Shown: positions 1 through 64,000, counted from the stretch's first letter. The stretch: DNA of 64,000 nt from Pseudonocardia sp. (GCA_035540535.1 DATLGI010000138.1:6924-70923); one strand, 5' to 3'. Numbers and translations are program-made. Notes: generated by a model not told the origin, from the sequence alone.

Positions 1-1100
1 CCGATCCCGACCGGGGCGCCCTGCTGGTGCACGGGCACCTCGACGTGGTCCCGGCCGACCCTTCGGAGTGGTCGGTGCACCCGTTCTCCGGCGCCGTGCA
101 GGACGGCTACGTGTGGGGCCGCGGCGCGGTGGACATGAAGGACATGGTGGCGATGACGATCGCGGTCGCGCGCCGGTTCAAGCGCGACGGCACGGTCCCG
201 CCGCGCGACCTCGTGTTCGCCTTCGTCGCCGACGAGGAGGCGGGCGGCAGGTTCGGCGCCCAGTGGCTGGTCCAGCACCGGCCCGAGCTGTTCGACGGCT
301 GCACCGAGGCCGTCGGCGAGGTCGGCGGTTTCTCGCTGACCCTGGGCGAGGAGCAGCGGGTCTACCTGATCGAGTCCGCGGAGAAGGGCATCGCGTGGAT
401 GCGGCTGCGCGCCCGCGGCAAGCCGGGCCACGGCTCGTTCCTGCACGAGGACAACGCGGTGACCAAGATCGCCGAGGTGGTGGCGCGGCTCGGCAACCAC
501 ACGTTCCCGCTGGTGCTCACCGACACCGTCCGCGCGTTCCTGGAGCAGATCTCCGCGCTCACCGGCCTGGAGTTCGGAGAGAACGACCTGGACGGCTCGC
601 TGCGCAAGCTCGGCCCCCTCGCCCGCATCGTCGGGGCCACTGTGCGCGACACCGCCAACCCGACCATGCTCTCGGCGGGCTACAAGGCCAACGTCATCCC
701 GTCGTCGGCCGAGGCGGTGGTCGACTGCCGGGTGCTGCCCGGGCGGGAGGAGGCGTTCCTGCGCGAGGTCGACGACCTGCTCGGCCCGGACGTCACCCGC
801 GAGTGGGTGACGAACCTGCCGCCGGTGGAGACGCCCTTCGGCGGCCCGCTGGTGGACGCCATGGCCGCGGCCCTGGCCACCGAGGACCCGGGTGCGAAGA
901 TCGTGCCGTACATGCTCTCGGGCGGCACCGACGCGAAGCACTTCGCCGAGCTGGGCATGCGCTGCTACGGCTTCGCGCCGCTGCGGCTGCCGCCGGACCT
1001 GGACTTCGCCTCGCTGTTCCACGGCATCGACGAGCGCGTGCCCGTCGACGCGCTGACCTTCGGCACCCGGGTGCTGGAGACCTTCCTGAGGAGCTGCTGA
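1..1100 (+). CDS. M20/M25/M40 family metallo-hydrolase (dipeptidase/desuccinylase-like); 5' end lies outside the window
   Basis: ORF 27..1100 stays open in frame back to the window edge. It has the HGHLDVVPA and GRGAVDMKD metal-site motifs. Confidence 0.8.
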   Translation, partial: DPDRGALLVHGHLDVVPADPSEWSVHPFSGAVQDGYVWGRGAVDMKDMVAMTIAVARRFKRDGTVPPRDLVFAFVADEEAGGRFGAQWLVQHRPELFDGCTEAVGEVGGFSLTLGEEQRVYLIESAEKGIAWMRLRARGKPGHGSFLHEDNAVTKIAEVVARLGNHTFPLVLTDTVRAFLEQISALTGLEFGENDLDGSLRKLGPLARIVGATVRDTANPTMLSAGYKANVIPSSAEAVVDCRVLPGREEAFLREVDDLLGPDVTREWVTNLPPVETPFGGPLVDAMAAALATEDPGAKIVPYMLSGGTDAKHFAELGMRCYGFAPLRLPPDLDFASLFHGIDERVPVDALTFGTRVLETFLRSC

Positions 1101-1870
1101 TGGATCTCGGCGGGCAGGCTGCGCTGGTCACCGGCGGGGCGTCGGGGATCGGCGCCGCGGCGGTGCGCCGGCTCGTGGCGGCCGGCGCCGTCGTCGCGAT
1201 CTCCGACCGCGACGAGGCGGGCGCGCGGGCGCTCGCCGAGGAGGTCGGCGGGCTGGCGCTGCCCGGTGACGTCGCCGACCCGGACACGATGGCGATGGCG
1301 GTCGACGTGGCCGAGGACAGCCTCGGCCGGCTGAACGTCGTGCTGCTCAACGCCGGGATCACCTCGGGGCAGTCGGGCGTGGAGGCCCTCGACCTCACCG
1401 GCTACCGGCGGATCATGGGCGTGAACGTCGACCACGTGGTCTTCGGGCTCACCGCGGCCGTGCCCGCGCTGCGCCGGGCCGGCGGCGGCACGGTGATCGC
1501 GACGGCGTCGCTCGCCGGGCTGGTGCCGATGCCAGGTGACGCCCTCTACACGCTCACCAAGCACGCCGTCGTCGGTTACGTGCGCGCGGCGGCCCCGGTG
1601 CTCGCGGCGGAGGGCATCCGGGTCTGCGCGGTCTGCCCCGGCTTCGCCGACACCCCGCTGATCGCGCACGCCAAGGCGCGGTTCGGCGATTTCCCGCTGC
1701 TCACCGCGGACGACGTCGTCGACGCCGTCGAGGGGATCCTCGAGCGCGGCGCGGCCGGCGAGTGCTGGTTCGTGCAGCCGGGCCGCGAGCCCGGGCCGTA
1801 CGGGTTCCGCGGAGCCCCCGGACCGAGGGGCGGCACCCCCCCGCCTCCCGTCACCTGGAAGGACCACTAG
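1100..1870 (+). CDS. SDR family oxidoreductase
   Basis: Lies in the frame of ORF 68..1870. The ATG at 1100 overlaps the upstream stop (ATGA). Motifs: TGGASGIG Rossmann, LNAG, and the YTLTK catalytic YxxxK. Confidence 0.85.
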   Translation: MDLGGQAALVTGGASGIGAAAVRRLVAAGAVVAISDRDEAGARALAEEVGGLALPGDVADPDTMAMAVDVAEDSLGRLNVVLLNAGITSGQSGVEALDLTGYRRIMGVNVDHVVFGLTAAVPALRRAGGGTVIATASLAGLVPMPGDALYTLTKHAVVGYVRAAAPVLAAEGIRVCAVCPGFADTPLIAHAKARFGDFPLLTADDVVDAVEGILERGAAGECWFVQPGREPGPYGFRGAPGPRGGTPPPPVTWKDH

Positions 1871-2860
1871 ATGCGGGGCTGGCAGGTACACGAGCTCGGC
1901 GACCCGGCCGACGTCCTGACCTGGCACGACGACCTGCCCGACCCCGAGCCCGGGTCGGGGCAGGTGCTGGTGCGGGTGCAGGCGGTGGCGTGCAACTTCC
2001 CGGACATCCTGGTGTGCCAGGGCAGGTACCAGGAGCGCCCGCCGCTGCCGTTCACGCCGGGGATGGAGATCGCCGGCGAGGTCGTCGCGGCGGGGGAGGG
2101 GGCGCGGGCCGCGGTCGGTGACCGGGTGATCGGGACGCCGCCGATGAGCGAGGGCCGCGGCGGGTTCGCCGAGCTCGCCGTCCTCGACGCCGACGCCACC
2201 CTGCCCTGGCCGGACGGCATGAGCGCCGCCCAGGCCGCGGGCATGTTCATCGCCTACCAGACCGGCTACTGCGCGCTGCACCACCGCGGCCGGCTGCGCG
2301 AGGGCGAGACGCTGCTCGTGCACGCGGCCGCGGGCGGGGTCGGCAGCGCCGCGGTGCAGCTCGGCAAGGCCGCGGGCGCCAGGGTCATCGGCACCGCGGG
2401 CGGGCCCGAGAAGTGCGCGCTGGCGACGGAGCTCGGCGCGGACGACGTGGTGGACTACGCGAGCGAGGACATCGTCGCGCGGGTCAAGGAGCTCACCGGC
2501 GGCCGTGGCGCCGACGTGATCTTCGATCCGGTCAACGGCGACGTGTTCGACGCCTCCCGCCGGGTCGTCGCGTTCGAGGGTCGCATCCTGGTCATCGGGT
2601 TCGTCGCCGGCCGGTTCGCCGAGGCACCGACGAACCACGTCCTCGTCAAGAACTACGAGGTCGTGGGCGTGCACTGGGGCTTCTACCGGAAGATGGACCC
2701 GCAGCGGATCCCGCAGTGGCAGGACGCGCTGAACGAGCTGTGGGCCCAGCGGCTCATCGACCCGCTGGTCGGCGTCGAGCTGCCGCTGGACCAGGCGCCG
2801 GAGGCACTGCGCCGGCTCGGCTCGCGCGGCACCACCGGCAAGGTCGTGCTGACGCCGTAG
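1871..2860 (+). CDS. NADPH:quinone oxidoreductase / zinc-type MDR family oxidoreductase
   Basis: ORF 1871..2860 carries PFTPGMEIAGEV and the AAGGVGSAAVQLGK nucleotide-binding motif. Confidence 0.85.
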   Translation: MRGWQVHELGDPADVLTWHDDLPDPEPGSGQVLVRVQAVACNFPDILVCQGRYQERPPLPFTPGMEIAGEVVAAGEGARAAVGDRVIGTPPMSEGRGGFAELAVLDADATLPWPDGMSAAQAAGMFIAYQTGYCALHHRGRLREGETLLVHAAAGGVGSAAVQLGKAAGARVIGTAGGPEKCALATELGADDVVDYASEDIVARVKELTGGRGADVIFDPVNGDVFDASRRVVAFEGRILVIGFVAGRFAEAPTNHVLVKNYEVVGVHWGFYRKMDPQRIPQWQDALNELWAQRLIDPLVGVELPLDQAPEALRRLGSRGTTGKVVLTP

Positions 2861-2869
2861 GGGTCAGGG

Positions 2870-3148
2870 TCAGATCGAGAGTTCGGGGAGCATCCGCGAC
2901 GAGCGGCGGCGGCGCAGCCACACCTTGCGCACGCCGCCGGGATAGAGCCGGACGCGGGAAAGCTCCCAACCGCCGAACTCGGCCTGGATCGCGAGTCGTA
3001 CCGCCGCCGTCATCCGGGAGACGTCCCCGGGCAATCTGACGGGGCGGTACTCCCACTCCCCGTCGGCGTCCCCCTCGATCGTGCCGGTTGCGGTGCTGCG
3101 CTCCACCGGCTCACCTCCCGTGAACGGCAGACGAATTCCTGCCACCAT
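2870..3148 (-). CDS. small conserved actinobacterial protein (DUF5703-like)
   Basis: This is the C-terminal part of ORF 2870..3778, starting at the internal Met (MVAGIRLPF...). The tail EWEYRPVRLP...AEFGGWELSRVRLYPGGVRKVWLRR resembles the small protein usually found near uppP. Confidence 0.55.
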   Translation of the reverse strand: MVAGIRLPFTGGEPVERSTATGTIEGDADGEWEYRPVRLPGDVSRMTAAVRLAIQAEFGGWELSRVRLYPGGVRKVWLRRRRSSRMLPELSI

Positions 3149-3186
3149 AAGGCCGCCCCGGCCCCTCGGCCAGGCCCCGACCGCAC

Positions 3187-4122
3187 CTAGTCCGCGCTGA
3201 CGTCGTCGAGTGCCGCGCGGATCTCCGGAGGCAGGCTCACCGACTCCGCCCCGAGGGACGCGGCCAGCTGCGCCGCGTCCCGGGCCCCGACGACCGCCGC
3301 GGCCACGCCGGGCGCGTCGCGGACCCAGGCCAGCGCGACGGCGAGCGGGGAGGTGCCCAGACCGTCCGCGGCGGTCATCACCGCCTGCACGATCCGGGCC
3401 GAGCGCTCCCCCCGGCGGGCGTCGACGTACGGCGCGTGCGCGGGGGACGCGCCGCGGGAGTCGGCCGGCGTGCCGCCCGCGTACTTCCCGGTCAGCACGC
3501 CCCGGCCGAGCGGGGCCCACGCCAGCAGGCCCAGGCCGTGGTGCGCGGCGGCGGGCAGCAGGTCGGCCTCGGCGGCCCGGGCCAGCAGCGAGTACTCGGC
3601 CTGCACCGCCACCGGTGTGCGGCCGGCCCCGCGCGCCCGCTCGGCGACGGTCGCGAGCTGCCAGCCGGCCGGCGCGACCAGGCCGGTGTAGCGGGCGCGG
3701 CCGGAGTCGGCGGCGTGACGGGCGGCGTCGAGCGTCTCGTCCAGCGGCACGTCCGGATCCCAGCCGGGGAGCAACCACAGGTCGAGGTGGTCGGTGCCGA
3801 GCCGGACCAGCGCGGAGTCGAGCCCGCCGAGCAGGGCGGCGCGGCCGGCGCCGCCGCCGTGCGCCCCGAACTCCTCGACGCAGCGGGCGGCGAGCACCAC
3901 GTCACGGCGGTTCACGGTGCCCCGCAGGAGGCCGCCGAGCACCTGCTGGGCCGCGCCGCCGCCGTAGGCGTCCGCGGTCTCGACGAGGGTGCCGCCGGCG
4001 TCGACGAACGCGGTCAGCTGGGCCGCGGCACCGGGTGGATCGGTCTGGTCGCCCCAGCCCATTGTGCCCAGGCCGAGCCGCGACACCCGGAGCCCGCTCG
4101 CGCCCACCCGTCGTCGCCGCAC
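3187..4122 (-). CDS. aldo/keto reductase
   Basis: ORF 3187..4122 has an [10 protein letters not shown]-terminus and the typical AKR length and pattern. Confidence 0.85.
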
Positions 4123-4226
4123 GGGGGCCGAGCCTATGCGGAGGGTCGCCGGACCCGGCAGGTACGGTCGCTGCCCGTGACCGCTCCCCGCGACACCCCC
4201 GGCCCGTCGGCGCGGGACCGGCGCCG

Positions 4227-5048
4227 GTGAGCTGGCTGGAGGTCCTCGTCCTCGGCCTGGTGCAGGGCCTCACCGAGTTCCTGCCGATCTCGTCGTCGGC
4301 GCACCTGCGCATCACGTCGGAGGTGTTCTTCGGCCGCGACGCCGGGGCGGCGTTCACCGCGGTGACGCAGCTCGGCACCGAGGCGGCCGTGCTCGTGTAC
4401 TTCGCGCGCGACATCGGCCGGCTCGTCGCGGTGTGGTTGCGCGGCTTCCGCGACGCCTCCGTGCGCACCACGCCCGACTACCGGCTCGCCTGGCTGGTGA
4501 TCGTCGGCACGATCCCGATCGGGGTCCTCGGTGTGCTGTTCGAGACCCAGATCCAGACCGTGGCCCGCAACCTCTGGCTCATCGCCACCACGCTCGTCGT
4601 GTTCGGGCTGCTGCTCGGCCTGGCCGAGCGCGTCGGCCGGCAGCACCGGCCGCTCGAGCAGATGACGGTGGGCCAGGGCGTCGCCCTGGGGTTCGCACAG
4701 GCCATGGCGCTCATCCCCGGGGTGTCGCGATCCGGCGGCACGATCACCGTCGGGCTGTTCCTCGGCTTCCGGCGCGCCGCGGCCGTCCGTTACTCGTTCC
4801 TGCTGGCGATCCCCGCCGTCGTCGCGTCCGGGCTGTTCCAGCTTCCCGACGTGTTCGCCGGCGACGGGCCGAGCGGGCCGCAGATGGCCGTCGCCACCCT
4901 GCTCGCCTTCCTCGTGGGGTACGCCGCGATCGCCTGGCTGCTGCGCTACGTCGAGCGGCACACGGTCTACGTCTTCGTCTGGTACCGGGTCGCGCTCGGG
5001 CTGGTCCTGTTCCTCGCGCTGGGCGCAGGCTGGATCGCGGCCGGCTGA
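4227..5048 (+). CDS. uppP: undecaprenyl-diphosphate phosphatase
   Basis: GTG at 4227 in the frame of ORF 3210..5048. It has the [18 protein letters not shown] and PGVSRSGGT BacA motifs and is a multi-pass membrane protein. Confidence 0.9.
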
Positions 5049-5075
5049 CCCGGCCCCGCCCGCGCACGTAGGCTC

Positions 5076-5786
5076 GTGATCGTGACGACCCTGATCCTCC
5101 TGCGGCACGGACGGTCGTCGGCGAACGCCGCCGGCGTGCTCGCCGGGCGCACCGCCGGCGTGGACCTCGACGACGCCGGGCGGGCACAGGCCGCGACCGT
5201 GGTGCAGCGGCTGGCGGGGGTGCCGCTGGCCGGGATCGTCTGCTCGCCGCTGCAGCGGTGCGCGCAGACCGTGGCGCCGCTGGCGGCCGAGCGCGGGTTG
5301 CAGCCGGTGACCGAACCCGATCTCGCCGAGGTCGACTACGGGTCCTGGACCGGTGGGTCGCTCAAGACCCTGGCCAAGGAGAAGCTCTGGCGGGTGGTGC
5401 AGGCACACCCGTCGGCCGCGGTGTTCCCCGACGGCGAGGGGCTGGCTGCGATGCAGGCCCGCGCCGTCGCGGCCGTGCGCAGGCACGCCGAGCGGATCGG
5501 CGCCGAGCACGGCCCGCAGGCGGTGTGGCTGGCCTGCAGCCATGGCGACGTCATCAAGGCCGTCCTCGCCGACGCCCTGGCCACGCACCTGGACAACTTC
5601 CAGCGCATCATGGTGGACACCGCGTCGATCAGCGTCGTGCACTACACCGAGACCCGCCCGTTCGTGGCCCGCGTCAACGACCTCGGCGGGGACAAGTCCG
5701 GGCTGATCCCGCCGAAGCGGCGCGGCCGCCGGCGCGCCGCCCGCAGCTCGGACGCCGTCGTCGGCGGGAACACCGGGGTCGCCTGA
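5076..5786 (+). CDS. histidine phosphatase family protein (phosphoglycerate-mutase-like)
   Basis: ORF 5076..5786 has the LLRHGRS catalytic RHG motif. Confidence 0.8.
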   Translation: MIVTTLILLRHGRSSANAAGVLAGRTAGVDLDDAGRAQAATVVQRLAGVPLAGIVCSPLQRCAQTVAPLAAERGLQPVTEPDLAEVDYGSWTGGSLKTLAKEKLWRVVQAHPSAAVFPDGEGLAAMQARAVAAVRRHAERIGAEHGPQAVWLACSHGDVIKAVLADALATHLDNFQRIMVDTASISVVHYTETRPFVARVNDLGGDKSGLIPPKRRGRRRAARSSDAVVGGNTGVA

Positions 5787-5836
5787 CCGTCGCGGGTTCG
5801 CCGCGTGGCGCTCGGACGGTTACCCTCGACGACGTC

Positions 5837-6412
5837 ATGTCTCGCGTCATCCATGTCTTCCGCCAGCCCGAGCGCTTCGTCGCCGGGACCGTCGGCGAGC
5901 CCGGGGACCGCTCGTTCTACCTGCAGGCGATCGAGGAGGCCCGCATCGTGAGCGTGCTGCTGGAGAAGCAGCAGGTGTCGGTGCTGGCCGAGCGGATCGC
6001 CGCGCTGCTCGCCGAGGTCACCCGCCGGTTCGGCCCGGAGCTGCCGCCCGAGCCCGGCCCGGACGCCGACGCCGAACCGCTCGCCGTGCCGCTGGAGGAG
6101 GAGTTCCGGGTCGGCACGATGGGCCTGGGGTGGGACGCGGAGTCGCGATCCATCGTGGTGGAACTGCTCGCGGTCACCGAGGAGGAGGTCGACGAGTCCG
6201 TCGTGCTCGACGACACCGAGGAGGGCCCCGACGCGCTGCGCGTGTTCCTCTCGCCGATGCAGGCGAAGGCGTTCGCGGAGCGGGCCGAGCGGGTGGTCTC
6301 CGCGGGACGTCCGCCGTGCCCGCTGTGCGCGGCCCCGCTGGACCCCGAGGGGCACGTCTGCGCGCGGCTCAACGGGTACCACCAGAGGTCCCCGGTTCCG
6401 GACGCGGACTGA
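5837..6412 (+). CDS. DUF3090 family protein
   Basis: ATG at 5837 in the frame of ORF 5258..6412. It has a C-terminal CPLC...GHVC Cys/His cluster and sits in conserved synteny after the histidine phosphatase. Confidence 0.7.
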   Translation: MSRVIHVFRQPERFVAGTVGEPGDRSFYLQAIEEARIVSVLLEKQQVSVLAERIAALLAEVTRRFGPELPPEPGPDADAEPLAVPLEEEFRVGTMGLGWDAESRSIVVELLAVTEEEVDESVVLDDTEEGPDALRVFLSPMQAKAFAERAERVVSAGRPPCPLCAAPLDPEGHVCARLNGYHQRSPVPDAD

Positions 6413-6423
6413 CGCGCCTTCCC

Positions 6424-7218
6424 GTGGACCCTTCCGACCCGGCGGTGCCGGGACTGCTCCGGCGTGGCCGCATGGAGGTCACCGGCCGGCTCGTCGACGC
6501 GTCGAACACGACGTTGTACGGCACCGTCTCCGCCGACGGCGTGGATCTGCAGTGCGTCTACAAGCCCGTCCGCGGCGAGCGCCCGCTGTGGGACTTCCCC
6601 GACGGCACGCTGGCCGGGCGGGAGGTCGCCGCGTACCTGGTGTCCGAGGCGGGCGGGTTCGGCGTGGTGCCGCCGACGGTGCTGCGCGACGGGCCGTTCG
6701 GGCCGGGCATGGTGCAGGCCTGGGTGGACATCGACGACGAGCGCGAGCTCGTGGACGTGTGCGCACCGTCGGAGGTCACGCCCGGGTGGTGCGGGGTGCT
6801 GCGGGCCCGCGACGGCTACGGTGAGCTCGCGGTGCTCGTGCACGCCGACACCCCCGAGCTGCGGGCGATGGCGGCGTTCGACGTCGTCGCGAACAACGCC
6901 GACCGCAAGGGCGGGCACGTGCTCGCCGGCGTCGACGGGCGCACGTACGGCGTGGACCACGGCCTGTGCCTGCACGTGGAGGACAAGCTGCGCACCGTGC
7001 TGTGGGGATGGGTCGGCAAGCCGCTGCCCGCGGAGGTGTGCGCGATGCTGGGACGGCTGCGGGCGGCCCTCGACGCCGGGGTCGGCGAGGAGATCGGCGA
7101 GCACATCACCCGACGCGAGGTGAAGGCGCTGGCGAACCGGGTGGCCGGGCTGCTCGAGGAGGGGCGCTATCCCGAGCCGTCCGGCTACGGTCCCGCGATC
7201 CCCTGGCCGGCCTTCTGA
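6424..7218 (+). CDS. SCO1664 family protein (PI3/PI4-kinase-like fold)
   Basis: Lies in the frame of ORF 6130..7218. The start is GTG 6424 or ATG 6472. It has the VYKPVRGERPLWDFP and NNADRKGGH motifs. Confidence 0.7.
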   Translation: MDPSDPAVPGLLRRGRMEVTGRLVDASNTTLYGTVSADGVDLQCVYKPVRGERPLWDFPDGTLAGREVAAYLVSEAGGFGVVPPTVLRDGPFGPGMVQAWVDIDDERELVDVCAPSEVTPGWCGVLRARDGYGELAVLVHADTPELRAMAAFDVVANNADRKGGHVLAGVDGRTYGVDHGLCLHVEDKLRTVLWGWVGKPLPAEVCAMLGRLRAALDAGVGEEIGEHITRREVKALANRVAGLLEEGRYPEPSGYGPAIPWPAF

Positions 7219-7331
7219 CCCACCCGCGAGTCGCGGTCCACCCGTGCCGGGTCGGGCCGGAACCGTGCTCGAACCGGCGCGCGCAAGGCGCGACCCGGGC
7301 CCCCCGGCGCCCGGGGTGGCAGCATGGCGCC

Positions 7332-8165
7332 GTGGCTGCCGCGACCGCGTTCGTCCTGGGCGGTGGCGGGCTGCTGGGTGCCGTGCAGATCGGGATGCTG
7401 CACGCGCTGCTCGACGCGGGGATCGCACCGGACCTGGTGCTCGGCACGTCGGTCGGCGCCATCAACGGCCTGGTCCTCGCGGCGCTGCCGGCCGCCGAGG
7501 TCCCCGGCCGGTTGGACGCGCTGTGGCGGTCCCCGGCCGCGCGCGAGGTCTTCGCCGCCGGGCCGGTGCGGCGGCTGCGCGAGGTGGCCCGCACCGGCGT
7601 CGCGGCGCACTCGCCGGCGCCGCTGCGCCGGCTGCTGCGCGACGAGGTCGGCGACACGCGCATCGAGGACCTGCCGGTCGCCTTCCAGTGCTGCGCCGCC
7701 AGCATCGAGGACGCCGCCGAGCACTGGTTCAGCGGTGGGTCCGCGGTCGAGGCGGTGCTGGCCTCCACCGCCGTGCCGGGCCTCCTGCCGCCGGCCCGGA
7801 TCGGGAACCGGCACTTCCTCGACGGCGGTCTGGTGCACAGCATCCCGCTGGGCCGCGCGGTGGAGCTGGGGGCGCGACGGGTGTTCGTCCTGCAGGTCGG
7901 CCGGGTCGAGCAGCCGCTGCGGCCGCCGCGGCGGCCGTGGGAGGTCGGCGTCGTCGCGTTCGAGATCGCGCGCCGCCACCGGTTCGCGCGCGACCTCGCG
8001 AGCGTCCCCCGCGGCATCGAGGTGCACGTCCTGCCGGCCGGTGAGGGCGCCGCACCGCGCTGGGACTCCCGGGCGGCCCTGCGGTACCGCGACGTCGGCG
8101 GCATCGGACGGCGCATCGACGTCGCCCGCGCCGCGACGGCCGCCTACCTGGACGCGCTGGCGTGA
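7332..8165 (+). CDS. patatin-like phospholipase
   Basis: GTG at 7332 in the frame of ORF 6966..8165. It has the LGGGGLLG oxyanion motif, the GTSVG serine nucleophile box and a DGG motif. Confidence 0.85.
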   Translation: MAAATAFVLGGGGLLGAVQIGMLHALLDAGIAPDLVLGTSVGAINGLVLAALPAAEVPGRLDALWRSPAAREVFAAGPVRRLREVARTGVAAHSPAPLRRLLRDEVGDTRIEDLPVAFQCCAASIEDAAEHWFSGGSAVEAVLASTAVPGLLPPARIGNRHFLDGGLVHSIPLGRAVELGARRVFVLQVGRVEQPLRPPRRPWEVGVVAFEIARRHRFARDLASVPRGIEVHVLPAGEGAAPRWDSRAALRYRDVGGIGRRIDVARAATAAYLDALA

Positions 8166-8294
8166 GCCGGACGGCCCACCCGCACCCGAGTGCGGCCCAC
8201 GCCGCCGGCGGCGCCCGAGACCGCCGGAGCCGGGAGGTCCGCGCGACCGGTGACGCAAACACCCCGAACTGGGCGATCATGGATCGGAGCTGAC

Positions 8295-9296
8295 GTGACC
8301 GTGCCCCCGCGCCACGTGCGGCGAGCCGTGCTGGCCCCGCTGGTGCTGCTGCTCACCGGCGCGCTGCTGACCACCCTGCCGCTGTGGCTGCTGCTCGCGG
8401 CACTCGTCTCGCCGCTCCTGCCCGGGCGCCTGCGCGCGCTGCGGGTGCTCTGGGTCGTCGTGGTGGCGATGGTGCTGGAGAGCGTCGCGCTCGTGGCACT
8501 GTTCGCCCTGTGGGTGGCCGCCGGGTTCGGCGCGGCGGTGCGGACGCCGGCGTTCCAGCTGCTCCACTACCGCCTCGTCGGGCTCTACCTGCGGGTCCTG
8601 TACGCGGAGGCGGCCCGGGTGCTACGGCTGCGGGTGGAGGTCGAGGGCCCGGACCCCGACGAGTACCTCGACCGCCCGCTGCTCGTGTTCTGCCGCCACG
8701 CCGGTCCCGGTGACTCAATCCTGCTGATGCACGCGCTGGTCAACTGGTACGCCCGCGAGCCGCGGATCGTGCTCGCCGGCGAGCTGCAGTGGGCGCCGGC
8801 GATCGACGTCGTGCTCAACCGGCTGCCGAACCGCTTCCTCTCCGGCAGCGGGGACGACGTGGAGCGGCGGATCGGCGAGCTCGCCACCGCGCTCGACGGC
8901 GACGACGCCTTCGTGATCTTCCCCGAGGGCGGCAACTTCACCGAGCGACGCCGGCTCGCCGCGATCGGGCGCCTGCGCGCGCGGGGGTTCGAGGACATGG
9001 CGCGGCGTTCGGAGAACATGCGCCACGTGCTGGCGCCGCGGCCCGGTGGCGTCGCCGCGGCGCTGGCGGCGGCGCCCGAGGCGGACGTGGTGTGGGTGGC
9101 GCACGCGGGCCTGGACCACCTGTTCACCGTCGCCGACATCTGGCGGGAGCTGCCGCTGGACGGCACGGTCCGGATGCGCTGGTGGCGGGTGCCGAGCGCG
9201 GAGGTGCCCCGCGGCCGCGACGAGCAGGTCGACTGGTTGTACGGCTGGTGGGAGAAGATCGACGGCTGGGTCGACGGCACGCGGGAGAGCCGGTGA
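8295..9296 (+). CDS. lysophospholipid (1-acyl-glycerol-3-phosphate type) acyltransferase, membrane anchored
   Basis: GTG at 8295 in the frame of ORF 8190..9296. It has N-terminal TM helices, an H(x)4D motif (CRHAGPGD) and an FPEGGNFT motif. Confidence 0.75.
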   Translation: MTVPPRHVRRAVLAPLVLLLTGALLTTLPLWLLLAALVSPLLPGRLRALRVLWVVVVAMVLESVALVALFALWVAAGFGAAVRTPAFQLLHYRLVGLYLRVLYAEAARVLRLRVEVEGPDPDEYLDRPLLVFCRHAGPGDSILLMHALVNWYAREPRIVLAGELQWAPAIDVVLNRLPNRFLSGSGDDVERRIGELATALDGDDAFVIFPEGGNFTERRRLAAIGRLRARGFEDMARRSENMRHVLAPRPGGVAAALAAAPEADVVWVAHAGLDHLFTVADIWRELPLDGTVRMRWWRVPSAEVPRGRDEQVDWLYGWWEKIDGWVDGTRESR

Positions 9297-9350
9297 CGCG
9301 ACCGCTCGACGCGACCGCCGCCGCCCTGCTCGCCGGCCGTCGCGGGCGGG

Positions 9351-9635
9351 TCAGCCGCCCTGCAGCCTGAACTCCGTGTCCAGCCGGGCGGCGAGCTGCT
9401 CGAGCAGCTCCCCGGTCGGCGCGTCCCCGCCGTGCTCGGCGAGCAGCTCGCGCCGGGAGGCGACGACGATCCCGGTCGGCTCCGCGGCCACCCGGGCCCG
9501 TCCCTCCTCGACGACGAGCAGGGGATCGGGCAGGTCCGAGGCGAACAGCTCGCGCAGCGCTGTGGTGCTGATGGTCACCCGGCTCGCATACCCGGGGGTG
9601 CCGGGGCCCATGCCCGCCGCGCCCCTGGCATGCAC
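9351..9635 (-). CDS. hypothetical small protein
   Basis: ORF 9351..9635 has non-shadow-like composition in its C-terminal two thirds. I recognise no motif. Confidence 0.35.
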   Translation of the reverse strand: MHARGAAGMGPGTPGYASRVTISTTALRELFASDLPDPLLVVEEGRARVAAEPTGIVVASRRELLAEHGGDAPTGELLEQLAARLDTEFRLQGG

Positions 9636-9716
9636 GGTGGCAGCGTCACCGGCGGCGGCAGCGCGTGATCGGTAACGTCGCCGGCGGCGGACGTCTCACC
9701 GGAGCGGGGGAGCGGG

Positions 9717-11165
9717 ATGAACGACGGCGGGGCAGGCAGCCGGGTCGGGGTCACCGGGCTGGCGGTGATGGGGGCGAACCTGGCCCGCAACATCGCCGGC
9801 CGGGGGATCCCGGTGGCCGTGCACAACCGCACGGCGGCGCGGACGCGCGAGTTCGTCGCCGAGTACGGGCACGAGGGTCCGTTCACGGCCGCGGAGACGC
9901 TCGCCGACCTCGTCGCCGCGCTGGAGCGGCCGCGCCGGGTCGTCGTGATGGTCAAGGCGGGCGCTCCGGTGGACGCGGTGATCGACGAGCTCGCCCCGCT
10001 GCTCGACGACGGCGACATCGTCCTCGACGCCGGCAACTCGCACTTCGCCGACACCCGCCGGCGCGCGCAGGCCTGCGCGGCGCGCGGGCTGCGGTTCCTC
10101 GGCGTCGGCGTGTCCGGCGGTGAGGAGGGCGCCCTGCACGGCCCGAGCATCATGCCCGGCGGCGACGCGGGTGCCTACGCGGAGGTCGAGGACGTCCTGA
10201 CGGCGATCGCCGCGCGGGTGGACGGCACTCCGTGCTGCGTGCACGTCGGCCCGGACGGCGCCGGGCACTACGTGAAGATGGTGCACAACGGCATCGAGTA
10301 CGCCGACATCCAGCTCATCGCCGAGGCGTACGACCTGCTCACCCACGTCGCCGGGCTCGACGCGCCCGAGATCGCGGAGGTCTTCGCCGAGTGGAACTCC
10401 GGGGACCTGGAGTCGTTCCTGATCGAGATCACCGCGATCGTGCTGGCGAAGGACGACGAGCGCACCGGCGGCCCGCTGGTCGACGTCATCGCCGACCGGG
10501 CCGAGCAGAAGGGCACCGGCCGGTGGACGGCGATCGATGCACTGGAACTCGGCGTGCCGCTGACCGGGATCACCGAGGCGGTGTTCGCGCGCACGCTGTC
10601 CTCCCTGCACGAGGAGCGGCGGGCCGCGGCAGCGACCCTGGGCGGCCCGACCCCCGGCGGCGGTGCCGATCATCCAGAGCTGGTCGAGGACATCCGACGG
10701 GCCCTGTACGCGAGCAAGGTCGTCGCCTACGCGCAGGGTTTCGCGCAGATGCGGGCCGCGTCGATCGCGAACGGCTGGGACCTCGACCTCGGCGCGATGG
10801 CGACGATCTGGCGCGGCGGCTGCATCATCCGGGCCCGGTTCCTCGACCGGATCCGGGAGGCCTACGCCGAGCACCCCGACCTGGACAACCTGCTGATGGT
10901 GCCCTACTTCACCGAGGCCGTCGGCTCGGCGCAGGACGCATGGCGCCGGGTGGTCGTCACGGCCACCGAGCAGGGCGTCGCGGTTCCGGCGTTCGCGTCG
11001 TCACTGTCGTACTACGACGGCTACCGTCGCGAGCGGGGCCCGGCGAATCTGATCCAGGGCCTGCGCGACCACTTCGGCGCGCACACCTACCGGCGGATCG
11101 ACGCCGAGGGCGCCTTCCACACGCGGTGGGGGCAGGACGGCGCCGAGGTGCGCACCGACACGTGA
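9717..11165 (+). CDS. gnd: NADP-dependent decarboxylating 6-phosphogluconate dehydrogenase
   Basis: ORF 9717..11165 has GLAVMGANLARN and a full-length 6PGDH pattern (GTGRWT, HFGAHTYRRID). Confidence 0.95.
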   Translation: MNDGGAGSRVGVTGLAVMGANLARNIAGRGIPVAVHNRTAARTREFVAEYGHEGPFTAAETLADLVAALERPRRVVVMVKAGAPVDAVIDELAPLLDDGDIVLDAGNSHFADTRRRAQACAARGLRFLGVGVSGGEEGALHGPSIMPGGDAGAYAEVEDVLTAIAARVDGTPCCVHVGPDGAGHYVKMVHNGIEYADIQLIAEAYDLLTHVAGLDAPEIAEVFAEWNSGDLESFLIEITAIVLAKDDERTGGPLVDVIADRAEQKGTGRWTAIDALELGVPLTGITEAVFARTLSSLHEERRAAAATLGGPTPGGGADHPELVEDIRRALYASKVVAYAQGFAQMRAASIANGWDLDLGAMATIWRGGCIIRARFLDRIREAYAEHPDLDNLLMVPYFTEAVGSAQDAWRRVVVTATEQGVAVPAFASSLSYYDGYRRERGPANLIQGLRDHFGAHTYRRIDAEGAFHTRWGQDGAEVRTDT

Positions 11166-11200
11166 GGGTCGCTCCGTCCCCCATGGTCGATGCTGGTGGC

Positions 11201-12085
11201 ATGACACGCCTGCCCGGCTTCACCGACCACGACGTCGACGTCGACGGGGTGCGGATCCACGCCGCCGTCGGCGGGTCGGGGCCGCCGCTGCTGCTCCTGC
11301 ACGGCTACCCGCAGACCCATCTGATGTGGCACGCGGTGGCCCCGCGGCTCGCCGCGCGGTTCACGGTGGTGGCGGCCGACCTGCGCGGCTACGGCGGGTC
11401 GTCGCGCCCGCCCGGCGGCGACGACCACGCGGCCTACGCGAAGCGGGCGATGGCCGCGGACCAGGTCGGGCTGATGGAACGGCTCGGGTTCGAGCGGTTC
11501 GCCGTCGCCGGGCACGACCGCGGCGCGCGGGTGGTGCACCGCATGTGCCGCGACCACCCCGGCCGCGTCACCCGCGCCGCCGTGCTCGACATCGTGCCGA
11601 CGCTGCACGTGTTCGACCACACCGACCGCGCGCTGGCCACCGCCTACTACCACTGGTTCTTCCTCAGCCAGCCACCCGACCTGCCCGAGCGGCTCATCGG
11701 TGGCGCCCCCGAGTACTACCTGCGCCGCTGCCTCGCCGGCTGGAGCCGGCGCGACGGCGCCTTCGACGACGGCGTGGTCGCCGAGTACGTGCGCGCCTTC
11801 GCCGACCCGGCGACGATCGCGGCGACCTGCGAGGACTACCGGGCCGGGGCGTCGATCGACCTGGAGCACGACCGCGCCGACCCGCGCCGGGTGGCGTGCC
11901 CGCTGCTGGTGCTGTGGGGCGCCGACGGGTTCGTCGGGCGGAACTACGACGTGCTGGGCGTCTGGCGGGAGCAGGCCACCGACCCGTCGCTGGTGAGCGG
12001 CCGCGGCCTCCCGGGCGGGCACTTCGTGCCGGAGGAGGCGCCGGAGGAGACCTTCGGCGAGCTGCGCGCGTTCTTCACCGGCTAG
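11201..12085 (+). CDS. alpha/beta hydrolase (haloacetate dehalogenase/epoxide hydrolase-like)
   Basis: ATG at 11201 in the frame of ORF 10232..12085. It has LLLLHGYPQTHLMW, a GHDRGA nucleophile elbow and a GGHFVPEE tail. Confidence 0.85.
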   Translation: MTRLPGFTDHDVDVDGVRIHAAVGGSGPPLLLLHGYPQTHLMWHAVAPRLAARFTVVAADLRGYGGSSRPPGGDDHAAYAKRAMAADQVGLMERLGFERFAVAGHDRGARVVHRMCRDHPGRVTRAAVLDIVPTLHVFDHTDRALATAYYHWFFLSQPPDLPERLIGGAPEYYLRRCLAGWSRRDGAFDDGVVAEYVRAFADPATIAATCEDYRAGASIDLEHDRADPRRVACPLLVLWGADGFVGRNYDVLGVWREQATDPSLVSGRGLPGGHFVPEEAPEETFGELRAFFTG

Positions 12086-12219
12086 CCGAACGGGTACCCG
12101 TCCGGGTCGACGGGCTCGGTGCGGGCCACGCGGCCGGACGTCGATCGCGGCGGCGCCCCGGGTGGCGGGTCACCGGAGCCGGCCGTCCGGGGTGGCGGGG
12201 AGTGCGGGACGATCGGGGC

Positions 12220-12594
12220 ATGACCTCGATGACCCGTCTCACCCTTCTCACCGGTGGCACCCTCACCGTCCTGGGCGTCGTCGCCTACGTCCTGACCGGG
12301 GCGGCGAGCATCACCGCCCTCATCCCGACGTTCGTCGGCGTGCTGCTGCTGGTCTGCGGGGCGCTGGCCCGCCGGCCGCAGATGCACGCGCACGCGATGC
12401 ACGCCGCACTGGCGATCGCGCTGCTCGGCGCGCTCGGTTCGCTGATGCAGGTGGTGCGGCTCGGCGAGGTTTTCGCCGGTACCGCGGAACGGCCGGCGGC
12501 GGTGATCGTCAGCACGATCATGTTCGTGGTGCTGGTGGCCTTCCTGGTGCTGGGCGTGCGCTCGTTCGTCGCGGCCCGGCGCGCGCGGACCTGA
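12220..12594 (+). CDS. small integral membrane protein (4 predicted TM helices)
   Basis: ATG at 12220 in the frame of ORF 11326..12594. The sequence is hydrophobic throughout. Confidence 0.6.
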   Translation: MTSMTRLTLLTGGTLTVLGVVAYVLTGAASITALIPTFVGVLLLVCGALARRPQMHAHAMHAALAIALLGALGSLMQVVRLGEVFAGTAERPAAVIVSTIMFVVLVAFLVLGVRSFVAARRART

Positions 12595-12603
12595 CCGCCA
12601 CCC

Positions 12604-12667
12604 CCCGACATGGAGACATCTCGGGGTGCAGCGGGCGCATCCGACCCCGATGTGTGTCCATGTCGGG
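12604..12667. terminator. long bipartite hairpin between convergent genes (candidate bidirectional terminator)
   Basis: The outer stem is CCCGACATGGA / TCCATGTCGGG. The inner stem is CATC(TC)GGGGT / ACCCCGATG. Read directly from the sequence. Confidence 0.45.
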
Positions 12668-12682
12668 CGCGGGGTGGGGCGC

Positions 12683-14392
12683 TCACCGCAGGGGGACGAC
12701 CTCCGGTGCGCCCATCCGGGCGGAGTCGGCCGTCTCGTCGTCGGGCATCCGCTGGCTCTCGCGCTCGGCGTCCACCCGCTTGCGGTAGTGGTCGATCTCG
12801 AGCCGCACCTGCGCCTCGCTCCAGCCCAGCACCGGGGCGACCAGGCCCGCCACCTCCTCGACCGCACCCAGCCCGCGGTCGAAGGTCTCGATCGACACCC
12901 GGGTGCGGCGGGCCAGCACGTCGTCGAGGTGCCGCGCACCCTCGTGCGAGGCGGCGTAGACGATCTCGGCGCGCAGGTGGTCCGGCGCGCCGGTGACGGG
13001 CCGGCCGAGCTCCGGGTCGGCGACGACCAGGTCGAGCACCTCGTGCACCAGCGAGCCGTACCGCCGCAGCAGTTGCTCGATCCGCGCCTCGTGCACCCCG
13101 TACCGGCGGGCGAGCGCGTGGCGGGCGTTGCACAGCGCCGCGAACCCCTCCGCCCCGAGCAGCGGCACGTCCTCGGTCACCGACGGCGGCACCTTGGCGT
13201 CCAGCGCGTGCGCCGCCGCGTCGATGGCGTCCCGGGCCATCACCCGGTACGTCGTGTACTTCCCGCCGGCGACGACGACGAGGCCCGGCACCGTGTGCGC
13301 CACCGCGTGCTCGCGGGACAGCTTCGACGTCGACTCCGACTCCCCCGACAGCAGCGGCCGCAGCCCCGCGTAGACGCCCTCGACGTCGGCGTGCGTGAGC
13401 GGCTGCTCCAGCACGGCGTTGACGTGGTCGAGCAGGTAGTCGATGTCGGCGGCGCTCGCGGCGGGATGGGCCAGCCCGAGGTTCCAGTCGGTGTCGGTGG
13501 TGCCGATGATCCAGTGCCGGCCCCACGGGATGACGAACAGCACCGACTTCTCGGTGCGCAGGATCAGCCCCGCGTCGCCGTGGATCCGGTCCCGGGGCAC
13601 GACCAGGTGGATCCCCTTGCTCGCCCGGACGTGGAAGCGCCCGCGCTCGCCGGCAAGGCCCTGTGTCTCGTCGGTCCACACGCCGGTGGCGTTGACGACC
13701 TGGCGGGCGCGCACCTCGACCGTCCGGTCCGCCTCCAGGTCGTGCACCCGCGCGCCGACCACCCGCTCGCCTTCGCGCAGCAGCCCCACCACCCGGGCCC
13801 GCGACGCGACGTGCGCGCCGTACGCCGCCGCCGTGCGGGCGACGAACATCGTGTGGCGCGCGTCGTCGACCTGCGCGTCGTAGTACAGCAGCGCGCCCAC
13901 CAGCGCGTCCCGGCGCAGCGACGGGACCAGCCGGCGCGCGCCACCGCGGGTCAGGTGCCGGTGGTGCGGCACCCCGCGGGCCCGCCGGGAGAACAGCGCG
14001 AGCATGTCGTACAGCGCGACGCCCGCGCCGGCGTAGAGCCGTTCCCAGGCCCGATGACGCAGCGGGTAGAGGAACGGCACCGGCCGCACGAGGTGCGGGG
14101 CGAGCCGGTCGATCAGCAGCCCGCGCTCGGCCAGCGCCTCGGCGACCAGCCGGAAGTCGAGCATCTCCAGATAGCGCAGGCCGCCGTGGATCAGCTTGCT
14201 GGACCGGCTCGACGTGCCCGAGGCGAAGTCGCGCGCCTCGACGAGCCCGACCGTGAGCCCGCGGGTGGCGGCGTCCAGGGCACTGCCCGCGCCCACCACG
14301 CCGCCGCCCACGACCAGCACGTCGAGCTCGGTCGCGGCCATGGCCTCCAGCGCCGCCGCGCGGGCCGCCGGGGAGAGCGCGACCGATCTCAT
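12683..14392 (-). CDS. glpD: FAD-dependent glycerol-3-phosphate dehydrogenase
   Basis: Internal Met of ORF 12683..15046. It has the DVLVVGGGVVGAG FAD motif and SSRSSKLIHGGLRYL. Confidence 0.92.
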   Translation of the reverse strand: MRSVALSPAARAAALEAMAATELDVLVVGGGVVGAGSALDAATRGLTVGLVEARDFASGTSSRSSKLIHGGLRYLEMLDFRLVAEALAERGLLIDRLAPHLVRPVPFLYPLRHRAWERLYAGAGVALYDMLALFSRRARGVPHHRHLTRGGARRLVPSLRRDALVGALLYYDAQVDDARHTMFVARTAAAYGAHVASRARVVGLLREGERVVGARVHDLEADRTVEVRARQVVNATGVWTDETQGLAGERGRFHVRASKGIHLVVPRDRIHGDAGLILRTEKSVLFVIPWGRHWIIGTTDTDWNLGLAHPAASAADIDYLLDHVNAVLEQPLTHADVEGVYAGLRPLLSGESESTSKLSREHAVAHTVPGLVVVAGGKYTTYRVMARDAIDAAAHALDAKVPPSVTEDVPLLGAEGFAALCNARHALARRYGVHEARIEQLLRRYGSLVHEVLDLVVADPELGRPVTGAPDHLRAEIVYAASHEGARHLDDVLARRTRVSIETFDRGLGAVEEVAGLVAPVLGWSEAQVRLEIDHYRKRVDAERESQRMPDDETADSARMGAPEVVPLR

Positions 14393-14409
14393 GCGGAACT
14401 CCTTCGTCG

Positions 14410-15930
14410 TCAGTCCACGTCCACCCAGTCCAACGTCCGCTGCACCGCCATCTTCCACCGCGCGTAACCGGCGTCGCGCTGCTCCGCGCTCCAGGCCGGG
14501 TGCCAGCGCTTGTCCTCGTTCCAGTTCTGCCGCAGCTCGTCGGTGGAGCTCCAGAACCCGACGGCGAGACCGGCCGCGTACGCCGCGCCGAGTGCCGTCG
14601 TCTCCGCGACGACCGGCCGGCTGACCGGCACGCCGAGGACGTCGGCCTGGATCTGCATGCACAGCTCGTTCGCCGTGACCCCGCCGTCGACCTTGAGCAC
14701 CTCCAGGTGCACGCCCGAGTCGGACTCCATCGCCTCCGCGACGTCGCGGCTCTGGTAGCAGATCGCCTCCAGCGTCGCCCGCGCCAGGTGCGCGTTGGTG
14801 TTGTAGCGCGACAGCCCGACGATCGCGCCGCGGGCGTCCGAGCGCCAGTAGGGCGCGAAGAGGCCGGAGAACGCCGGGACGAAGTACACCCCGCCGTTGT
14901 CGGCCACCTGCCGCGCCAGCGCCTCGCTCTGCGCCGCGCCGGAGATGATGCCGAGCTGGTCGCGCAGCCACTGCACCGCCGAGCCGGTGACGGCGATCGA
15001 GCCCTCCAGCGCGTAGACGACGGGCTCGTCGCCGAACTTGTAGCACACCGTCGAGAGCAGCCCGGCCTGCGAGCGCACCAGCTCGGTGCCGGTGTTGAGC
15101 AGCATGAAGTTGCCCGTGCCGTAGGTGTTCTTCGCCTCACCCGGGGCGAAGCAGACCTGCCCGACGGTGGCGGCCTGCTGGTCGCCGAGGTCGCCGGTGA
15201 TCGGCACCTCGCCGCCGAGCGGGCCGTTCGCGCGGGTGGTCCCGTAGGGCTCCGGGGACGAGCTGGGCCGGATCTCGGGCAGCATCTGGCGCGGGATGCC
15301 GAAGAAGCCGAGCAGCTCGTCGTCCCAGTCGAGGGTCTCCAGGTCCATCAGCATCGTGCGGCTGGCGTTGGTGACGTCGGTGACGTGCACGCCGCCGTCG
15401 CGCCCGCCGGTGAGGTTCCACAGCAGCCAGGTGTCCGTGTTGCCGAACACGGCGTCGCCGCGCTCGGCCGCCTCGCGGGCGCCGTCGACGTTCTCCAGGA
15501 TCCACTGGACCTTCCCACCGGAGAAGTAGGTGGCCGGCGGGAGCCCGGCCTTGCGCCGGATCACGTCGCCGCGCCCGTCGCGCTCCAGGGCGGAGGCGAT
15601 CCGGTCCGTCCGCGTGTCCTGCCAGACGATGGCGTTGTAGAGCGGCCGGCCGGTGCGCCGGTCCCACACCACCGCCGTCTCGCGCTGGTTGGTGATCCCC
15701 AGCGCGACGAGGTCGGCCGCCGAGAGCCCGCTGCGGTTCAACGCCGACTGCAGCACCGACGACGTGCGCTCCCAGATCTCGACGGGGTCGTGCTCCACCC
15801 ACCCGGCCTGCGGGAGGATCTGCTGGTGCTCGAGCTGGTGGCGCCCCACCTCGTCGCCACCGTGGTCGAAGATCATGAAGCGGGTGCTGGTGGTTCCTTG
15901 GTCGACGGCGCCGACGAACTCGGCCATCAC
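14410..15930 (-). CDS. glpK: glycerol kinase
   Basis: ORF 14410..15930 has [11 protein letters not shown] and the full FGGY kinase pattern. Confidence 0.95.
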
Positions 15931-15939
15931 GGTCCTTCC

Positions 15940-16758
15940 TCACTCGTTGGGTCGGGGCTCGCCCACGGCCGGGGCCACCGGCTCGGCCTCGGTGGGCAGG
16001 TAGCGCTCGATCAGGGCCTTCCAGAGCAGGCCACCGACCACCGCGCCGATGATCGGGGCGACGATGGGCAACCAGAAGTACAGGTTCCCGTTCTGGTCGG
16101 ACCAGGCCGTGGAGTAGCCGGTGAGGAACGACGCCAGCCGCGGGCCGAAGTCGCGGGCCGGGTTGATCGCGTAACCGGCGTTGGCGCCCCAGGCCATCCC
16201 GATGCCGACGACGATCAGGCCGATCACCACCGGGCCGAGGTTCGCCAGCGGCGGGTTGTTCACCGCGGTCGTGACGGCGAGCACCAGGAACACGAGGATC
16301 GCCGTGCCGATCACCTGGTCCAGGAAGGCGGTCGGGATCCCGATCCCGTCGACGCCGTTGCCGGGCAGCGTCGAGAAGATGATCTGGCTGTCGATCGTCG
16401 TCCCCGGGTCGACCTTCGCGATCCAGTCGGCGTAGGCCACCCGCACGACCAGCGCCGCGACGAAAGCGCCCGCGGTCTGCGCCAGCGAGTACGGCAGCAC
16501 CTTGCGCCACGGGAAGCCGCGGAACAGAGCGAAGGCGATCGTCACCGCCGGGTTGATGTGGCCGCCGCTGATCCGGGCGGCGGTGTAGACCCCGAGGATC
16601 ACGCCGATGCCCCAGGCCCACGCGATCGAGTCGTGGTCGCCGAGGCTGCCGTCGGGGCTGGTCACCACCTGCGCGACGACGCCGAGGCCGAACAGGATGA
16701 GGATGAACGTGCCGGCGAATTCGGCGAACAGCTCGCCGGCGTACTTCTCCCGAGCCAT
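15940..16758 (-). CDS. glpF: aquaglyceroporin (MIP family glycerol facilitator)
   Basis: ORF 15940..16758 has two NPA boxes (GGHINPAVT, YAINPARDFGPR). Confidence 0.92.
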   Translation of the reverse strand: MAREKYAGELFAEFAGTFILILFGLGVVAQVVTSPDGSLGDHDSIAWAWGIGVILGVYTAARISGGHINPAVTIAFALFRGFPWRKVLPYSLAQTAGAFVAALVVRVAYADWIAKVDPGTTIDSQIIFSTLPGNGVDGIGIPTAFLDQVIGTAILVFLVLAVTTAVNNPPLANLGPVVIGLIVVGIGMAWGANAGYAINPARDFGPRLASFLTGYSTAWSDQNGNLYFWLPIVAPIIGAVVGGLLWKALIERYLPTEAEPVAPAVGEPRPNE

Positions 16759-16829
16759 GGATTGCCCCCGATCGGTCCGGATGAGGTCTGCGGACGGTAG
16801 GTAGCCCGTCCGACGCGGTCAACGGCACC

Positions 16830-16848
16830 TGTTCGGCATGGCCGAACA
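16830..16848. promoter_or_regulatory. perfect 8-3-8 palindrome TGTTCGGC-ATG-GCCGAACA (candidate GylR/IclR operator)
   Basis: Read directly from the sequence. It is centred on the annotated ATG of the IclR gene, in the glpF/regulator divergent region. Confidence 0.4.
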
Positions 16849-17656
16849 CCAGGTCGGGCGCAGGTCGCAGCCGGTGGCTACGGTGCGTGGCGTGGCGGGC
16901 CCGATCCGGTCGATCGAACGGGCGGCGGCGGTGCTGCGGCTGCTCGGCGGCGCCGGCCGGCCCCTCGGGCTGCGCGAGCTCGCCGCCGCGCTCGACCTGC
17001 CACCGCCGACGGCACACGGCATCGTCCGGACGCTCTGCGCGGTGGGCTTCGTGGACCAGGACCCGGACACCGCGCGGTACCGGCTGGGCCCGGGGTTGCG
17101 CGAGCTGCGCGCGGGTGGCTGGGACCGGCACGAGCTGCGGGCCCGGGCGATGGACTGGTCCGACTCGCTCGCCGGCAGCACCGGCCTGGCCGTCGTGCTC
17201 GGCGTGCCGGACGGCGCCGCGGTGCGCCTCGTGCACCACGTGTTCCGGCCGGACGGCTCGCCGCAGCGCATCCGCACCGGTGCGGTGCAGCCGCTGCACG
17301 CCACGGCGGCGGGGAAGTGCCTGCTGGCGTTCGCGCCGCTCGGCCTGCCGCCGCTGCGCGCGTTGCGGCTCGACCGCTACACCGGGAGGACGTGCACCGG
17401 CGCCGGCGCGTTGCAGGAGCAGCTCGCGCTGGCCCGCAGGCGCGGCTGGACGACGGACCACGGGGAGTACGAGCCCGGGGTCGGCGGCGCCGCGGCGGCG
17501 CTGCGCTCAGGCGGCGGGCTGGTGGTCGGCGCGCTCGGGGTGTGCGGCCCGGTCGAGGAGCTGTTCGGGTCCGGGGCCGAGCTGCGGCCGCGGCTGGCCG
17601 GTGAGCTGGCCGCGGCGGCACGGGAGGTGTCGGCGACGCTGGGGGCCCCGGGATGA
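16838..17656 (+). CDS. IclR family transcriptional regulator (GylR-like glycerol regulator)
   Basis: ORF 16838..17656 has an N-terminal wHTH ([12 protein letters not shown]...LRELAAAL) and is divergent from glpFKD. Confidence 0.85.
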
Positions 17657-19167
17657 GCCCGGACCGGGTGGTCGCCGCGATCGACCAGGGCACCACCTCG
17701 ACCCGGTGCCTGCTGTTCCACCGCTCCGGCCGGATGCTCGCCGTGGCCCGCCGCGAGCACCGCCAGCACTACCCGCGATCCGGCTGGGTCGAGCATGACG
17801 CCGAGGAGATCTGGCGCAACGTCGCCCGGGTCGTGCCGGCGGCCCTGCGCCGGGCCGGGCTGACCCCGGACTCGATCGTCGCGCTGGGCATCGCCAACCA
17901 GCGCGAGACGACGGTCGTGTGGGACCGGCACACCGGTGCTCCGTTGACCCGGGCGATCACCTGGCAGGACACCCGCACCGACGGCGTCGTCGCGCGCCTG
18001 GTGGCCGACGGGCACGGTGCCCTGTTCACGTCGATCTGCGGGCTGACCCCGGCGACCTACTTCGCGGGGCCGCGGCTGCGCTGGCTGCTCGACCACGTGC
18101 CCGGCGCCCGGGCGGGCGCCGAGGCCGGGGACGTGCTGTTCGGGACGATGGAGAGCTGGTTGATCTGGAACCTCACCGGCGGGCCCGACGGCGGCCGCCA
18201 CGTCACCGACGTGACCAATGCCAGCCGCACGATGCTCATGGACCTGCGCACCAAGACCTGGTCCGAGCCGCTGCTCGAGGTGCTGCGGGTGCCGCGGGCG
18301 ATGCTGCCCGAGATCCGGCCCAACGCGCAGGTGTACGGCACCTGCCGCAGCGTCCTGCCCGGCGTCCCGGTGGCCGGCGCCCTCGGCGACCAGCAGGCCG
18401 CGCTGGTCGGGCAGGCGTGCTTCGCGCCGGGCGAGGTCAAGTGCACCTACGGCACCGGGGCGTTCCTGCTGATGAACACCGGCGGGGCGATCGCGGAGTC
18501 CACCCACGGGCTCATCGCGACGGTCGGCTACGAGCTGGGCGAGGCGCGGGCCTACGCGCTGGAGGGCGCCATCGCGGTGACCGGCGCGCTCGTGCAGTGG
18601 TTCCGCGACGCGCTCGGAATGATCACCACGGCGGCGGAGATCGAGACGCTGGCGAGCTCCGTGCCGGACAACGGCGGCTGCTACATCGTCCCGGCCTTCT
18701 CCGGGCTGTACTCGCCGCGCTGGCACCCGGAGGCCCGCGGGGTGATGGTCGGGCTGACGTCGTTCGTGACCCGCGGGCACCTGGCCCGGGCGGTGCTGGA
18801 GGCCACCGGCTGGCAGACCCGCGAGGTGGTGGACGCCATGGACGCCGACTCGGGCCTGCCGGTCGCCCGGCTCAAGGTCGACGGCGGGATGACGGCGAAC
18901 CACCTGCTGATGCAGTTCGTCGCCGACGTGCTGGACGTGCCGGTGGAGCGCCCGCTGGGGTCGGAGGCGGTGTCGCTCGGTGCGGCCTACGCGGCGGGGT
19001 TGGCCGTCGGGCACTGGGCGGACCTGGAGGTGCTGCGCGGCAACTGGCGCCGGGCCGCGGCGTGGACCCCCCGGATGGACCCGGCGCTGCGGGCGGCCGA
19101 GCACGAGAACTGGTCGCACGCGGTCCAGCGCAGCTACGGATGGGTCCGCGAGCCCGGCCCGGAGTGA
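17653..19167 (+). CDS. glpK: glycerol kinase paralog
   Basis: ORF 17653..19167 overlaps the regulator stop (ATGA). It has [10 protein letters not shown] and the full FGGY kinase pattern. Confidence 0.9.
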
Positions 19168-19281
19168 TCGCATCCGCCGCCCGCCCCGCTCGCCGGGGGT
19201 CGTCGAGCTCCCCGGCGTGCCGCGCGTCGGCCAGTTGCGTACCTTCTGCTCCGGCGGGAGGGTCCCGCGGGGGAGGTCGGC

Positions 19282-20289
19282 GTGATCCAGATCACCGGGC
19301 TGACATGGGCGGTGACGATCGGGGTCATCATCGCGCTGCTCGCGCTGGACCTGCTGATCGGCTGGCTGAAGCCGCACCGGGTGGGCTTCCGCGAGGCGAC
19401 GGCGTGGTCGGTGTTCTACATCGCCGTGGCCATCGCGTTCGGGCTGTGGTTCACCTGGGCCTACGGCGGCACGGCCGGCACGGAGTACTTCGCCGGCTAC
19501 CTCGTGGAGAAGAGCCTGTCGGTCGACAACCTCTTCGTGTTCGTCATCATCATGACGACCTTCGCCGTGCCGGAGGAGCACCAGCACAAGGTGCTGACCT
19601 TCGGCATCGTGCTCGCGCTGATCATGCGCGCGATCTTCATCGCGCTGGGCGCGACGTTGATCTCGCTGTTCTCGTTCATGTTCCTGCTCTTCGGCCTCCT
19701 GCTGATCTACACCGCGGTGCAGCTCTTCCGGCACCGCGACGAGGACCCGGACGTCGAGGACAACGTCGTGGTGAAGACGGCGCGCCGGGTGCTGCCGGTC
19801 ACCGACGACTACGTGGGCGGGAAGATCATCACTCGCGTCGACGGCCGCCGGGTGGTGACACCGCTGCTGATCGTGCTGATCGCGATCGGCAGCGTCGACC
19901 TGCTGTTCGCGCTCGACTCGATCCCCGCGGTGTTCGGCATCACCCAGGAGCCCTACATCGTGTTCGCGGCGAACGCGTTCGCGCTGCTCGGCCTGCGGGC
20001 GCTGTTCTTCCTGGTCAAGGGCCTGCTCGACCGGCTGGTCTACCTCTCGGCCGGGCTCGCGCTCGTTCTCGCGTTCATCGGCGTCAAGCTGATCCTGCAC
20101 TGGGCGCACGAGGACATCTCCGAGGCGGTGCCGGAGATCACCACTCCGGTGAGCCTCGGCGTCATCGGCATCGTGCTGGTGGTCACCACCGTGGCGAGCC
20201 TGATCAAGACCCGCCGGGACCCGTCCGCGAAGGCGCACGCGGGCTCGCTCAAGGCCACCCGGTCGAAGGCCGATCAGCAGAGCGACTGA
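19282..20289 (+). CDS. TerC family integral membrane protein
   Basis: ORF 19282..20289 has the EKSLSVDNLFVF and ALDSIPAVFGIT repeat motifs. Confidence 0.9.
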   Translation: MIQITGLTWAVTIGVIIALLALDLLIGWLKPHRVGFREATAWSVFYIAVAIAFGLWFTWAYGGTAGTEYFAGYLVEKSLSVDNLFVFVIIMTTFAVPEEHQHKVLTFGIVLALIMRAIFIALGATLISLFSFMFLLFGLLLIYTAVQLFRHRDEDPDVEDNVVVKTARRVLPVTDDYVGGKIITRVDGRRVVTPLLIVLIAIGSVDLLFALDSIPAVFGITQEPYIVFAANAFALLGLRALFFLVKGLLDRLVYLSAGLALVLAFIGVKLILHWAHEDISEAVPEITTPVSLGVIGIVLVVTTVASLIKTRRDPSAKAHAGSLKATRSKADQQSD

Positions 20290-21248
20290 GCCGCCGGCGG
20301 CACCGGCCGCACCGCGCCCACCGGCTCGCCGTGCCCGAGCACCGGCACCCGGCCGAGCTCGTCCGGCACGGGCGCGGTGAGGCCGAGCGCCCGCAGGGCC
20401 GCGACGGCCACCGCGGGCACCGGCCGGGCCGCGCCGTCCAGGATCTTCAGCGCGAACGCCCGCCCGTCCGGCAGGGCCCCGGCGAACACGCCCTCCGCGC
20501 CGTCCTTGGCGACCAGGCCCGGCACGCCGGCGACCAGCCCGGTCACCGTGCGACCGGTGCCGCCGAGCAGCTGCGGGTGCGACCGGATCGCGGTGGCGAC
20601 GCGGTGCTCGACGCCGCCGGCGGGGGCGGTGGCGATCCTGGCGAACGCCCGGGCCAGCCCGGCGAGCGTGCAGGAGAACAGCGGCGCGCCGCAGCCGTCG
20701 ACGGTGGTGTGCGCGGGCGGTCCGTCGCCCGTCAGCTCGCCCGTCGTGGCCGCGATCGCCCGTTGCAGCGGATGCGCGGGGTCGCGGTAGGTCGCGGTCG
20801 GCCACCGGGCGGCGACGCACGTCGCGAGCATCGCGGCGTGCTTGCCCGAGCAGTTCCCGGCGAGCGCCGAGGCGGGCCGGCCCGCGCGGTGGTGCGCGAG
20901 GGCGGCGTCGTCGCCGAGCGGGAAGCCGGGCGTGTTCTGCAGGGCGCCGTCGTCGAGGCCGGCGCCGGCGAGGATCCGCTGCACCCCCACGAGGTGCTCG
21001 GGCTCCCCGGAGTGGCTGGAGCAGGCCAGCGCGAGCAGGTCGGGCGGGAGGTCCAGGCCGACGCGCAGCATCGCGACGGCCTGCACCGGCTTCACCGCGG
21101 AGCGCGGCAGGAACGTCAGATTCGGGTCACCCCGGCCGGTGGTCCCCCCGCTCGGGTCGAGCAGCGCCAGGTGACCCCGGTGCACCGACTCCACGATCGC
21201 GCCGCGGACGACGTGCGCGAGCGCCTCCGCCCCGTCGTCGATCGTCAC
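20274..21248 (-). CDS. asparaginase (Asparaginase_II / Rhizobium-type family)
   Basis: ORF 20274..21248 has VESVHRGH, SAVKPVQA and CSGKHAAML motifs. Confidence 0.8.
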   Translation of the reverse strand: MTIDDGAEALAHVVRGAIVESVHRGHLALLDPSGGTTGRGDPNLTFLPRSAVKPVQAVAMLRVGLDLPPDLLALACSSHSGEPEHLVGVQRILAGAGLDDGALQNTPGFPLGDDAALAHHRAGRPASALAGNCSGKHAAMLATCVAARWPTATYRDPAHPLQRAIAATTGELTGDGPPAHTTVDGCGAPLFSCTLAGLARAFARIATAPAGGVEHRVATAIRSHPQLLGGTGRTVTGLVAGVPGLVAKDGAEGVFAGALPDGRAFALKILDGAARPVPAVAVAALRALGLTAPVPDELGRVPVLGHGEPVGAVRPVPPAAQSLC

Positions 21249-21450
21249 GGGACGACGCTACGTCAGCGGCCCGGGTACCCGCCGACCCGGAACGACGCCG
21301 TGAGTCCGGCGAGGCCCGACCCGTCCAGGACGGCGTGCCGCGGGTGATCGCCACGACCATGGGTGTCGCGGGCCCCGGCCCGCTCGGCCGCGCTGCTTCC
21401 GGCCGGCGGGAGCATTTGCCGCGACGGCCTGCGGAAGCGACGATGGACAG

Positions 21451-23178
21451 ATGTCCGACCCCCAACCGCAGACGCCGCGGGAGATCGGCGAGCGCGCCGC
21501 GAACGTGCTCGCACCCGAGTCCGACCTCTTCGAGGACCTCGACGCCGCCGGTTTCGGCGCCGCCCTGACACAGGCGCTGCGCGCGAACCTGATGCACCCG
21601 TTCGTCCCGGTGCGGGCCGGGATCCAGCTCGCGGCCGACCTCGCCCTCATCCCCGCCGTCGCGGCGGCCCGCGTGACCGGGCAGCAGCCGGAGCCGCCGG
21701 TGCCCGTCGACCCGAGGGACCGGCGCTTCGCCGACCCCGCCTGGGAGGCCAACCCCGCCTTCTACGCGGTGCGCCAGGCCTACCTCGCGGCGTCGCGCTT
21801 CGCCCGCGAGTTGGTGGGCACGCAGCAACTCGACGCGGAGACCGCGCGTAAGGCGCAGATGGCCCTCGACCTGCTGCTCGATGCGGCCGCGCCGACGAAC
21901 TTCCTCCCGACGAACCCGGCGGCGCTCAAGCGCGCGTTCGACACCGGGGGTGCCAGCCTCGTCCGCGGTGCCCGGAACTTCGTGGACGACCTGCTGCACA
22001 ACGAGGGCCGCCCCCGCCAGGTCGACACGACCGGCTTCGAGGTCGGCCGCAACCTGGCCGTCACCCCGGCCAGGGTGGTCTACCGCAACGAGCTCATGGA
22101 ACTGCTCCAGTACGAGCCGCAGACCCCGAAGGTGCGCGCGGCGCCGCTGCTGTGCAGCCCTCCGTGGATCAACAAGTACTACGTCATGGACCTCGCGCCG
22201 GGCCGCAGCTTCATCGAGTGGGCGGTGCAGCACGGGCGCACCGTGTTCGCCATCAGCTACCGCAACCCGGGCCCGGAGATGGCCCGGACGTCGTTGGACG
22301 ACTACCTCGTGCACGGCCCGCAACAGGCGCTCGACGTCATCGCCGACATCACCGGGGCGGAGACCGTCGACATCGTCGGGCTCTGCCTCGGCGGCGCCCT
22401 CACCGCGATCACCGCGGCCTACCTCACCCAGGCCGGTGACGCCCGGGTCGGCACGCTGACGCTGCTCAACACGATGCTGGACTACACCGATCCGGGCGCG
22501 CTGGGCACCTTCACCGACGAGCGCACGGTCGCCAAGCTCGAGCGGAAGATGCGCCGCGAGGGCGGGCTGGAGGGCAAGTCCATGGCCGGGACGTTCGACA
22601 TCCTGCGGGCGAACGACCTGATCTTCAACTACGTCGTGTCGAACTGGCTCATGGGTGAGGACCCGCCGGCGTTCGACATCCTCGCCTGGAACGCGGACAG
22701 CACCCGGATGCCCGCCGAGATGCACGCGTTCTACCTGCGCAACTTCTACGTCGAGAACCGGCTGGCGGAGGGCACGCTGGAGATCGCGGGACGCACCATC
22801 GACCTCAGCGTCATCAAGTCGCCGACCTACGTCGTCAGCGCCGTCAACGACCACATCGTGCCGTGGGAGTCCGCCTACAAGACGGTGGGCCTGGTCAGCG
22901 GCCCGGTCCGCTACGTCCTGTCCAGCGGCGGGCACATCGCCGGGATCGTGAACCCGCCGGGACCGAAGGCGTGGTACCAGGTCAGCGAGACCGAGGAGGC
23001 GCTGCCACCCACCGGGGCGGCCTGGCGAAGCGTGGCGGAGCGGCGCGCGGGGTCCTGGTGGGAGGACTGGGCGGACTGGTCGGACGCCCACTCCGGTGAG
23101 CTCGGCACGCCCCCGGGGATCGGCAGCCGCGACCACCCGGACCTCGGCCCGGGCCCGGGGGACTACATCCGCACCTGA
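21451..23178 (+). CDS. phaC: class I poly(R)-hydroxyalkanoate synthase
   Basis: ORF 21451..23178 has the lipase-like box GLCLGG, the [12 protein letters not shown] motif, and matching length. Confidence 0.9.
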
Positions 23179-23246
23179 CCCGGCCGGGACACCGCCGCCA
23201 TCCCACTGGATGGTGCTAGGATGGCGTCCGGCTGGAAGGGGGCCGG

Positions 23247-23642
23247 ATGGCCGAGGTGGAGAAGAGCGAGAAGATCACCATCAACGTCGGGCTCGTCGAT
23301 CTGGGCCAGATCGACCTGCTCGTCGACGAGGGCTTCTACGCCAACCGCACCGACTTCATCCGCACCGCCATCCGGCGCCAGCTCGAGAGCCGGGCGGCCG
23401 CGGTGGACCACACGGTGGTGCGCCGGGCACTGACGCTCGGCACGCGGCACCTGAGCCGGCGCGACCTCGAGGCCCTGCGCGACGCGGGGCAGCAGATCGA
23501 GCTGCGCGTCCTCGGGCTCGCCACCGTCGCCGACGACGTCAGCCCGGAGCTGGCGTTGGCGACGATCGCGTCCGTCGAGGTGCTCGGCGCGTTCCGGGCG
23601 CCGCGGGCGGTGAAGGCCGCGCTCGCCCCGCGCACCGTCTGA
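23247..23642 (+). CDS. ribbon-helix-helix (CopG/Arc/MetJ-like) DNA-binding protein
   Basis: ORF 23247..23642 has an N-terminal KITINVG...[17 protein letters not shown] pattern and an 80-aa C-terminal domain of unknown type. Confidence 0.6.
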
Positions 23643-23716
23643 CGCGACGACGACGGACCCACGTGGAGCGTCGACCGACCGGTCGACGCCCGATCCCGCA
23701 CACCCGGAAGGCACCC

Positions 23717-24844
23717 ATGGACCACACCGCCGCCATGCCCGAGGCGCTGCGCCTCGTCCGCGCCGGACGCCTGCACGAGGCGACCGCGCTGCTGCAACGC
23801 ACGCTGGGCGGCGCCCCTCCCGCCCCGACGTCGCCTGCCGGCACCGACGACCCCGGACCGCGGACGCGACCGGCACCGCGCGACCTCGGGGGCCTGCGCG
23901 GCCGGCTGCGGGAGGCGCTCGGCACGGGTGGCGCGGCCGGCCTGCCGGGCCTGCTGCCCGGCGCCCGCCCGCACCCGGCACGGGCCGCCGCGGCCGCCGC
24001 GCCGGGCGGCGGGATCCGCCACCTCGTGCACACCGAGCCGGCCGGCACCCGCACCTACGACCTCTACGTCCCCACGGGTCACCCCGGCGAGCCCGTGCCG
24101 CTGGTCGTCATGCTGCACGGCGGCCGGCAGGACGCGCTCGACTGCGCGGCCGGCACCCGGCTGAACGAGCTCGCCGAGCGGCACACGTTCCTCGTCGCCT
24201 ATCCGGAGCAGGCCCGGCAGGCCAACCCCGGGGGGTACTGGAACTGGTTCGAGCCGGGCCACCAGCGGGCCGGGGCCGGGGAGCCCTCGATCCTCGCCGG
24301 CATCACCCGGCGGATCATGGCCGAGCACGCCGTCGACCCGGACCGGGTGTACGTCGCCGGGTTCTCCGCCGGCGGGGCGATGGCGGCGGTGCTCGCCGCG
24401 GTCCATCCCGAGCTCTACGCCGCCGCCGCGGTGCACTCCGGGATCGCGTACGGCACGGCGCACGACGTCGGGTCGGCGTTCGCGGCGATGCGCACGGGCG
24501 GCTCGCCGGGGCCGGGCGGCCGGGTGCCGCTGATCGTGTTCCAGGGCGACGCCGACGCCGTCGTCGCGCCGGTGAACGCCGCGACGCTGGTCGACGCGCG
24601 CCTGGCGGCCGCGGGACCGGCCGCCACCGCCACGACCGACCACCCGGGCGGCGCGAGGCGGGCGGTGACGCGGACCGTGCACGCGGACGCCGACGGCGAG
24701 GTGCTCGCCGAGTGCTGGACGGTGCACGGCGGCGGCCACACGTGGTTCGGCGGGAGCCCGGCCGGCTCGTACACCGATCCGTCGGGGCCGGACGCGTCCG
24801 CCGAGATGGTGCGGTTCTTCCTGGCTCACGGCCGCGGGGCCTGA
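23717..24844 (+). CDS. PHB depolymerase family esterase
   Basis: ATG at 23717 in the frame of ORF 23096..24844. It has [14 protein letters not shown]...NPGGYWNWF and a GFSAGGAM serine box. Confidence 0.85.
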
Positions 24845-24873
24845 GCCCGCGGGTGCCGGCACCGGCGCGGCCT

Positions 24874-24911
24874 GATCGGCGCTGCCGATCATCCCGGCCG
24901 CAACCGGCCGG
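24874..24911. terminator. two tandem perfect hairpins between convergent genes
   Basis: The hairpins are GATCGGC-GCT-GCCGATC (24874-24890) and CCGGCCG-CAAC-CGGCCGG (24894-24911). Confidence 0.4.
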
Positions 24912-24968
24912 TGATCACATTCTCCGATCGTGTTGCTGACCGGACGTCGCGGCACGCGGCCGCCGGGC

Positions 24969-26753
24969 TCAGACGGCGGTCCGGGTCAGCTTCCGCCACA
25001 CCCAGCTCGACGGCACCCGCCGCCCCGTCACGACGTACTCGCGCACGGCGTCCACGAGCAGTGTCGTGTCCAGCGCCCGCCGGGCGGCGGGCGACCCGAC
25101 GAGGAGCAGCTCGTCGTCGGGGGCCAGGAGGAAGTCGCCGTCCGGGGCGAGCGCGGCGTCGTCGCCGCGGCGGATCAGCAGCGTGACGGCGTGCAGCGGC
25201 TCGTCACGGTCCTCCGGGTTGCGCAGGAGATCACCCAGCCGGGCCCGGCCGGAAGCCGGCCAGTCGCCGAGCGCGGGGGCCTCCCGCGGGGTGAGCCGGA
25301 CCTTCCACAGCGACTGCAGGTGCGTCCCGCACACCTGCGTCAGCCGGTCGACGAGCGCGGCCGCCCAGGCGTCGCCCCGGGCCGGCAGCTCCCGCAGGAA
25401 CCGCCAGAGCAGCGGCGTGGACAGCTGCGCGTACACCTCGTGCGCGATGGTCTCGGTGGGAACGAGCAGCGCGTCGATCCGCATCGCGGCGAACAGCGGC
25501 GAGCTCGACGGCCGGTTCTGCCGCGCCGCGACGAACAGCCGCGGGTTGGCCCGCCGCGCGGCGGCGACCAGCGAGAGGTTCGTGGTGTCGTTGTCGGTGC
25601 CCGCGACGAACCCGGCGGCCCGGTCGAGGCCGACGGCGGCGAGCACCCGCGGGTCCGACCCGTCCGCGACGAGGACGTCGGAGTCCCCGTCGTCGGCGTG
25701 CGGGTCGATCGCGGTGACCCGCATGCCGGCCGCGCGCAGGTCCGCGCAGATCTCGTGGCCCAGGCGCCCGTACCCGCACACCACCCAGGCGCCGTGGCGC
25801 GGCGGGCACCCCCGCTCGGGCAGCGGCGCCCCGGGACCGTTCTCCAGCCAGCTGGTGAGCTGGTGGGCCGCCGGGGCCTGCAACGCCAGGCGCAGGTGGT
25901 CGCCGAAGCAGTCGAAGGGGTTGACGACGTTCGGGCTGCCGAACGCCCGCATCCGCTCGGCGAGCACGTGCGAGGTGGTCCGGGCGATCACGGGCAGCTC
26001 CGGGCGCAGCAGCGCCGCGGCCATGACGACCGCGAGGTTGGCCTCCTCGTCGTCGGTCAACGCGAGCACGGCCTCGCACGAGGGGTGGTCGAGCCCGGCG
26101 GCGCCGAGGTGCCCGGGATCGCGCGCGTCGGCGGCCAGGGCCGGCACGTCGGCGTGGAAGGTGCCCAGCTCCAGCTCGTCGACCCGGTTCCGGTCGCTGT
26201 CGAGGACGACGAACCGCCTGCCCAGCTTGTCGAAGGACCGCCCGAGCAGCTCCCCGGTGCGGCCGTACCCCACCATCAGCAGGAACGGCTCGCGCAGCCG
26301 CGCCACCTTGCGGCGGAAGTGCTGCAACGCCAGCGCCTGCCGGAACGCGCGGTCCTGTACCAGCGCCAGCAGCGACCCGATGGCGTAGGCCCAACCGACC
26401 ACCGTGAGGTAGATCGAGATCGTCACCCACATCCGCTGGCCGTAGGTGAAGGGGTACGGGATCTCGCCGAAGCCGATCGTCGAGGCCGTGTAGCTCATGA
26501 CGTAGAAGGCGTCGAAGAAGCCCATCCGCCACGGCCGGCCCTCGGGGTCCTCGCCGGGGATGAGCGTCAGACCGAGCACGCTGATCGCGAAGATCACGAT
26601 CAGGACGATCAGCGGCGCGCGCATGCGCCGCATCACCAGGAAGATCGTGGCGGTCGCCTCGGCGGCGGGCGCGGCCCCGACCCGGCGCCGCGGCCGCCGG
26701 TCCTCGTCCGCGCCGATCAGCTGCAGCCAGAACGCGAGGAGTGGGTTGGCCAC
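24969..26753 (-). CDS. potassium channel protein with two RCK/TrkA-N domains
   Basis: ORF 24969..26753 has a pore-helix/filter YTASTIGFGE and two Rossmann-like VGYGRTG / VCGYGRLG motifs. Confidence 0.85.
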   Translation of the reverse strand: MANPLLAFWLQLIGADEDRRPRRRVGAAPAAEATATIFLVMRRMRAPLIVLIVIFAISVLGLTLIPGEDPEGRPWRMGFFDAFYVMSYTASTIGFGEIPYPFTYGQRMWVTISIYLTVVGWAYAIGSLLALVQDRAFRQALALQHFRRKVARLREPFLLMVGYGRTGELLGRSFDKLGRRFVVLDSDRNRVDELELGTFHADVPALAADARDPGHLGAAGLDHPSCEAVLALTDDEEANLAVVMAAALLRPELPVIARTTSHVLAERMRAFGSPNVVNPFDCFGDHLRLALQAPAAHQLTSWLENGPGAPLPERGCPPRHGAWVVCGYGRLGHEICADLRAAGMRVTAIDPHADDGDSDVLVADGSDPRVLAAVGLDRAAGFVAGTDNDTTNLSLVAAARRANPRLFVAARQNRPSSSPLFAAMRIDALLVPTETIAHEVYAQLSTPLLWRFLRELPARGDAWAAALVDRLTQVCGTHLQSLWKVRLTPREAPALGDWPASGRARLGDLLRNPEDRDEPLHAVTLLIRRGDDAALAPDGDFLLAPDDELLLVGSPAARRALDTTLLVDAVREYVVTGRRVPSSWVWRKLTRTAV

Positions 26754-26765
26754 GACGACCTCCGA

Positions 26766-27152
26766 TCATCCGCGGCGGAACGACACCGTCTCGACGACCA
26801 GCAACACGACCGACACCACGTTCGCGACGAGCGCGCCGCCCGACAGCGACACGGCGCTGGCCGTCGCGCCGGCGGTGAGCCCCTCGGTCGAGACGTAGAC
26901 GGCGTAGCCCCACACCAGGCCGGCCGCGATCAGCTGCAGGTCCGCGACCAGGCTCGTCGCGAGGTGCACCGCACCGATCTGGGTACGGTCGCCGAACTTG
27001 AGCACCGTGGCGATGAGGTTCACCACGATCGCCGCGAACAGCTCGTAGGGGTTGTGCAGCACCGGGTTGTCGATGTCGCCGATGAAGAACCCGAAGTTCA
27101 GGGTCGCGGCGAGCAGCACGAAGAAGCCGAAGACGACCTTCTCCAGGTTCAT
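26766..27152 (-). CDS. small membrane protein co-transcribed with the K+ channel
   Basis: ORF 26766..27152 is hydrophobic (4 TM). Its stop lies 12 nt upstream of the channel start. Confidence 0.6.
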   Translation of the reverse strand: MNLEKVVFGFFVLLAATLNFGFFIGDIDNPVLHNPYELFAAIVVNLIATVLKFGDRTQIGAVHLATSLVADLQLIAAGLVWGYAVYVSTEGLTAGATASAVSLSGGALVANVVSVVLLVVETVSFRRG

Positions 27153-27195
27153 CCGTCCTCCTCGCCGCTCGGGAGGGACCGGCAGGTCGTCCAGG

Positions 27196-29019
27196 TCACG
27201 CGTTGATTCCGTACTGCCGGATCTTCCGGTAGAGCGATGAGCGTGCCAGGCCGAGCGCGGTGGCGGCGGCCACGCGGTTGCCGCCGGCTTCGCGCAGCGC
27301 GCTCACGATCGCGTCGCGCTCGGCCTCATCCACGGGGCGCAGCGCGCTGCGCGGCGTGCTCTGGCAGAACGCGGGCAGATCGGCCACCTCGATGCGGCCT
27401 ACGGGTCGTCGGCGCAGGGCGAACGCGAGCGCATCCCTGAGCTGGCGCACGTTGCCGGGCCACCCGTAGCGCCCCACCAGCCGCTGCGCCTCTCGGGACA
27501 GCCGCACGTCCCGGTGCGGGGCCAGCTCGGCCAGCACGGCGTCGACCAGGGCGGGCAGGTCGGAGCAGCGGCTCCGCAACGGTGGCACGGTCACCGACGT
27601 CCGGAACAACGCCAGCAGCGCGTCGTTCGCGGGGGTGGTCCGGGCGAACTCGGCGGCGGTGGCGGCGATCGACAGGGGGGCGTCCGCGCGGTTGGCGAGA
27701 GCGCCGAGAAGTCGGTCCACCGCCGTGCTGGACAGCCGATCGATATCGCGCAGCACGGGCAGCACGGGTGGCGATTGCGCCCGCAGGATCCGGGCGGCCA
27801 CGTCCCCGGGGGCTGCCTCGACCTGCTCGGCCTCGAGCGCGACGGCACGGCCCGTCTCGTGCGTGTGCCGGTAGAGGTCGGACAGAAGCGTGAACCGCCC
27901 GCTTCCGGCCTCGCCGAGGACGAGCACCGCCGCGTCGGCCCGCAGTGCCTTCGCCACGGTCGCCGCCGCGGCGCGCCACGCGGGGCAGCCGCTCTCCGCG
28001 GCCCCCACGGCCTGTGCGCGGGCCGGCCGGACCGGACGGTCGACCGCGGGCCGGAGGCGGGGGCCGGGGACGCCGTCGACCTCGTTCAGCACCGTGACCA
28101 CTCCGACCATCCCGGCGATGGCGCTGCCGACGGTCACGGTCGACCCCCGCAGCCGCACCCGGATCCCGGACGGCAGGTCGACCCGGTCGTCGACGGAGGG
28201 GTGGCGAAGCATGAGGAACCGGGCGTGGTCCTGCAAGGCCAACAGGTCGCCCGGGTCGAGCAGACCCTGCATCGGCGAGTTCGTCAGCACGGTCCGCTGT
28301 CCCACCGCCAGCACGGCCTGCCTGCTGCGCGCGTCGACACGCGTGTAGGCATCGAACAGCGCCTGCTGCAGCTGGTTGCGGTCGGTCAGCAGGTTGTTCT
28401 CGATTTGCGCCGCCGCCGAGCGGACGAGCGAGTGCAGGATCGGCGACGAGTGCTCGCTCAGGCAGCTGATGTCCAGCACACCCTCGATCCGGCCCGTGAA
28501 CGGGTCACGTACCGGAGCACCGGCACACGCATAGGGCTGCAGACTCTCGACGAAGTGCTCGGCCCCGACGATGTGCACGGACTCGCCGTACTCCAGGACC
28601 GTCCCGACGCCGTTGGTGCCGACCGATCCCTCGGCGTAGCCGAAGCCCTGCGCGAAGTACGCGGCGTCCGCGATGCGTCCCATCCACGAGCTGGCGTCCT
28701 TGCGGACGAGGAGACGGGCACGGTTGTCCGTCAGCGCCACACACGTGGGGATCTCCGCGATCTGCTCGACGAGCTGCTCGATCACCGGTCGCGCACAGCG
28801 GACGAGGCGCGAGCCGAAGTCGAGATCGGCGCAGTACTCGTTGGCCACGACGCTGGGATCGATCCCGTTGGAGATGCTGCGTCGCCAGGACGCGGCCACA
28901 TGGTCGGGCACGCCGCTCAGATCCACGTCCGGGCGCCTCAGCAACTGGGCGCGGGCGGACGCGAGCAGCAGCCGGCGATCAGCGAGGTCCCCCATGGCCC
29001 ACACCCCCCGGTGCGACAT
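27196..29019 (-). CDS. AcoR/Fis-type transcriptional regulator (GAF + degenerate AAA+ + C-terminal HTH)
   Basis: ORF 27196..29298 with the likely start at Met 29019 or 28995. It has the N-terminal VAASWRRS motif, a degenerate Walker A (GEAGSGRF), WPGNVRQL, and a Fis-type HTH (AAATALGLARSSLYRKI). Confidence 0.8.
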   Translation of the reverse strand: MSHRGVWAMGDLADRRLLLASARAQLLRRPDVDLSGVPDHVAASWRRSISNGIDPSVVANEYCADLDFGSRLVRCARPVIEQLVEQIAEIPTCVALTDNRARLLVRKDASSWMGRIADAAYFAQGFGYAEGSVGTNGVGTVLEYGESVHIVGAEHFVESLQPYACAGAPVRDPFTGRIEGVLDISCLSEHSSPILHSLVRSAAAQIENNLLTDRNQLQQALFDAYTRVDARSRQAVLAVGQRTVLTNSPMQGLLDPGDLLALQDHARFLMLRHPSVDDRVDLPSGIRVRLRGSTVTVGSAIAGMVGVVTVLNEVDGVPGPRLRPAVDRPVRPARAQAVGAAESGCPAWRAAAATVAKALRADAAVLVLGEAGSGRFTLLSDLYRHTHETGRAVALEAEQVEAAPGDVAARILRAQSPPVLPVLRDIDRLSSTAVDRLLGALANRADAPLSIAATAAEFARTTPANDALLALFRTSVTVPPLRSRCSDLPALVDAVLAELAPHRDVRLSREAQRLVGRYGWPGNVRQLRDALAFALRRRPVGRIEVADLPAFCQSTPRSALRPVDEAERDAIVSALREAGGNRVAAATALGLARSSLYRKIRQYGINA

Positions 29020-29178
29020 GCACAGATCGCGTTCTCGGTCAAGGGGCCGGGGTGTCCGACTTTGGGACGGGTCGTGCCCCACGACGTCCGCATACCGTGA
29101 CCAGTATTCCGCCTCCCGCCGACCGGCGCAGGAGACCGACGTGATCAAGAGCAATCGATGCGCACAGAAGGTAGGGCC

Positions 29179-30695
29179 ATGACGACGACTGCACCCGCAA
29201 CGGCTCCGGAACAGGGCACGGACGAGGTCCGCGACACCGAGCACGTCGACGTCCTCATCGTCGGCGCCGGGGTCTCCGGGCTCGGCGCCGCGCAACACCT
29301 GCAGAAGCGGTTCCCCGACCGGACCTTCGTCGTCCTCGAGGCCCAGGACGACCGTGGCGGCACGTGGTGGACCAACCGGTTCCCGGGTATCCGCTCCGAC
29401 AGCGACCTGTTCACCTACGGCTCCGGGACAAGCCCTGGCGTGGGCCGTCGATCGCGGCCGGGGAGGAGATCCTCAAGTACCTCGACGAGGTCATCGAGGA
29501 GAACGACCTCGCCCAGCACATCCGATACCACCACCGGGTCACCGCCGCCGCCTGGGACACCGAAGAGCGCCGGTGGACCGTGGAGGTCACCCGGGGTGAC
29601 ACCGGGGAGCGGGTGCGCTTCACCACCGACTTCCTGTGGATGTGCCAGGGCTACTACAACCACGACAAGCCCTACCAGCCGCGCTGGGAAGGCATGGACC
29701 GGTTCCAGGGCACGATCGTGCACCCACAGCAGTGGCCGCAGGACCTCGACTACGCCGGCAAGCGCGTCGTCGTGATCGGTTCCGGCTCCACCGCCTCGAC
29801 GCTGGTCCCGGCGCTCGCGCAGAAGGCGGCGCACGTCACGATGGTGCAGCGCTCGCCCTCCTACTACTTCGCCGCGCCGACCACCCACGAGCTCGCCGTG
29901 CAGCTGGAGCCGCTGGACCTCCCGCCGGAGTGGACGCACGAGATCCTGCGCCGCCAGTACCTCTCGCAGTTCCACTGGTTGGCCAGGACGTCGCTGGAAG
30001 CGCCCGACGAGCTGCACGCGTTCCTCATCGAGGGGATCCGGCCACTGCTGCCCGAGGGATTCGACATCGAGAAGCACTTCACCCCGCGGTACCGCCCGTG
30101 GCAGCAGCGCATCGCCATCGTCCCGGACGGCGACTTCTTCGCGGCCCTGCGCGAGGGGAAGGCCTCGATCGTCACCGACACGATCGAGGAGTTCACCGAG
30201 ACGGGAATCCGCGTCAGCTCCGGCGAGGAGCTCGAGGCCGACATCGTCGTCACCGCGACCGGCTTCAACCTCTCGGCGTTCGGCGACATCCCGTTCACCG
30301 TCGACGGCGAGGCGGTCGACTTCACCGAGCGGATCACCTGGCGCGGCATCATGATCACCGGGGTGCCGAACATGGCCTACGTGTTCGGCTACTTCCGGCA
30401 CAGCTGGACGCTGCGTGCGGACCTCGTCAGCGACGTGGTGATCCGACTCATGGAGAACATGCAGCTCAAGGACGCCACGATGGTCGTCCCGACGCTGCGG
30501 CCCGAGGATTCCGACATGCAGATCCGGCCGTGGTCGGACCCGGAGAACTTCAACTCCGGCTACGTCATGCGCTCACAGCACGTGTTGTTCAAGCAGGGCG
30601 ACCGCGAGCCGTGGACCCACATGCTGGAGCACGACGAGGAGCTGGAGCTCCTGCCGAAGGCCGACCTCGACGACGGGACGCTCGTCTACCGCTGA
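29179..30695 (+). pseudogene. flavin-containing (Baeyer-Villiger type) monooxygenase disrupted by a 1-nt frameshift near 29422
   Basis: The N-terminal FAD motif (VLIVGAGVSGLGAA ... GGTWWTNRFPGIRSDSDLFTYG) is in the frame of ORF 29158. The rest (RDKPWRGPSIAAGEEILKYL ... VVVIGSGSTA ...) is in the frame of ORF 29364. The total length is not a multiple of 3. Confidence 0.8.
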
Positions 30696-30732
30696 ACCCG
30701 ACCGTTCACATCCGACCATCGAGGAGATCCCC

Positions 30733-31548
30733 GTGCCCCTGACGACCGTCCGCACCGGAGTCCGGCTGAACTACGAGATCAGCGGAGAGGGGGAGCCCCT
30801 GCTGCTCGTCATGGGCACCTCCGGCTCCATGCTTCTGTGGGCCGAGCTGTTGCCCCGCCTCGCCGAGCGCTACCGGGTCATCGCCTTCGACAACCGCGGC
30901 CTCGGGGGCAGCGAGCGCGGCGAGGGCCCGATCACCGTGGCGTCCATGGCCGAGGACGCCTCCGCGCTGCTCGAAGCCCTCGACGTGCCGACGGCCCACG
31001 CCATGGGCTGGTCCCTCGGGTCGGCCGTCGTGCAGGAACTCGCCCTGGCCCATCCGCAGCAGGTCGCCTCCGCCGTCCTCTACGCGACCTGGGGCCGCTG
31101 CGACGGCTTCCAGCGCTCGGTGCTGGCCGCGCTCCGGCTGCCCTACGTCGTCCGTGACATGGAGTCGGCGCTGGCTGTGTCGGGGCTGGCGTTCTCCCCG
31201 CAGCTGCTCGACCATCCCGACTTCGCGCAGATGCTCGAACCGATGCTGCCCGCCTTCCCGCAGAACGAGGAGCAGATGGCGGTCACCGTCGAGCAGTGGG
31301 ACGCCGACCTGGCGCACGACACGCTCGATCGGCTCGGTGGGATCCAGGCCCCCACCGTGGTGGTGGTCGGCGAGCAGGACCTGCTCACGCCGCCATGGCA
31401 GGCGAAGGCCGTCGCCGACGCCGTTCCCGGAGCTCGCTACGAGCTGCTGACCGGGCCCGGGTCGAGCCACGGTCTGCACATCGAACGCCCGGACGACCTG
31501 ATGAAGATCGTCACCGGCTTTATCGACGAGCATCGAATGCACGGGTGA
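30733..31548 (+). CDS. alpha/beta hydrolase
   Basis: ORF 30733..31548 has a GWSLGS nucleophile elbow and a typical fold pattern. Confidence 0.85.
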   Translation: MPLTTVRTGVRLNYEISGEGEPLLLVMGTSGSMLLWAELLPRLAERYRVIAFDNRGLGGSERGEGPITVASMAEDASALLEALDVPTAHAMGWSLGSAVVQELALAHPQQVASAVLYATWGRCDGFQRSVLAALRLPYVVRDMESALAVSGLAFSPQLLDHPDFAQMLEPMLPAFPQNEEQMAVTVEQWDADLAHDTLDRLGGIQAPTVVVVGEQDLLTPPWQAKAVADAVPGARYELLTGPGSSHGLHIERPDDLMKIVTGFIDEHRMHG

Positions 31549-31633
31549 GTCGCTCCTCGGATGACACGGGTGACAGCAGGCACTTCTGGCCGCAAGCCGC
31601 GGTGACTGCCGGCCGCGGTGGAGTCCCAAGGGA

Positions 31634-31881
31634 TGCTGCTACCGCACCGGGGACGCCGTCACCCTCGTCGACGCGGCGGACCCGAACCAGGGCCTGATGT
31701 TCGACGGGCGCATCGCCGAGGACTTCAAGCTGTTCACGGGAACCGGGGCGGCGTCGCCGGCGTCCGCACCGCTGCACCTCGCGGGCGGCTCGACGTTATC
31801 GTTGGTGCTCGTAGCCGATGCGCAGAGCAGACCCGGGATGCGGCGGCTCGTCCATCCACCCGCCGTCGAGGGGGCCTGATG
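31634..31881 (+). pseudogene. 3' remnant of an AMP-dependent synthetase (feruloyl-CoA synthase-like)
   Basis: An in-frame translation reads [36 protein letters not shown] with no upstream body. Downstream the similarity drifts into another frame. Confidence 0.6.
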
Positions 31882-32310
31882 CGCCTGCCCGCAGCAGAAG
31901 CCCGGGCCCGGTTCGGCGATGCGCGGGTCGCCCGGCTGGCCACCGTCTCGGCTGCCGGCGTGCCGCACCTGGTGCCGGTCACCTTCGCCGTCCTCGGCGA
32001 GCGGATCGTGTTCGTCGTCGACGACAAGCCGAAGAGCACGACGCGGCTGCGGCGGCTCGACAACATCGCGGCCCGGCCGTCCGTGTGCCTCCTGGTCGAC
32101 GTCTACGACGACGACTGGACCCGGCTGTGGTGGGCGCGCGCCGACGGCACCGCCACCGTGCTCGCCACCGATGCCGAGGCGATCGACGCGCTCGCGGTCC
32201 GCTACCCGGCCTATGTCGAGCGCCGCCCGAGCGGCCCGGTCGTCTCGATCGAGGTCACCGCCTGGACCGGCTGGGCCGCGACCGGAACGCCCGACACCGC
32301 GTCATCCTGA
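31879..32310 (+). CDS. PPOX-class F420-dependent oxidoreductase (TIGR03668-like)
   Basis: ATG at 31879 in the frame of ORF 31618..32310. It has the RVARLATV...PHLVPVTF and LLVDVYDDDW pattern. Confidence 0.75.
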   Translation: MRLPAAEARARFGDARVARLATVSAAGVPHLVPVTFAVLGERIVFVVDDKPKSTTRLRRLDNIAARPSVCLLVDVYDDDWTRLWWARADGTATVLATDAEAIDALAVRYPAYVERRPSGPVVSIEVTAWTGWAATGTPDTASS

Positions 32311-32432
32311 CGGCGGACGCCCCGGCGAGCCGGAACCGGCGGCCGACGGACATCTCCGCCACTTCCCGCCCGGCTCCACACGTCTGAGCCCACGCCGCGG
32401 GGCGTGGGCTCAGACGGTCGCCGGGCGGGCAC

Positions 32433-33422
32433 TCAGCTGGCGTTGACCTTGGGCATGATCTCCTCGGTCAGGCGCTTGAGGTCGTCGAGGGTCTTGGAGG
32501 TCGGCACGTCCCGGAACGGCGGCCACAGCAGCGGCATCGTCATGCCGGCCTCCTTGTAGCGCTTGAGCATGTCCTCGACCTGCTGGGCGGTGCCCGCCAG
32601 CAGGTTCGTGCCCTTGCCGGCCGGGGACTGGTCCATCGGCTCGTCGGTGATGACGAACCAGATCATGCTGCACATGTCGAAGCCCTCGGGGAAGGTCTTG
32701 CCGAGCTCGCCCAGCTCGCGCTCCATCTCGCCCTTCCAGAGCTTGATGTCGTCCGGGGAGTCCTGGATGCCGATCCAGCCCTGCAGGCCGTACTTCGCGA
32801 TGCGCTTGGCCGAACGCTTCGGGTCCTTCAGGCCGGAGAAGTAGATCGGCGGGCCGGGCTGCTGGACCGGCTTGTGGCCGAAGCCGGAGAGCGGGAAGTC
32901 GGCGAACTCGCCGTGGTACTCGAACAGCTCGTTGGACCAGATGCCCTGCATGATCTCGATCGTCTCGCGCACGTGGGCGTGCCGGCGCGGGAACAGGTGC
33001 GGGACGCTGGCGGCGGCGAACTCCTCGGGCATCCAGCCGGAGCCGATGCCGACGTTGAGCCGGCCGTTCGAGAGCTGGTCGACGGTGGCCAGCTCCGTGG
33101 CGAGGACACCGGGTCCGCGGAACGGGGTGTTGGTGATGCTCATGCCGATCCGGAGCTTGGTGGTCTTCGCGGCGAGCCACGGGATCAGCGGCCAGCCCTG
33201 GAACCACTTGCCCCGGGCGATCACGGGCAAGGCGTTGGGGAAGTCGGTCATCATCCCGAACGGGAACTGCAGCTCGACGCGGTCGGAGGCCTCCGGGACG
33301 ACGATCCGGTCGAGCGTCCAGACGGAGTCGAAGTCGAGGTCCTCGGCGAGGGCTGTCAGGTCCTCGAGCTCCTTGACTGTCACCTCGTCGCGGAAGTTCG
33401 GAAGGTAGAGAGCGAGCTTCAT
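32433..33422 (-). CDS. LLM class (luciferase-like) F420-dependent oxidoreductase
   Basis: ORF 32433..33422 shows the typical LLM TIM-barrel pattern. Confidence 0.8.
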   Translation of the reverse strand: MKLALYLPNFRDEVTVKELEDLTALAEDLDFDSVWTLDRIVVPEASDRVELQFPFGMMTDFPNALPVIARGKWFQGWPLIPWLAAKTTKLRIGMSITNTPFRGPGVLATELATVDQLSNGRLNVGIGSGWMPEEFAAASVPHLFPRRHAHVRETIEIMQGIWSNELFEYHGEFADFPLSGFGHKPVQQPGPPIYFSGLKDPKRSAKRIAKYGLQGWIGIQDSPDDIKLWKGEMERELGELGKTFPEGFDMCSMIWFVITDEPMDQSPAGKGTNLLAGTAQQVEDMLKRYKEAGMTMPLLWPPFRDVPTSKTLDDLKRLTEEIMPKVNAS

Positions 33423-33784
33423 GCGTTCGGCCTCCTCGGGGTCTCATCGTCGAGCGGTCCCGGCTCCGGGTAGTGCCGGTCTGGCTGGGTTGTTCAGGTC
33501 GTGCGGCCCTGGTCGGAGTTCCGGTGCGTTCCACCAGGGTGCGTGAGCGTGCGGACGACGCTGCGGCGGATTCTGGCACGAAGTGTGCTTCGGCCATATC
33601 AATTCGATCTCACGTGGATCTCAACGCCCGATCAACACGCAGGCCACCGGCGGCGAGCGGCGCAGGACGGGCCGCACCGCCGCCGTCGACATGGTGGTCG
33701 CCACCGCCGGCCGCCCCTATGTTCCACACATGGACCCCGTCCGACGACCTCTGTCGCCGACGCCTGCACGGTGAGGCGGTGCCG

Positions 33785-35743
33785 ATGACCGACACGCTCT
33801 GGAGCCCGACGGCGGCCCGCATCGAGGGCTCCGCGCTGCGCGAGTACCTGAACTGGCTGGAGAAGCGCGAGAGGCGGCCGTTTCCCGACCACGACGCCTT
33901 CTGGGCCTGGTCGGTCGAGGACCTGGACCGGTTCTGGATCTCCCTGGTCGACTACTACGAGGTCGACTTCTCCACGCCGTGGACGCAGGTGCGCACCGCC
34001 GACCCGATGCCGCGCACCCGGTGGTTCACCGGGGCGCGGCTGAACTGGGCGCAGCACCTGCTGCGCAGCGGGGCCGACGACGCCGTCGCGCTGCTGTGTG
34101 TCCAGGAGGGTGGGCGGCCCGCGCGCGAGATCACCTTCGGCGCCCTCCGTCGATCGGTGGCGGCGGCGGCGGGCTGGCTGCGTCGGGCGGGCGTGCGTCC
34201 CGGCGACCGGGTCTGCGCCTACCTGCCGAACACCGAGCACGCGGTGATCGCCTCCCTCGCCGCCGCCGCGGTCGGCGCGGTGTGGGCGTGCTGCTCCCCG
34301 GACTTCGGTGCCGATGGCACCATCGGTCGTCTCGCGCAGCTCGAGCCCAGCGTGCTGATCGCGACGGACGGCTACCACTGGAACGGCAAGGTGGTCGACC
34401 GCAGCGACGTCGTCGCGCAGCTGCGCGCGAAGCTCCCGACGCTGCGTCATGTCGTCGCAGTCCCGTACGTGTTCGACCGGCCGCACCCGGACGGCTCGAC
34501 CCCGTGGGACGAGCTGATGGCCGTCGACGAGCCGCTCGCCTTCGAGCAGGTCGAGTTCTCGCACCCGCTGTGGGTGCTGTTCACCTCCGGCACCACCGGG
34601 CTGCCCAAGGGCCTGGTGCACGGGCACGGCGGCATCACGTGCGAGGGCCTGAAGTGGGCCGGCCTCTACGCCGGGATGCGGAGGGGCGAGCGGATGTTCG
34701 CGGTCACCTCCACGGGTTGGGCGCTGTGGAACATGCAGATCAACGTGCTGATGCACGGCGCGGGCATCGTGCTGTACGAGGGCAGCCCCGGCTTCCCGGC
34801 GGGCGCGGTGTGGGAGGTCGCGGCCCGCACCGGCGCGCAGGTCACGCTCATCGGCGCTGCGGTGATCATGGCGACGGCCGGCACCGCGGTCTGCCCGAAG
34901 CAGGACCACGACCTGAGCCGGTTGCGGCACGTGATGGTCAGCGGCTCGGCCCTGCCCTCGGCCGGCTACCACTGGGTCATGGAGAATGTCAGCCCGGACC
35001 TGAGGATCGACTCGACCAGCGGCGGCACCGACATCTCCGGGGCGTTCGTCGGGGCGAACGAGTACAGCCCGGTCCAGGTGGGTCGGATCGGCGGCAAGCT
35101 CGCGGGCGTCGACTGCGCGGCCTGGGACGAGGACGGCGAGCCGGTCGTCGACTCGGTGGGCGACCTCGTCGTCACCCAGGCGATGCCGTCGATGCCGGTG
35201 TACCTCTGGAACGACCCCGACGCGGTGCGTTACACCGAGTCCTACTTCGACACCTGGCCCGGTGTGTGGCGGCACGGCGACTGGGTGACGATGCACTCCG
35301 ACGGCTCGATCTCCATCCACGGTCGGTCCGACTCGACGCTCAACCGGCAGGGCGTGCGGCTGGGCAGCAGTGACTTCTACGACGTGCTGGAGACCATGCC
35401 GGAGATCACCGAGACCCTGGTGGTCGGGGTCGACCTGCCCGACGACGGGTACTGGCTGGGGCTGTTCGTGGTCCCTGCGCCCGGGCACGCGCTGGACGAC
35501 GACCTGAAGCGGAAGATCGTCACCACGTTGCGCACGCGACTGACGCCCCGTCACGTTCCCGACGAGATCCTCGCCGCACCCGCCGTGCCGCACACGCTGA
35601 GCGGCAAGAAGCTCGAGGTCCCGATCAAGAAGCTGCTGACCGGAAGACCCCTGGACAAGGCCGCGAACACCGCCTCCGTCGACGACCCCGACGCGCTGCG
35701 CTGGTACGCGCGGTTCGCGGCGGACCGGCTGGACTCGCGGTAG
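33785..35743 (+). CDS. acetoacetate-CoA ligase (acetoacetyl-CoA synthetase)
   Basis: ATG at 33785 in the frame of ORF 33473..35743. It has FTSGTTGLPKG and WRHGDW motifs, and the N-terminal pattern typical of AACS. Confidence 0.85.
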   Translation: MTDTLWSPTAARIEGSALREYLNWLEKRERRPFPDHDAFWAWSVEDLDRFWISLVDYYEVDFSTPWTQVRTADPMPRTRWFTGARLNWAQHLLRSGADDAVALLCVQEGGRPAREITFGALRRSVAAAAGWLRRAGVRPGDRVCAYLPNTEHAVIASLAAAAVGAVWACCSPDFGADGTIGRLAQLEPSVLIATDGYHWNGKVVDRSDVVAQLRAKLPTLRHVVAVPYVFDRPHPDGSTPWDELMAVDEPLAFEQVEFSHPLWVLFTSGTTGLPKGLVHGHGGITCEGLKWAGLYAGMRRGERMFAVTSTGWALWNMQINVLMHGAGIVLYEGSPGFPAGAVWEVAARTGAQVTLIGAAVIMATAGTAVCPKQDHDLSRLRHVMVSGSALPSAGYHWVMENVSPDLRIDSTSGGTDISGAFVGANEYSPVQVGRIGGKLAGVDCAAWDEDGEPVVDSVGDLVVTQAMPSMPVYLWNDPDAVRYTESYFDTWPGVWRHGDWVTMHSDGSISIHGRSDSTLNRQGVRLGSSDFYDVLETMPEITETLVVGVDLPDDGYWLGLFVVPAPGHALDDDLKRKIVTTLRTRLTPRHVPDEILAAPAVPHTLSGKKLEVPIKKLLTGRPLDKAANTASVDDPDALRWYARFAADRLDSR

Positions 35744-35754
35744 GGCGGGCACGC

Positions 35755-36501
35755 GTGCGGTTGGGTGCCTCCCTCGCCCACCTGTCCCCCGCCCCGCCCT
35801 ACCCGGTGGCCGAGTGGGCGCGCCGCCTGGCGGGGGCGGGTTTCGAGAGCCTGTGGGTACCCCAGATCATCGGCCGCGGCTTCCTGGTCCCGGACGTGTT
35901 CGTGACGCTGGCGGCGGCGGCCACGGCCACCGAGGGCGTGGAGGTGGGGACGGCCACCGTGCAGGTCCCGATGCACCATCCCGCCGACCTCGCCCACCGG
36001 GTCCTGTCGCTCATGTCGGTGTGCGGGGACCGCCTGACCCTCGGCGTCAGCCCCGGGTCGACCGAAGCCGACTTCGCCACCCTCGACCGCGACCACGCCG
36101 CGCGCTTCCGGACCTTCAAGGAGAACCTGCCGCGGCTGCGGGGCCTGCTCGCCCACGGGCGCGACGACCGCGCCGATCTCGCCCCCGCCCCGGTGGCCAC
36201 GCCGCCGCTCCTGCTCGGCTCGTGGGGCGCCAACGTCGAGAAGGCCGCCCGCGAGTTCGACGGCTGGCTGGCCTCCGCCTACCGGCGCACCCCGGACCAG
36301 ATTCTCGCCGCCCACGAGCGGTACCGGGCCGCCGGCGGCCGACGGGCGATCGCGTGCTACATCCAGCTGTCCGGGAGCGACGACCTCGGACCCACCGGCG
36401 AGCTGCTCCAGCGGTATGCGGCGGCCGGCTTCGACGACGCCGTCGTGCTGATCGAACCAGGAGGGCCGGATCCCGAACAGGTCAGAGCCCTCCTCCCATG
36501 A
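35755..36501 (+). CDS. LLM class flavin/F420-dependent oxidoreductase (short form)
   Basis: ORF 35755..36501 shows a luciferase-like pattern (ESLWVPQ, GVSPGS). Confidence 0.7.
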   Translation: MRLGASLAHLSPAPPYPVAEWARRLAGAGFESLWVPQIIGRGFLVPDVFVTLAAAATATEGVEVGTATVQVPMHHPADLAHRVLSLMSVCGDRLTLGVSPGSTEADFATLDRDHAARFRTFKENLPRLRGLLAHGRDDRADLAPAPVATPPLLLGSWGANVEKAAREFDGWLASAYRRTPDQILAAHERYRAAGGRRAIACYIQLSGSDDLGPTGELLQRYAAAGFDDAVVLIEPGGPDPEQVRALLP

Positions 36502-36789
36502 GCGACGGGCGGATCCTGCTGACGGTGATCTCGCCGAGGCGCAGCTCGCCGAGTCACGGTGGTCGGTTGACTGCTCCGGTGCTGGTCAGAGCCGCTCGAG
36601 GTCGCGCCGTGGAACGGTGAGCCGCAGCATGCCGGCAACCCGGACGGGCCGGTCAGCCGCTTGGCACTTCGGGCGCGAAGGTGCCGGGCAGCCTGCGCCG
36701 GGGCTCGGCCAGCGTGAACCGTACGGGAACTGTCGGTGCTCGTCCCTACGCTGTGCTGGCGAGCCCGACCTGGCGCTGAAGGGTTGCTG

Positions 36790-38217
36790 GTGGACTTCGA
36801 GGCGATCGAGACACTGCGGGAGAGGCATCCCGCGTGGCGGCTCCTGCGCGCACAGAACGCCTCGCTGACCCTCTCGTTCCTGGGCAGCCACTTCGTGGAG
36901 GCCAACCACGGAGCGACGGAGGCGGCGAGCCTGGTCGAGGCGCTCGATGAGCACCTCTACGTGCTCAACGCGAATGCTGACGAGCCCCGGTATCCGCGCC
37001 CACCACAGGAGTACCTCGACGCCTGGTCGGCCCCCGAGTCCGGCTGGCTGCGCCGCTTCTATCCCGCGAGCGGCGACGAGATCCACTACGACGCGACGCC
37101 GGCGTTCGAGAAGGCTTACGCGTGGGTCTCCGGGCTGCGCAGCCGCTCGTTCGTCGGCACGGAGTCCCGGCTGCACACGGTGGTCGATCTCCTCCGGCAG
37201 ATCGTGCACGGCACCGAGAGTGATCCAGAGTCGCGCCTGGAGCTGCTCCGCAGGCAGCGGGCCGAGCTCGACAGGCAGATCGAGGACGCCGAACGGGGCG
37301 AGGTCGCCGTGCTGAGTGACACCGCGGTACGCGACCGCTACCAGCAGTTCGCCGCAACGGCGCGCGAGCTGCTGTCGGACTTCCGCGAGGTGGAGGAGAA
37401 TTTCCGGGGGCTCGATCGAGCGGCGCGCGAGCGGATCGCCGCGTGGGACGGCGCCAAGGGCGAACTACTGACCGCGCTGGTGTCGAGTCGCGCCGACATC
37501 AACAGCTCCGACCAGGGCAGTAGCTTCCAGGCGTTCTACGACTTCCTGCTCTCCGAGAGCCGGCAGGACGAGCTCGCACTGCTCCTCGCCAGGGTGCAGG
37601 AGCTGGCGCCGATCGATGCGGACCAGCGGCTGCGCACCATCCACCACGACTGGTCCGATGCCGCCGAGCGCACCCAGCGGACGGTTCGTCAGATCTCGGA
37701 GCAGCTGCGCCGGTTTCTCGACGACCAGGTCTGGCTGGAGAACCGGCGGGTGCTGGAGCTGGTCCGCTCGATCGAATCCACCGCGCTCGAGTGCCGGGAG
37801 AATCCGCCCGATCTCGGACTCGCGGTCGAGGTTCCCGGCGTCCAGATCGCACTGCCCTTCGAGCGACCGCTCTACGATGCCCGTCCGGCAGCGCGTGTCG
37901 AGAGCATGCTCGATCCCGTCGACGAGGAGGAGATCGATGTCTCGGCGCTGTTCAGCCAGACGTTCGTCGACCAGGGCCGACTGGCGGAGAACGTACGGTC
38001 GCTGCTGCCCAGACGCAGCAGCGCGCTGCTGGACGACATCATCGCCCTGTACCCGGTCGAGCGCGGTGTGGCGGAGATCATCGGCTACCTGTCCCTGACC
38101 GAGGAGGACCTCACCGTCACTCTCGACGAGACCGAGGAGACGGTTCTCGACTACCTCGACGTCGAGGGCCGACCCCGCCGGGCGAGAATGCCGAAGGTGA
38201 CGGTGAGCCGCCGATGA
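36790..38217 (+). CDS. jetA: Wadjet JetA (DUF3375, MksF/EptA kleisin-like subunit)
   Basis: Lies in the frame of ORF 36736..38217. The likely start is GTG 36790. It has an N-terminal ETLRERHPAWRLLRAQNASLTLSFL motif, is about 475 aa, and is first in the four-gene coupled operon. Confidence 0.75.
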   Translation: MDFEAIETLRERHPAWRLLRAQNASLTLSFLGSHFVEANHGATEAASLVEALDEHLYVLNANADEPRYPRPPQEYLDAWSAPESGWLRRFYPASGDEIHYDATPAFEKAYAWVSGLRSRSFVGTESRLHTVVDLLRQIVHGTESDPESRLELLRRQRAELDRQIEDAERGEVAVLSDTAVRDRYQQFAATARELLSDFREVEENFRGLDRAARERIAAWDGAKGELLTALVSSRADINSSDQGSSFQAFYDFLLSESRQDELALLLARVQELAPIDADQRLRTIHHDWSDAAERTQRTVRQISEQLRRFLDDQVWLENRRVLELVRSIESTALECRENPPDLGLAVEVPGVQIALPFERPLYDARPAARVESMLDPVDEEEIDVSALFSQTFVDQGRLAENVRSLLPRRSSALLDDIIALYPVERGVAEIIGYLSLTEEDLTVTLDETEETVLDYLDVEGRPRRARMPKVTVSRR

Positions 38218-38807
38218 GGACCCCGGAGGAGCACGCCGTCGCGAGCGCGATCATCGACCTGATGCGCGGCGTCGTCTACCGCGAGTCGCGGGAGGACGCC
38301 TGGAACACCGTGAACCGCCACGGCGCCGCTGTTCGGGATCACTTCGGCACCATCGGCGTCGATGTCGTCATCGACGACGCGGAGGGATACGCCTACCTGC
38401 GCAGCCAGGAGGAGAGCGAAGCTGCCGAGCCCCTGCCGCGGCTGGTCAGGCGGCGCAGCCTCACCTACCACGTCAGCCTCCTGCTCGTGCTGTTGCGCAA
38501 GCGACTCGTGGAGTTCGAGACCACCGGCAGCGAGGGCAAGCTCGTGCTGAGCCGGGACCAGATCGTCGAGATGCTGCGCGTGTTCCTGGCCGACTCCACG
38601 AACGAGGCCCGGGTGATCGATCGGGTCGACACCACTCTCAAGCAGGTGGCCGAGCTCGGCTTCCTCCGGCAGCTGCGTCGACAGCAGGATCAGTGGGAGG
38701 TACGGCGAATCCTGAAGGCGTACGTCGACGCGCAGCTGCTCGCGGACTACGCCGGCAAGCTCCGGGAGTACGCCGACGCCGTCCGCGGGGGGACGACCGA
38801 TGGGTGA
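38214..38807 (+). CDS. jetB: Wadjet JetB (DUF4194, MksE/EptB-like subunit)
   Basis: ATG at 38214 overlaps the jetA stop (ATGA). It is 197 aa and acidic. Position and size match JetB. Confidence 0.7.
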
Positions 38808-41800
38808 GGCACTCTTCTCCGCCGCCGAGCCGGCTGCAGCGGGCCGGGCGGGATTTCGGCTGCGGCATCTCGAGGTGTTCAACTGGGGCACCTTCGACAA
38901 GCGGGTTTGGCGGCTGACACCCGGCGGCGACACCTCGCTGCTCACCGGCGACATAGGCAGCGGCAAGTCCACCCTGGTCGACGCCGTCACCACGCTGCTC
39001 CTGCCCGCGCACAAGATCGCGTACAACAAGGCCGCCGGAGCGGAGTCCAAGGAACGCACGCTTCGCAGCTACGTCGAAGGGCACTACAAGGCGGAGCGGA
39101 TCGAGAGCACCGGCGCCTCCAAGGCCATCGGCCTGCGCGACCACCGGTCGTACTCGGTCGTCCTCGGGGTGTTCGTCAACGACGGGTACGACGAGACCGT
39201 CAGCCTCGTGCAGGTCTTCCACCAGAAGGACCGCGCCGGCCAGCCCGACCGCTTCTTCGTGATCTCCACCAAGCAGCTGAGCATCGAGGCCGACTTCACC
39301 GACTTCGGGTCCGACCTCAACGAGCTGCGCCGGCGGCTGCGGTCGGCGGGCGCGACCATCAGCCCGGGGTTCCCGGAGTACTCCCGCCAGCTGCGTCGGC
39401 TGCTGGGGATCCGCTCGGAGCAGGCGCTGGACCTGTTCCACCAGACCGTGTCGATGAAGTCGGTCGGCAACCTCAACGAGTTCGTCCGCAGCCACATGCT
39501 GGAACCGGTGGACGCCACGGAACGGGTCGGCGCGATCGTCGGGCACTTCGAGGACCTCACCAAGGCGCACGAGGCGGTTCGCCGTGCCCGCGAGCAGCTC
39601 GCGGCGCTCGAGCCGCTGGTCGCCACCGCGCAGCGGTACGACGAGGCACGCACCCGCCGCTCGGCTGCGGAGCGCCAGCGCGACGCCGTTCGCCTCTATT
39701 TCGGCGAGCTGCGGATCCGGCTCCTCGCCGCCGAGGTCTCCACCAACCAGGCCGCCCGCACTGTGCACGAGCGCGAGGAGACCGACGCCGACGCGGCCCT
39801 CGTGCGGCTCACCGCCGAGCGGGACGGCCTCATCGCCGAGCGAGCGGCGGCGGGTGGCGACCGTCTCGGCGAGCTCGAACGCGTGGAGGCCGAGGCCGCG
39901 CGGGACGCGAACACCCGGCGGGAGCGTCGCGGGCGATTCGCCGCCGCGGTCACCGCAGCCGGGCTCGACCCGGTCGCGGACGCGGCGGGATTCACGAGCC
40001 TCGCCCGACGGATCGCCGGGATGCGCGAGTCATCGCAGGCCGAGCGCGCGGTGGTCGACTTACGGTCGACCGGGATCGCGACCCGGCGCAACGAGGTGGA
40101 CCGCCAGGGCGCCGAGCTCCGTGCCGAGCTGGAGAGCCTGGCGGGGCGGCGCAACAACCTTCCCCGCAGCCACCTCGACGTCCGCGCCCAGCTCTGCGCC
40201 GACCTCGGTCTCGACCCCGACGTGCTGCCGTACGCCGGCGAGCTCATCGACGTCGCCGAGGAGCACGCGCAGTGGCGGGGCGCGGCCGAGCGCGTCCTGC
40301 GGGGGTTCGCCCTGTCCCTGCTGGTCCCGCAGGAGCACTACCCCGCGGTATCCCGCTGGGTCAACGAGCACCGCCTCACCTACCGGAGGGACGGCGGGGA
40401 CCGGCGCGGGATGCGCCTGGTCTACGAGCGGGTGCCGCGCCGGCAGGTCAGGCTGCAGCCGCCGGTCGGACCCGGTGGGCTGGTGCTGGCCGAGACACTG
40501 GAGATCGTAGAGGGCCCGTTCGCCGGGTACCTGCGCGACCAGCTCGCCCGCCGGGCCGACCACGCCTGCACGGAGACGCTCGCCGCCTTCCAGATGGCGG
40601 CCCGGGCGGTCACCCGCGAGGGTCAGGTCCGGGCCGGCGACCGGCACGAGAAGGACGACCGCAGCCGGATCGACGACCCGCGGACCTGGGTCCTCGGCTG
40701 GGCCAACGAGCAGAAGATCGCAGCGCTGACCGGGCAGCTCACGGACCTCCAGGCCGAGGTCCTGACGCTCCAGCAGGAGGCGGACTCCGCGGCGGCCGCG
40801 CGCAGCCGCCTGCAGGACCGCCTGGACGCGCTGGCCACGCTGGAGGCCTACCCCGATTGGTTCGACCTCGACTGGGAGCAGGCGCGAGCGCGGGCGCAGG
40901 AGGCGCGCGAGGAGCGGGAGCGGCTGCTTGCCGGGTCCTCGCGGCTGGCCGAGATCGGCCGGCGGCTCGCGGCGAACGAGGCGCATGCCAAGGCGCAGCG
41001 CGTGCGTTTGCGAGAGCTACGGTCGCTGATCTCGGTGCTCGACGACCGGGTCGCGCGGTCCACGCGGTCACGAGACGAGGAGGCAGCGCACCGCGACGCC
41101 CATCCCCCGGAGGTGCTGGCGGCCGCCCGGGAGGCATACGACGAGCTCACCGCTCGCCTCGGCCCGCGGGTGCCGAACGAACCTGACGCCTGCCTGCCCG
41201 CCGCGGCCGCGCTGACCGCCGACATCCAGCGTGGGATCGAGCGGAACGACAAGGAGATCGGCGGCTACGTGCAGAGCTTGCTGGGCTACATGAACGAGGT
41301 ACGCCGCCGCTGGCCGGAGGCGACCACCGAGATGGACGCCCACCTCGACTCGCTGCCGGAGTTCCGCTCGTTCCGGGACCGGGTCGCCAACGACGACCTG
41401 CCGGCGTTCGAGGAGGAGTTCAAGCGTCAGCTCAACACCAACACCATCCGGGAGCTGGCCGGCTTCGCCAGCTGGCTGCGCCGCGAGGCCGAGGACATCC
41501 AGCTGCGGGTGGACCGGATCAACGAGGCGCTCGGAGCCATCGACTACAGCGCCGGCCGCTACATCACGCTGGTCGCCGAGCGCACCGTCAACCAGGAGGT
41601 CCAGGCCTTCCGCGCTGACCTGCGGGCAGCCACCGACGACACGCTCGGCCCGGACGACGACCGCTACTCCGAGCAGAGGTTCCTCGACGTCGCCCGGATC
41701 ATCGAGCGGTTCCGCGGCCGGCCGGGCCACGCGGACGCGGACAAGGCGTGGACCCGGCGGGTGACCGACGTGCGGAACTGGTTCACCTTCTCCGCCTCCG

Positions 41801-42204
41801 AGCGCCACCGTGACACCGACGAGGAGTGGGAGCACTACCGCGACTCCGACGGCAAGTCCGGCGGCCAGAAGGAGAAGCTCGCCTACACCATCCTGGCGGC
41901 CTCCTTGGCCTATCAGTTCGGCCTGGAGTGGGGCGTCGAGCGGTCACGGGACTTCCGGTTCGCTGTGATCGACGAGGCGTTCGGGCGTGGATCGGACGTG
42001 TCGACACGTTATGCCCTCGAACTGTTCGCCAAGCTCGGCCTACAACTGCTGATCGTCACGCCGCTGCAGAAGGTGCACGTGATCGAGTCCTACGTCCGAG
42101 CGATCGGTTTCGTCGACAACCCCACGGGGAGCTACTCGCGGCTCCAGTCGCTGACCATCGAGGAGTTCCACGCCCGTCGGGCCGGCATGGCCCCCGACGG
42201 ATGA
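38800..42204 (+). CDS. jetC: Wadjet JetC (SMC-like ATPase, MksB/EptC)
   Basis: ORF 38800..42204 has Walker [10 protein letters not shown], a long Arg/Glu/Ala/Leu-rich central region, the ABC signature [11 protein letters not shown] and Walker [14 protein letters not shown]. Confidence 0.9.
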
Positions 42205-43352
42205 CCTGCGCCTGGACGACGTCGACGGAGCTGGCGCGGAGGGTCCGCCGACGCTGGGACGACGGGACGCTGCTCTCCGCTCTGGCCGCCGGCGACCCCT
42301 TCCCGGGGCTGGATCTTCCCGTCCGCGGCCCCCATCCGTCGGAGATCGGCGATGACTTGGCCGCGGTGCAGCGCTGGGTCGCCGAGCTGGAGGCGGGCAG
42401 CCGCAACGGCCGGAGCTACGAGCTCGTCCACGCCACCATCGGTGGGCGGCACTTCGGGCGCAACCGGATCCCGGCCCGCGCCCGCGTCACAACCTATGAG
42501 CAGGCATGGCAACTGTTGGGCGTCGCCGCCCATGTGGCCGCGTACCGGCGAATTCTGGATCTGAGTGCATCGGTTCCTGCGGTTCGTTCCTGGGCAGCCG
42601 CCTGCCCGCTACGAGCGCTCGACGTCGCGGACGAGTGGGAGCCGCTCGTCGCCGCCTACTCCTGGTTGGACGCGGCCCGCGGCTCTGGCCGCTACTTGCG
42701 CGAGATCACCGCCCCGGGGGTGGACACGAAGTTCGTCGAGCGGCACCGGTCGGTGCTGAGCCACCTGCTCGGCACCGACCGCTCCGCCAGGGGGTTCCTT
42801 TCCGCGCTGGGACTGCGAGTGAAGCCGGAGACGGTGCGGCTGCGGTTCGATCCCGCCGTATTGGGCATGCCGGCCGCCCTCACCGAGGCGGAGCTGCGGG
42901 TCGAGGAGCTGGCCGCGCTCCCGGCCGCCGTCCGCACGGCAGCGATCATCGAGAATGAGACTACGTACCTCACGGTCCCGGTCCCAAGCAGTGGTGTGGT
43001 CATGTGGGGGAAGGGCTTCGAGGTGAGCCGGGCCGGTGCGTTGCCCTGGCTCCGCGATGCCGACGTGTACTACTGGGGTGACCTCGACACCCACGGTTTC
43101 GCGATCCTCGACCGGCTGCGCGCCTGGCTGCCCTGCTCCGAATCGTTCCTGATGGACCGGGGGACGCTGCTGGCCCACCGCGACCGCTGGGTCCGCGAGG
43201 GATCACCGACGTCGGCAAGCCTCGACCGGCTCAACCCGGACGAGGCCGCCCTGTACCGCGACCTCGTCGCCGACCAACTCGGTGACGGCGTCCGCCTGGA
43301 GCAGGAGCGCATCGACTGGGCGTGGGCGAGTAAACGCATTCCCTACGAATGA
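42201..43352 (+). CDS. jetD: Wadjet JetD (DUF3322 + Toprim-like DUF2220 nuclease subunit, MksG/EptD)
   Basis: ATG at 42201 overlaps the jetC stop (ATGA). It has C-terminal Toprim-like IIENETTYL ... [16 protein letters not shown]. Confidence 0.85.
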
Positions 43353-43560
43353 TCGGTCAACGCGACATCTGCCCGCGCAAGGGCCTGCCGGGCGGCGGTG
43401 CGGGTGCGGCCGTGCTTCTCGATTGCGCCGCGACGGAGTGCGCCGGTCGGCGCGGTGAAAGCGCAGGTTGCGGTCGCGCCAGTACAGCGTCCAGGACCGC
43501 CGGGTGTGGTCGGCCTCGAGCGGGCGCCCGTCGAGCCGCGCGCGCCGGGTCGGTGCCTAC
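43343..43560 (-). mobile_element. possible 3' remnant of an IS110-family transposase (frameshifted)
   Basis: The minus-strand translation ...LYWRDRNLRF / TAPTGALRRGAIEKHGRTRTAARQALARADVAL weakly resembles the ...YY.RR.AEGKTKREAIRCLKRY... C-terminus of IS110 transposases. It is broken across two frames. Confidence 0.25.
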
Positions 43561-43874
43561 CTGCGCGGGCTACTCGCGGGGTTGGAGCGCAAGACTGACG
43601 CTGACACCCCCACATGACGTGGACACACGCCGTGCGCCGCCGCGAGCGGGCGTTCCTGCAGGTCACTCCCTTGATTCAAGGTTCGACGCCTGCCCACGAT
43701 CTGCGGAACCCGGGGACACGGACGCTGCTCACCGGGCGATCCGTACTCGCGCCAGCCACCCGTCCGGCGCCCGTGGTCCCCACCGCTCCAGCCATAACGA
43801 CCATGATTGTCTTTTTCATCTATAGCCGCTAGCGTCGTCCGGGACCCGTCACCGTCGAGAAGGATGGTCCCGCC

Positions 43875-44630
43875 GTGCACGCACCGAAGCTGGAAGGCCG
43901 CAACGCGATCGTCACCGGAGGGTCGCGCGGCATCGGCCGCGGCATCGCCCTGCTGCTCGCCGAGCACGGCGCGAACATCGCGTTCAACCACTACCGCGAC
44001 GGCGAGAAGGCCGCGCAGACCCTCGGCGAGATCGAGGCGCTGGGCCGCAAGGCCTACCAGGCCGAGTGCGACGTCTCCTCGGTGCCCGGGGTGCGGCAGT
44101 TCTACGCCGACGCCAAGGCCGCGCTCGGTGCGATCGACGTCCTGGTCAACAACGCCGGCCACAACGTCACGTCGAAGTTCGAGGACATCACCGAGGAGGA
44201 TTTCGACCGGATGCACGGGGTGCACGTCAAGGGCACCTTCTTCATGACCCAGGCCGCGTACCCGGACATGCTCACGCGCGGCGAGGGCCGGATCATCAAC
44301 ATCACCTCCCAGCTCGCCTACAAGGGCGCCGGGCTGCTGACCCACTACGCGTCGGCCAAGGGCGCGAACATGACGTTCACCCGCTCGCTGGCGCTGGAGT
44401 GCGGCGGAACCGGCGTGCTGGTCAACGCGGTCGCGCCGGGCGTCACGAACACCGACCTGCTTACCCCGCTCGCGCAGGAGCTGCTGGACAACCTGAGAGC
44501 GACCATTCCGCTGGGCCGTTTCGCCGAGGTCGACGAGATCGCCCCGGCCGCGCTACTGCTCGCCGCCCCCGAGGGCAGCTTCTTCCACGGCACCTGCATC
44601 TCACCCAACGGCGGCGAGGTCATGCTGTGA
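43875..44630 (+). CDS. SDR family oxidoreductase (FabG-like)
   Basis: ORF 43875..44630 (GTG start) has TGGSRGIGRG, NNAG and YASAK motifs. Confidence 0.85.
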   Translation: MHAPKLEGRNAIVTGGSRGIGRGIALLLAEHGANIAFNHYRDGEKAAQTLGEIEALGRKAYQAECDVSSVPGVRQFYADAKAALGAIDVLVNNAGHNVTSKFEDITEEDFDRMHGVHVKGTFFMTQAAYPDMLTRGEGRIINITSQLAYKGAGLLTHYASAKGANMTFTRSLALECGGTGVLVNAVAPGVTNTDLLTPLAQELLDNLRATIPLGRFAEVDEIAPAALLLAAPEGSFFHGTCISPNGGEVML

Positions 44631-44700
44631 CCGAACTGGCGGAGTCACATTCCCGCGCCGGAACCCGCGCGGACCGGATCGTCACCACCGGAGTTGACCG

Positions 44701-45534
44701 GTGACGGCCGGCGCCCCGCCGCTCGCGCCCACCGACACCGCACGGGACTTCCTCGCCCCGGCCGTGTGGCGCGCGGTCGCGTCCCTGCGGCTGCCGGCGG
44801 GCGCATGGGTGCTCGATGCGGGCACCGGGAGCGGCGGGGCGCTGCCCGCGCTCGCGCGGGCGGCCGGCAGGGCGGGTCGGGTGCGCGGCGTCGACCTCGA
44901 TCCAGCTGCGGTGCAGGAGGCCCGTGCCTACGTCGGCCGCCACGGCATCCAGCAGGTGTCCGTGGAGACGGCCGACGCCCTCGAGACCGCCGGCCTCGCG
45001 GCCACCGACCCGGGCGGCGGCTTCGACGCGATCTGGGCGGCCGAGCTCGTCGCGCGCTTCGAACGTCCCGCCACAGCGGTCGCGGTGCTGGCCGAGGCGC
45101 TGCGCCCGGGCGGGGTGCTCGCTCTGTTCTGCGCCAACGAGCAGCAGGCCGTTCTCATGCCCGGGCACGCCCGGCTGGAGCGCCTGGCCCGCGCGGCGCT
45201 AGACCGACACGCCCGCGCGGCCGTCGACGCATCGTCGTTGCTGCCGTGGCTGCGCGCGGCGGGCCTGGAGCGGCTTACGCTCGAGGCGTTCCCGCGCGTG
45301 GCCTTCCGCGCCGACGCCGACCCGACAGCACGTGAGCACCTCGAGGCGACCGTCTGGCCCCGGCTGCGCGCGGCCGTCGCCGCCGACCCCAGCGTCGACG
45401 AGCGCGACCGGGCCGACCTCCTCGCGCTCAGCACGCCCGGCGGGCCACGCTACGCGCTCGACGAGCCGGGCTGGTACGTGCTTCAGCCGACGATTGTCGC
45501 CACCGGGCGCCGCGGCCGTGCCGGCCGGCGTTGA
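44701..45534 (+). CDS. class I SAM-dependent methyltransferase
   Basis: ORF 44701..45534 has the VLDAGTGSGG motif I. Confidence 0.7.
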   Translation: MTAGAPPLAPTDTARDFLAPAVWRAVASLRLPAGAWVLDAGTGSGGALPALARAAGRAGRVRGVDLDPAAVQEARAYVGRHGIQQVSVETADALETAGLAATDPGGGFDAIWAAELVARFERPATAVAVLAEALRPGGVLALFCANEQQAVLMPGHARLERLARAALDRHARAAVDASSLLPWLRAAGLERLTLEAFPRVAFRADADPTAREHLEATVWPRLRAAVAADPSVDERDRADLLALSTPGGPRYALDEPGWYVLQPTIVATGRRGRAGRR

Positions 45535-45760
45535 CGCGCAGGGCGAGCTGGTGAGCCCTTACACCGAGTACGCCGCTTCGACCGCGGGCTGCGGTGCGCG
45601 GTGGCTCCCGGGTCCGCGCCCAGCCGCCTCCGTGCTCGTGGTCGTTACCGGCGTCGGCGCCGCCGGGCGGCGGGGTCTGCTCACGGTCCGCTCCCGCGCC
45701 TCGCTGAGGACGTCGGCCGCGGCGAGCCGGGTCAGCTCCGCGCGGTCTCCGCCGCGGTCG

Positions 45761-46066
45761 TCACCAGCTGGACTTGCGGACTCCGGGAAGGCACCCCGCG
45801 TGGGCCAGCTCGCGCAGCCGGATGCGCGAGACCCCGAACGCGCGCAGGTACCCGCGGGGCCGGCCGTCAACGGCGTCCCGGTTGCGCAACCGGGTCGCGC
45901 TGGCGTCGCGAGGCTGGCGGCGCAGCTCGCGGGCGGCGGCGGCGCGCTCCTCGGTGGGGGTGGCCGGGGAGGAGATGAGCCGCTTGAGCTGTGCGCGGCG
46001 CTGCGCGTGGCGTGCGACCACAGCCCGGCGCTGCCGCTCGCGGGCGATCTTGCTCTTCGTGGCCAT
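45761..46066 (-). CDS. rpsN: 30S ribosomal protein S14, long Cys-less (zinc-independent) form
   Basis: Internal Met of ORF 45761..46291. It begins [14 protein letters not shown], ends LPGVRKSSW, is 101 aa, and has no CxxC pairs. Confidence 0.9.
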
Positions 46067-46302
46067 CAGATCCGCTCCCCCCGTGCGCGGACGCGCGCGA
46101 CGGCGGCCTCGACCCCCAGCCTGTCCACGGTCTTGATCCCCTTGGCCGAGAGCTGCAGGCGCACGTAGCGGTTCTCGGCGGCGAGCCAGTACCGCCTCGT
46201 CTGGACGTTCGGATCCCAGCGGCGGGGGGTGCGGCGCTGCGAGTGCGAGACCCGCTTGCCGAAGCCCGGCTCGCGGCCGGTGAGCTGGCAACGTCGCGAC
46301 AC
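46066..46302 (-). CDS. rpmB: 50S ribosomal protein L28 paralog (single Cys, no CxxC pairs)
   Basis: Lies in the frame of ORF 46066..46311 with a GTG start. It reads [34 protein letters not shown]. Confidence 0.85.
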
Positions 46303-46307
46303 CGTCC

Positions 46308-46550
46308 TCACCCCCGCCCGGCGTGCGGGTAGGGCAGCAGGGCCATCTCTCGGGCGTTGCGGATCGCGGTGGCGACCTGACGCTGCTGGCGGGGCCTGAG
46401 CCCGGTGACCCGGCGAGCGCGGATCTTGCCGCGATCGGAGACGAACGTGCGCAGCAGCCCGATGTCCTTCCAGTCCACGGCCTCGATGCCCTTGACGTCG
46501 AGCGGGTTGACCCGACGCCGCAGCGGGGCCTTGCGAGCGCGCTGCGGCAT
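46308..46550 (-). CDS. rpsR: 30S ribosomal protein S18 paralog (Cys-less)
   Basis: C-terminal part of ORF 46308..46748. It has [20 protein letters not shown]. Confidence 0.88.
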
Positions 46551-46717
46551 CACCGCTCCTCGCGGAACTTGACGTGTCGGCGCACGACCTTGTCGTACTT
46601 GCGCAGCACCAGCCGGTCCGGATCGTTGCGGCGGTTCTTGCGCGTGACGTAGGTGACGCCGGTGCCTGCGGTCGACCGCAGCTTGACGATCGGCCGGAGC
46701 TCGGTACTGCGGGCCAC
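46550..46717 (-). CDS. rpmG: 50S ribosomal protein L33 paralog (Cys-less)
   Basis: GTG start within ORF 46550..46744. It reads [35 protein letters not shown]. Confidence 0.88.
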
Positions 46718-46733
46718 TCGCCTCACCCCTCTC

Positions 46734-46752
46734 AATAATGACAATCATTACC
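46734..46752. promoter_or_regulatory. Fur-family (Zur-type) box AATAATGACAATCATTACC
   Basis: This AT-rich 6-3-6 palindrome (TAATGA-CAA-TCATTA) matches 16 of 19 positions of the classical GATAATGATAATCATTATC Fur box. It lies in the 76-bp divergent region between the alternative ribosomal protein operon and the COG0523 gene. Confidence 0.7.
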
Positions 46753-46793
46753 GTCTAGAGTGACGGTAGCAGGAGACGAGGGAGGGACGAGCG

Positions 46794-48032
46794 ATGGGTG
46801 GACGAGCCGAGCTGATCATGCTGGCCGGCGGGACCACGCCCGCGGCAGCCGAGGGCGCCGAGCGGGTGATCGACCGGATCCGCGCCGAGGAGCCCCGCAC
46901 GGTGGTGCTGCACCACGACCTGCGCGACGCCGGCCGCGGCCTCGTGCGCCGACGGATGCGGCTCGGCAACGCGGACCAGGTCACCGTGCTCGAGCTCGCG
47001 CACGGCTGCGTGTCGTGCACGCTGCGCGAGGACGTGCTGCCGCTACTGCGCGAGCTCGGGCGCCGCAGACACGTCGAACGGATCGTTCTGCACCTTGATC
47101 CCGTCCTCGAACCCGAGCAGGTGTGCTGGACGGTTCGGCACGTGCTCGTCAACGGCGCACCGGTCACCGACGCGGTCGAGCTGCGCGGGGTGATCACCAT
47201 CCTGGACGCCGAAGCCTGGCTCGCCGACGTCGCCGGCGCCGACGATGTCGCCGACCGCGACCTGGCCGTCCTGCCCGACGACGACCGCACCCTCGCGCAG
47301 CTGGTGGTCGCCCAGGCCGAGTTCGCCGACCTGCTCGTGCACACCGGCGCCGCCGAGCCCTGGCAGGCCGCGCGTACCGAGGCCGTGCTCGCCCGGCTGG
47401 CGCCGTGCGCGGTCCGGCTGCCACTCGACCGGCTCGACCGGCGAGTGCTGCTCGAGCGGCTCCCGGCCGGCGCTCGCCGAGGTGTCACCGACGACCTGCA
47501 CGCAGCGCTGCTGCACGGCCAGCCCCCGCTGCACGCCGACGCCGGCGTGCAGCTGGTGACGTTCAACGCACGCCGCCCGTTCCATCCCGAGCGGTTGCAC
47601 GCCGCGGTCGACGTGCTCCTCGACGGGGTGATCCGAACCCGCGGCCGGATCTGGCTCGCCACCCGGCCCGACGCAGTGCTCTGGCTGGAGTCCGCGGGCG
47701 GTGGCCTGCGGCTCGGGCACGCAGGAGGCTGGCTCGCGGCCGACCCCGAGGCCTGGGAACACGCCGACCCCGAGCGCCGAGCCGCCGCCGCACTGCGCTG
47801 GCACGACCGCTGGGGCGACCGCGCCCAGGAGCTCACCATCCTCGTCCACGACGCGGACCCCGCCGTCGTCGACGCCGGGCTGCGCGAGGCGCTGCTCACC
47901 GACCGCGAGCTGGCCGCCGGTGAGAGCGCCTGGCGTCACTACCCGGATCCCTTCGGCTGGTGGCACACCGACCCCTGCGACGACATCACACCCCAACCGG
48001 TGACCGGACGACACCAGGAGGACCAGGCGTGA
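46794..48032 (+). CDS. CobW/COG0523-family protein with degenerate P-loop
   Basis: ORF 46794..48032 shows the COG0523 pattern ([20 protein letters not shown], a C-terminal CobW_C-like region), but the N-terminus reads [15 protein letters not shown] instead of GxxGxGK[ST]. Confidence 0.75.
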
Positions 48033-48277
48033 AACCCGGCATCCACCCCGACTACCACCCCGTCGTGTTCCAGGACAGCTCGACCGGCGACGCGTTCCTC
48101 ACCCGCTCCACCGCGACCTCGTCACGGACCATCGAGTGGGCCGACGGCAACACCTACCCGCTGATCTTCGTCGACGTCAGCGCCGCCTCCCACCCGTTCT
48201 GGACCGGGAAGCAGCGCGTCCTCGACGGCGCCGGCCAGGTCGAGAAGTTTCGCCGCCGTTACGGGAGCCGGGGCTGA
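48029..48277 (+). CDS. rpmE2: 50S ribosomal protein L31 type B (Cys-less)
   Basis: GTG at 48029 overlaps the COG0523 stop. It has [15 protein letters not shown] ... HPFWTGKQR. Confidence 0.9.
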
Positions 48278-48447
48278 TGGCGGTCCCGAAGCGGCGCACC
48301 TCGCGCAGCAACACCCGCCACCGACGCGCCCGGTGGAAGGCGCAGTCGCCGGACCTGGTGCCGGTGGCCCTCGACGGCCGGCGCCACCTGGTGCCGCGTC
48401 GGCTGGTCCGCGCCCACCAGCGCGGCCTGCTGCCACCGCCGGACTGA
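48277..48447 (+). CDS. rpmF: 50S ribosomal protein L32 paralog (Cys-less)
   Basis: ATG at 48277 in the frame of ORF 48136..48447. It begins [18 protein letters not shown]. Confidence 0.88.
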
Positions 48448-48459
48448 CCGCGCCGCGCC

Positions 48460-50099
48460 TCAGCGCCATGCCGCGGCGCGCAGCAGCCGCAGCCCGTTGA
48501 GCGCGACGAGGATCGTGGAGCCCTCGTGGCAGGCCACCCCGACGGGCAGCGGCAGGGTCCCGGCGAGGTCCCACGTCACGAGCACGGCGATCGCGGTGCC
48601 GGCGAGGACGAGGTTCTGCACGACCAGCCGGCGAGCGCGGCGGGACAGCGCGACCGCGGCGGGAACGGCGGCGAGCTCGTCGCGTACCAGCACCGCGTCG
48701 GCGGTCTGCAACACCAGGTCGGAACCGACGCCGCCCATGGCGACGCCGAGCTCGGCGGTGGCCAGCGCCGGCGCATCGTTCACGCCGTCACCGACCATCA
48801 GCACGTGCTCGCCCGACGCCTGCAGCTCCGCGACCACCTCCGCCTTGTCCTGCGGAAGCAACCCGGCGCGCCGACGACCGCACGCACCCGGCGGCCCGGT
48901 TCGGCGCGGAACTCCTCGGACCGCGCGGCCGCGACCCCGTGCTCGCGCGCGTGGGAGACGACCGCGCGCGCCAGCGGGTGCTCGCTCGGCGCCTCCGCGG
49001 CCGCGGCGAGCGCGAGCACTGCATCCGCGTCCCAGCCCGGCAGCGGGCGGACCGCGACCAGCCGCGGCGTGCCCTCGGTCAGCGTTCCGGTCTTGTCGAG
49101 GACCGCGACGGTGGCGGTGCCGAGCCGTTCCATGACCACCGAGGACTTGACGAGCACCCGGTGCCGGCCCGCGGTGGCGATCGCCGCGAGCAGCGGCGGC
49201 ATCGTCGCCAGCACCAGCGCACACGGCGAGGCGACGATCATGAAGGTCATCGCGCGCAGCAGCGTCTCCCGCAGCGCCGCGCCGAACAGGAGCGGCACGG
49301 TGAACAGGGCGAGCGTCCCGACCACCACGCCGACCGAGTAGCGCTGTTCGACCCGCTCGATGAACAGCTGGGTCGGCGCCTTGGTGGCACTCGCGCGCTC
49401 GACCATCGCGGCGATCCGCGCGACGACGCTGTCGGCCGCGGCCCGGCCGACCCGCACCAGCACCGAGCCGGTGCCGTTCACGGTGCCGGCGTACACCTCA
49501 TCGCCCGGGGTCACAGGCACCGGAAGCGGCTCGCCGGTGACCCCGGCCTGGTCGACCTCGCTGCGCCCGTCGACGACCTCGCCGTCCGCGCCGATCAGCT
49601 CGCCGGGGCGTACCAGGATCACGTCACCGATGGCGAGATCCGCGACCGCGACGGTGTCCTCCTCCCCGTCGGTGCGGATCCGGTTCGCCTGCTCCGGAGC
49701 GAGTTCGAGCAGGCTGTGCACGGAGTCCGCGGTCCGCCGCGTCGCCAGCGCCTCCAGCGCGCCCGACGTCGCGAAGATGACGATGAGCAGCGCACCCTCG
49801 AACACCTGGCCGATCGCCGCGGCGCCGAGTGCCGCGACCACCATCAGCAGGTCCACGTCCAGCGTGCGCTCCCGGAGCGCGCGCAGGCCCGCCAGCCCGG
49901 GCGCCCAGCCGCCGGCCAGGTAGCAGGCGCCGTAGTACGCGCCCGTCACCGTCGCGGGCGCGCCGGCGAGGTCGAGCAGCGCGGCGACCGCGAACAGGAC
50001 GGTGGCTGCGGCGGCCCAGCGAACCTCGGGCAACACCCAGGCGGCGGTGCGGCGCCGGGGGAGCGCGGCGTGTCGCCGTGGCACGGTCGAGGTGGTCAC
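48460..50099 (-). pseudogene. P1B-4-type heavy-metal (Co/Ni/Zn) P-type ATPase with an internal out-of-frame deletion
   Basis: The gene is split between ORF 48798..50342 (TGE, the SPC TM motif, DKTGTLT) and ORF 48460..49224 ([25 protein letters not shown]). The frames join near 48862-48875. The TGD region is absent. The 1640-nt span is not a multiple of 3. Confidence 0.75.
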
Positions 50100-50118
50100 G
50101 GCGGTGGACGATACCTGC

Positions 50119-50138
50119 ACGCGCAGATAGCTGCGTGT
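50119..50138. promoter_or_regulatory. imperfect 20-bp palindrome ACGCGCAGATAGCTGCGTGT (candidate ArsR/SmtB operator)
   Basis: 16 of 20 positions are self-complementary. It lies between the divergent ATPase and ArsR genes. Confidence 0.35.
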
Positions 50139-50176
50139 ATACGAAGGAAGTTGCCCAAGCGCGGTATTCTGGGCTC

Positions 50177-50500
50177 GTGCACGAGACCGTGCCCGGCTTC
50201 CGAATGCCTGACGACGTCCAGGTGCGGCGCGCCAGCGAGGCGTTCCGGCTGCTCGCCGACCCCACCCGCGTGCGTATCCTGTGGGCTCTGCTGCAGGGGG
50301 AGTCCTCGGTCGCCTGCCTGGCCGAGATCGTCGGAGCGGCACCGACAGCCGTCAGCCAACACCTGGCGAAGCTGCGTCTGGCCGGTCTGGTCCAGGATCG
50401 CCGCGAGGGGACGTACCGCTACTACGTCGCCGAGGACGACCACCTGCGCCGCCTGCTCACCGAGGCCCTGGCCCCCACGGCCGGAGCGGCACCGACGTAG
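50177..50500 (+). CDS. ArsR/SmtB family metalloregulator
   Basis: Lies in the frame of ORF 49829..50500 (GTG 50177 or ATG 50204). It has FRLLADPTRVRILWALL ... VSQHLAKLRLAGLV. Confidence 0.85.
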   Translation: MHETVPGFRMPDDVQVRRASEAFRLLADPTRVRILWALLQGESSVACLAEIVGAAPTAVSQHLAKLRLAGLVQDRREGTYRYYVAEDDHLRRLLTEALAPTAGAAPT

Positions 50501-50539
50501 TCGGACCGCTGACGCGGCTGTCGGAGTTGCTCTCGGCAA

Positions 50540-50658
50540 CCTCCCACCAAGGATCGCCAGGTCTAGGATTCTGGAGCCGTGGCGGGCACTTCGCCGCGCT
50601 CGAGCAACCCGACCTGTCGGTCGAGGACCTCCGCGAGTTCTTCCGTGAGCTGTGGTGA
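50540..50658 (+). pseudogene. C-terminal remnant of an epoxide hydrolase-like alpha/beta hydrolase
   Basis: The tail of ORF 50281..50658 reads GFWSRGGHFAALEQPDLSVEDLREFFRELW. No upstream body is present. Confidence 0.5.
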
Positions 50659-50719
50659 CGCCGTCCCCGCCCCGGCCCGAAGCAGCGCAGGCCCAGTACG
50701 CGCAGCCGCCCGCGGAACG

Positions 50720-52246
50720 TCATGCCGAGAACTGTTTGAGCAGCTCCCTGCGCATGATCTTGCCGGTGGACGTCTTGGGCAGATCGTCGACGAAGCGAAC
50801 GAGTCGGGGCCGCTTGTAAGCGGCCAGCGATCGGCCGGCGAACTCGATGAGCTCCTCGTCGGTGGCGGTCGCCCCTGGTGCGAGGACGACGTAGGCGCAG
50901 GCCAGCTCGCCCTTCACCGGGTCCGGCACCGGCCCGGCCGCGACCATCGCCACCGCCGGGTGCGCGGCCAGCACGCGCTCGATCTCGGCGGGGTAGACGT
51001 TGTAGCCGGCACTGTTGATCATGTCCTTGCGCCGGTCGACTACGAAGACGTGCCCGGTGTCGGACATCGTCGCGATGTCGCCGGTGTGCAGCCAGCCGTC
51101 CGGCTCGATCGTCTCCGCGGTGGCCTCGGGCCGATTGTGGTAGCCGAGCATCACCAGCGGGCCGCGCACCATCAGCTCGCCGGGCTCGCCGTACGGGGCG
51201 TCGCGGGTGACGTCGGCGAGATCGGCGATGCGCACCTGCAGCCCCGGCAGCGACACTCCGATCGACCCGAGCACGGGCGGGGCGTGCAGCGCGTGCGTGG
51301 TGCCCAGGCCGGCGATCTCGGTCATCCCCCACAGCTCGATCAGCGGGGCTCCGGAGCGCTCCTGCCAGCGCTGCATGGTCGAGACCGGCATCGTCTGCCC
51401 GCCGACGGTGCACCGGGTGAGGCTCGACAGGTCGGTCCCGGGCAGCGACGGGTCGGCCAGCATTGTCGCGTACATCGCCGGGACGCCCTCGAACATCGTC
51501 GCCCGGTGCTCCGCGATCAGCGTGAGCGCCTCGGCCGGGGCGAAGCGCTCCATCAGCACCACGGTGCCACCGACCATGAAGATCGAGTTGATGACGACGT
51601 TGCCGTAGACATGTGGCGCCGGCAGCGCGGTGACGACGACGTCGGCGGCGGTGCGGCCGTGCATCGTCGCGGTGTGGGCACAGTTGAGCAGCACCGCGCG
51701 GTGCGACTGCACGGCGCCCTTCGGGTGGCCGGTGGTCCCGGACGTGTAGCCGATCGTCGACGGCCCCGCCGGGTCGATCTGCACCTCGGGCACGGAGCCG
51801 TCCGAGCCCAGCAGCTCGGTGAACCCGACCGCTCCCTTCGGCGCGTCACCGAAGGCGACGACCGCGCACGGCCCGGGCAGGTCGCGGGCCAACTCGACCA
51901 CGCCCGCGGCCTGCTGGGCGCTGGTGAACACCGCGGCCGACCTGCAGTCGCGCAGCACGTACGCCAGTTCCTCGGGGGTGAGCATGACGTTGACCGGGTT
52001 GACGACCGCCCCGGCTTTGAGCGCGCCGTGGTAGGCGATGACCCATTCCCAGCGGTTCTGCGTGTACAGCGACACCGGCTGTCCCGGCCGAATCCCGCGG
52101 GCCGCCAGCCCGGCGGCGACGCGGTCGCTCTCCACGTCCAGCTCGCGGAAGGTCAGGGTACGGGCGGCGGTGACCAGCGCGGGCTTGTCCCCGAACCGCC
52201 GTGCGGCCGCCGGCAGGATCCCGGCAGGCGAGACGACGTCGTCCAT
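50720..52246 (-). CDS. AMP-dependent acyl-CoA synthetase/ligase
   Basis: Internal Met of ORF 50720..52285, preceded by a GAGGAGG RBS. It has YTSGTTGHPKG and GWLHTGD motifs. Confidence 0.88.
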   Translation of the reverse strand: MDDVVSPAGILPAAARRFGDKPALVTAARTLTFRELDVESDRVAAGLAARGIRPGQPVSLYTQNRWEWVIAYHGALKAGAVVNPVNVMLTPEELAYVLRDCRSAAVFTSAQQAAGVVELARDLPGPCAVVAFGDAPKGAVGFTELLGSDGSVPEVQIDPAGPSTIGYTSGTTGHPKGAVQSHRAVLLNCAHTATMHGRTAADVVVTALPAPHVYGNVVINSIFMVGGTVVLMERFAPAEALTLIAEHRATMFEGVPAMYATMLADPSLPGTDLSSLTRCTVGGQTMPVSTMQRWQERSGAPLIELWGMTEIAGLGTTHALHAPPVLGSIGVSLPGLQVRIADLADVTRDAPYGEPGELMVRGPLVMLGYHNRPEATAETIEPDGWLHTGDIATMSDTGHVFVVDRRKDMINSAGYNVYPAEIERVLAAHPAVAMVAAGPVPDPVKGELACAYVVLAPGATATDEELIEFAGRSLAAYKRPRLVRFVDDLPKTSTGKIMRRELLKQFSA

Positions 52247-52466
52247 GTGCACCTCCTCGACGCCTCCGCAGTGTCCGGTCCCCACGACGCGACGCCGCTA
52301 TCCAGCACGGACAAGGCGGTCGGGCAGTTTTGTCCGCACCGTCCATCGGCGAGAGTGGAAAGCCACGGCACTGTGACGTCCGCAACGCCGTGCGCCGGGG
52401 CCGTCCACCGCACTCCCTGGTGATCACGCCGGTAGGAGCCACGACCCCAGTTCAAGGAGGAACCTG

Positions 52467-52886
52467 ATGGCCGAAGTGCTGGCCGAGGGCTACAACGTCT
52501 TCGACACCGCCAAGTCCCCCAGCGGCACGATCAAGTACCTGTCCTCGCCCGCGGACGTGATCGGGCTGATCAAGTCCGGCAAGCTGAAGGACCACATCCT
52601 GCTCGTCCGCGGGGGGACGACGACGTTCCTCGCCCCGGCACTGTCGATGGGTGCGATCGGGGTGATCACGATGTCGGGCGCGCCCGAGTCGCACCTCGGG
52701 ATCCTGTCGCGGGAGTTCCAGACCCCGTGCGTGATGACGGCCTACCTGACGAGCAGCGACTCCCGCTACGAGGTCGGCAAGACCGGCGACAGCCACTTCG
52801 AAGAGATCGCGAAGGCCCTCGACGGCCGCCGGGTCCGGCTCGACTGCACCGACCACGAGGTCGGGCGCGTCGTCGCCGACGACTGA
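52467..52886 (+). CDS. stand-alone PEP-utilising-enzyme mobile (swivel/phosphohistidine) domain protein
   Basis: ORF 52467..52886 has ILLVRGGTTTFLAPALSMGAIGVITMSGAPESHLGILSREFQTPCVM, which matches the swivel-domain pattern with the conserved His (codon at 52692-52694). Confidence 0.7.
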   Translation: MAEVLAEGYNVFDTAKSPSGTIKYLSSPADVIGLIKSGKLKDHILLVRGGTTTFLAPALSMGAIGVITMSGAPESHLGILSREFQTPCVMTAYLTSSDSRYEVGKTGDSHFEEIAKALDGRRVRLDCTDHEVGRVVADD

Positions 52887-52920
52887 CACCCATCCCACGA
52901 GGCACGGACAAGGAGCAGAC

Positions 52921-54354
52921 GTGACGACGACCGAGGGCAAGCGCGCCACCTACAAGCAGCGGTACGAGCAGGGTGACGACGGTCTGCGCTTCCAGGAGCT
53001 GACCTACACCGGCAACTTCGTCGGGATGGAGCCCGTCACGGACGGGATCAAGGGCGACCGGATGATGCGCGAGCGCGCCAAGAGCGGTGTGCTCGAGAAG
53101 GTGTCGAAGGAGGACGTCCTCCGCGACCAGTTCACGATCGACGAGCTCAACGACCTCAACAACTACCTGGCCTGGAACATCTGGGACGTGCTGGTCATGC
53201 GCGCCACCGAGGGCGTGAGCGGCATGATCCCCCGCCAGGAGTACGAGATCCTGGCCTTCATGCACGAGTTCTACCGCTGGCCGGAGATCCTGCGCATGGC
53301 CACCGACGAGGTCGGCGGCGGCCAGGGAGTCCTGGACATCGGCGCCACCGCCCGCCGGGAGATCGGCACCAAGGTCAACGCGGTGCACGACTGGTGCATC
53401 GGCGCCGTCGGGTTCGGCATGGGCCGCTGCGGCCTGCTCGCGCTGGAGGTGATCGGCCCGGACGATTACGTCGAGGAGTCCAACGAGATCCTCAAGTTCA
53501 TGCAGCGGATCCTGTGGGGCAAGCGCCAGGACGGCTACATCCTCAACTCCCAGGACAACTACCGCTGCCGCATCCATGAGGCCGACTTCCTCGAGCAGAT
53601 CACCGCGCAGCTCGAGCCGCTGGAAGCCGACAGCCCCAAGCACGGCGCGTTCACCCAGTTCAACGCCGCCGCGGAGCTGCTCTCGTTCCTCGACCACTAC
53701 GACTGCCGGCTCGGCCTCGGCGACACGGGGCCGTACGAGCTGCCGAACGGGCAGCTGCTGATCCTGCGCGACCTCTTCGTCAACGAGGAGGTGTTCCACT
53801 GGAGCGACGTCTGCGACGACGAGGGCCTGCCGCACTGCTACACCCTCGCGCTGACGATCGACCCGGAGAAGATGGCGCTGGCCGAGATCCGGGTGAACGA
53901 CATCTCCACCACCTTCACCCGGCCGAAGAACTACATCGAGGCCATCACCGGCGGTGCGGTGTTCGTCCGGGAGAAGTGGAACACCCCGATGGGCGAGGTG
54001 TACCCGGTCGCGATCGACGATTTGGGCCCGCACCTGGAGCGGGTGCAGAACGCGACGCTGAAGCTCTACGCGAAGACGGCCCGGATGAACCGGCGCGACC
54101 TCATCTGGAACGGCCAGTACGTCTACTACGTCGACATGATCCTCCCGCACCTGCGGCTGGCCGGCGCGTACGAGAAGGCGTGCACGGACTACCAGCTCTG
54201 GGAGGTCGACCAGCGCGTCGCCAACTACTACTACGACATCACCAAGCGCGGCTTCGCCCAGGAGACCGTGCCGCAGAAGATCTTCTCCGGCGCGGGTTAC
54301 CTGCCCTTCTCCGACAACGCCGACCGCCGCCGCTCGAAGTACCGCTGGCTGTAG
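52921..54354 (+). CDS. conserved-looking protein of unknown function (477 aa)
   Basis: ORF 52921..54354 has a GTG start with a GGAG RBS. Its composition is clearly coding (rich in W/Y/F/N/K/I, unlike shadow ORFs). I recognise no motif. Confidence 0.7.
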   Translation: MTTTEGKRATYKQRYEQGDDGLRFQELTYTGNFVGMEPVTDGIKGDRMMRERAKSGVLEKVSKEDVLRDQFTIDELNDLNNYLAWNIWDVLVMRATEGVSGMIPRQEYEILAFMHEFYRWPEILRMATDEVGGGQGVLDIGATARREIGTKVNAVHDWCIGAVGFGMGRCGLLALEVIGPDDYVEESNEILKFMQRILWGKRQDGYILNSQDNYRCRIHEADFLEQITAQLEPLEADSPKHGAFTQFNAAAELLSFLDHYDCRLGLGDTGPYELPNGQLLILRDLFVNEEVFHWSDVCDDEGLPHCYTLALTIDPEKMALAEIRVNDISTTFTRPKNYIEAITGGAVFVREKWNTPMGEVYPVAIDDLGPHLERVQNATLKLYAKTARMNRRDLIWNGQYVYYVDMILPHLRLAGAYEKACTDYQLWEVDQRVANYYYDITKRGFAQETVPQKIFSGAGYLPFSDNADRRRSKYRWL

Positions 54355-54422
54355 ACGCCGGACACCGACGGGCGGCGCGGCACCTCGCCGCGCCGCCCGT
54401 CCTCGTGCAGGAGGACTCCACC

Positions 54423-55043
54423 GTGACAGCGCTCTCCCTGAGCAGGACCGACTACGACGTGCTCAACGCCGTGGTCGTCAAGAAGATGGCCACCGCCGAC
54501 GCGGTGGTGGCGGCCTCGGGTGTGGACGCCGCGCAGGTCTCCGAGATCCTCGCCGCGCTCGAGGGCCGGGGCCTCCTCGTCGTCGCAGGCGACTCGGCGC
54601 TGCCCACGGACGAGGCTGAGCCGGTGCTGATGGAGGTGGCGGCCACCCGGTACTCAGGCGTCCGCGAGGACGCCGACATCGCCCGGCTCGTGGACCGCTT
54701 CGAGACGACCAACGCGCAGTTCCTCACGACGATGTCGTCCTGGCAGCAGATCGACAGCGGCGGCCGCAAGGTGGCCAACGACCACTCCGACCCCGAGTAC
54801 GACGGAAAGGTCATCGACCGGCTGAACAAGCTGGTGGCTCGCCTGACCCCGCTGTTGGACGCACTCGCCGGGCACGACGCGCGGTTCGGCCGCTACCCCG
54901 AACGCTTCGCCATCGCGCTGGCCGCCGTCGACGCCGGGGACCACGACCTGGTGTCGTCCCCGGTCCGCGACTCGGTGCACAACATCTGGTTCGAGTTCCA
55001 CGAGGATCTGCTACGGACCCTCGGCAAGGTCCGGACCGAATGA
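54423..55043 (+). CDS. protein of unknown function with N-terminal winged-helix-like segment (206 aa)
   Basis: GTG at 54423 in the frame of ORF 53976..55043, with an AGGAGG RBS upstream. The stop overlaps the next start (ATGA). Confidence 0.6.
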   Translation: MTALSLSRTDYDVLNAVVVKKMATADAVVAASGVDAAQVSEILAALEGRGLLVVAGDSALPTDEAEPVLMEVAATRYSGVREDADIARLVDRFETTNAQFLTTMSSWQQIDSGGRKVANDHSDPEYDGKVIDRLNKLVARLTPLLDALAGHDARFGRYPERFAIALAAVDAGDHDLVSSPVRDSVHNIWFEFHEDLLRTLGKVRTE

Positions 55044-57559
55044 GCAGCCCGAGCACGACGACGCCTGGCCCGGGCGACGTCGCCGATGGGGTGTTCACCC
55101 GCAGGTTCGCCGAGGCCGATCCCGCAGACGTGGGGTGGCTCGGTGGCAAGGGCGCGGGCCTGGCCCGCATGACTCAGCAGGGCCTGCGCGTGCCGCCCGG
55201 CTACGTCATCGGGACCGACGCCTGCCGTCGCTACCTCGCGGAGCGGGCGCTCCCCGCGGGACTCGACGACGAGGTGTTCGCCCGGCTGTCCGAGCTGGAG
55301 CGGGCCGCCGGCAAGACCTTCGGCGGCGGTCCGGTGCCGCTGCTGCTCTCGGTGCGGTCCGGCGCGCCGATCTCCATGCCCGGGATGATGGACACCATCC
55401 TCAACCTCGGACTGAATCGCACCGCTGCGATCGCGCTCGGGGAGGCGACGGGGGACGCGCGGTTCGTCGCCGACCTCGTCACCCGCTTCCACGCGATGTA
55501 CGCCGAGACCGTGCTGGACGCAACGGATCCCGGCGAGGGCATCGGCGAGCTGGTCGCGCAGGTCGGCGCGGGTGACGACCCGGGCGCCGTCTACGACCGA
55601 ATCTGGGACGCCTGCCAGCGGGCGCTGGCCGACGACACCGGCGATTCGGTGCCCGACGACCCACGGGAGCAGCTGCTGGGCGCGGTGGAGGCGGTGTTCC
55701 GCTCCTGGAACACCCGCCGAGCCCGCACCTACCGCGACCACCACAAGATCCCGCACGACCTCGGGACCGCCGTGGTCGTGCAGTCCATGGTGTTCGGCAA
55801 CCTCTCGGCGGACTCGGGCTCCGGTGTGGTGTTCACCCGCAACCCGGCGACCGGGGAGCCGGGCCTGTTCGGCGAGTACCTCGCGCACAGCCAGGGTGAG
55901 GACGTCGTCGCCGGGACCCGCACGCCCGATCCTGTCACCGAGGCCCTCGCGCCCGCGGTACTCGACGAGCTGCGCGTGACCTGCGCCGATCTCGAGCGAA
56001 GCCAGGGCGACGTCCTCGACATCGAGTTCACCGTCGAGCGGTCCGCGCTGTACTTCCTGCAGGTGCGCAGCGCAAAGCGCACGCCCGAAGCGGCGGTGCG
56101 AATCGCGGCCGACTTCCTCGCCGAGGGCAGTGTCGCGCCGTCGAAGGCGATACGGAACGTCTCGGCGGCCCAGGTGCGACAGGTGCAGCGGCCCGGGTTC
56201 GACCCCGACGAGGTCGAGAAGGCGCGGGCCGGCGGGCGACTGCTCACGAGGGGGATCGGAGCCTGCCCGGGTCAGGTCGGCGGCGCGCTGGTGCTCGACC
56301 CGGACCGGGCGAAGGCGGCCGCTGACGCCGGTCGGGACGTCATCCTCGCCCGTCCGGTCACGAGCCCCGCCGACCTGCACGGAATGATCGCCTCGCGCGG
56401 TATCGTCACGGCCACCGGTGGGTCGACGAGCCACGCCGCCGTCGTCGCGCGGGCGCTCGGCACAGCCTGCGTGGTCGGCGCCGGTGAGATCCGCGTCGAC
56501 GAGGCCGCTCGCGTGCTGACCGTCGGCGGGCGGACCCTGGCCGAGGGCGACGAGGTGTCCCTGGACGGAGCGACCGGCGAGCTGTTCGCCGGGCGCTTCG
56601 CGACGTCGACGCCGGCGGCCGCGACGGGGGCTCTGGCGGCGCTGCTGGGCATCGCCTCCCGCGCCAGCGCTTGCTCAGTGCTCAGCCGCGTCACCCTGCC
56701 CGGCGACGTCGAGCCCGCCCGCGAGGCCGGAGCCGACGGGCTGGTGACCGCGGTGGACGACGTACTGGCCGCCACCGGTCACCTCGACGGCCTCGTGGCG
56801 GGTCTGCTCGGCGCGAGCGCGGACGGGTTCGACGGTATCGCGGCAATGGTGGAGGCCGAGTTCACGCCGCTGCTGGCGGTCGCCGGCGACCTGGAGGTGG
56901 GCGTCCGGGCGATCGATCTCGTCGCCGACGAGGCGCGCGAGCTGCTCCAGCAGACGGCCATGACGACCCGGCACCCCGAGCTGTCGGTCCCACTGGGTCG
57001 CCCGGAGCTGGTGCGGGCACAGCTGGAGGGGCTGGCCCGGGCCGTGCGGGAGTCCGGGGGGCGCGCCCGCGTCCACCTCGCCCTGCGACACGTCAGCGAC
57101 CCGGCCGAGGCCCGCGCACTGCGCGCGCTCGCCGGCGAGGTCGGGTCAGCGGTCTCCATCGGGACTTATCTGACCAGCCCGCGGGCAGCCCACGGCGCCG
57201 TCGACATCGCGGCGGCCAGCGACGTCGTGTGGCTCGAGGTGCGCACGCTGCAGGCGGCGATGTTCGGCATCCCCGCGCGGCAGCTGCTCACCGCCGAACC
57301 GCTCGACGGCTACCTGCGGCGCGGGCTGCTCGGCTGCGACCCGCGCACCACGCTCGACCCCTCGGTGCAGCGCCTGCTTGCCGATGTCGCGGCGGCGGCC
57401 GACACCGCCGGGCGCCGGGTCGGGATGCGGCTGTCCGGGGAGGTGTCCGAGGCGGTCGCCGCGCAGCTGTACGCCCTGGGCTTCCGCCGCTTCGCCGTCG
57501 ACGCTGCGGAGACGCGCCCGGTGGTCCTCGCGCTCGGTAAAGCGGCTCTCGCGGCCTGA
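55040..57559 (+). CDS. pyruvate,phosphate dikinase-like protein (ATP-grasp + phosphohistidine domain; degenerate C-terminal domain)
   Basis: ORF 55040..57559 has GGKGAGLARM, LLLSVRSGAPISMPGMMDTILNLGLN, GEYLAHSQGEDVVAGTRTP and GGSTSHAAVVARALG. The C-terminal ~300 aa lack the PPDK catalytic motifs. Confidence 0.8.
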   Translation: MSSPSTTTPGPGDVADGVFTRRFAEADPADVGWLGGKGAGLARMTQQGLRVPPGYVIGTDACRRYLAERALPAGLDDEVFARLSELERAAGKTFGGGPVPLLLSVRSGAPISMPGMMDTILNLGLNRTAAIALGEATGDARFVADLVTRFHAMYAETVLDATDPGEGIGELVAQVGAGDDPGAVYDRIWDACQRALADDTGDSVPDDPREQLLGAVEAVFRSWNTRRARTYRDHHKIPHDLGTAVVVQSMVFGNLSADSGSGVVFTRNPATGEPGLFGEYLAHSQGEDVVAGTRTPDPVTEALAPAVLDELRVTCADLERSQGDVLDIEFTVERSALYFLQVRSAKRTPEAAVRIAADFLAEGSVAPSKAIRNVSAAQVRQVQRPGFDPDEVEKARAGGRLLTRGIGACPGQVGGALVLDPDRAKAAADAGRDVILARPVTSPADLHGMIASRGIVTATGGSTSHAAVVARALGTACVVGAGEIRVDEAARVLTVGGRTLAEGDEVSLDGATGELFAGRFATSTPAAATGALAALLGIASRASACSVLSRVTLPGDVEPAREAGADGLVTAVDDVLAATGHLDGLVAGLLGASADGFDGIAAMVEAEFTPLLAVAGDLEVGVRAIDLVADEARELLQQTAMTTRHPELSVPLGRPELVRAQLEGLARAVRESGGRARVHLALRHVSDPAEARALRALAGEVGSAVSIGTYLTSPRAAHGAVDIAAASDVVWLEVRTLQAAMFGIPARQLLTAEPLDGYLRRGLLGCDPRTTLDPSVQRLLADVAAAADTAGRRVGMRLSGEVSEAVAAQLYALGFRRFAVDAAETRPVVLALGKAALAA

Positions 57560-57615
57560 CACTGTGGCTGCGGGCGGGCCGCCGGGACGTTCGCGGCGAT
57601 GGTTGGACCGCCAGG

Positions 57616-58341
57616 TCACACCAGCAGGCCCTCCCGCAGGCGGGCGAGCTCGTGGTCGGTGATCCCGCGCGAGTGGGCCCAGCCGGCAGCGCCCCCGTGG
57701 CGGGAGTCGAGCGCGGCGAGGAAGCCGGTGATGGTGTGCTCCTCGGCGTCGTAGACCTCGGGCGGCACCGTCGCCATGTGGGCGCTGTAGTGCGGCCAAC
57801 CGCGGAAGCGTTCGACGATCCGCGCCATGGCGGGTCCGCTGCGCAGGTAGTCGGCCACGATGTCGTCGTCGTCCACGCCGAGCAGGCGCAGCAGCAGCGC
57901 GGTCACCAGGCCGGTCCGGTCCTTGCCGGCCGCGCAGTGCACGAGCACCGGCCGGCCGGCCAGCGCGCACACGATCCGCACGACCGTCGCGACTTGCGAG
58001 GTCGGCGACCCGACGTGCATGAGGTAGAACGCCAAGCTCTGCTCGCGCGGCGGCAGGTCGCTCGCGGGGGCCTCGGACAGCGGTGCGTTCAGGTAGCAGA
58101 CCGGCGTGGCCGCGAGCGGCCCGCGCCCCTGCTCGACGGCCTCCGGGCCGCGGCGCAGGTCGACGACGAGCTCCAACCCGAGCTTCTCGACGAGGTAGGC
58201 GACGTCGTCGGCGGTCAACGCCTGCAGGGTGTCGCTGCGGAACAGCGCGCCGGACCGGACCTGCAGGTCCGGTCCGGCGCGGAGACCACCGAGATCACGG
58301 AAGTTGAAGGCGCCGCGGAGCCCGCTCACGGAATCGGTCAC
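57616..58341 (-). CDS. tyrosine-protein-phosphatase-like protein (Y_phosphatase3 family, CX5R)
   Basis: Lies in the frame of ORF 57616..58734 with GTG 58341 after a GAGGAG RBS (alternative GTG at 58398). It has NFRDLGG and the HCAAGKDRTG active-site loop. Confidence 0.8.
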   Translation of the reverse strand: MTDSVSGLRGAFNFRDLGGLRAGPDLQVRSGALFRSDTLQALTADDVAYLVEKLGLELVVDLRRGPEAVEQGRGPLAATPVCYLNAPLSEAPASDLPPREQSLAFYLMHVGSPTSQVATVVRIVCALAGRPVLVHCAAGKDRTGLVTALLLRLLGVDDDDIVADYLRSGPAMARIVERFRGWPHYSAHMATVPPEVYDAEEHTITGFLAALDSRHGGAAGWAHSRGITDHELARLREGLLV

Positions 58342-58411
58342 GGGAGCTCCTCGCTGGCGCTCGTCGCCCGTGACCGGGTCGCTGCGCTGATTGGTGACCT
58401 CGCAAGCTCGG

Positions 58412-59383
58412 TCACGGGGCGCACAGCCGGCGGATGGCGGCCAGCAACTCGTCATCCGCGGTGGTTCGCGCGCCGGCGGCGACGCTCGTGGTGCCGGTGA
58501 CTCGAGCGGCTGCCGCGCGCCGGCGATCGCGCCGGACGGCGGCTGCCCGGGCGACGACGTCATCACCCGTGCCGTCGGACCCGTCGCACCCGCAGCCGCA
58601 TGCCGACGCCGGCGCGCCCTGCTGGTCGACGGCGGCAACCGGTACGGCGCACGCGCCGGTGGCGGGAAGGGCGGCGGCGTCCCCCAGCAGGTACGGGGCG
58701 ATCTCCTGCGGCCAGAGCGCGACGAACTCGGCACCGGCGGCGGTGAGCTCCTCCACGGAGTGCATGCCCCAGGCCACGCCGATGACCCGGATCCCGACCT
58801 CGAGCGCGTCCCGCACGTCGCCCGCGGTGTCGGTCACCAGCACGGTGCTGGAGCCGTCGAGGTCCGCCGGCCGGCCGGCCTCGTCGTAGTCCGCACTGCA
58901 GCGGCGGCCGAAGCCGCTGCCGGCGTCGGCGAGGAAGGCGCGCATGGCCGTGCGCTTGTCCGGGGCTGCGTCGCCGCCGAAGACGTGCGCGAAGCAGAAC
59001 GCGATCCCGTTCGACTCCAGGACGCGGCGGAGCACCTGCGTCGCGTTGGACGACATCACCGCGAGCGTGCAGTCGGCAGCGAGACGGCGCACGACGTCGC
59101 CCACGCCGGGGACCAGCGGCGGCGTGTACTCCTCGCGCAACAGGCGCAGGAACGCGTCCTTCACCTCGCCGGCCTGCGCCTCGTCGCGGCACAGCTTCGC
59201 GATCGAGGCGTAGACGTTGCCCTGGAACAGGTCGAAGTACTGTTCGGGGCGATCGACGCCGAGCCCGAACCGCTTGTTGATCTTCTCGAACACCTCCCAC
59301 GACGCCACGCGTGTCTGGACGAGGGTGCCGTCGAGGTCGAAGATCACTGCCCGGACCGGTGACCGGCCGGTGCCGGCGGTCAT
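58412..59383 (-). CDS. HAD family hydrolase with ~90-aa C-terminal extension
   Basis: Internal Met of ORF 58412..59530 overlaps the upstream stop (ATGA). It has the FDLDGTLV motif I. The tail is low-complexity Ala/Gly/Cys-rich and ends ADDELLAAIRRLCAP. Confidence 0.8.
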   Translation of the reverse strand: MTAGTGRSPVRAVIFDLDGTLVQTRVASWEVFEKINKRFGLGVDRPEQYFDLFQGNVYASIAKLCRDEAQAGEVKDAFLRLLREEYTPPLVPGVGDVVRRLAADCTLAVMSSNATQVLRRVLESNGIAFCFAHVFGGDAAPDKRTAMRAFLADAGSGFGRRCSADYDEAGRPADLDGSSTVLVTDTAGDVRDALEVGIRVIGVAWGMHSVEELTAAGAEFVALWPQEIAPYLLGDAAALPATGACAVPVAAVDQQGAPASACGCGCDGSDGTGDDVVARAAAVRRDRRRAAAARVTGTTSVAAGARTTADDELLAAIRRLCAP

Positions 59384-60384
59384 GCGCGTGCGGCGGCGTG
59401 CACCCGGTCGTAGGCGGTGCCGAGCTCGCCCAGGCCGATGAAGTCCATGCACTCGCCGTGGCCGACCTGCCCGTTCACCGTCCAGCGCAGCAGGCAGTTG
59501 TGCCCCACCGTCCCCGGCCAGGCCTGCCACGGGAACGTGGTGAGCGCAGTGCCCTCGAGCTCCCAGGTCCGGTCCGCCGAGTCCGTGACCGTCAGCTGGA
59601 TCGCCTCCGGGTAGAAGTCATGGCGGTATGTGGTGCCCCCGCCCGCCTTGAGGCCGTAGACCTTGCCGTGGTCGAGCACGTAGCCGTGGGTCATCGTCTG
59701 GGTCGAGGGTGCGTCCGGTCCGCCGTCGGTGGAGAAGTCGCAGATGACGTGGATCGCCAGGTCGGGGGAGACGTGGGCGTGCTGCCACGACAGCCGTGAG
59801 GTCTGGCGCTCGGCGCGGACCCCCCAGCTGTGGTCCATCGTCGACACGCAGTCGATCGGGGTTGTCGCGCCGCGCAGGACGATCTCGCCCTCGAAGCGGC
59901 CCGTCTGGTCGAAGTGCCCCGCGTAGGCGTGGCCCCAGGTCTTGTCCATGTCCCGCCCGGCGGCCATCGGGTCCATCTCCGGGTCGTTGATGTCGTAGGG
60001 CTCCATCAGCGCCGAGTAGCGGAAGTGCAGCTCCAGGCCGGCGGCGGGATCGGAGTAGTCGACGTCCCACACCTTGTTGGGCTCGGCGCATCGGACCTTC
60101 AGCCCGTTCGCCAGCGCGTAGTCGAGCAGGTTCGACGGCTGCGGCACCACGAGGTGCTGCCACGCGTCCCAGTAGTCCGCGGCCCACGGCATGGTCACCC
60201 GCCGGGAGTTGACCGACACCGTCGAGCCGACCACTCCGATCGGCTCGCGGAACAGTCCGTAGACACCGATGTTCATCGGCCGGTCGGCGTCCTGGCCGGC
60301 GTACAGGCCGAAGTAGTTGGTCTCGGCCCAGAGCGGGTCGTCTGTCGTCGGGGGGTGGAACTGCGCGTCCTCGGGACGGATCAC
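59380..60384 (-). CDS. hypothetical protein (possibly AttH/CrtC-like beta-rich fold)
   Basis: Lies in the frame of ORF 59380..60504 with GTG 60384 after a GAGGAGG RBS. The composition is coding-like (W/Y/H/D rich). The family assignment is uncertain. Confidence 0.6.
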   Translation of the reverse strand: MIRPEDAQFHPPTTDDPLWAETNYFGLYAGQDADRPMNIGVYGLFREPIGVVGSTVSVNSRRVTMPWAADYWDAWQHLVVPQPSNLLDYALANGLKVRCAEPNKVWDVDYSDPAAGLELHFRYSALMEPYDINDPEMDPMAAGRDMDKTWGHAYAGHFDQTGRFEGEIVLRGATTPIDCVSTMDHSWGVRAERQTSRLSWQHAHVSPDLAIHVICDFSTDGGPDAPSTQTMTHGYVLDHGKVYGLKAGGGTTYRHDFYPEAIQLTVTDSADRTWELEGTALTTFPWQAWPGTVGHNCLLRWTVNGQVGHGECMDFIGLGELGTAYDRVHAAARA

Positions 60385-60571
60385 CGGTGAACCTCCTCGT
60401 GGCGGGTTGCGGCCTCGCCCTCTCGTCCCCGCGAGCGTGTCCCCTGCGCGCGGCGGGAGCCACTGTGCCCGGGGACAACGAGGCAGGCAGCCGTTGTCCT
60501 TCACGGATAACGTCGTCCGATTCTGCCCGCCCTACTGTCCGGTGCAGCGAACCGAGAAGAGGTGACCGGGC

Positions 60572-60865
60572 ATGCAGCTGGCCAAGGTGCTCGGCCAGGT
60601 CGTCTCGACGGTCAAGGAACCCGGCCTGGACCGGTTCACGCTGCTCCTGGTGCAGGAGGCCTCCGGGGCTGACCCCGAGCGGACGAGCGGTGCCGCATAC
60701 GTCGCGGTCGACCTCGTCGGCGCCGGCGTCGGTGAGGTGGTTCTCGTCGCCACGGGCGGCGCGGCCCGGGTCGCGGCCGGCGCCGACGCCCCGACCGACC
60801 GAGCCGTCGTCGCCATCGCCGACACGGTGGTGCGGTCCGGCTCGGTCGCCTACCGCAAGTCATGA
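60572..60865 (+). CDS. bacterial microcompartment vertex protein (EutN/CcmL family, BMV)
   Basis: ORF 60572..60865 reads [15 protein letters not shown] ... [23 protein letters not shown] ... [11 protein letters not shown]. Confidence 0.9.
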
Positions 60866-61251
60866 CCACCGCAGCGGCTCTGCCCACTCATTCCGCCGTC
60901 GGACGAGACCACCTGGAGGACGACATGGCTCCCACCACAGCAGGCGCGAACGGGGGGACCACCATGCGCGGTGCCCTCGGCCTGATCGAGACGAAGGGCC
61001 TCGTCGGGGCCATCGAGGCCGCGGACGCGATGGTGAAGGCGGCCAACGTGCAGGTCGTCGGGCACCGTGAGATCGGTGGCGGCCTCGTGACGGTGATGGT
61101 GCGAGGCGACGTCGGGGCCGTCAAGGCCGCGACCGACGCCGGCGCGGTGGCCGCGGGCAAGGCCGGCGAGGTCGTGTCGGTACACGTCATCCCGCGCCCG
61201 CACGACGAGACCGAGGGCATCCTCGCCGTCCTCACCCGCCCGAAGGGCTGA
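60862..61251 (+). CDS. BMC-H shell protein (PduA/EutM/CcmK-type BMC domain) with N-terminal extension
   Basis: ORF 60862..61251 overlaps the BMV stop (ATGA). It has [30 protein letters not shown] ... [19 protein letters not shown] ... SVHVIPRPH. Confidence 0.92.
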
Positions 61252-61336
61252 ACCGATACCGCCCCGTCCGGGACGGCGTCGCGGCGCCGACCTCCGGGCG
61301 GGCACCCGGCCACCGGAGTCCGAACCGAGGTGAGGA

Positions 61337-62737
61337 ATGACCACACTCGTCGAACCAGGGCTGGATGCCGACCTCGCCGCGCTCGCCGACGTGCGAGCCA
61401 AGGCTCGTGCCGCCCGCCGAGCCTTCGAGGCGCTGGAAGGCGCGGACCAGGAGACGCTGGACCGTTACGTCCGCGCGATGGCGCTGGCCGGCACCAAGGC
61501 CGCCGAGGAGCTCGCCCGGCTGGCCGTGGACGAGACCGGATACGGCGTCTACGAGCACAAGATCTACAAGAACCGGTACAACACGGGTTTCGTCGCCAGG
61601 TGGATGCTGGAGCGCCGCGCCGTCGGTGTGCTCTGGGTGGACGACGCCGCTCGCGTCACCGCCGTCGGCACCCCGATGGGAGTGATCGCCGGCATCATCC
61701 CGGTCACCAACCCGACGTCGACCGCACTGTTCAAGAGCCTGGCCGCCGTGAAGTCGGGCAACGCGATCGTGCACGCCCCGCATCCACGGGCGGCTCGGTG
61801 CACGCTCCGAACGGCGGAGATCATGGCCGACGCCCTGGTGTCCGCCGGTGCCCCGGAGGGCCTGGTGTCCTGTCTGGTCGAGCCGTCGTTGGCGTCGACG
61901 CAGGAGCTGATGCGCAGGCCGGAGGTCGCACTGGTGCTCGCCACGGGCGGGCCCGGCATGGTGCGCGCGGCGTACTCGAGCGGGAAGCCGACCATCGCGG
62001 TCGGGGCGGGAAACGTGCCCGCCTACGTCGGCGCCAGCGTTCCGGACGCGGCCGAGGCCGCCGAAATGATCATCACGTCGAAGTCGTTCGACAACGGAAC
62101 GGCGTGTGTGGCCGAGCAGTCCGTCGTCGTCGTCGACGGCGTGGCGCCGGCCTTCCTCGCCGCGTTCGAGGCGAAGGGCGCGTACTGCCTCAACGCACCG
62201 CAGCAGGCGGCGCTCGTCCGGGTGCTGTTCGACGAGCGGGGCGCGCTGCGTCCGGCGTCGGTCGGGCAGACCGCGGTGCGGCTGGCCGAGCTCGCCGGTT
62301 TCACCGTGCCCTCGACGACGCGGGTCCTGGCAGCGGAGCTCGACGCCGTCGGCCTGGAGACGCCGCTCTCACGGGAGATCCTCGGCCCGGTCCTGTCCGT
62401 GTACCGCGTCCGGGATGCGGCGGCCGGTCTCGCGCGCTGCCGCGAGGTCCTGGCGCTGGACGGCGAAGGCCACACCGCCGCCGTGCACGCCGGCGACCCC
62501 GAGGAGATCGCACCGTTCGGCGCCCTGCCCGCCGGCCGGATCGTGATCAACACGCCGGCTCTGTTCGGCGGCATGGGCTACTCCACCGAGGTCGACCCCT
62601 CGTTCCAGCTCGGCACCGGCACGTGGAGCGGCTCGATCTGCTCGGACAACGTCACGCCGCTGCACCTGATCAACATCAAGCGGATCGCCCATGAGGTGCG
62701 GCCCTGGCGAACCGTCTACGACCCGGTGGAGCTCTAG
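61337..62737 (+). CDS. acylating (CoA-dependent) aldehyde dehydrogenase, EutE/PduP-like
   Basis: ORF 61337..62737 has IIPVTNPTST and the FDNGTACVAEQS catalytic Cys region. Confidence 0.88.
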   Translation: MTTLVEPGLDADLAALADVRAKARAARRAFEALEGADQETLDRYVRAMALAGTKAAEELARLAVDETGYGVYEHKIYKNRYNTGFVARWMLERRAVGVLWVDDAARVTAVGTPMGVIAGIIPVTNPTSTALFKSLAAVKSGNAIVHAPHPRAARCTLRTAEIMADALVSAGAPEGLVSCLVEPSLASTQELMRRPEVALVLATGGPGMVRAAYSSGKPTIAVGAGNVPAYVGASVPDAAEAAEMIITSKSFDNGTACVAEQSVVVVDGVAPAFLAAFEAKGAYCLNAPQQAALVRVLFDERGALRPASVGQTAVRLAELAGFTVPSTTRVLAAELDAVGLETPLSREILGPVLSVYRVRDAAAGLARCREVLALDGEGHTAAVHAGDPEEIAPFGALPAGRIVINTPALFGGMGYSTEVDPSFQLGTGTWSGSICSDNVTPLHLINIKRIAHEVRPWRTVYDPVEL

Positions 62738-63559
62738 GTGATGGCGCTGGCCTGCGACCCGCGGGAGCTGCTCGCGGCGGCGTCCGCCCGGATGGGTGCC
62801 GAGCCCGTGCTGCCGGCCGGGCCGCTGCACGATGTCCGCGTCGGAGTCGACCTGGGTACCGCGAGCTGCGTCCTCGTCGTCCTCGACGCCGACGGCGCGC
62901 CCGTATGGCTCGACGCGCACCCGTCCGGGGCGTTGCGCGACGGCGTGGTCGTCGATTTCGCCCGCGCCATCGACACGGTGCGTCGGCTGCGCGAGGCCGC
63001 GGAGACCGCGCTCGGCGTCGAGCTGCGGCGCACCGCGACCGCCTACCCGCCGTGCATCCCGGCGGAGGACGCCCGGGCCTGCACCTACGTCTGCGAGTCG
63101 GCGGGCTTCGCCGACGTCGTCCTCGTCGACGAGGTGACCGCCGCGCAGCGGACACTCGAGGTGGGCGACGGCGTCGTCGTCGACGTCGGCGGTGGTTCGA
63201 CCGGCGTCGGGGTGTTCCGCGACGGTCGCCTCGTTCAGCTCGACGACCGCCCCGGCGGCGGGCACCACCTCGATCTCGTCCTGGCTGGGGCGCTGCGCAT
63301 CCCGCTGGACGAGGCCGAACCCTGGAAGCGCGCACATCCCGCTGACGCGTTGCCCATCCTGGTGCCCGGCCTGCAACGCATCGCCGAGAACGTGCGTGCC
63401 CTGACCCGAGGCGCCGACGACCTGCCGCTGCACCTCGCCGGCGGCGCCCTCATGATCGCCGGCGCGGGTGACGTGCTGGCCTCCTACCTGGAGCGACCTG
63501 TCGTGACCTATCCGCACGCCCTGCTGATCACCCCCCTCGGCATCGCGAGGTCGGCATGA
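62738..63559 (+). CDS. eutJ: EutJ-like actin/Hsp70-fold protein
   Basis: ORF 62738..63559 has VGVDLGTAS and VVDVGGGSTGV phosphate-binding motifs. Confidence 0.85.
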   Translation: MMALACDPRELLAAASARMGAEPVLPAGPLHDVRVGVDLGTASCVLVVLDADGAPVWLDAHPSGALRDGVVVDFARAIDTVRRLREAAETALGVELRRTATAYPPCIPAEDARACTYVCESAGFADVVLVDEVTAAQRTLEVGDGVVVDVGGGSTGVGVFRDGRLVQLDDRPGGGHHLDLVLAGALRIPLDEAEPWKRAHPADALPILVPGLQRIAENVRALTRGADDLPLHLAGGALMIAGAGDVLASYLERPVVTYPHALLITPLGIARSA

Positions 63560-64000
63560 GCGAGCCCACGCTGCGCACCTACGCCTTCGTCGACCGGATG
63601 CAGCCGCAGTGTGCCGCGCACATCGCGGCCACCAGCCCCGGAGACGTGCCCCTCGCGGGAATGGCCGAGCTGTACATCGAGATGGCACCCGGCAACGAGG
63701 TGTTCCGTGCCGCCGACATCGCCCTCAAGGCGGCGGGCGTGCGCCCGGCGCTGCAGATCATCGAGCGCGAGTTCGGCCTGCTGGAGATCCACTCCGAGCA
63801 GCAGGCCGAGGTGCTGGCCTCCGGACAGGCCATCCTCGACGAGCTGGGGATGACCGAGGCGGACCGCCTGAAGCCGGTGATCGCGTCCACGCAGTTCATC
63901 ACGAACGTCCACCCCTACCAGGCCCAGCTGCTCAACAAGTGGCGCAAGGGGTCGATGCTCATGCCGGGGCAGAGCTTGTTCGTGATGGAGGTGGCGCCGG
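63556..64000 (+). CDS. BMC-domain-like shell protein (probable tandem/BMC-T type); 3' end lies outside the window
   Basis: My own translation from ATG 63556, which overlaps the eutJ stop (ATGA): MSEPTLRTYAFVDRMQPQCAAHIA...LYIEMAPGNEVFRAADIALKAAGV...FGLLEIHSEQQAEVLASGQAIL. The frame is open to the window end, so it is absent from the ORF track. Confidence 0.55.
   Translation, partial: MSEPTLRTYAFVDRMQPQCAAHIAATSPGDVPLAGMAELYIEMAPGNEVFRAADIALKAAGVRPALQIIEREFGLLEIHSEQQAEVLASGQAILDELGMTEADRLKPVIASTQFITNVHPYQAQLLNKWRKGSMLMPGQSLFVMEVAP

Follow-up and report, generated by a model that had tools for sequence, protein, structure and literature searches.

A MIC1-type microcompartment locus in Pseudonocardia sp. 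and its conserved upstream dikinase-like, phosphatase and DUF7064 genes

We analysed a 64,000-nucleotide stretch of DNA (the window) from a Pseudonocardia MAG. HMM searches of its last part (60572–64000, + strand) identified, with strong support, genes for a BMC-P pentamer (vertex) protein, a BMC-H hexamer protein, a CoA-acylating aldehyde dehydrogenase (AldDH), an EutJ-family protein and a CcmP-like BMC-T protein. The BMC-P gene (60572..60865, +) matched PF03319 over its full length (E = 3.6e-24), and the BMC-H gene (60925..61251, +) matched PF00936 (E = 5.3e-28), with the interface motifs IPRPH and D..MVK visible in the sequence. These searches, which the sequence-only reading had proposed, upheld its shell assignments, and at least one gene of each family is clustered with enzymes, as expected of a microcompartment locus of any type. 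That reading had also given BMC-H an N-terminal extension of ~35 aa. The hexamer assignment held, but the extension was an artefact of the longest ORF, which opens at 60862; it is unsupported because relatives (L012, L046, L054, L062, L060, L055 and L056) carry an in-frame stop just 5' of a conserved ATG, and gene callers run on the source contig likewise picked this ATG, which is window position 60925. GGAGGA precedes it, and the product has 108 aa with a tail of ~14 aa ahead of the BMC domain. Of the two ATGA overlaps described earlier, the one at 60862–60865 is in the sequence, although BMC-H probably does not start there; the other, at 63556–63559 (EutJ/BMC-T), is genuine and is shared by the closest relative, L045.

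The best NCBIfam matches of AldDH (61337..62737, +) were all CoA-acylating enzymes (AdhE N-domain, 9e-145; TIGR02518, 2e-138), all under the equivalog cut-offs. Its translation contains the catalytic-Cys motif FDNGTACVAEQ, as had been read from the sequence, and alignment of its orthologues revealed no N- or C-terminal extension. The next gene (62741..63559, +; alternative start 62738) encodes the EutJ-family actin/Hsp70-fold protein recognized earlier (NF011660, 2.4e-84, 282.9 bits against a cut-off of 182), which is confined to shell-bearing versions of the pathway. The fifth gene (63556..64000, +), previously described as a further BMC-like protein open at the window edge, encodes a double-stacking, CcmP/CsoS1D-like BMC-T truncated by the window. 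It matched NF053796 (CcmP; 2.3e-51, under the cut-off), and precomputed annotation of the same protein in L003 gives PF27545 (CsoS1D_N) plus BMC (PF00936). BMC-T has ~209 aa in relatives and is complete in L045 (12127–12756). Because the source contig (ENA ERZ27256763 k141_102662) stops ~175 nt past the window, the downstream genes are not readable from it. In 49 relatives, the genes 3' of BMC-T encode an MDH-like dehydrogenase with a BMC-specific N-terminal domain, a Zn-dependent alcohol dehydrogenase (Zn-ADH) and a PucR/GAF regulator.

Orthologous loci were found in P. thermophila DSM 43832 (L024) and Actinomycetospora cinnamomea DSM 45771 (L037), and the trees of the 2021 BMC catalogue carry bmcType=MIC1 on the shell proteins of both; the locus tags of L024 and L037 agree with those in the trees. 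In P. thermophila, SAMN05443637_12580 and _12587 are labelled MIC1, and the adjoining DUF7064 gene is _12592. Identity between the window and the P. thermophila locus was 86% for AldDH, 93% for BMC-T (labelled Tdp_denim_MIC1), 96% for BMC-H and 84% for BMC-P. The catalogue's MIC1 shell-protein groups are H_mocha_MIC1, P_purpleBlue_mic1 and Tdp_denim_MIC1; we judged membership by orthology to catalogue members, and by this orthology the locus is a MIC1-type metabolosome. MIC1, or Metabolosome with Incomplete Core 1 (Axen et al., 2014; Sutter et al., 2021), is a type without a known signature enzyme or function. As in that type, AldDH is present, and PTAC and a recognized signature enzyme are absent; neither PduL nor Pta was found among the conserved genes of the locus. 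Further MIC1 genes are present as HAD phosphatase, Y_phosphatase3 and EutJ genes in the window, and as MDH-like and Zn-ADH genes in 47 and 49 of the 49 relatives, respectively. The earlier description of an actinobacterial metabolosome with a minimal shell set and an open substrate was thus supported. A literature search returned no biochemical or expression data for any MIC1 locus.

By gene coordinates, a divergent intergenic region (60385..60571) separates the shell/core operon from an operon on the − strand that encodes a DUF7064 protein and two phosphatases. The DUF7064/DUF7065 protein (59380..60384, −; PF23212, PF23213) is followed by a HAD-IA phosphatase (58412..59383, −; PF13419, PF00702), and the stop of the former overlaps the start of the latter by 4 nt. 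The HAD phosphatase has an intact DxDGT motif and a C-terminal linker leading to an encapsulation-peptide-like helix (…DDELLAAIRRLCAP). Of 47 shell-linked orthologues, 42 have this terminal amphipathic motif, versus 11 of 1011 other proteins; a variable linker of 60–150 aa precedes it, and the extension is absent from the 229–234-aa orthologues of shell-less operons. The tail therefore has the features of an encapsulation peptide, namely a terminal amphipathic helix, a poorly conserved linker and occurrence in a BMC context only. In L100 and L101, the HAD phosphatase is fused to Zn-ADH. The third gene encodes a PTP-type phosphatase, Y_phosphatase3 (57616..58341, −; PF13350, E = 1.2e-51), an accessory second phosphatase found in 26 of 55 loci; in Rhodococcus sp. 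T7 (L096), SurE takes its place.

Four genes on the + strand precede this operon. The largest encodes a PPDK-like protein (55040..57559) with ATP-grasp and phosphohistidine domains. Pyruvate phosphate dikinase (1kbl/9pzl) aligns with its residues 22–568 (E = 1.7e-129), and TSHAAVVAR is retained; the C-terminal 270 aa align barely, with 'VWLEVRTLQ' opposite the 'FSFGTNDLT' of PPDK. The protein scored 511 bits with NF004531 (cut-off 456) and 557 bits with TIGR01828 (cut-off 843). A bona fide pyruvate phosphate dikinase was ruled out, as the PEP/pyruvate TIM-barrel domain is not intact and TIGR01828 is below its cut-off. The start of the PPDK-like gene overlaps by 4 nt the stop of C8 (54423..55043, +), which encodes a 206-aa protein with a marginal match to a TrmB/MarR-type winged helix (PF01978, 26.6 bits against a cut-off of 25.6). 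U477 (52921..54354, +), a 477-aa protein, had no match in Pfam, NCBIfam or PDB, and its AF2 model (pLDDT 63) had no fold match. It is rare, with 257 representatives among 1.84 billion proteins. His139 (52467..52886, +; PF00391, E = 1.6e-7) is a stand-alone PEP-utilizers (phosphohistidine swivel) domain protein with a conserved ESHLGILSRE motif. Beyond it lies the gene for AcsL, an AMP-forming acyl-CoA synthetase (50720..52285, −; PF00501, PF13193). AcsL is probably a peripheral pathway member: the MIC1 loci that have it alongside are those of L001 (the window's own contig), L045, L019 and L042 only, and its orthologues occur in shell-less operons of Paraburkholderia terrae (L094, 52% identity) and Rubrobacteraceae (L100, 63%).

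We counted co-occurrence in 55 relatives with a full upstream flank. The HAD phosphatase gene accompanied the shell genes in all 55, DUF7064 in 54, the PPDK-like gene in 52 (oppositely oriented in 13 of these), U477 and C8 in 49 each, and His139 in 48. The association spans Actinomycetes, Acidimicrobiia and Betaproteobacteria. Across phyla, U477 and His139 are the best-conserved non-shell proteins (70–78% versus 63–65% for AldDH), and U477 is 70–73% identical between Pseudonocardia and Acidimicrobiia. There are exceptions: U477 was apparently lost or degraded in three betaproteobacterial loci that keep the shell, and the dikinase genes were absent within 10 kb in three actinobacterial loci (L049, L066 and L070). 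Thus, the upstream genes, which the earlier reading had described as not the textbook RMM genes, are conserved with the shell genes; the locus is of a catalogued type, as the earlier reading had allowed, but its neighbours are not unrelated to it. In the published MIC1 descriptions consulted, a signature enzyme is not listed, and the genes for the PPDK-like, PEP-utilizers, U477 and DUF7064 proteins go unmentioned. The present comparison shows that they are conserved with the MIC1 locus.

Gene fusions connect the upstream proteins to one another. His139 homologues elsewhere are fused to the N-terminus of U477 homologues. In L087 and L088, His139, U477 and C8 form a single polypeptide encoded next to a PPDK_N-His gene, and the last ~200 aa of these fused proteins share homology with C8 (29–30% identity, E = 9e-17). 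L090 has two His-U477 genes paired with two DUF7064 genes. In L088, Y_phosphatase3 also adjoins the fused His-U477 gene, and the module lies beside unrelated catabolic genes (P450/ferredoxin, APH kinases). The genes also travel together without shells: operons carried by Paraburkholderia terrae and by a mobile element contain DUF7064, HAD, His, U477, C8, PPDK-like, ADH and ALDH genes, with an AMP-ligase added in Paraburkholderia terrae (L094/L095) and L099. In these shell-less versions, the dikinase module lies within the enzyme operon, between HAD and ADH. Because the upstream genes are conserved with the shell and travel together without it, the window probably does include the signature enzyme, contrary to the earlier statement, with the best candidates at 52467–60384.

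To the DUF7064 protein, a fold could be assigned. Its AF2 model (pLDDT 92.4, pTM 0.90) best matched, among PDB folds, 25-phosphosteroid lyase (25-PSL; 9g4c/9fzn/9g2i) with a Foldseek E-value of 1.7e-13 and probability of 1.00. The TM-score of 0.64–0.66 over ~365 columns indicated a shared fold at an identity of only 17–18%, and a DUF7064 profile found no match among PDB sequences. AttH, kievitone hydratase and Diels-Alderases were the next fold matches; the superfamily of this fold also includes hydratases and Diels-Alderases. In Sterolibacterium, the substrate of 25-PSL is a kinase-made phosphoester (PMC8449060, PMC11061730). Judged from the model, DUF7064 is a candidate phosphoester C-O lyase or isomerase.

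These results suggest a phosphorylated intermediate as the aldehyde source. The five genes form the first half of the MIC1 shell/core operon, and the upstream ~10 kb are part of this system, for which they probably provide the missing signature chemistry; taken as a whole, with the route that follows, we judge this explanation about as likely as not. A split dikinase (PPDK-like, His139, U477 and C8) would phosphorylate a hydroxyl-bearing substrate with ATP, and DUF7064 would cleave or rearrange the C-O-P bond. The HAD phosphatase, brought into the shell by its C-terminal peptide, would then free an alcohol, which Zn-ADH would oxidize to an aldehyde within the compartment; AldDH would convert the aldehyde to acyl-CoA, and the MDH-like enzyme may re-oxidize NADH. 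If ADH and AldDH both make NADH, the cofactor balance inside the shell hinges on this putative role. The data show the gene identities, the MIC1 orthology, the conservation and gene fusions, the fold match and the correlation of the HAD tail with shell presence, whereas we infer the direction of phosphoryl flow, the order of the first three steps and all that concerns the substrate. We propose U477 as the substrate/phosphoryl-acceptor subunit of the dikinase; as it has no recognizable fold, this label comes only from gene fusions and position. More tentatively, and with greater doubt than confidence, MIC1 may house an undescribed ATP-driven route, independent of oxygen and cobalamin. In this route, a new kind of split dikinase, with U477 as a substrate subunit whose fold matches none known, would phosphorylate a small alcohol, possibly a tertiary or allylic one, a 25-PSL-like enzyme rearranges or eliminates the phosphate, and the encapsulated HAD phosphatase frees a primary alcohol that passes through a toxic aldehyde to acyl-CoA in the shell. 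A purely illustrative candidate would be 2-methyl-3-buten-2-ol, or a related C4–C5 tertiary alcohol, converted via prenol and prenal to 3-methylcrotonyl-CoA.

The dikinase-like module could instead be a regulatory phosphorelay of a MIC1 metabolosome, with PPDK-like kinase, His139 phosphocarrier, U477 sensor and C8 winged-helix output reset by Y_phosphatase3, that controls catabolic genes instead of acting on the substrate. The aldehyde would then be formed by DUF7064 and/or the HAD phosphatase alone or by an enzyme encoded elsewhere, the last being the assumption of Axen et al. The marginal winged-helix match of C8, which is C-terminal in the fused proteins, is compatible with such regulation and counts against the proposed pathway. 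PEP-utilizers domains serve in phosphorelays such as the PTS, and the catabolic surroundings of the module in L088 and the missing or degraded U477 of some loci also fit this reading. However, the 26.6 bits of C8 barely exceed the cut-off, U477 and His139 are better conserved across phyla than AldDH, which sensors usually are not, a dedicated regulator (PucR/GAF) is already encoded in the loci, and the module lies inside the enzyme operon of shell-less versions. We consider a phosphorelay unlikely.

It is somewhat less probable again that DUF7064 is a CrtC/kievitone-hydratase-type hydratase or isomerase acting on C=C rather than a phosphate-eliminating lyase, with the dikinase and phosphatases acting on another intermediate, for example in trapping or releasing a phosphorylated alcohol. 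AttH (2ich) and kievitone hydratase (7a0t) were significant fold matches (E ~3e-8, TM 0.51–0.63), and one source names a DUF7064 orthologue 'hydroxyneurosporene synthase'; yet 25-PSL is the better match, with an E-value lower by five orders of magnitude and a higher TM-score, phosphoryl-transfer enzymes abound in the locus (a dikinase and two phosphatases), and translational coupling links DUF7064 with the HAD phosphatase. An RMM-type amino-alcohol microcompartment, with an aminotransferase-like phospholyase and a kinase beyond the window, is highly improbable: acylating AldDH, EutJ and a BMC-T(dp) protein are common to both, and RMM1 is the closest characterized type to the MIC1/MIC2 AldDH clade, but the orthologous loci are labelled MIC1, the catalogue puts the BMC-T(dp) proteins of RMM in a separate clade, and synteny refuted RMM membership, the downstream genes of 49 relatives being MDH-like, Zn-ADH and PucR rather than PF00202, PF01636 or permease genes.

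Compared with known systems, the locus agrees with MIC1 in gene set and order (BMC-P, BMC-H, AldDH, MreB-like/EutJ protein, BMC-T(dp), Ldh/Mdh-type dehydrogenase with N-terminal extension, Zn-ADH, HAD hydrolase and phosphatase), as well as in the lack of PTAC; the window shows no departure from the type. Some members of the PPDK/PEP synthase family, for example rifampicin phosphotransferase, are split or have been re-purposed. Like that family, the PPDK-like protein has intact ATP-grasp and swivelling phosphohistidine domains and a catalytic TSH motif, whereas its PEP/pyruvate-binding domain is degenerate, and a second His domain and the 477-aa protein of unknown fold appear to fill the substrate-domain role.

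RMM1 of Rhodococcus/Mycobacterium, which acts on 1-amino-2-propanol, forms its aldehyde at the expense of ATP, with a kinase and a phospho-lyase acting through a phosphorylated intermediate. Both systems are actinobacterial minimal-shell metabolosomes with acylating AldDH, EutJ and BMC-T(dp). However, the enzyme families differ: RMM1 has an APH kinase with a PLP aminotransferase-like lyase, and the locus studied here has a PPDK-type dikinase with a DUF7064 beta-barrel protein. Neither a PF00202 phospholyase nor an APH-type amino-alcohol kinase was among the conserved locus genes of the 55 relatives; the set of amino-acid permease, SDR amino-propanol dehydrogenase and GntR regulator is likewise missing from the conserved genes, the regulator being PucR/GAF. 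By AldDH phylogeny in the 2021 catalogue, the closest relative of MIC2 is MIC1 and RMM1 is the next closest characterized type, whereas the BMC-T(dp) proteins of RMM fall in another clade than those of MIC1/MIC2. The RMM analogy thus survives only as a mechanistic parallel, the putative phosphorylated intermediate, and through AldDH phylogeny.

The 'ATP-dependent dehydration' by the 25-hydroxysteroid kinase and 25-PSL of Sterolibacterium denitrificans differs in several respects. Its kinase resembles putative phosphotransferase-family proteins (at most 46% identity) and forms ADP, with dikinase chemistry not reported; the steroid pathway has a molybdenum hydroxylase instead of a HAD phosphatase and lacks a microcompartment; and a BMC pore is far too small for its substrate. 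The likeness lies in the 25-PSL fold of DUF7064, despite the low identity, and possibly in the course of the reactions, from alcohol to phosphoester, through C-O bond breakage, and from primary alcohol to aldehyde, acid and CoA ester.

Five consecutive genes had been claimed at 60572–64000 by the sequence-only reading, and all five were present on the forward strand. The first encodes a BMC-P protein (60572–60865; PF03319, E 3.6e-24) and the second a BMC-H protein (PF00936, E 5.3e-28), so that both shell families were recovered in Pfam searches. They are followed by an aldehyde dehydrogenase (AldDH, 61337–62737; PF00171) that carries the reported FDNGTACVAEQ string and whose top NCBIfam matches were CoA-acylating without exception (AdhE N-domain, 9e-145; TIGR02518, 2e-138). 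EutJ comes next (62738/62741–63559; NF011660, 282.9 bits against a cut-off of 182), and then a tandem-domain BMC-T protein that starts at 63556 and is open at the window edge at 64000 (CcmP model, E 2.3e-51). The ATGA overlap at 63556 is genuine and was seen again in the closest relative. The ATGA at 60862 is also in the sequence, but the conserved start of BMC-H is the ATG at 60925. This ATG is preceded by GGAGGA and was also picked in the gene calls of the source contig; in seven relatives its equivalent has an in-frame stop close by on the 5' side. BMC-H is therefore a protein of 108 aa, and the N-terminal extension of about 35 aa proposed for it is an ORF artefact.

The source contig, from a Pseudonocardia MAG, ends about 175 nt beyond the window, and the five other contigs with an identical AldDH are all short. 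We therefore fetched the loci of relatives to see the downstream genes. Eighty loci with AldDH relatives were taken from species-representative genomes; their genes were called by third-position GC and clustered, and presence was scored by tblastn. Two clusters from this crude gene caller (C21 and C26) were dismissed as antisense ORFs. Enough downstream flank was available in 49 loci. A malate/lactate-dehydrogenase-family (MDH-like) protein is encoded 3' of BMC-T in 47 of them and a Zn-dependent alcohol dehydrogenase (Zn-ADH) in all 49; a GAF/PucR regulator is the third gene, and a second BMC-H on the opposite strand often comes after these. The MDH-like protein has a conserved N-terminal domain of about 45 aa and a Pro/Ala-rich linker. 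The domain had no match in a Pfam search, and the 2021 BMC catalogue describes it as EutQ/cupin-like and BMC-specific. Some genomes carry duplicated components or two separate loci: P. endophytica has two on one contig (L012/L014), L068 is a further case, and in Pseudonocardia sp. CNS-139 (L070) the genes for PTP, BMC-P, AldDH and Zn-ADH are each duplicated.

In the supplementary trees of the 2021 catalogue, the shell proteins of six organisms are labelled bmcType=MIC1 (Metabolosome with Incomplete Core 1): P. thermophila DSM 43832, Actinomycetospora cinnamomea DSM 45771, Amycolatopsis M39, Nakamurella DSM 44233, Rhodococcus ACS1 and Methylibium T29. The first two strains were among our fetched loci (L024 and L037). 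The locus tags agreed gene for gene (BMC-T, _12587; DUF7064, _12592; second BMC-H, _12580), and the window proteins were 84–96% identical to those of P. thermophila DSM 43832. The gene content also matches MIC1 as described by Axen et al. (2014). Checked against the catalogue, the locus is thus classifiable; it adds one more MAG-derived locus to a type that the catalogue already contains, MIC1. A resemblance to the Rhodococcus/Mycobacterium microcompartment (RMM) type had been suggested, with RMM signature genes to be sought past 64000. The RMM assignment was not upheld, since the orthologous loci are labelled MIC1 and no aminotransferase-like phospholyase, APH kinase or permease was found downstream of BMC-T in the 49 relatives. 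From 2014 on, MIC1 has stood in the lists as a metabolosome lacking a signature enzyme and a known substrate, and about 46 loci were catalogued in 2021; we found many more in soil Actinomycetota, Acidimicrobiia and Betaproteobacteria. Our literature searches found no paper on MIC1 function, including after the 2021 catalogue, none on PPDK-like genes in BMC loci, and no expression paper for these genes in Rhodococcus or Pseudonocardia.

Scoring of the genes upstream of the shell covered the 55 relatives whose upstream flank reached 9 kb or more. The HAD hydrolase (58412–59383, reverse strand) was present in 55/55 loci, the DUF7064 protein (59380–60384, reverse) in 54/55 and the PPDK-like protein (55040–57559, forward) in 52/55. 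U477 (477 aa, without any family; 52921–54354, forward) and C8 (206 aa; 54423–55043, forward) were each found in 49/55, His139 (a 139-aa PEP-utilizers protein; 52467–52886, forward) in 48/55, and Y_phosphatase3 (57616–58341, reverse) in 26/55. The relatives range over Pseudonocardiales, Nakamurella, Acidimicrobiales and Betaproteobacteria. The PPDK-like and AldDH genes are on opposite strands in 13 loci, indicating that the linkage outlived rearrangement. U477 and His139 are 70–78% identical between Pseudonocardia and Acidimicrobiia, and AldDH is lower, at 63–65%. The phosphatases and the PPDK-like operon, which had been taken for unrelated neighbours, are conserved with the shell genes and are part of the MIC1 system. 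What stands of the sequence-only interpretation is a BMC locus whose substrate is open; the RMM type and the placing of the upstream genes outside the system do not.

Variants of the upstream set were also seen. U477 was undetected by tblastn in Methylibium, Rubrivivax and Piscinibacter loci (L055, L056 and L059); in L059 its remnant appears degraded, with the PPDK-like, HAD and shell genes retained, and the module that contains U477 may be pseudogenised in this betaproteobacterial group. In Rhodococcus sp. T7 (L096, 11955–12758), a SurE-family phosphatase stands where Pseudonocardia MIC1 has Y_phosphatase3. This non-orthologous replacement suggests that a second phosphatase activity, of whichever family, seems to be required by the pathway.

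Residues 22–568 of the PPDK-like protein aligned with pyruvate phosphate dikinase (E 1.7e-129), and the TSHAAVVAR phosphohistidine motif is retained. Its C-terminal 270 residues hardly aligned at all, with 'VWLEVRTLQ' opposite 'FSFGTNDLT' of PPDK. Judged from its sequence, it looks like a phosphoryl donor without the pyruvate/PEP site. U477 had no relative in Pfam, NCBIfam or PDB sequence searches, and an exhaustive search found only 257 members among 1.84 billion representatives. AF2, given a shallow alignment, produced a mediocre model of it (pLDDT 63), for which Foldseek against solved folds returned only noise (all E >1). U477 is a rare family of unknown fold, highly conserved among MIC1-linked orthologues, and probably acts together with a phosphohistidine domain. 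Distant U477 homologues carry a PEP-utilizers domain at the N-terminus. In two loci (L087 and L088), a single polypeptide combines His139-like, U477-like and C8-like parts in the order of the window's three genes, and a PPDK_N-His gene adjoins the fused gene in both. The split arrangement was seen again in L089 and L092, and L090 has two His-U477 genes next to two DUF7064 genes. These gene fusions suggest that His139, U477 and C8 act as one enzyme with the PPDK-like protein, and we read the four as a putative split dikinase. The main rival reading makes the same set a regulatory phosphorelay with the C8 winged helix as its end point, which we consider rather unlikely. A housekeeping PPDK that is a neighbour by chance was rejected, since the C-terminal domain is degenerate and the linkage extends across phyla. 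The surroundings of the fused gene in L088 (metagenome contig SRR25394098_75671) comprise a P450/ferredoxin/ferredoxin-reductase set and genes for two APH-type kinases, Y_phosphatase3, Zn-ADH, Aldedh and HpcH aldolase; this is a non-BMC catabolic cluster in which kinases and phosphatases likewise occur together with enzymes that oxidise alcohols and aldehydes.

The DUF7064 protein was modelled with pLDDT 92.4 and pTM 0.90. It had no match among PDB sequences, either as a single sequence or as an alignment profile, and the fold search alone was informative. The top matches were structures of 25-phosphosteroid lyase (25-PSL; 9g4c, 9fzn and 9g2i; E 1.7e-13 to 2.4e-12, TM 0.64–0.66); AttH, kievitone hydratase and fungal Diels-Alderases ranked next. 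The model thus predicts a phosphoester-lyase fold. Among characterised members of this superfamily, 25-PSL, kievitone hydratase and CrtC-type hydratases act at dimethyl-carbinol or isopropylidene ends of isoprenoid chains, which by analogy makes small tertiary or allylic alcohols attractive candidate substrates of MIC1. A vicinal diol, giving an aldehyde via phosphate elimination, is an equally possible candidate. In Sterolibacterium a kinase makes a tertiary phosphoester, from which 25-PSL then removes the phosphate; this is an 'ATP-dependent dehydration' (PMC8449060, PMC11061730).

The DxDGT motif of the HAD protein is intact, and the protein is similar to phosphoglycolate-phosphatase-type enzymes. 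A phosphonoacetaldehyde hydrolase was also considered and rejected: no PhnX model scored, and the closest relatives were phosphoglycolate-phosphatase-like. In shell-linked loci, the catalytic domain is followed by a low-complexity linker of 60–150 aa and a terminal amphipathic motif (DDELLAAIRRLCAP in the window), which was found in 42/47 orthologues versus 11/1011 other predicted proteins. An amphipathic tail after a variable linker is the signature of encapsulation peptides, making the HAD phosphatase most likely a microcompartment cargo. Within the C-terminal third of the protein (58412–58700), this linker varies overall, yet most lineages retain in it a CGCGC-type Cys cluster and a basic RRxRR patch; metal binding and shell contact are possibilities for these.

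In Paraburkholderia terrae (L094/L095) and in a locus borne on a mobile element (L098/L099), a single operon encodes the same enzymes, and the surrounding 10 kb contain no shell genes. Gene order is PucR regulator | DUF7064, HAD, His, U477, C8, PPDK-like, (porin), Zn-ADH and ALDH, with an AMP-forming ligase after ALDH in L094/L095 and L099, and the first four enzymes are 50–72% identical to those of the window. Three differences follow the absence of the shell: HAD has 229–234 aa and ends directly after the catalytic domain; the ALDH is of an unrelated type (26–27% identity to the acylating AldDH), which we read from sequence motifs as an ordinary hydrolytic ALDH; and EutJ and the MDH-like enzyme are absent. 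Integrase and transposase genes flank L098, which suggests a mobile catabolic island. In two Rubrobacteraceae MAGs (L100, 1960–3969, and L101), HAD and Zn-ADH form one fused protein of 669 aa, joined by a low-complexity linker, suggesting that the phosphatase product is linked to an alcohol dehydrogenase. The fusion adjoins DUF7064 and is followed by an acyl-CoA synthetase gene orthologous (63%) to the one in the window (50720–52285, reverse), which may draw this synthetase into the pathway.

The most economical pathway for the locus is a five-step phosphoester route. The split dikinase would phosphorylate the substrate, the DUF7064 enzyme would cleave or rearrange the phosphoester, and the encapsulated HAD would hydrolyse the resulting phosphomonoester to an alcohol. 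Zn-ADH would then oxidise the alcohol to an aldehyde and AldDH the aldehyde to an acyl-CoA, for which shell-less versions would use ALDH and the ligase instead; NAD+ may be restored by the MDH-like enzyme, whose N-terminal domain is BMC-specific. The order of the first two steps is inferred, as are the substrate and the direction in which the phosphoryl group moves.

Elsewhere in the window, a complete Wadjet (JetABCD) anti-plasmid system lies at 36736–43352 on the forward strand: DUF3375 (JetA), DUF4194/MksE (JetB), an SbcC-like ATPase of 1134 aa (JetC) and JetD_C with DUF3322 (JetD). An AcoR-like regulator with GAF, AAA-lid and HTH_8 domains (27196–29298, reverse) is divergent from an FMO/Baeyer-Villiger-type monooxygenase (29364–30695), which is followed by a putative alpha/beta hydrolase (30733–31548). 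Homologues of this regulator stand directly 3' of the MIC1 locus in five relatives (L016, L022, L028, L030 and L039), with a second Zn-ADH after them in L022 and L028.

A fixed phosphoryl-transfer gene set accompanying the shell, its shell-less versions and the phosphoester-lyase fold narrow the open question of MIC1 function to a short list of enzyme assays. They offer a concrete proposal, open to experimental test, for the signature chemistry that MIC1 has lacked, and the rare U477 family comes in addition. The natural comparison is between a cytosolic pathway and its microcompartment version, in which the phosphatase gains a putative targeting tail, CoA-acylating AldDH replaces ALDH, and EutJ and the MDH-like enzyme are added. 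Among characterised systems, RMM is the nearest relative of MIC1 by AldDH phylogeny only, and the catalogue puts RMM BMC-T(dp) proteins in another clade than those of MIC1. RMM1 shares with the proposed MIC1 route that phosphorylation would come first and a C–O/N bond be broken after it, although the enzymes are unrelated.
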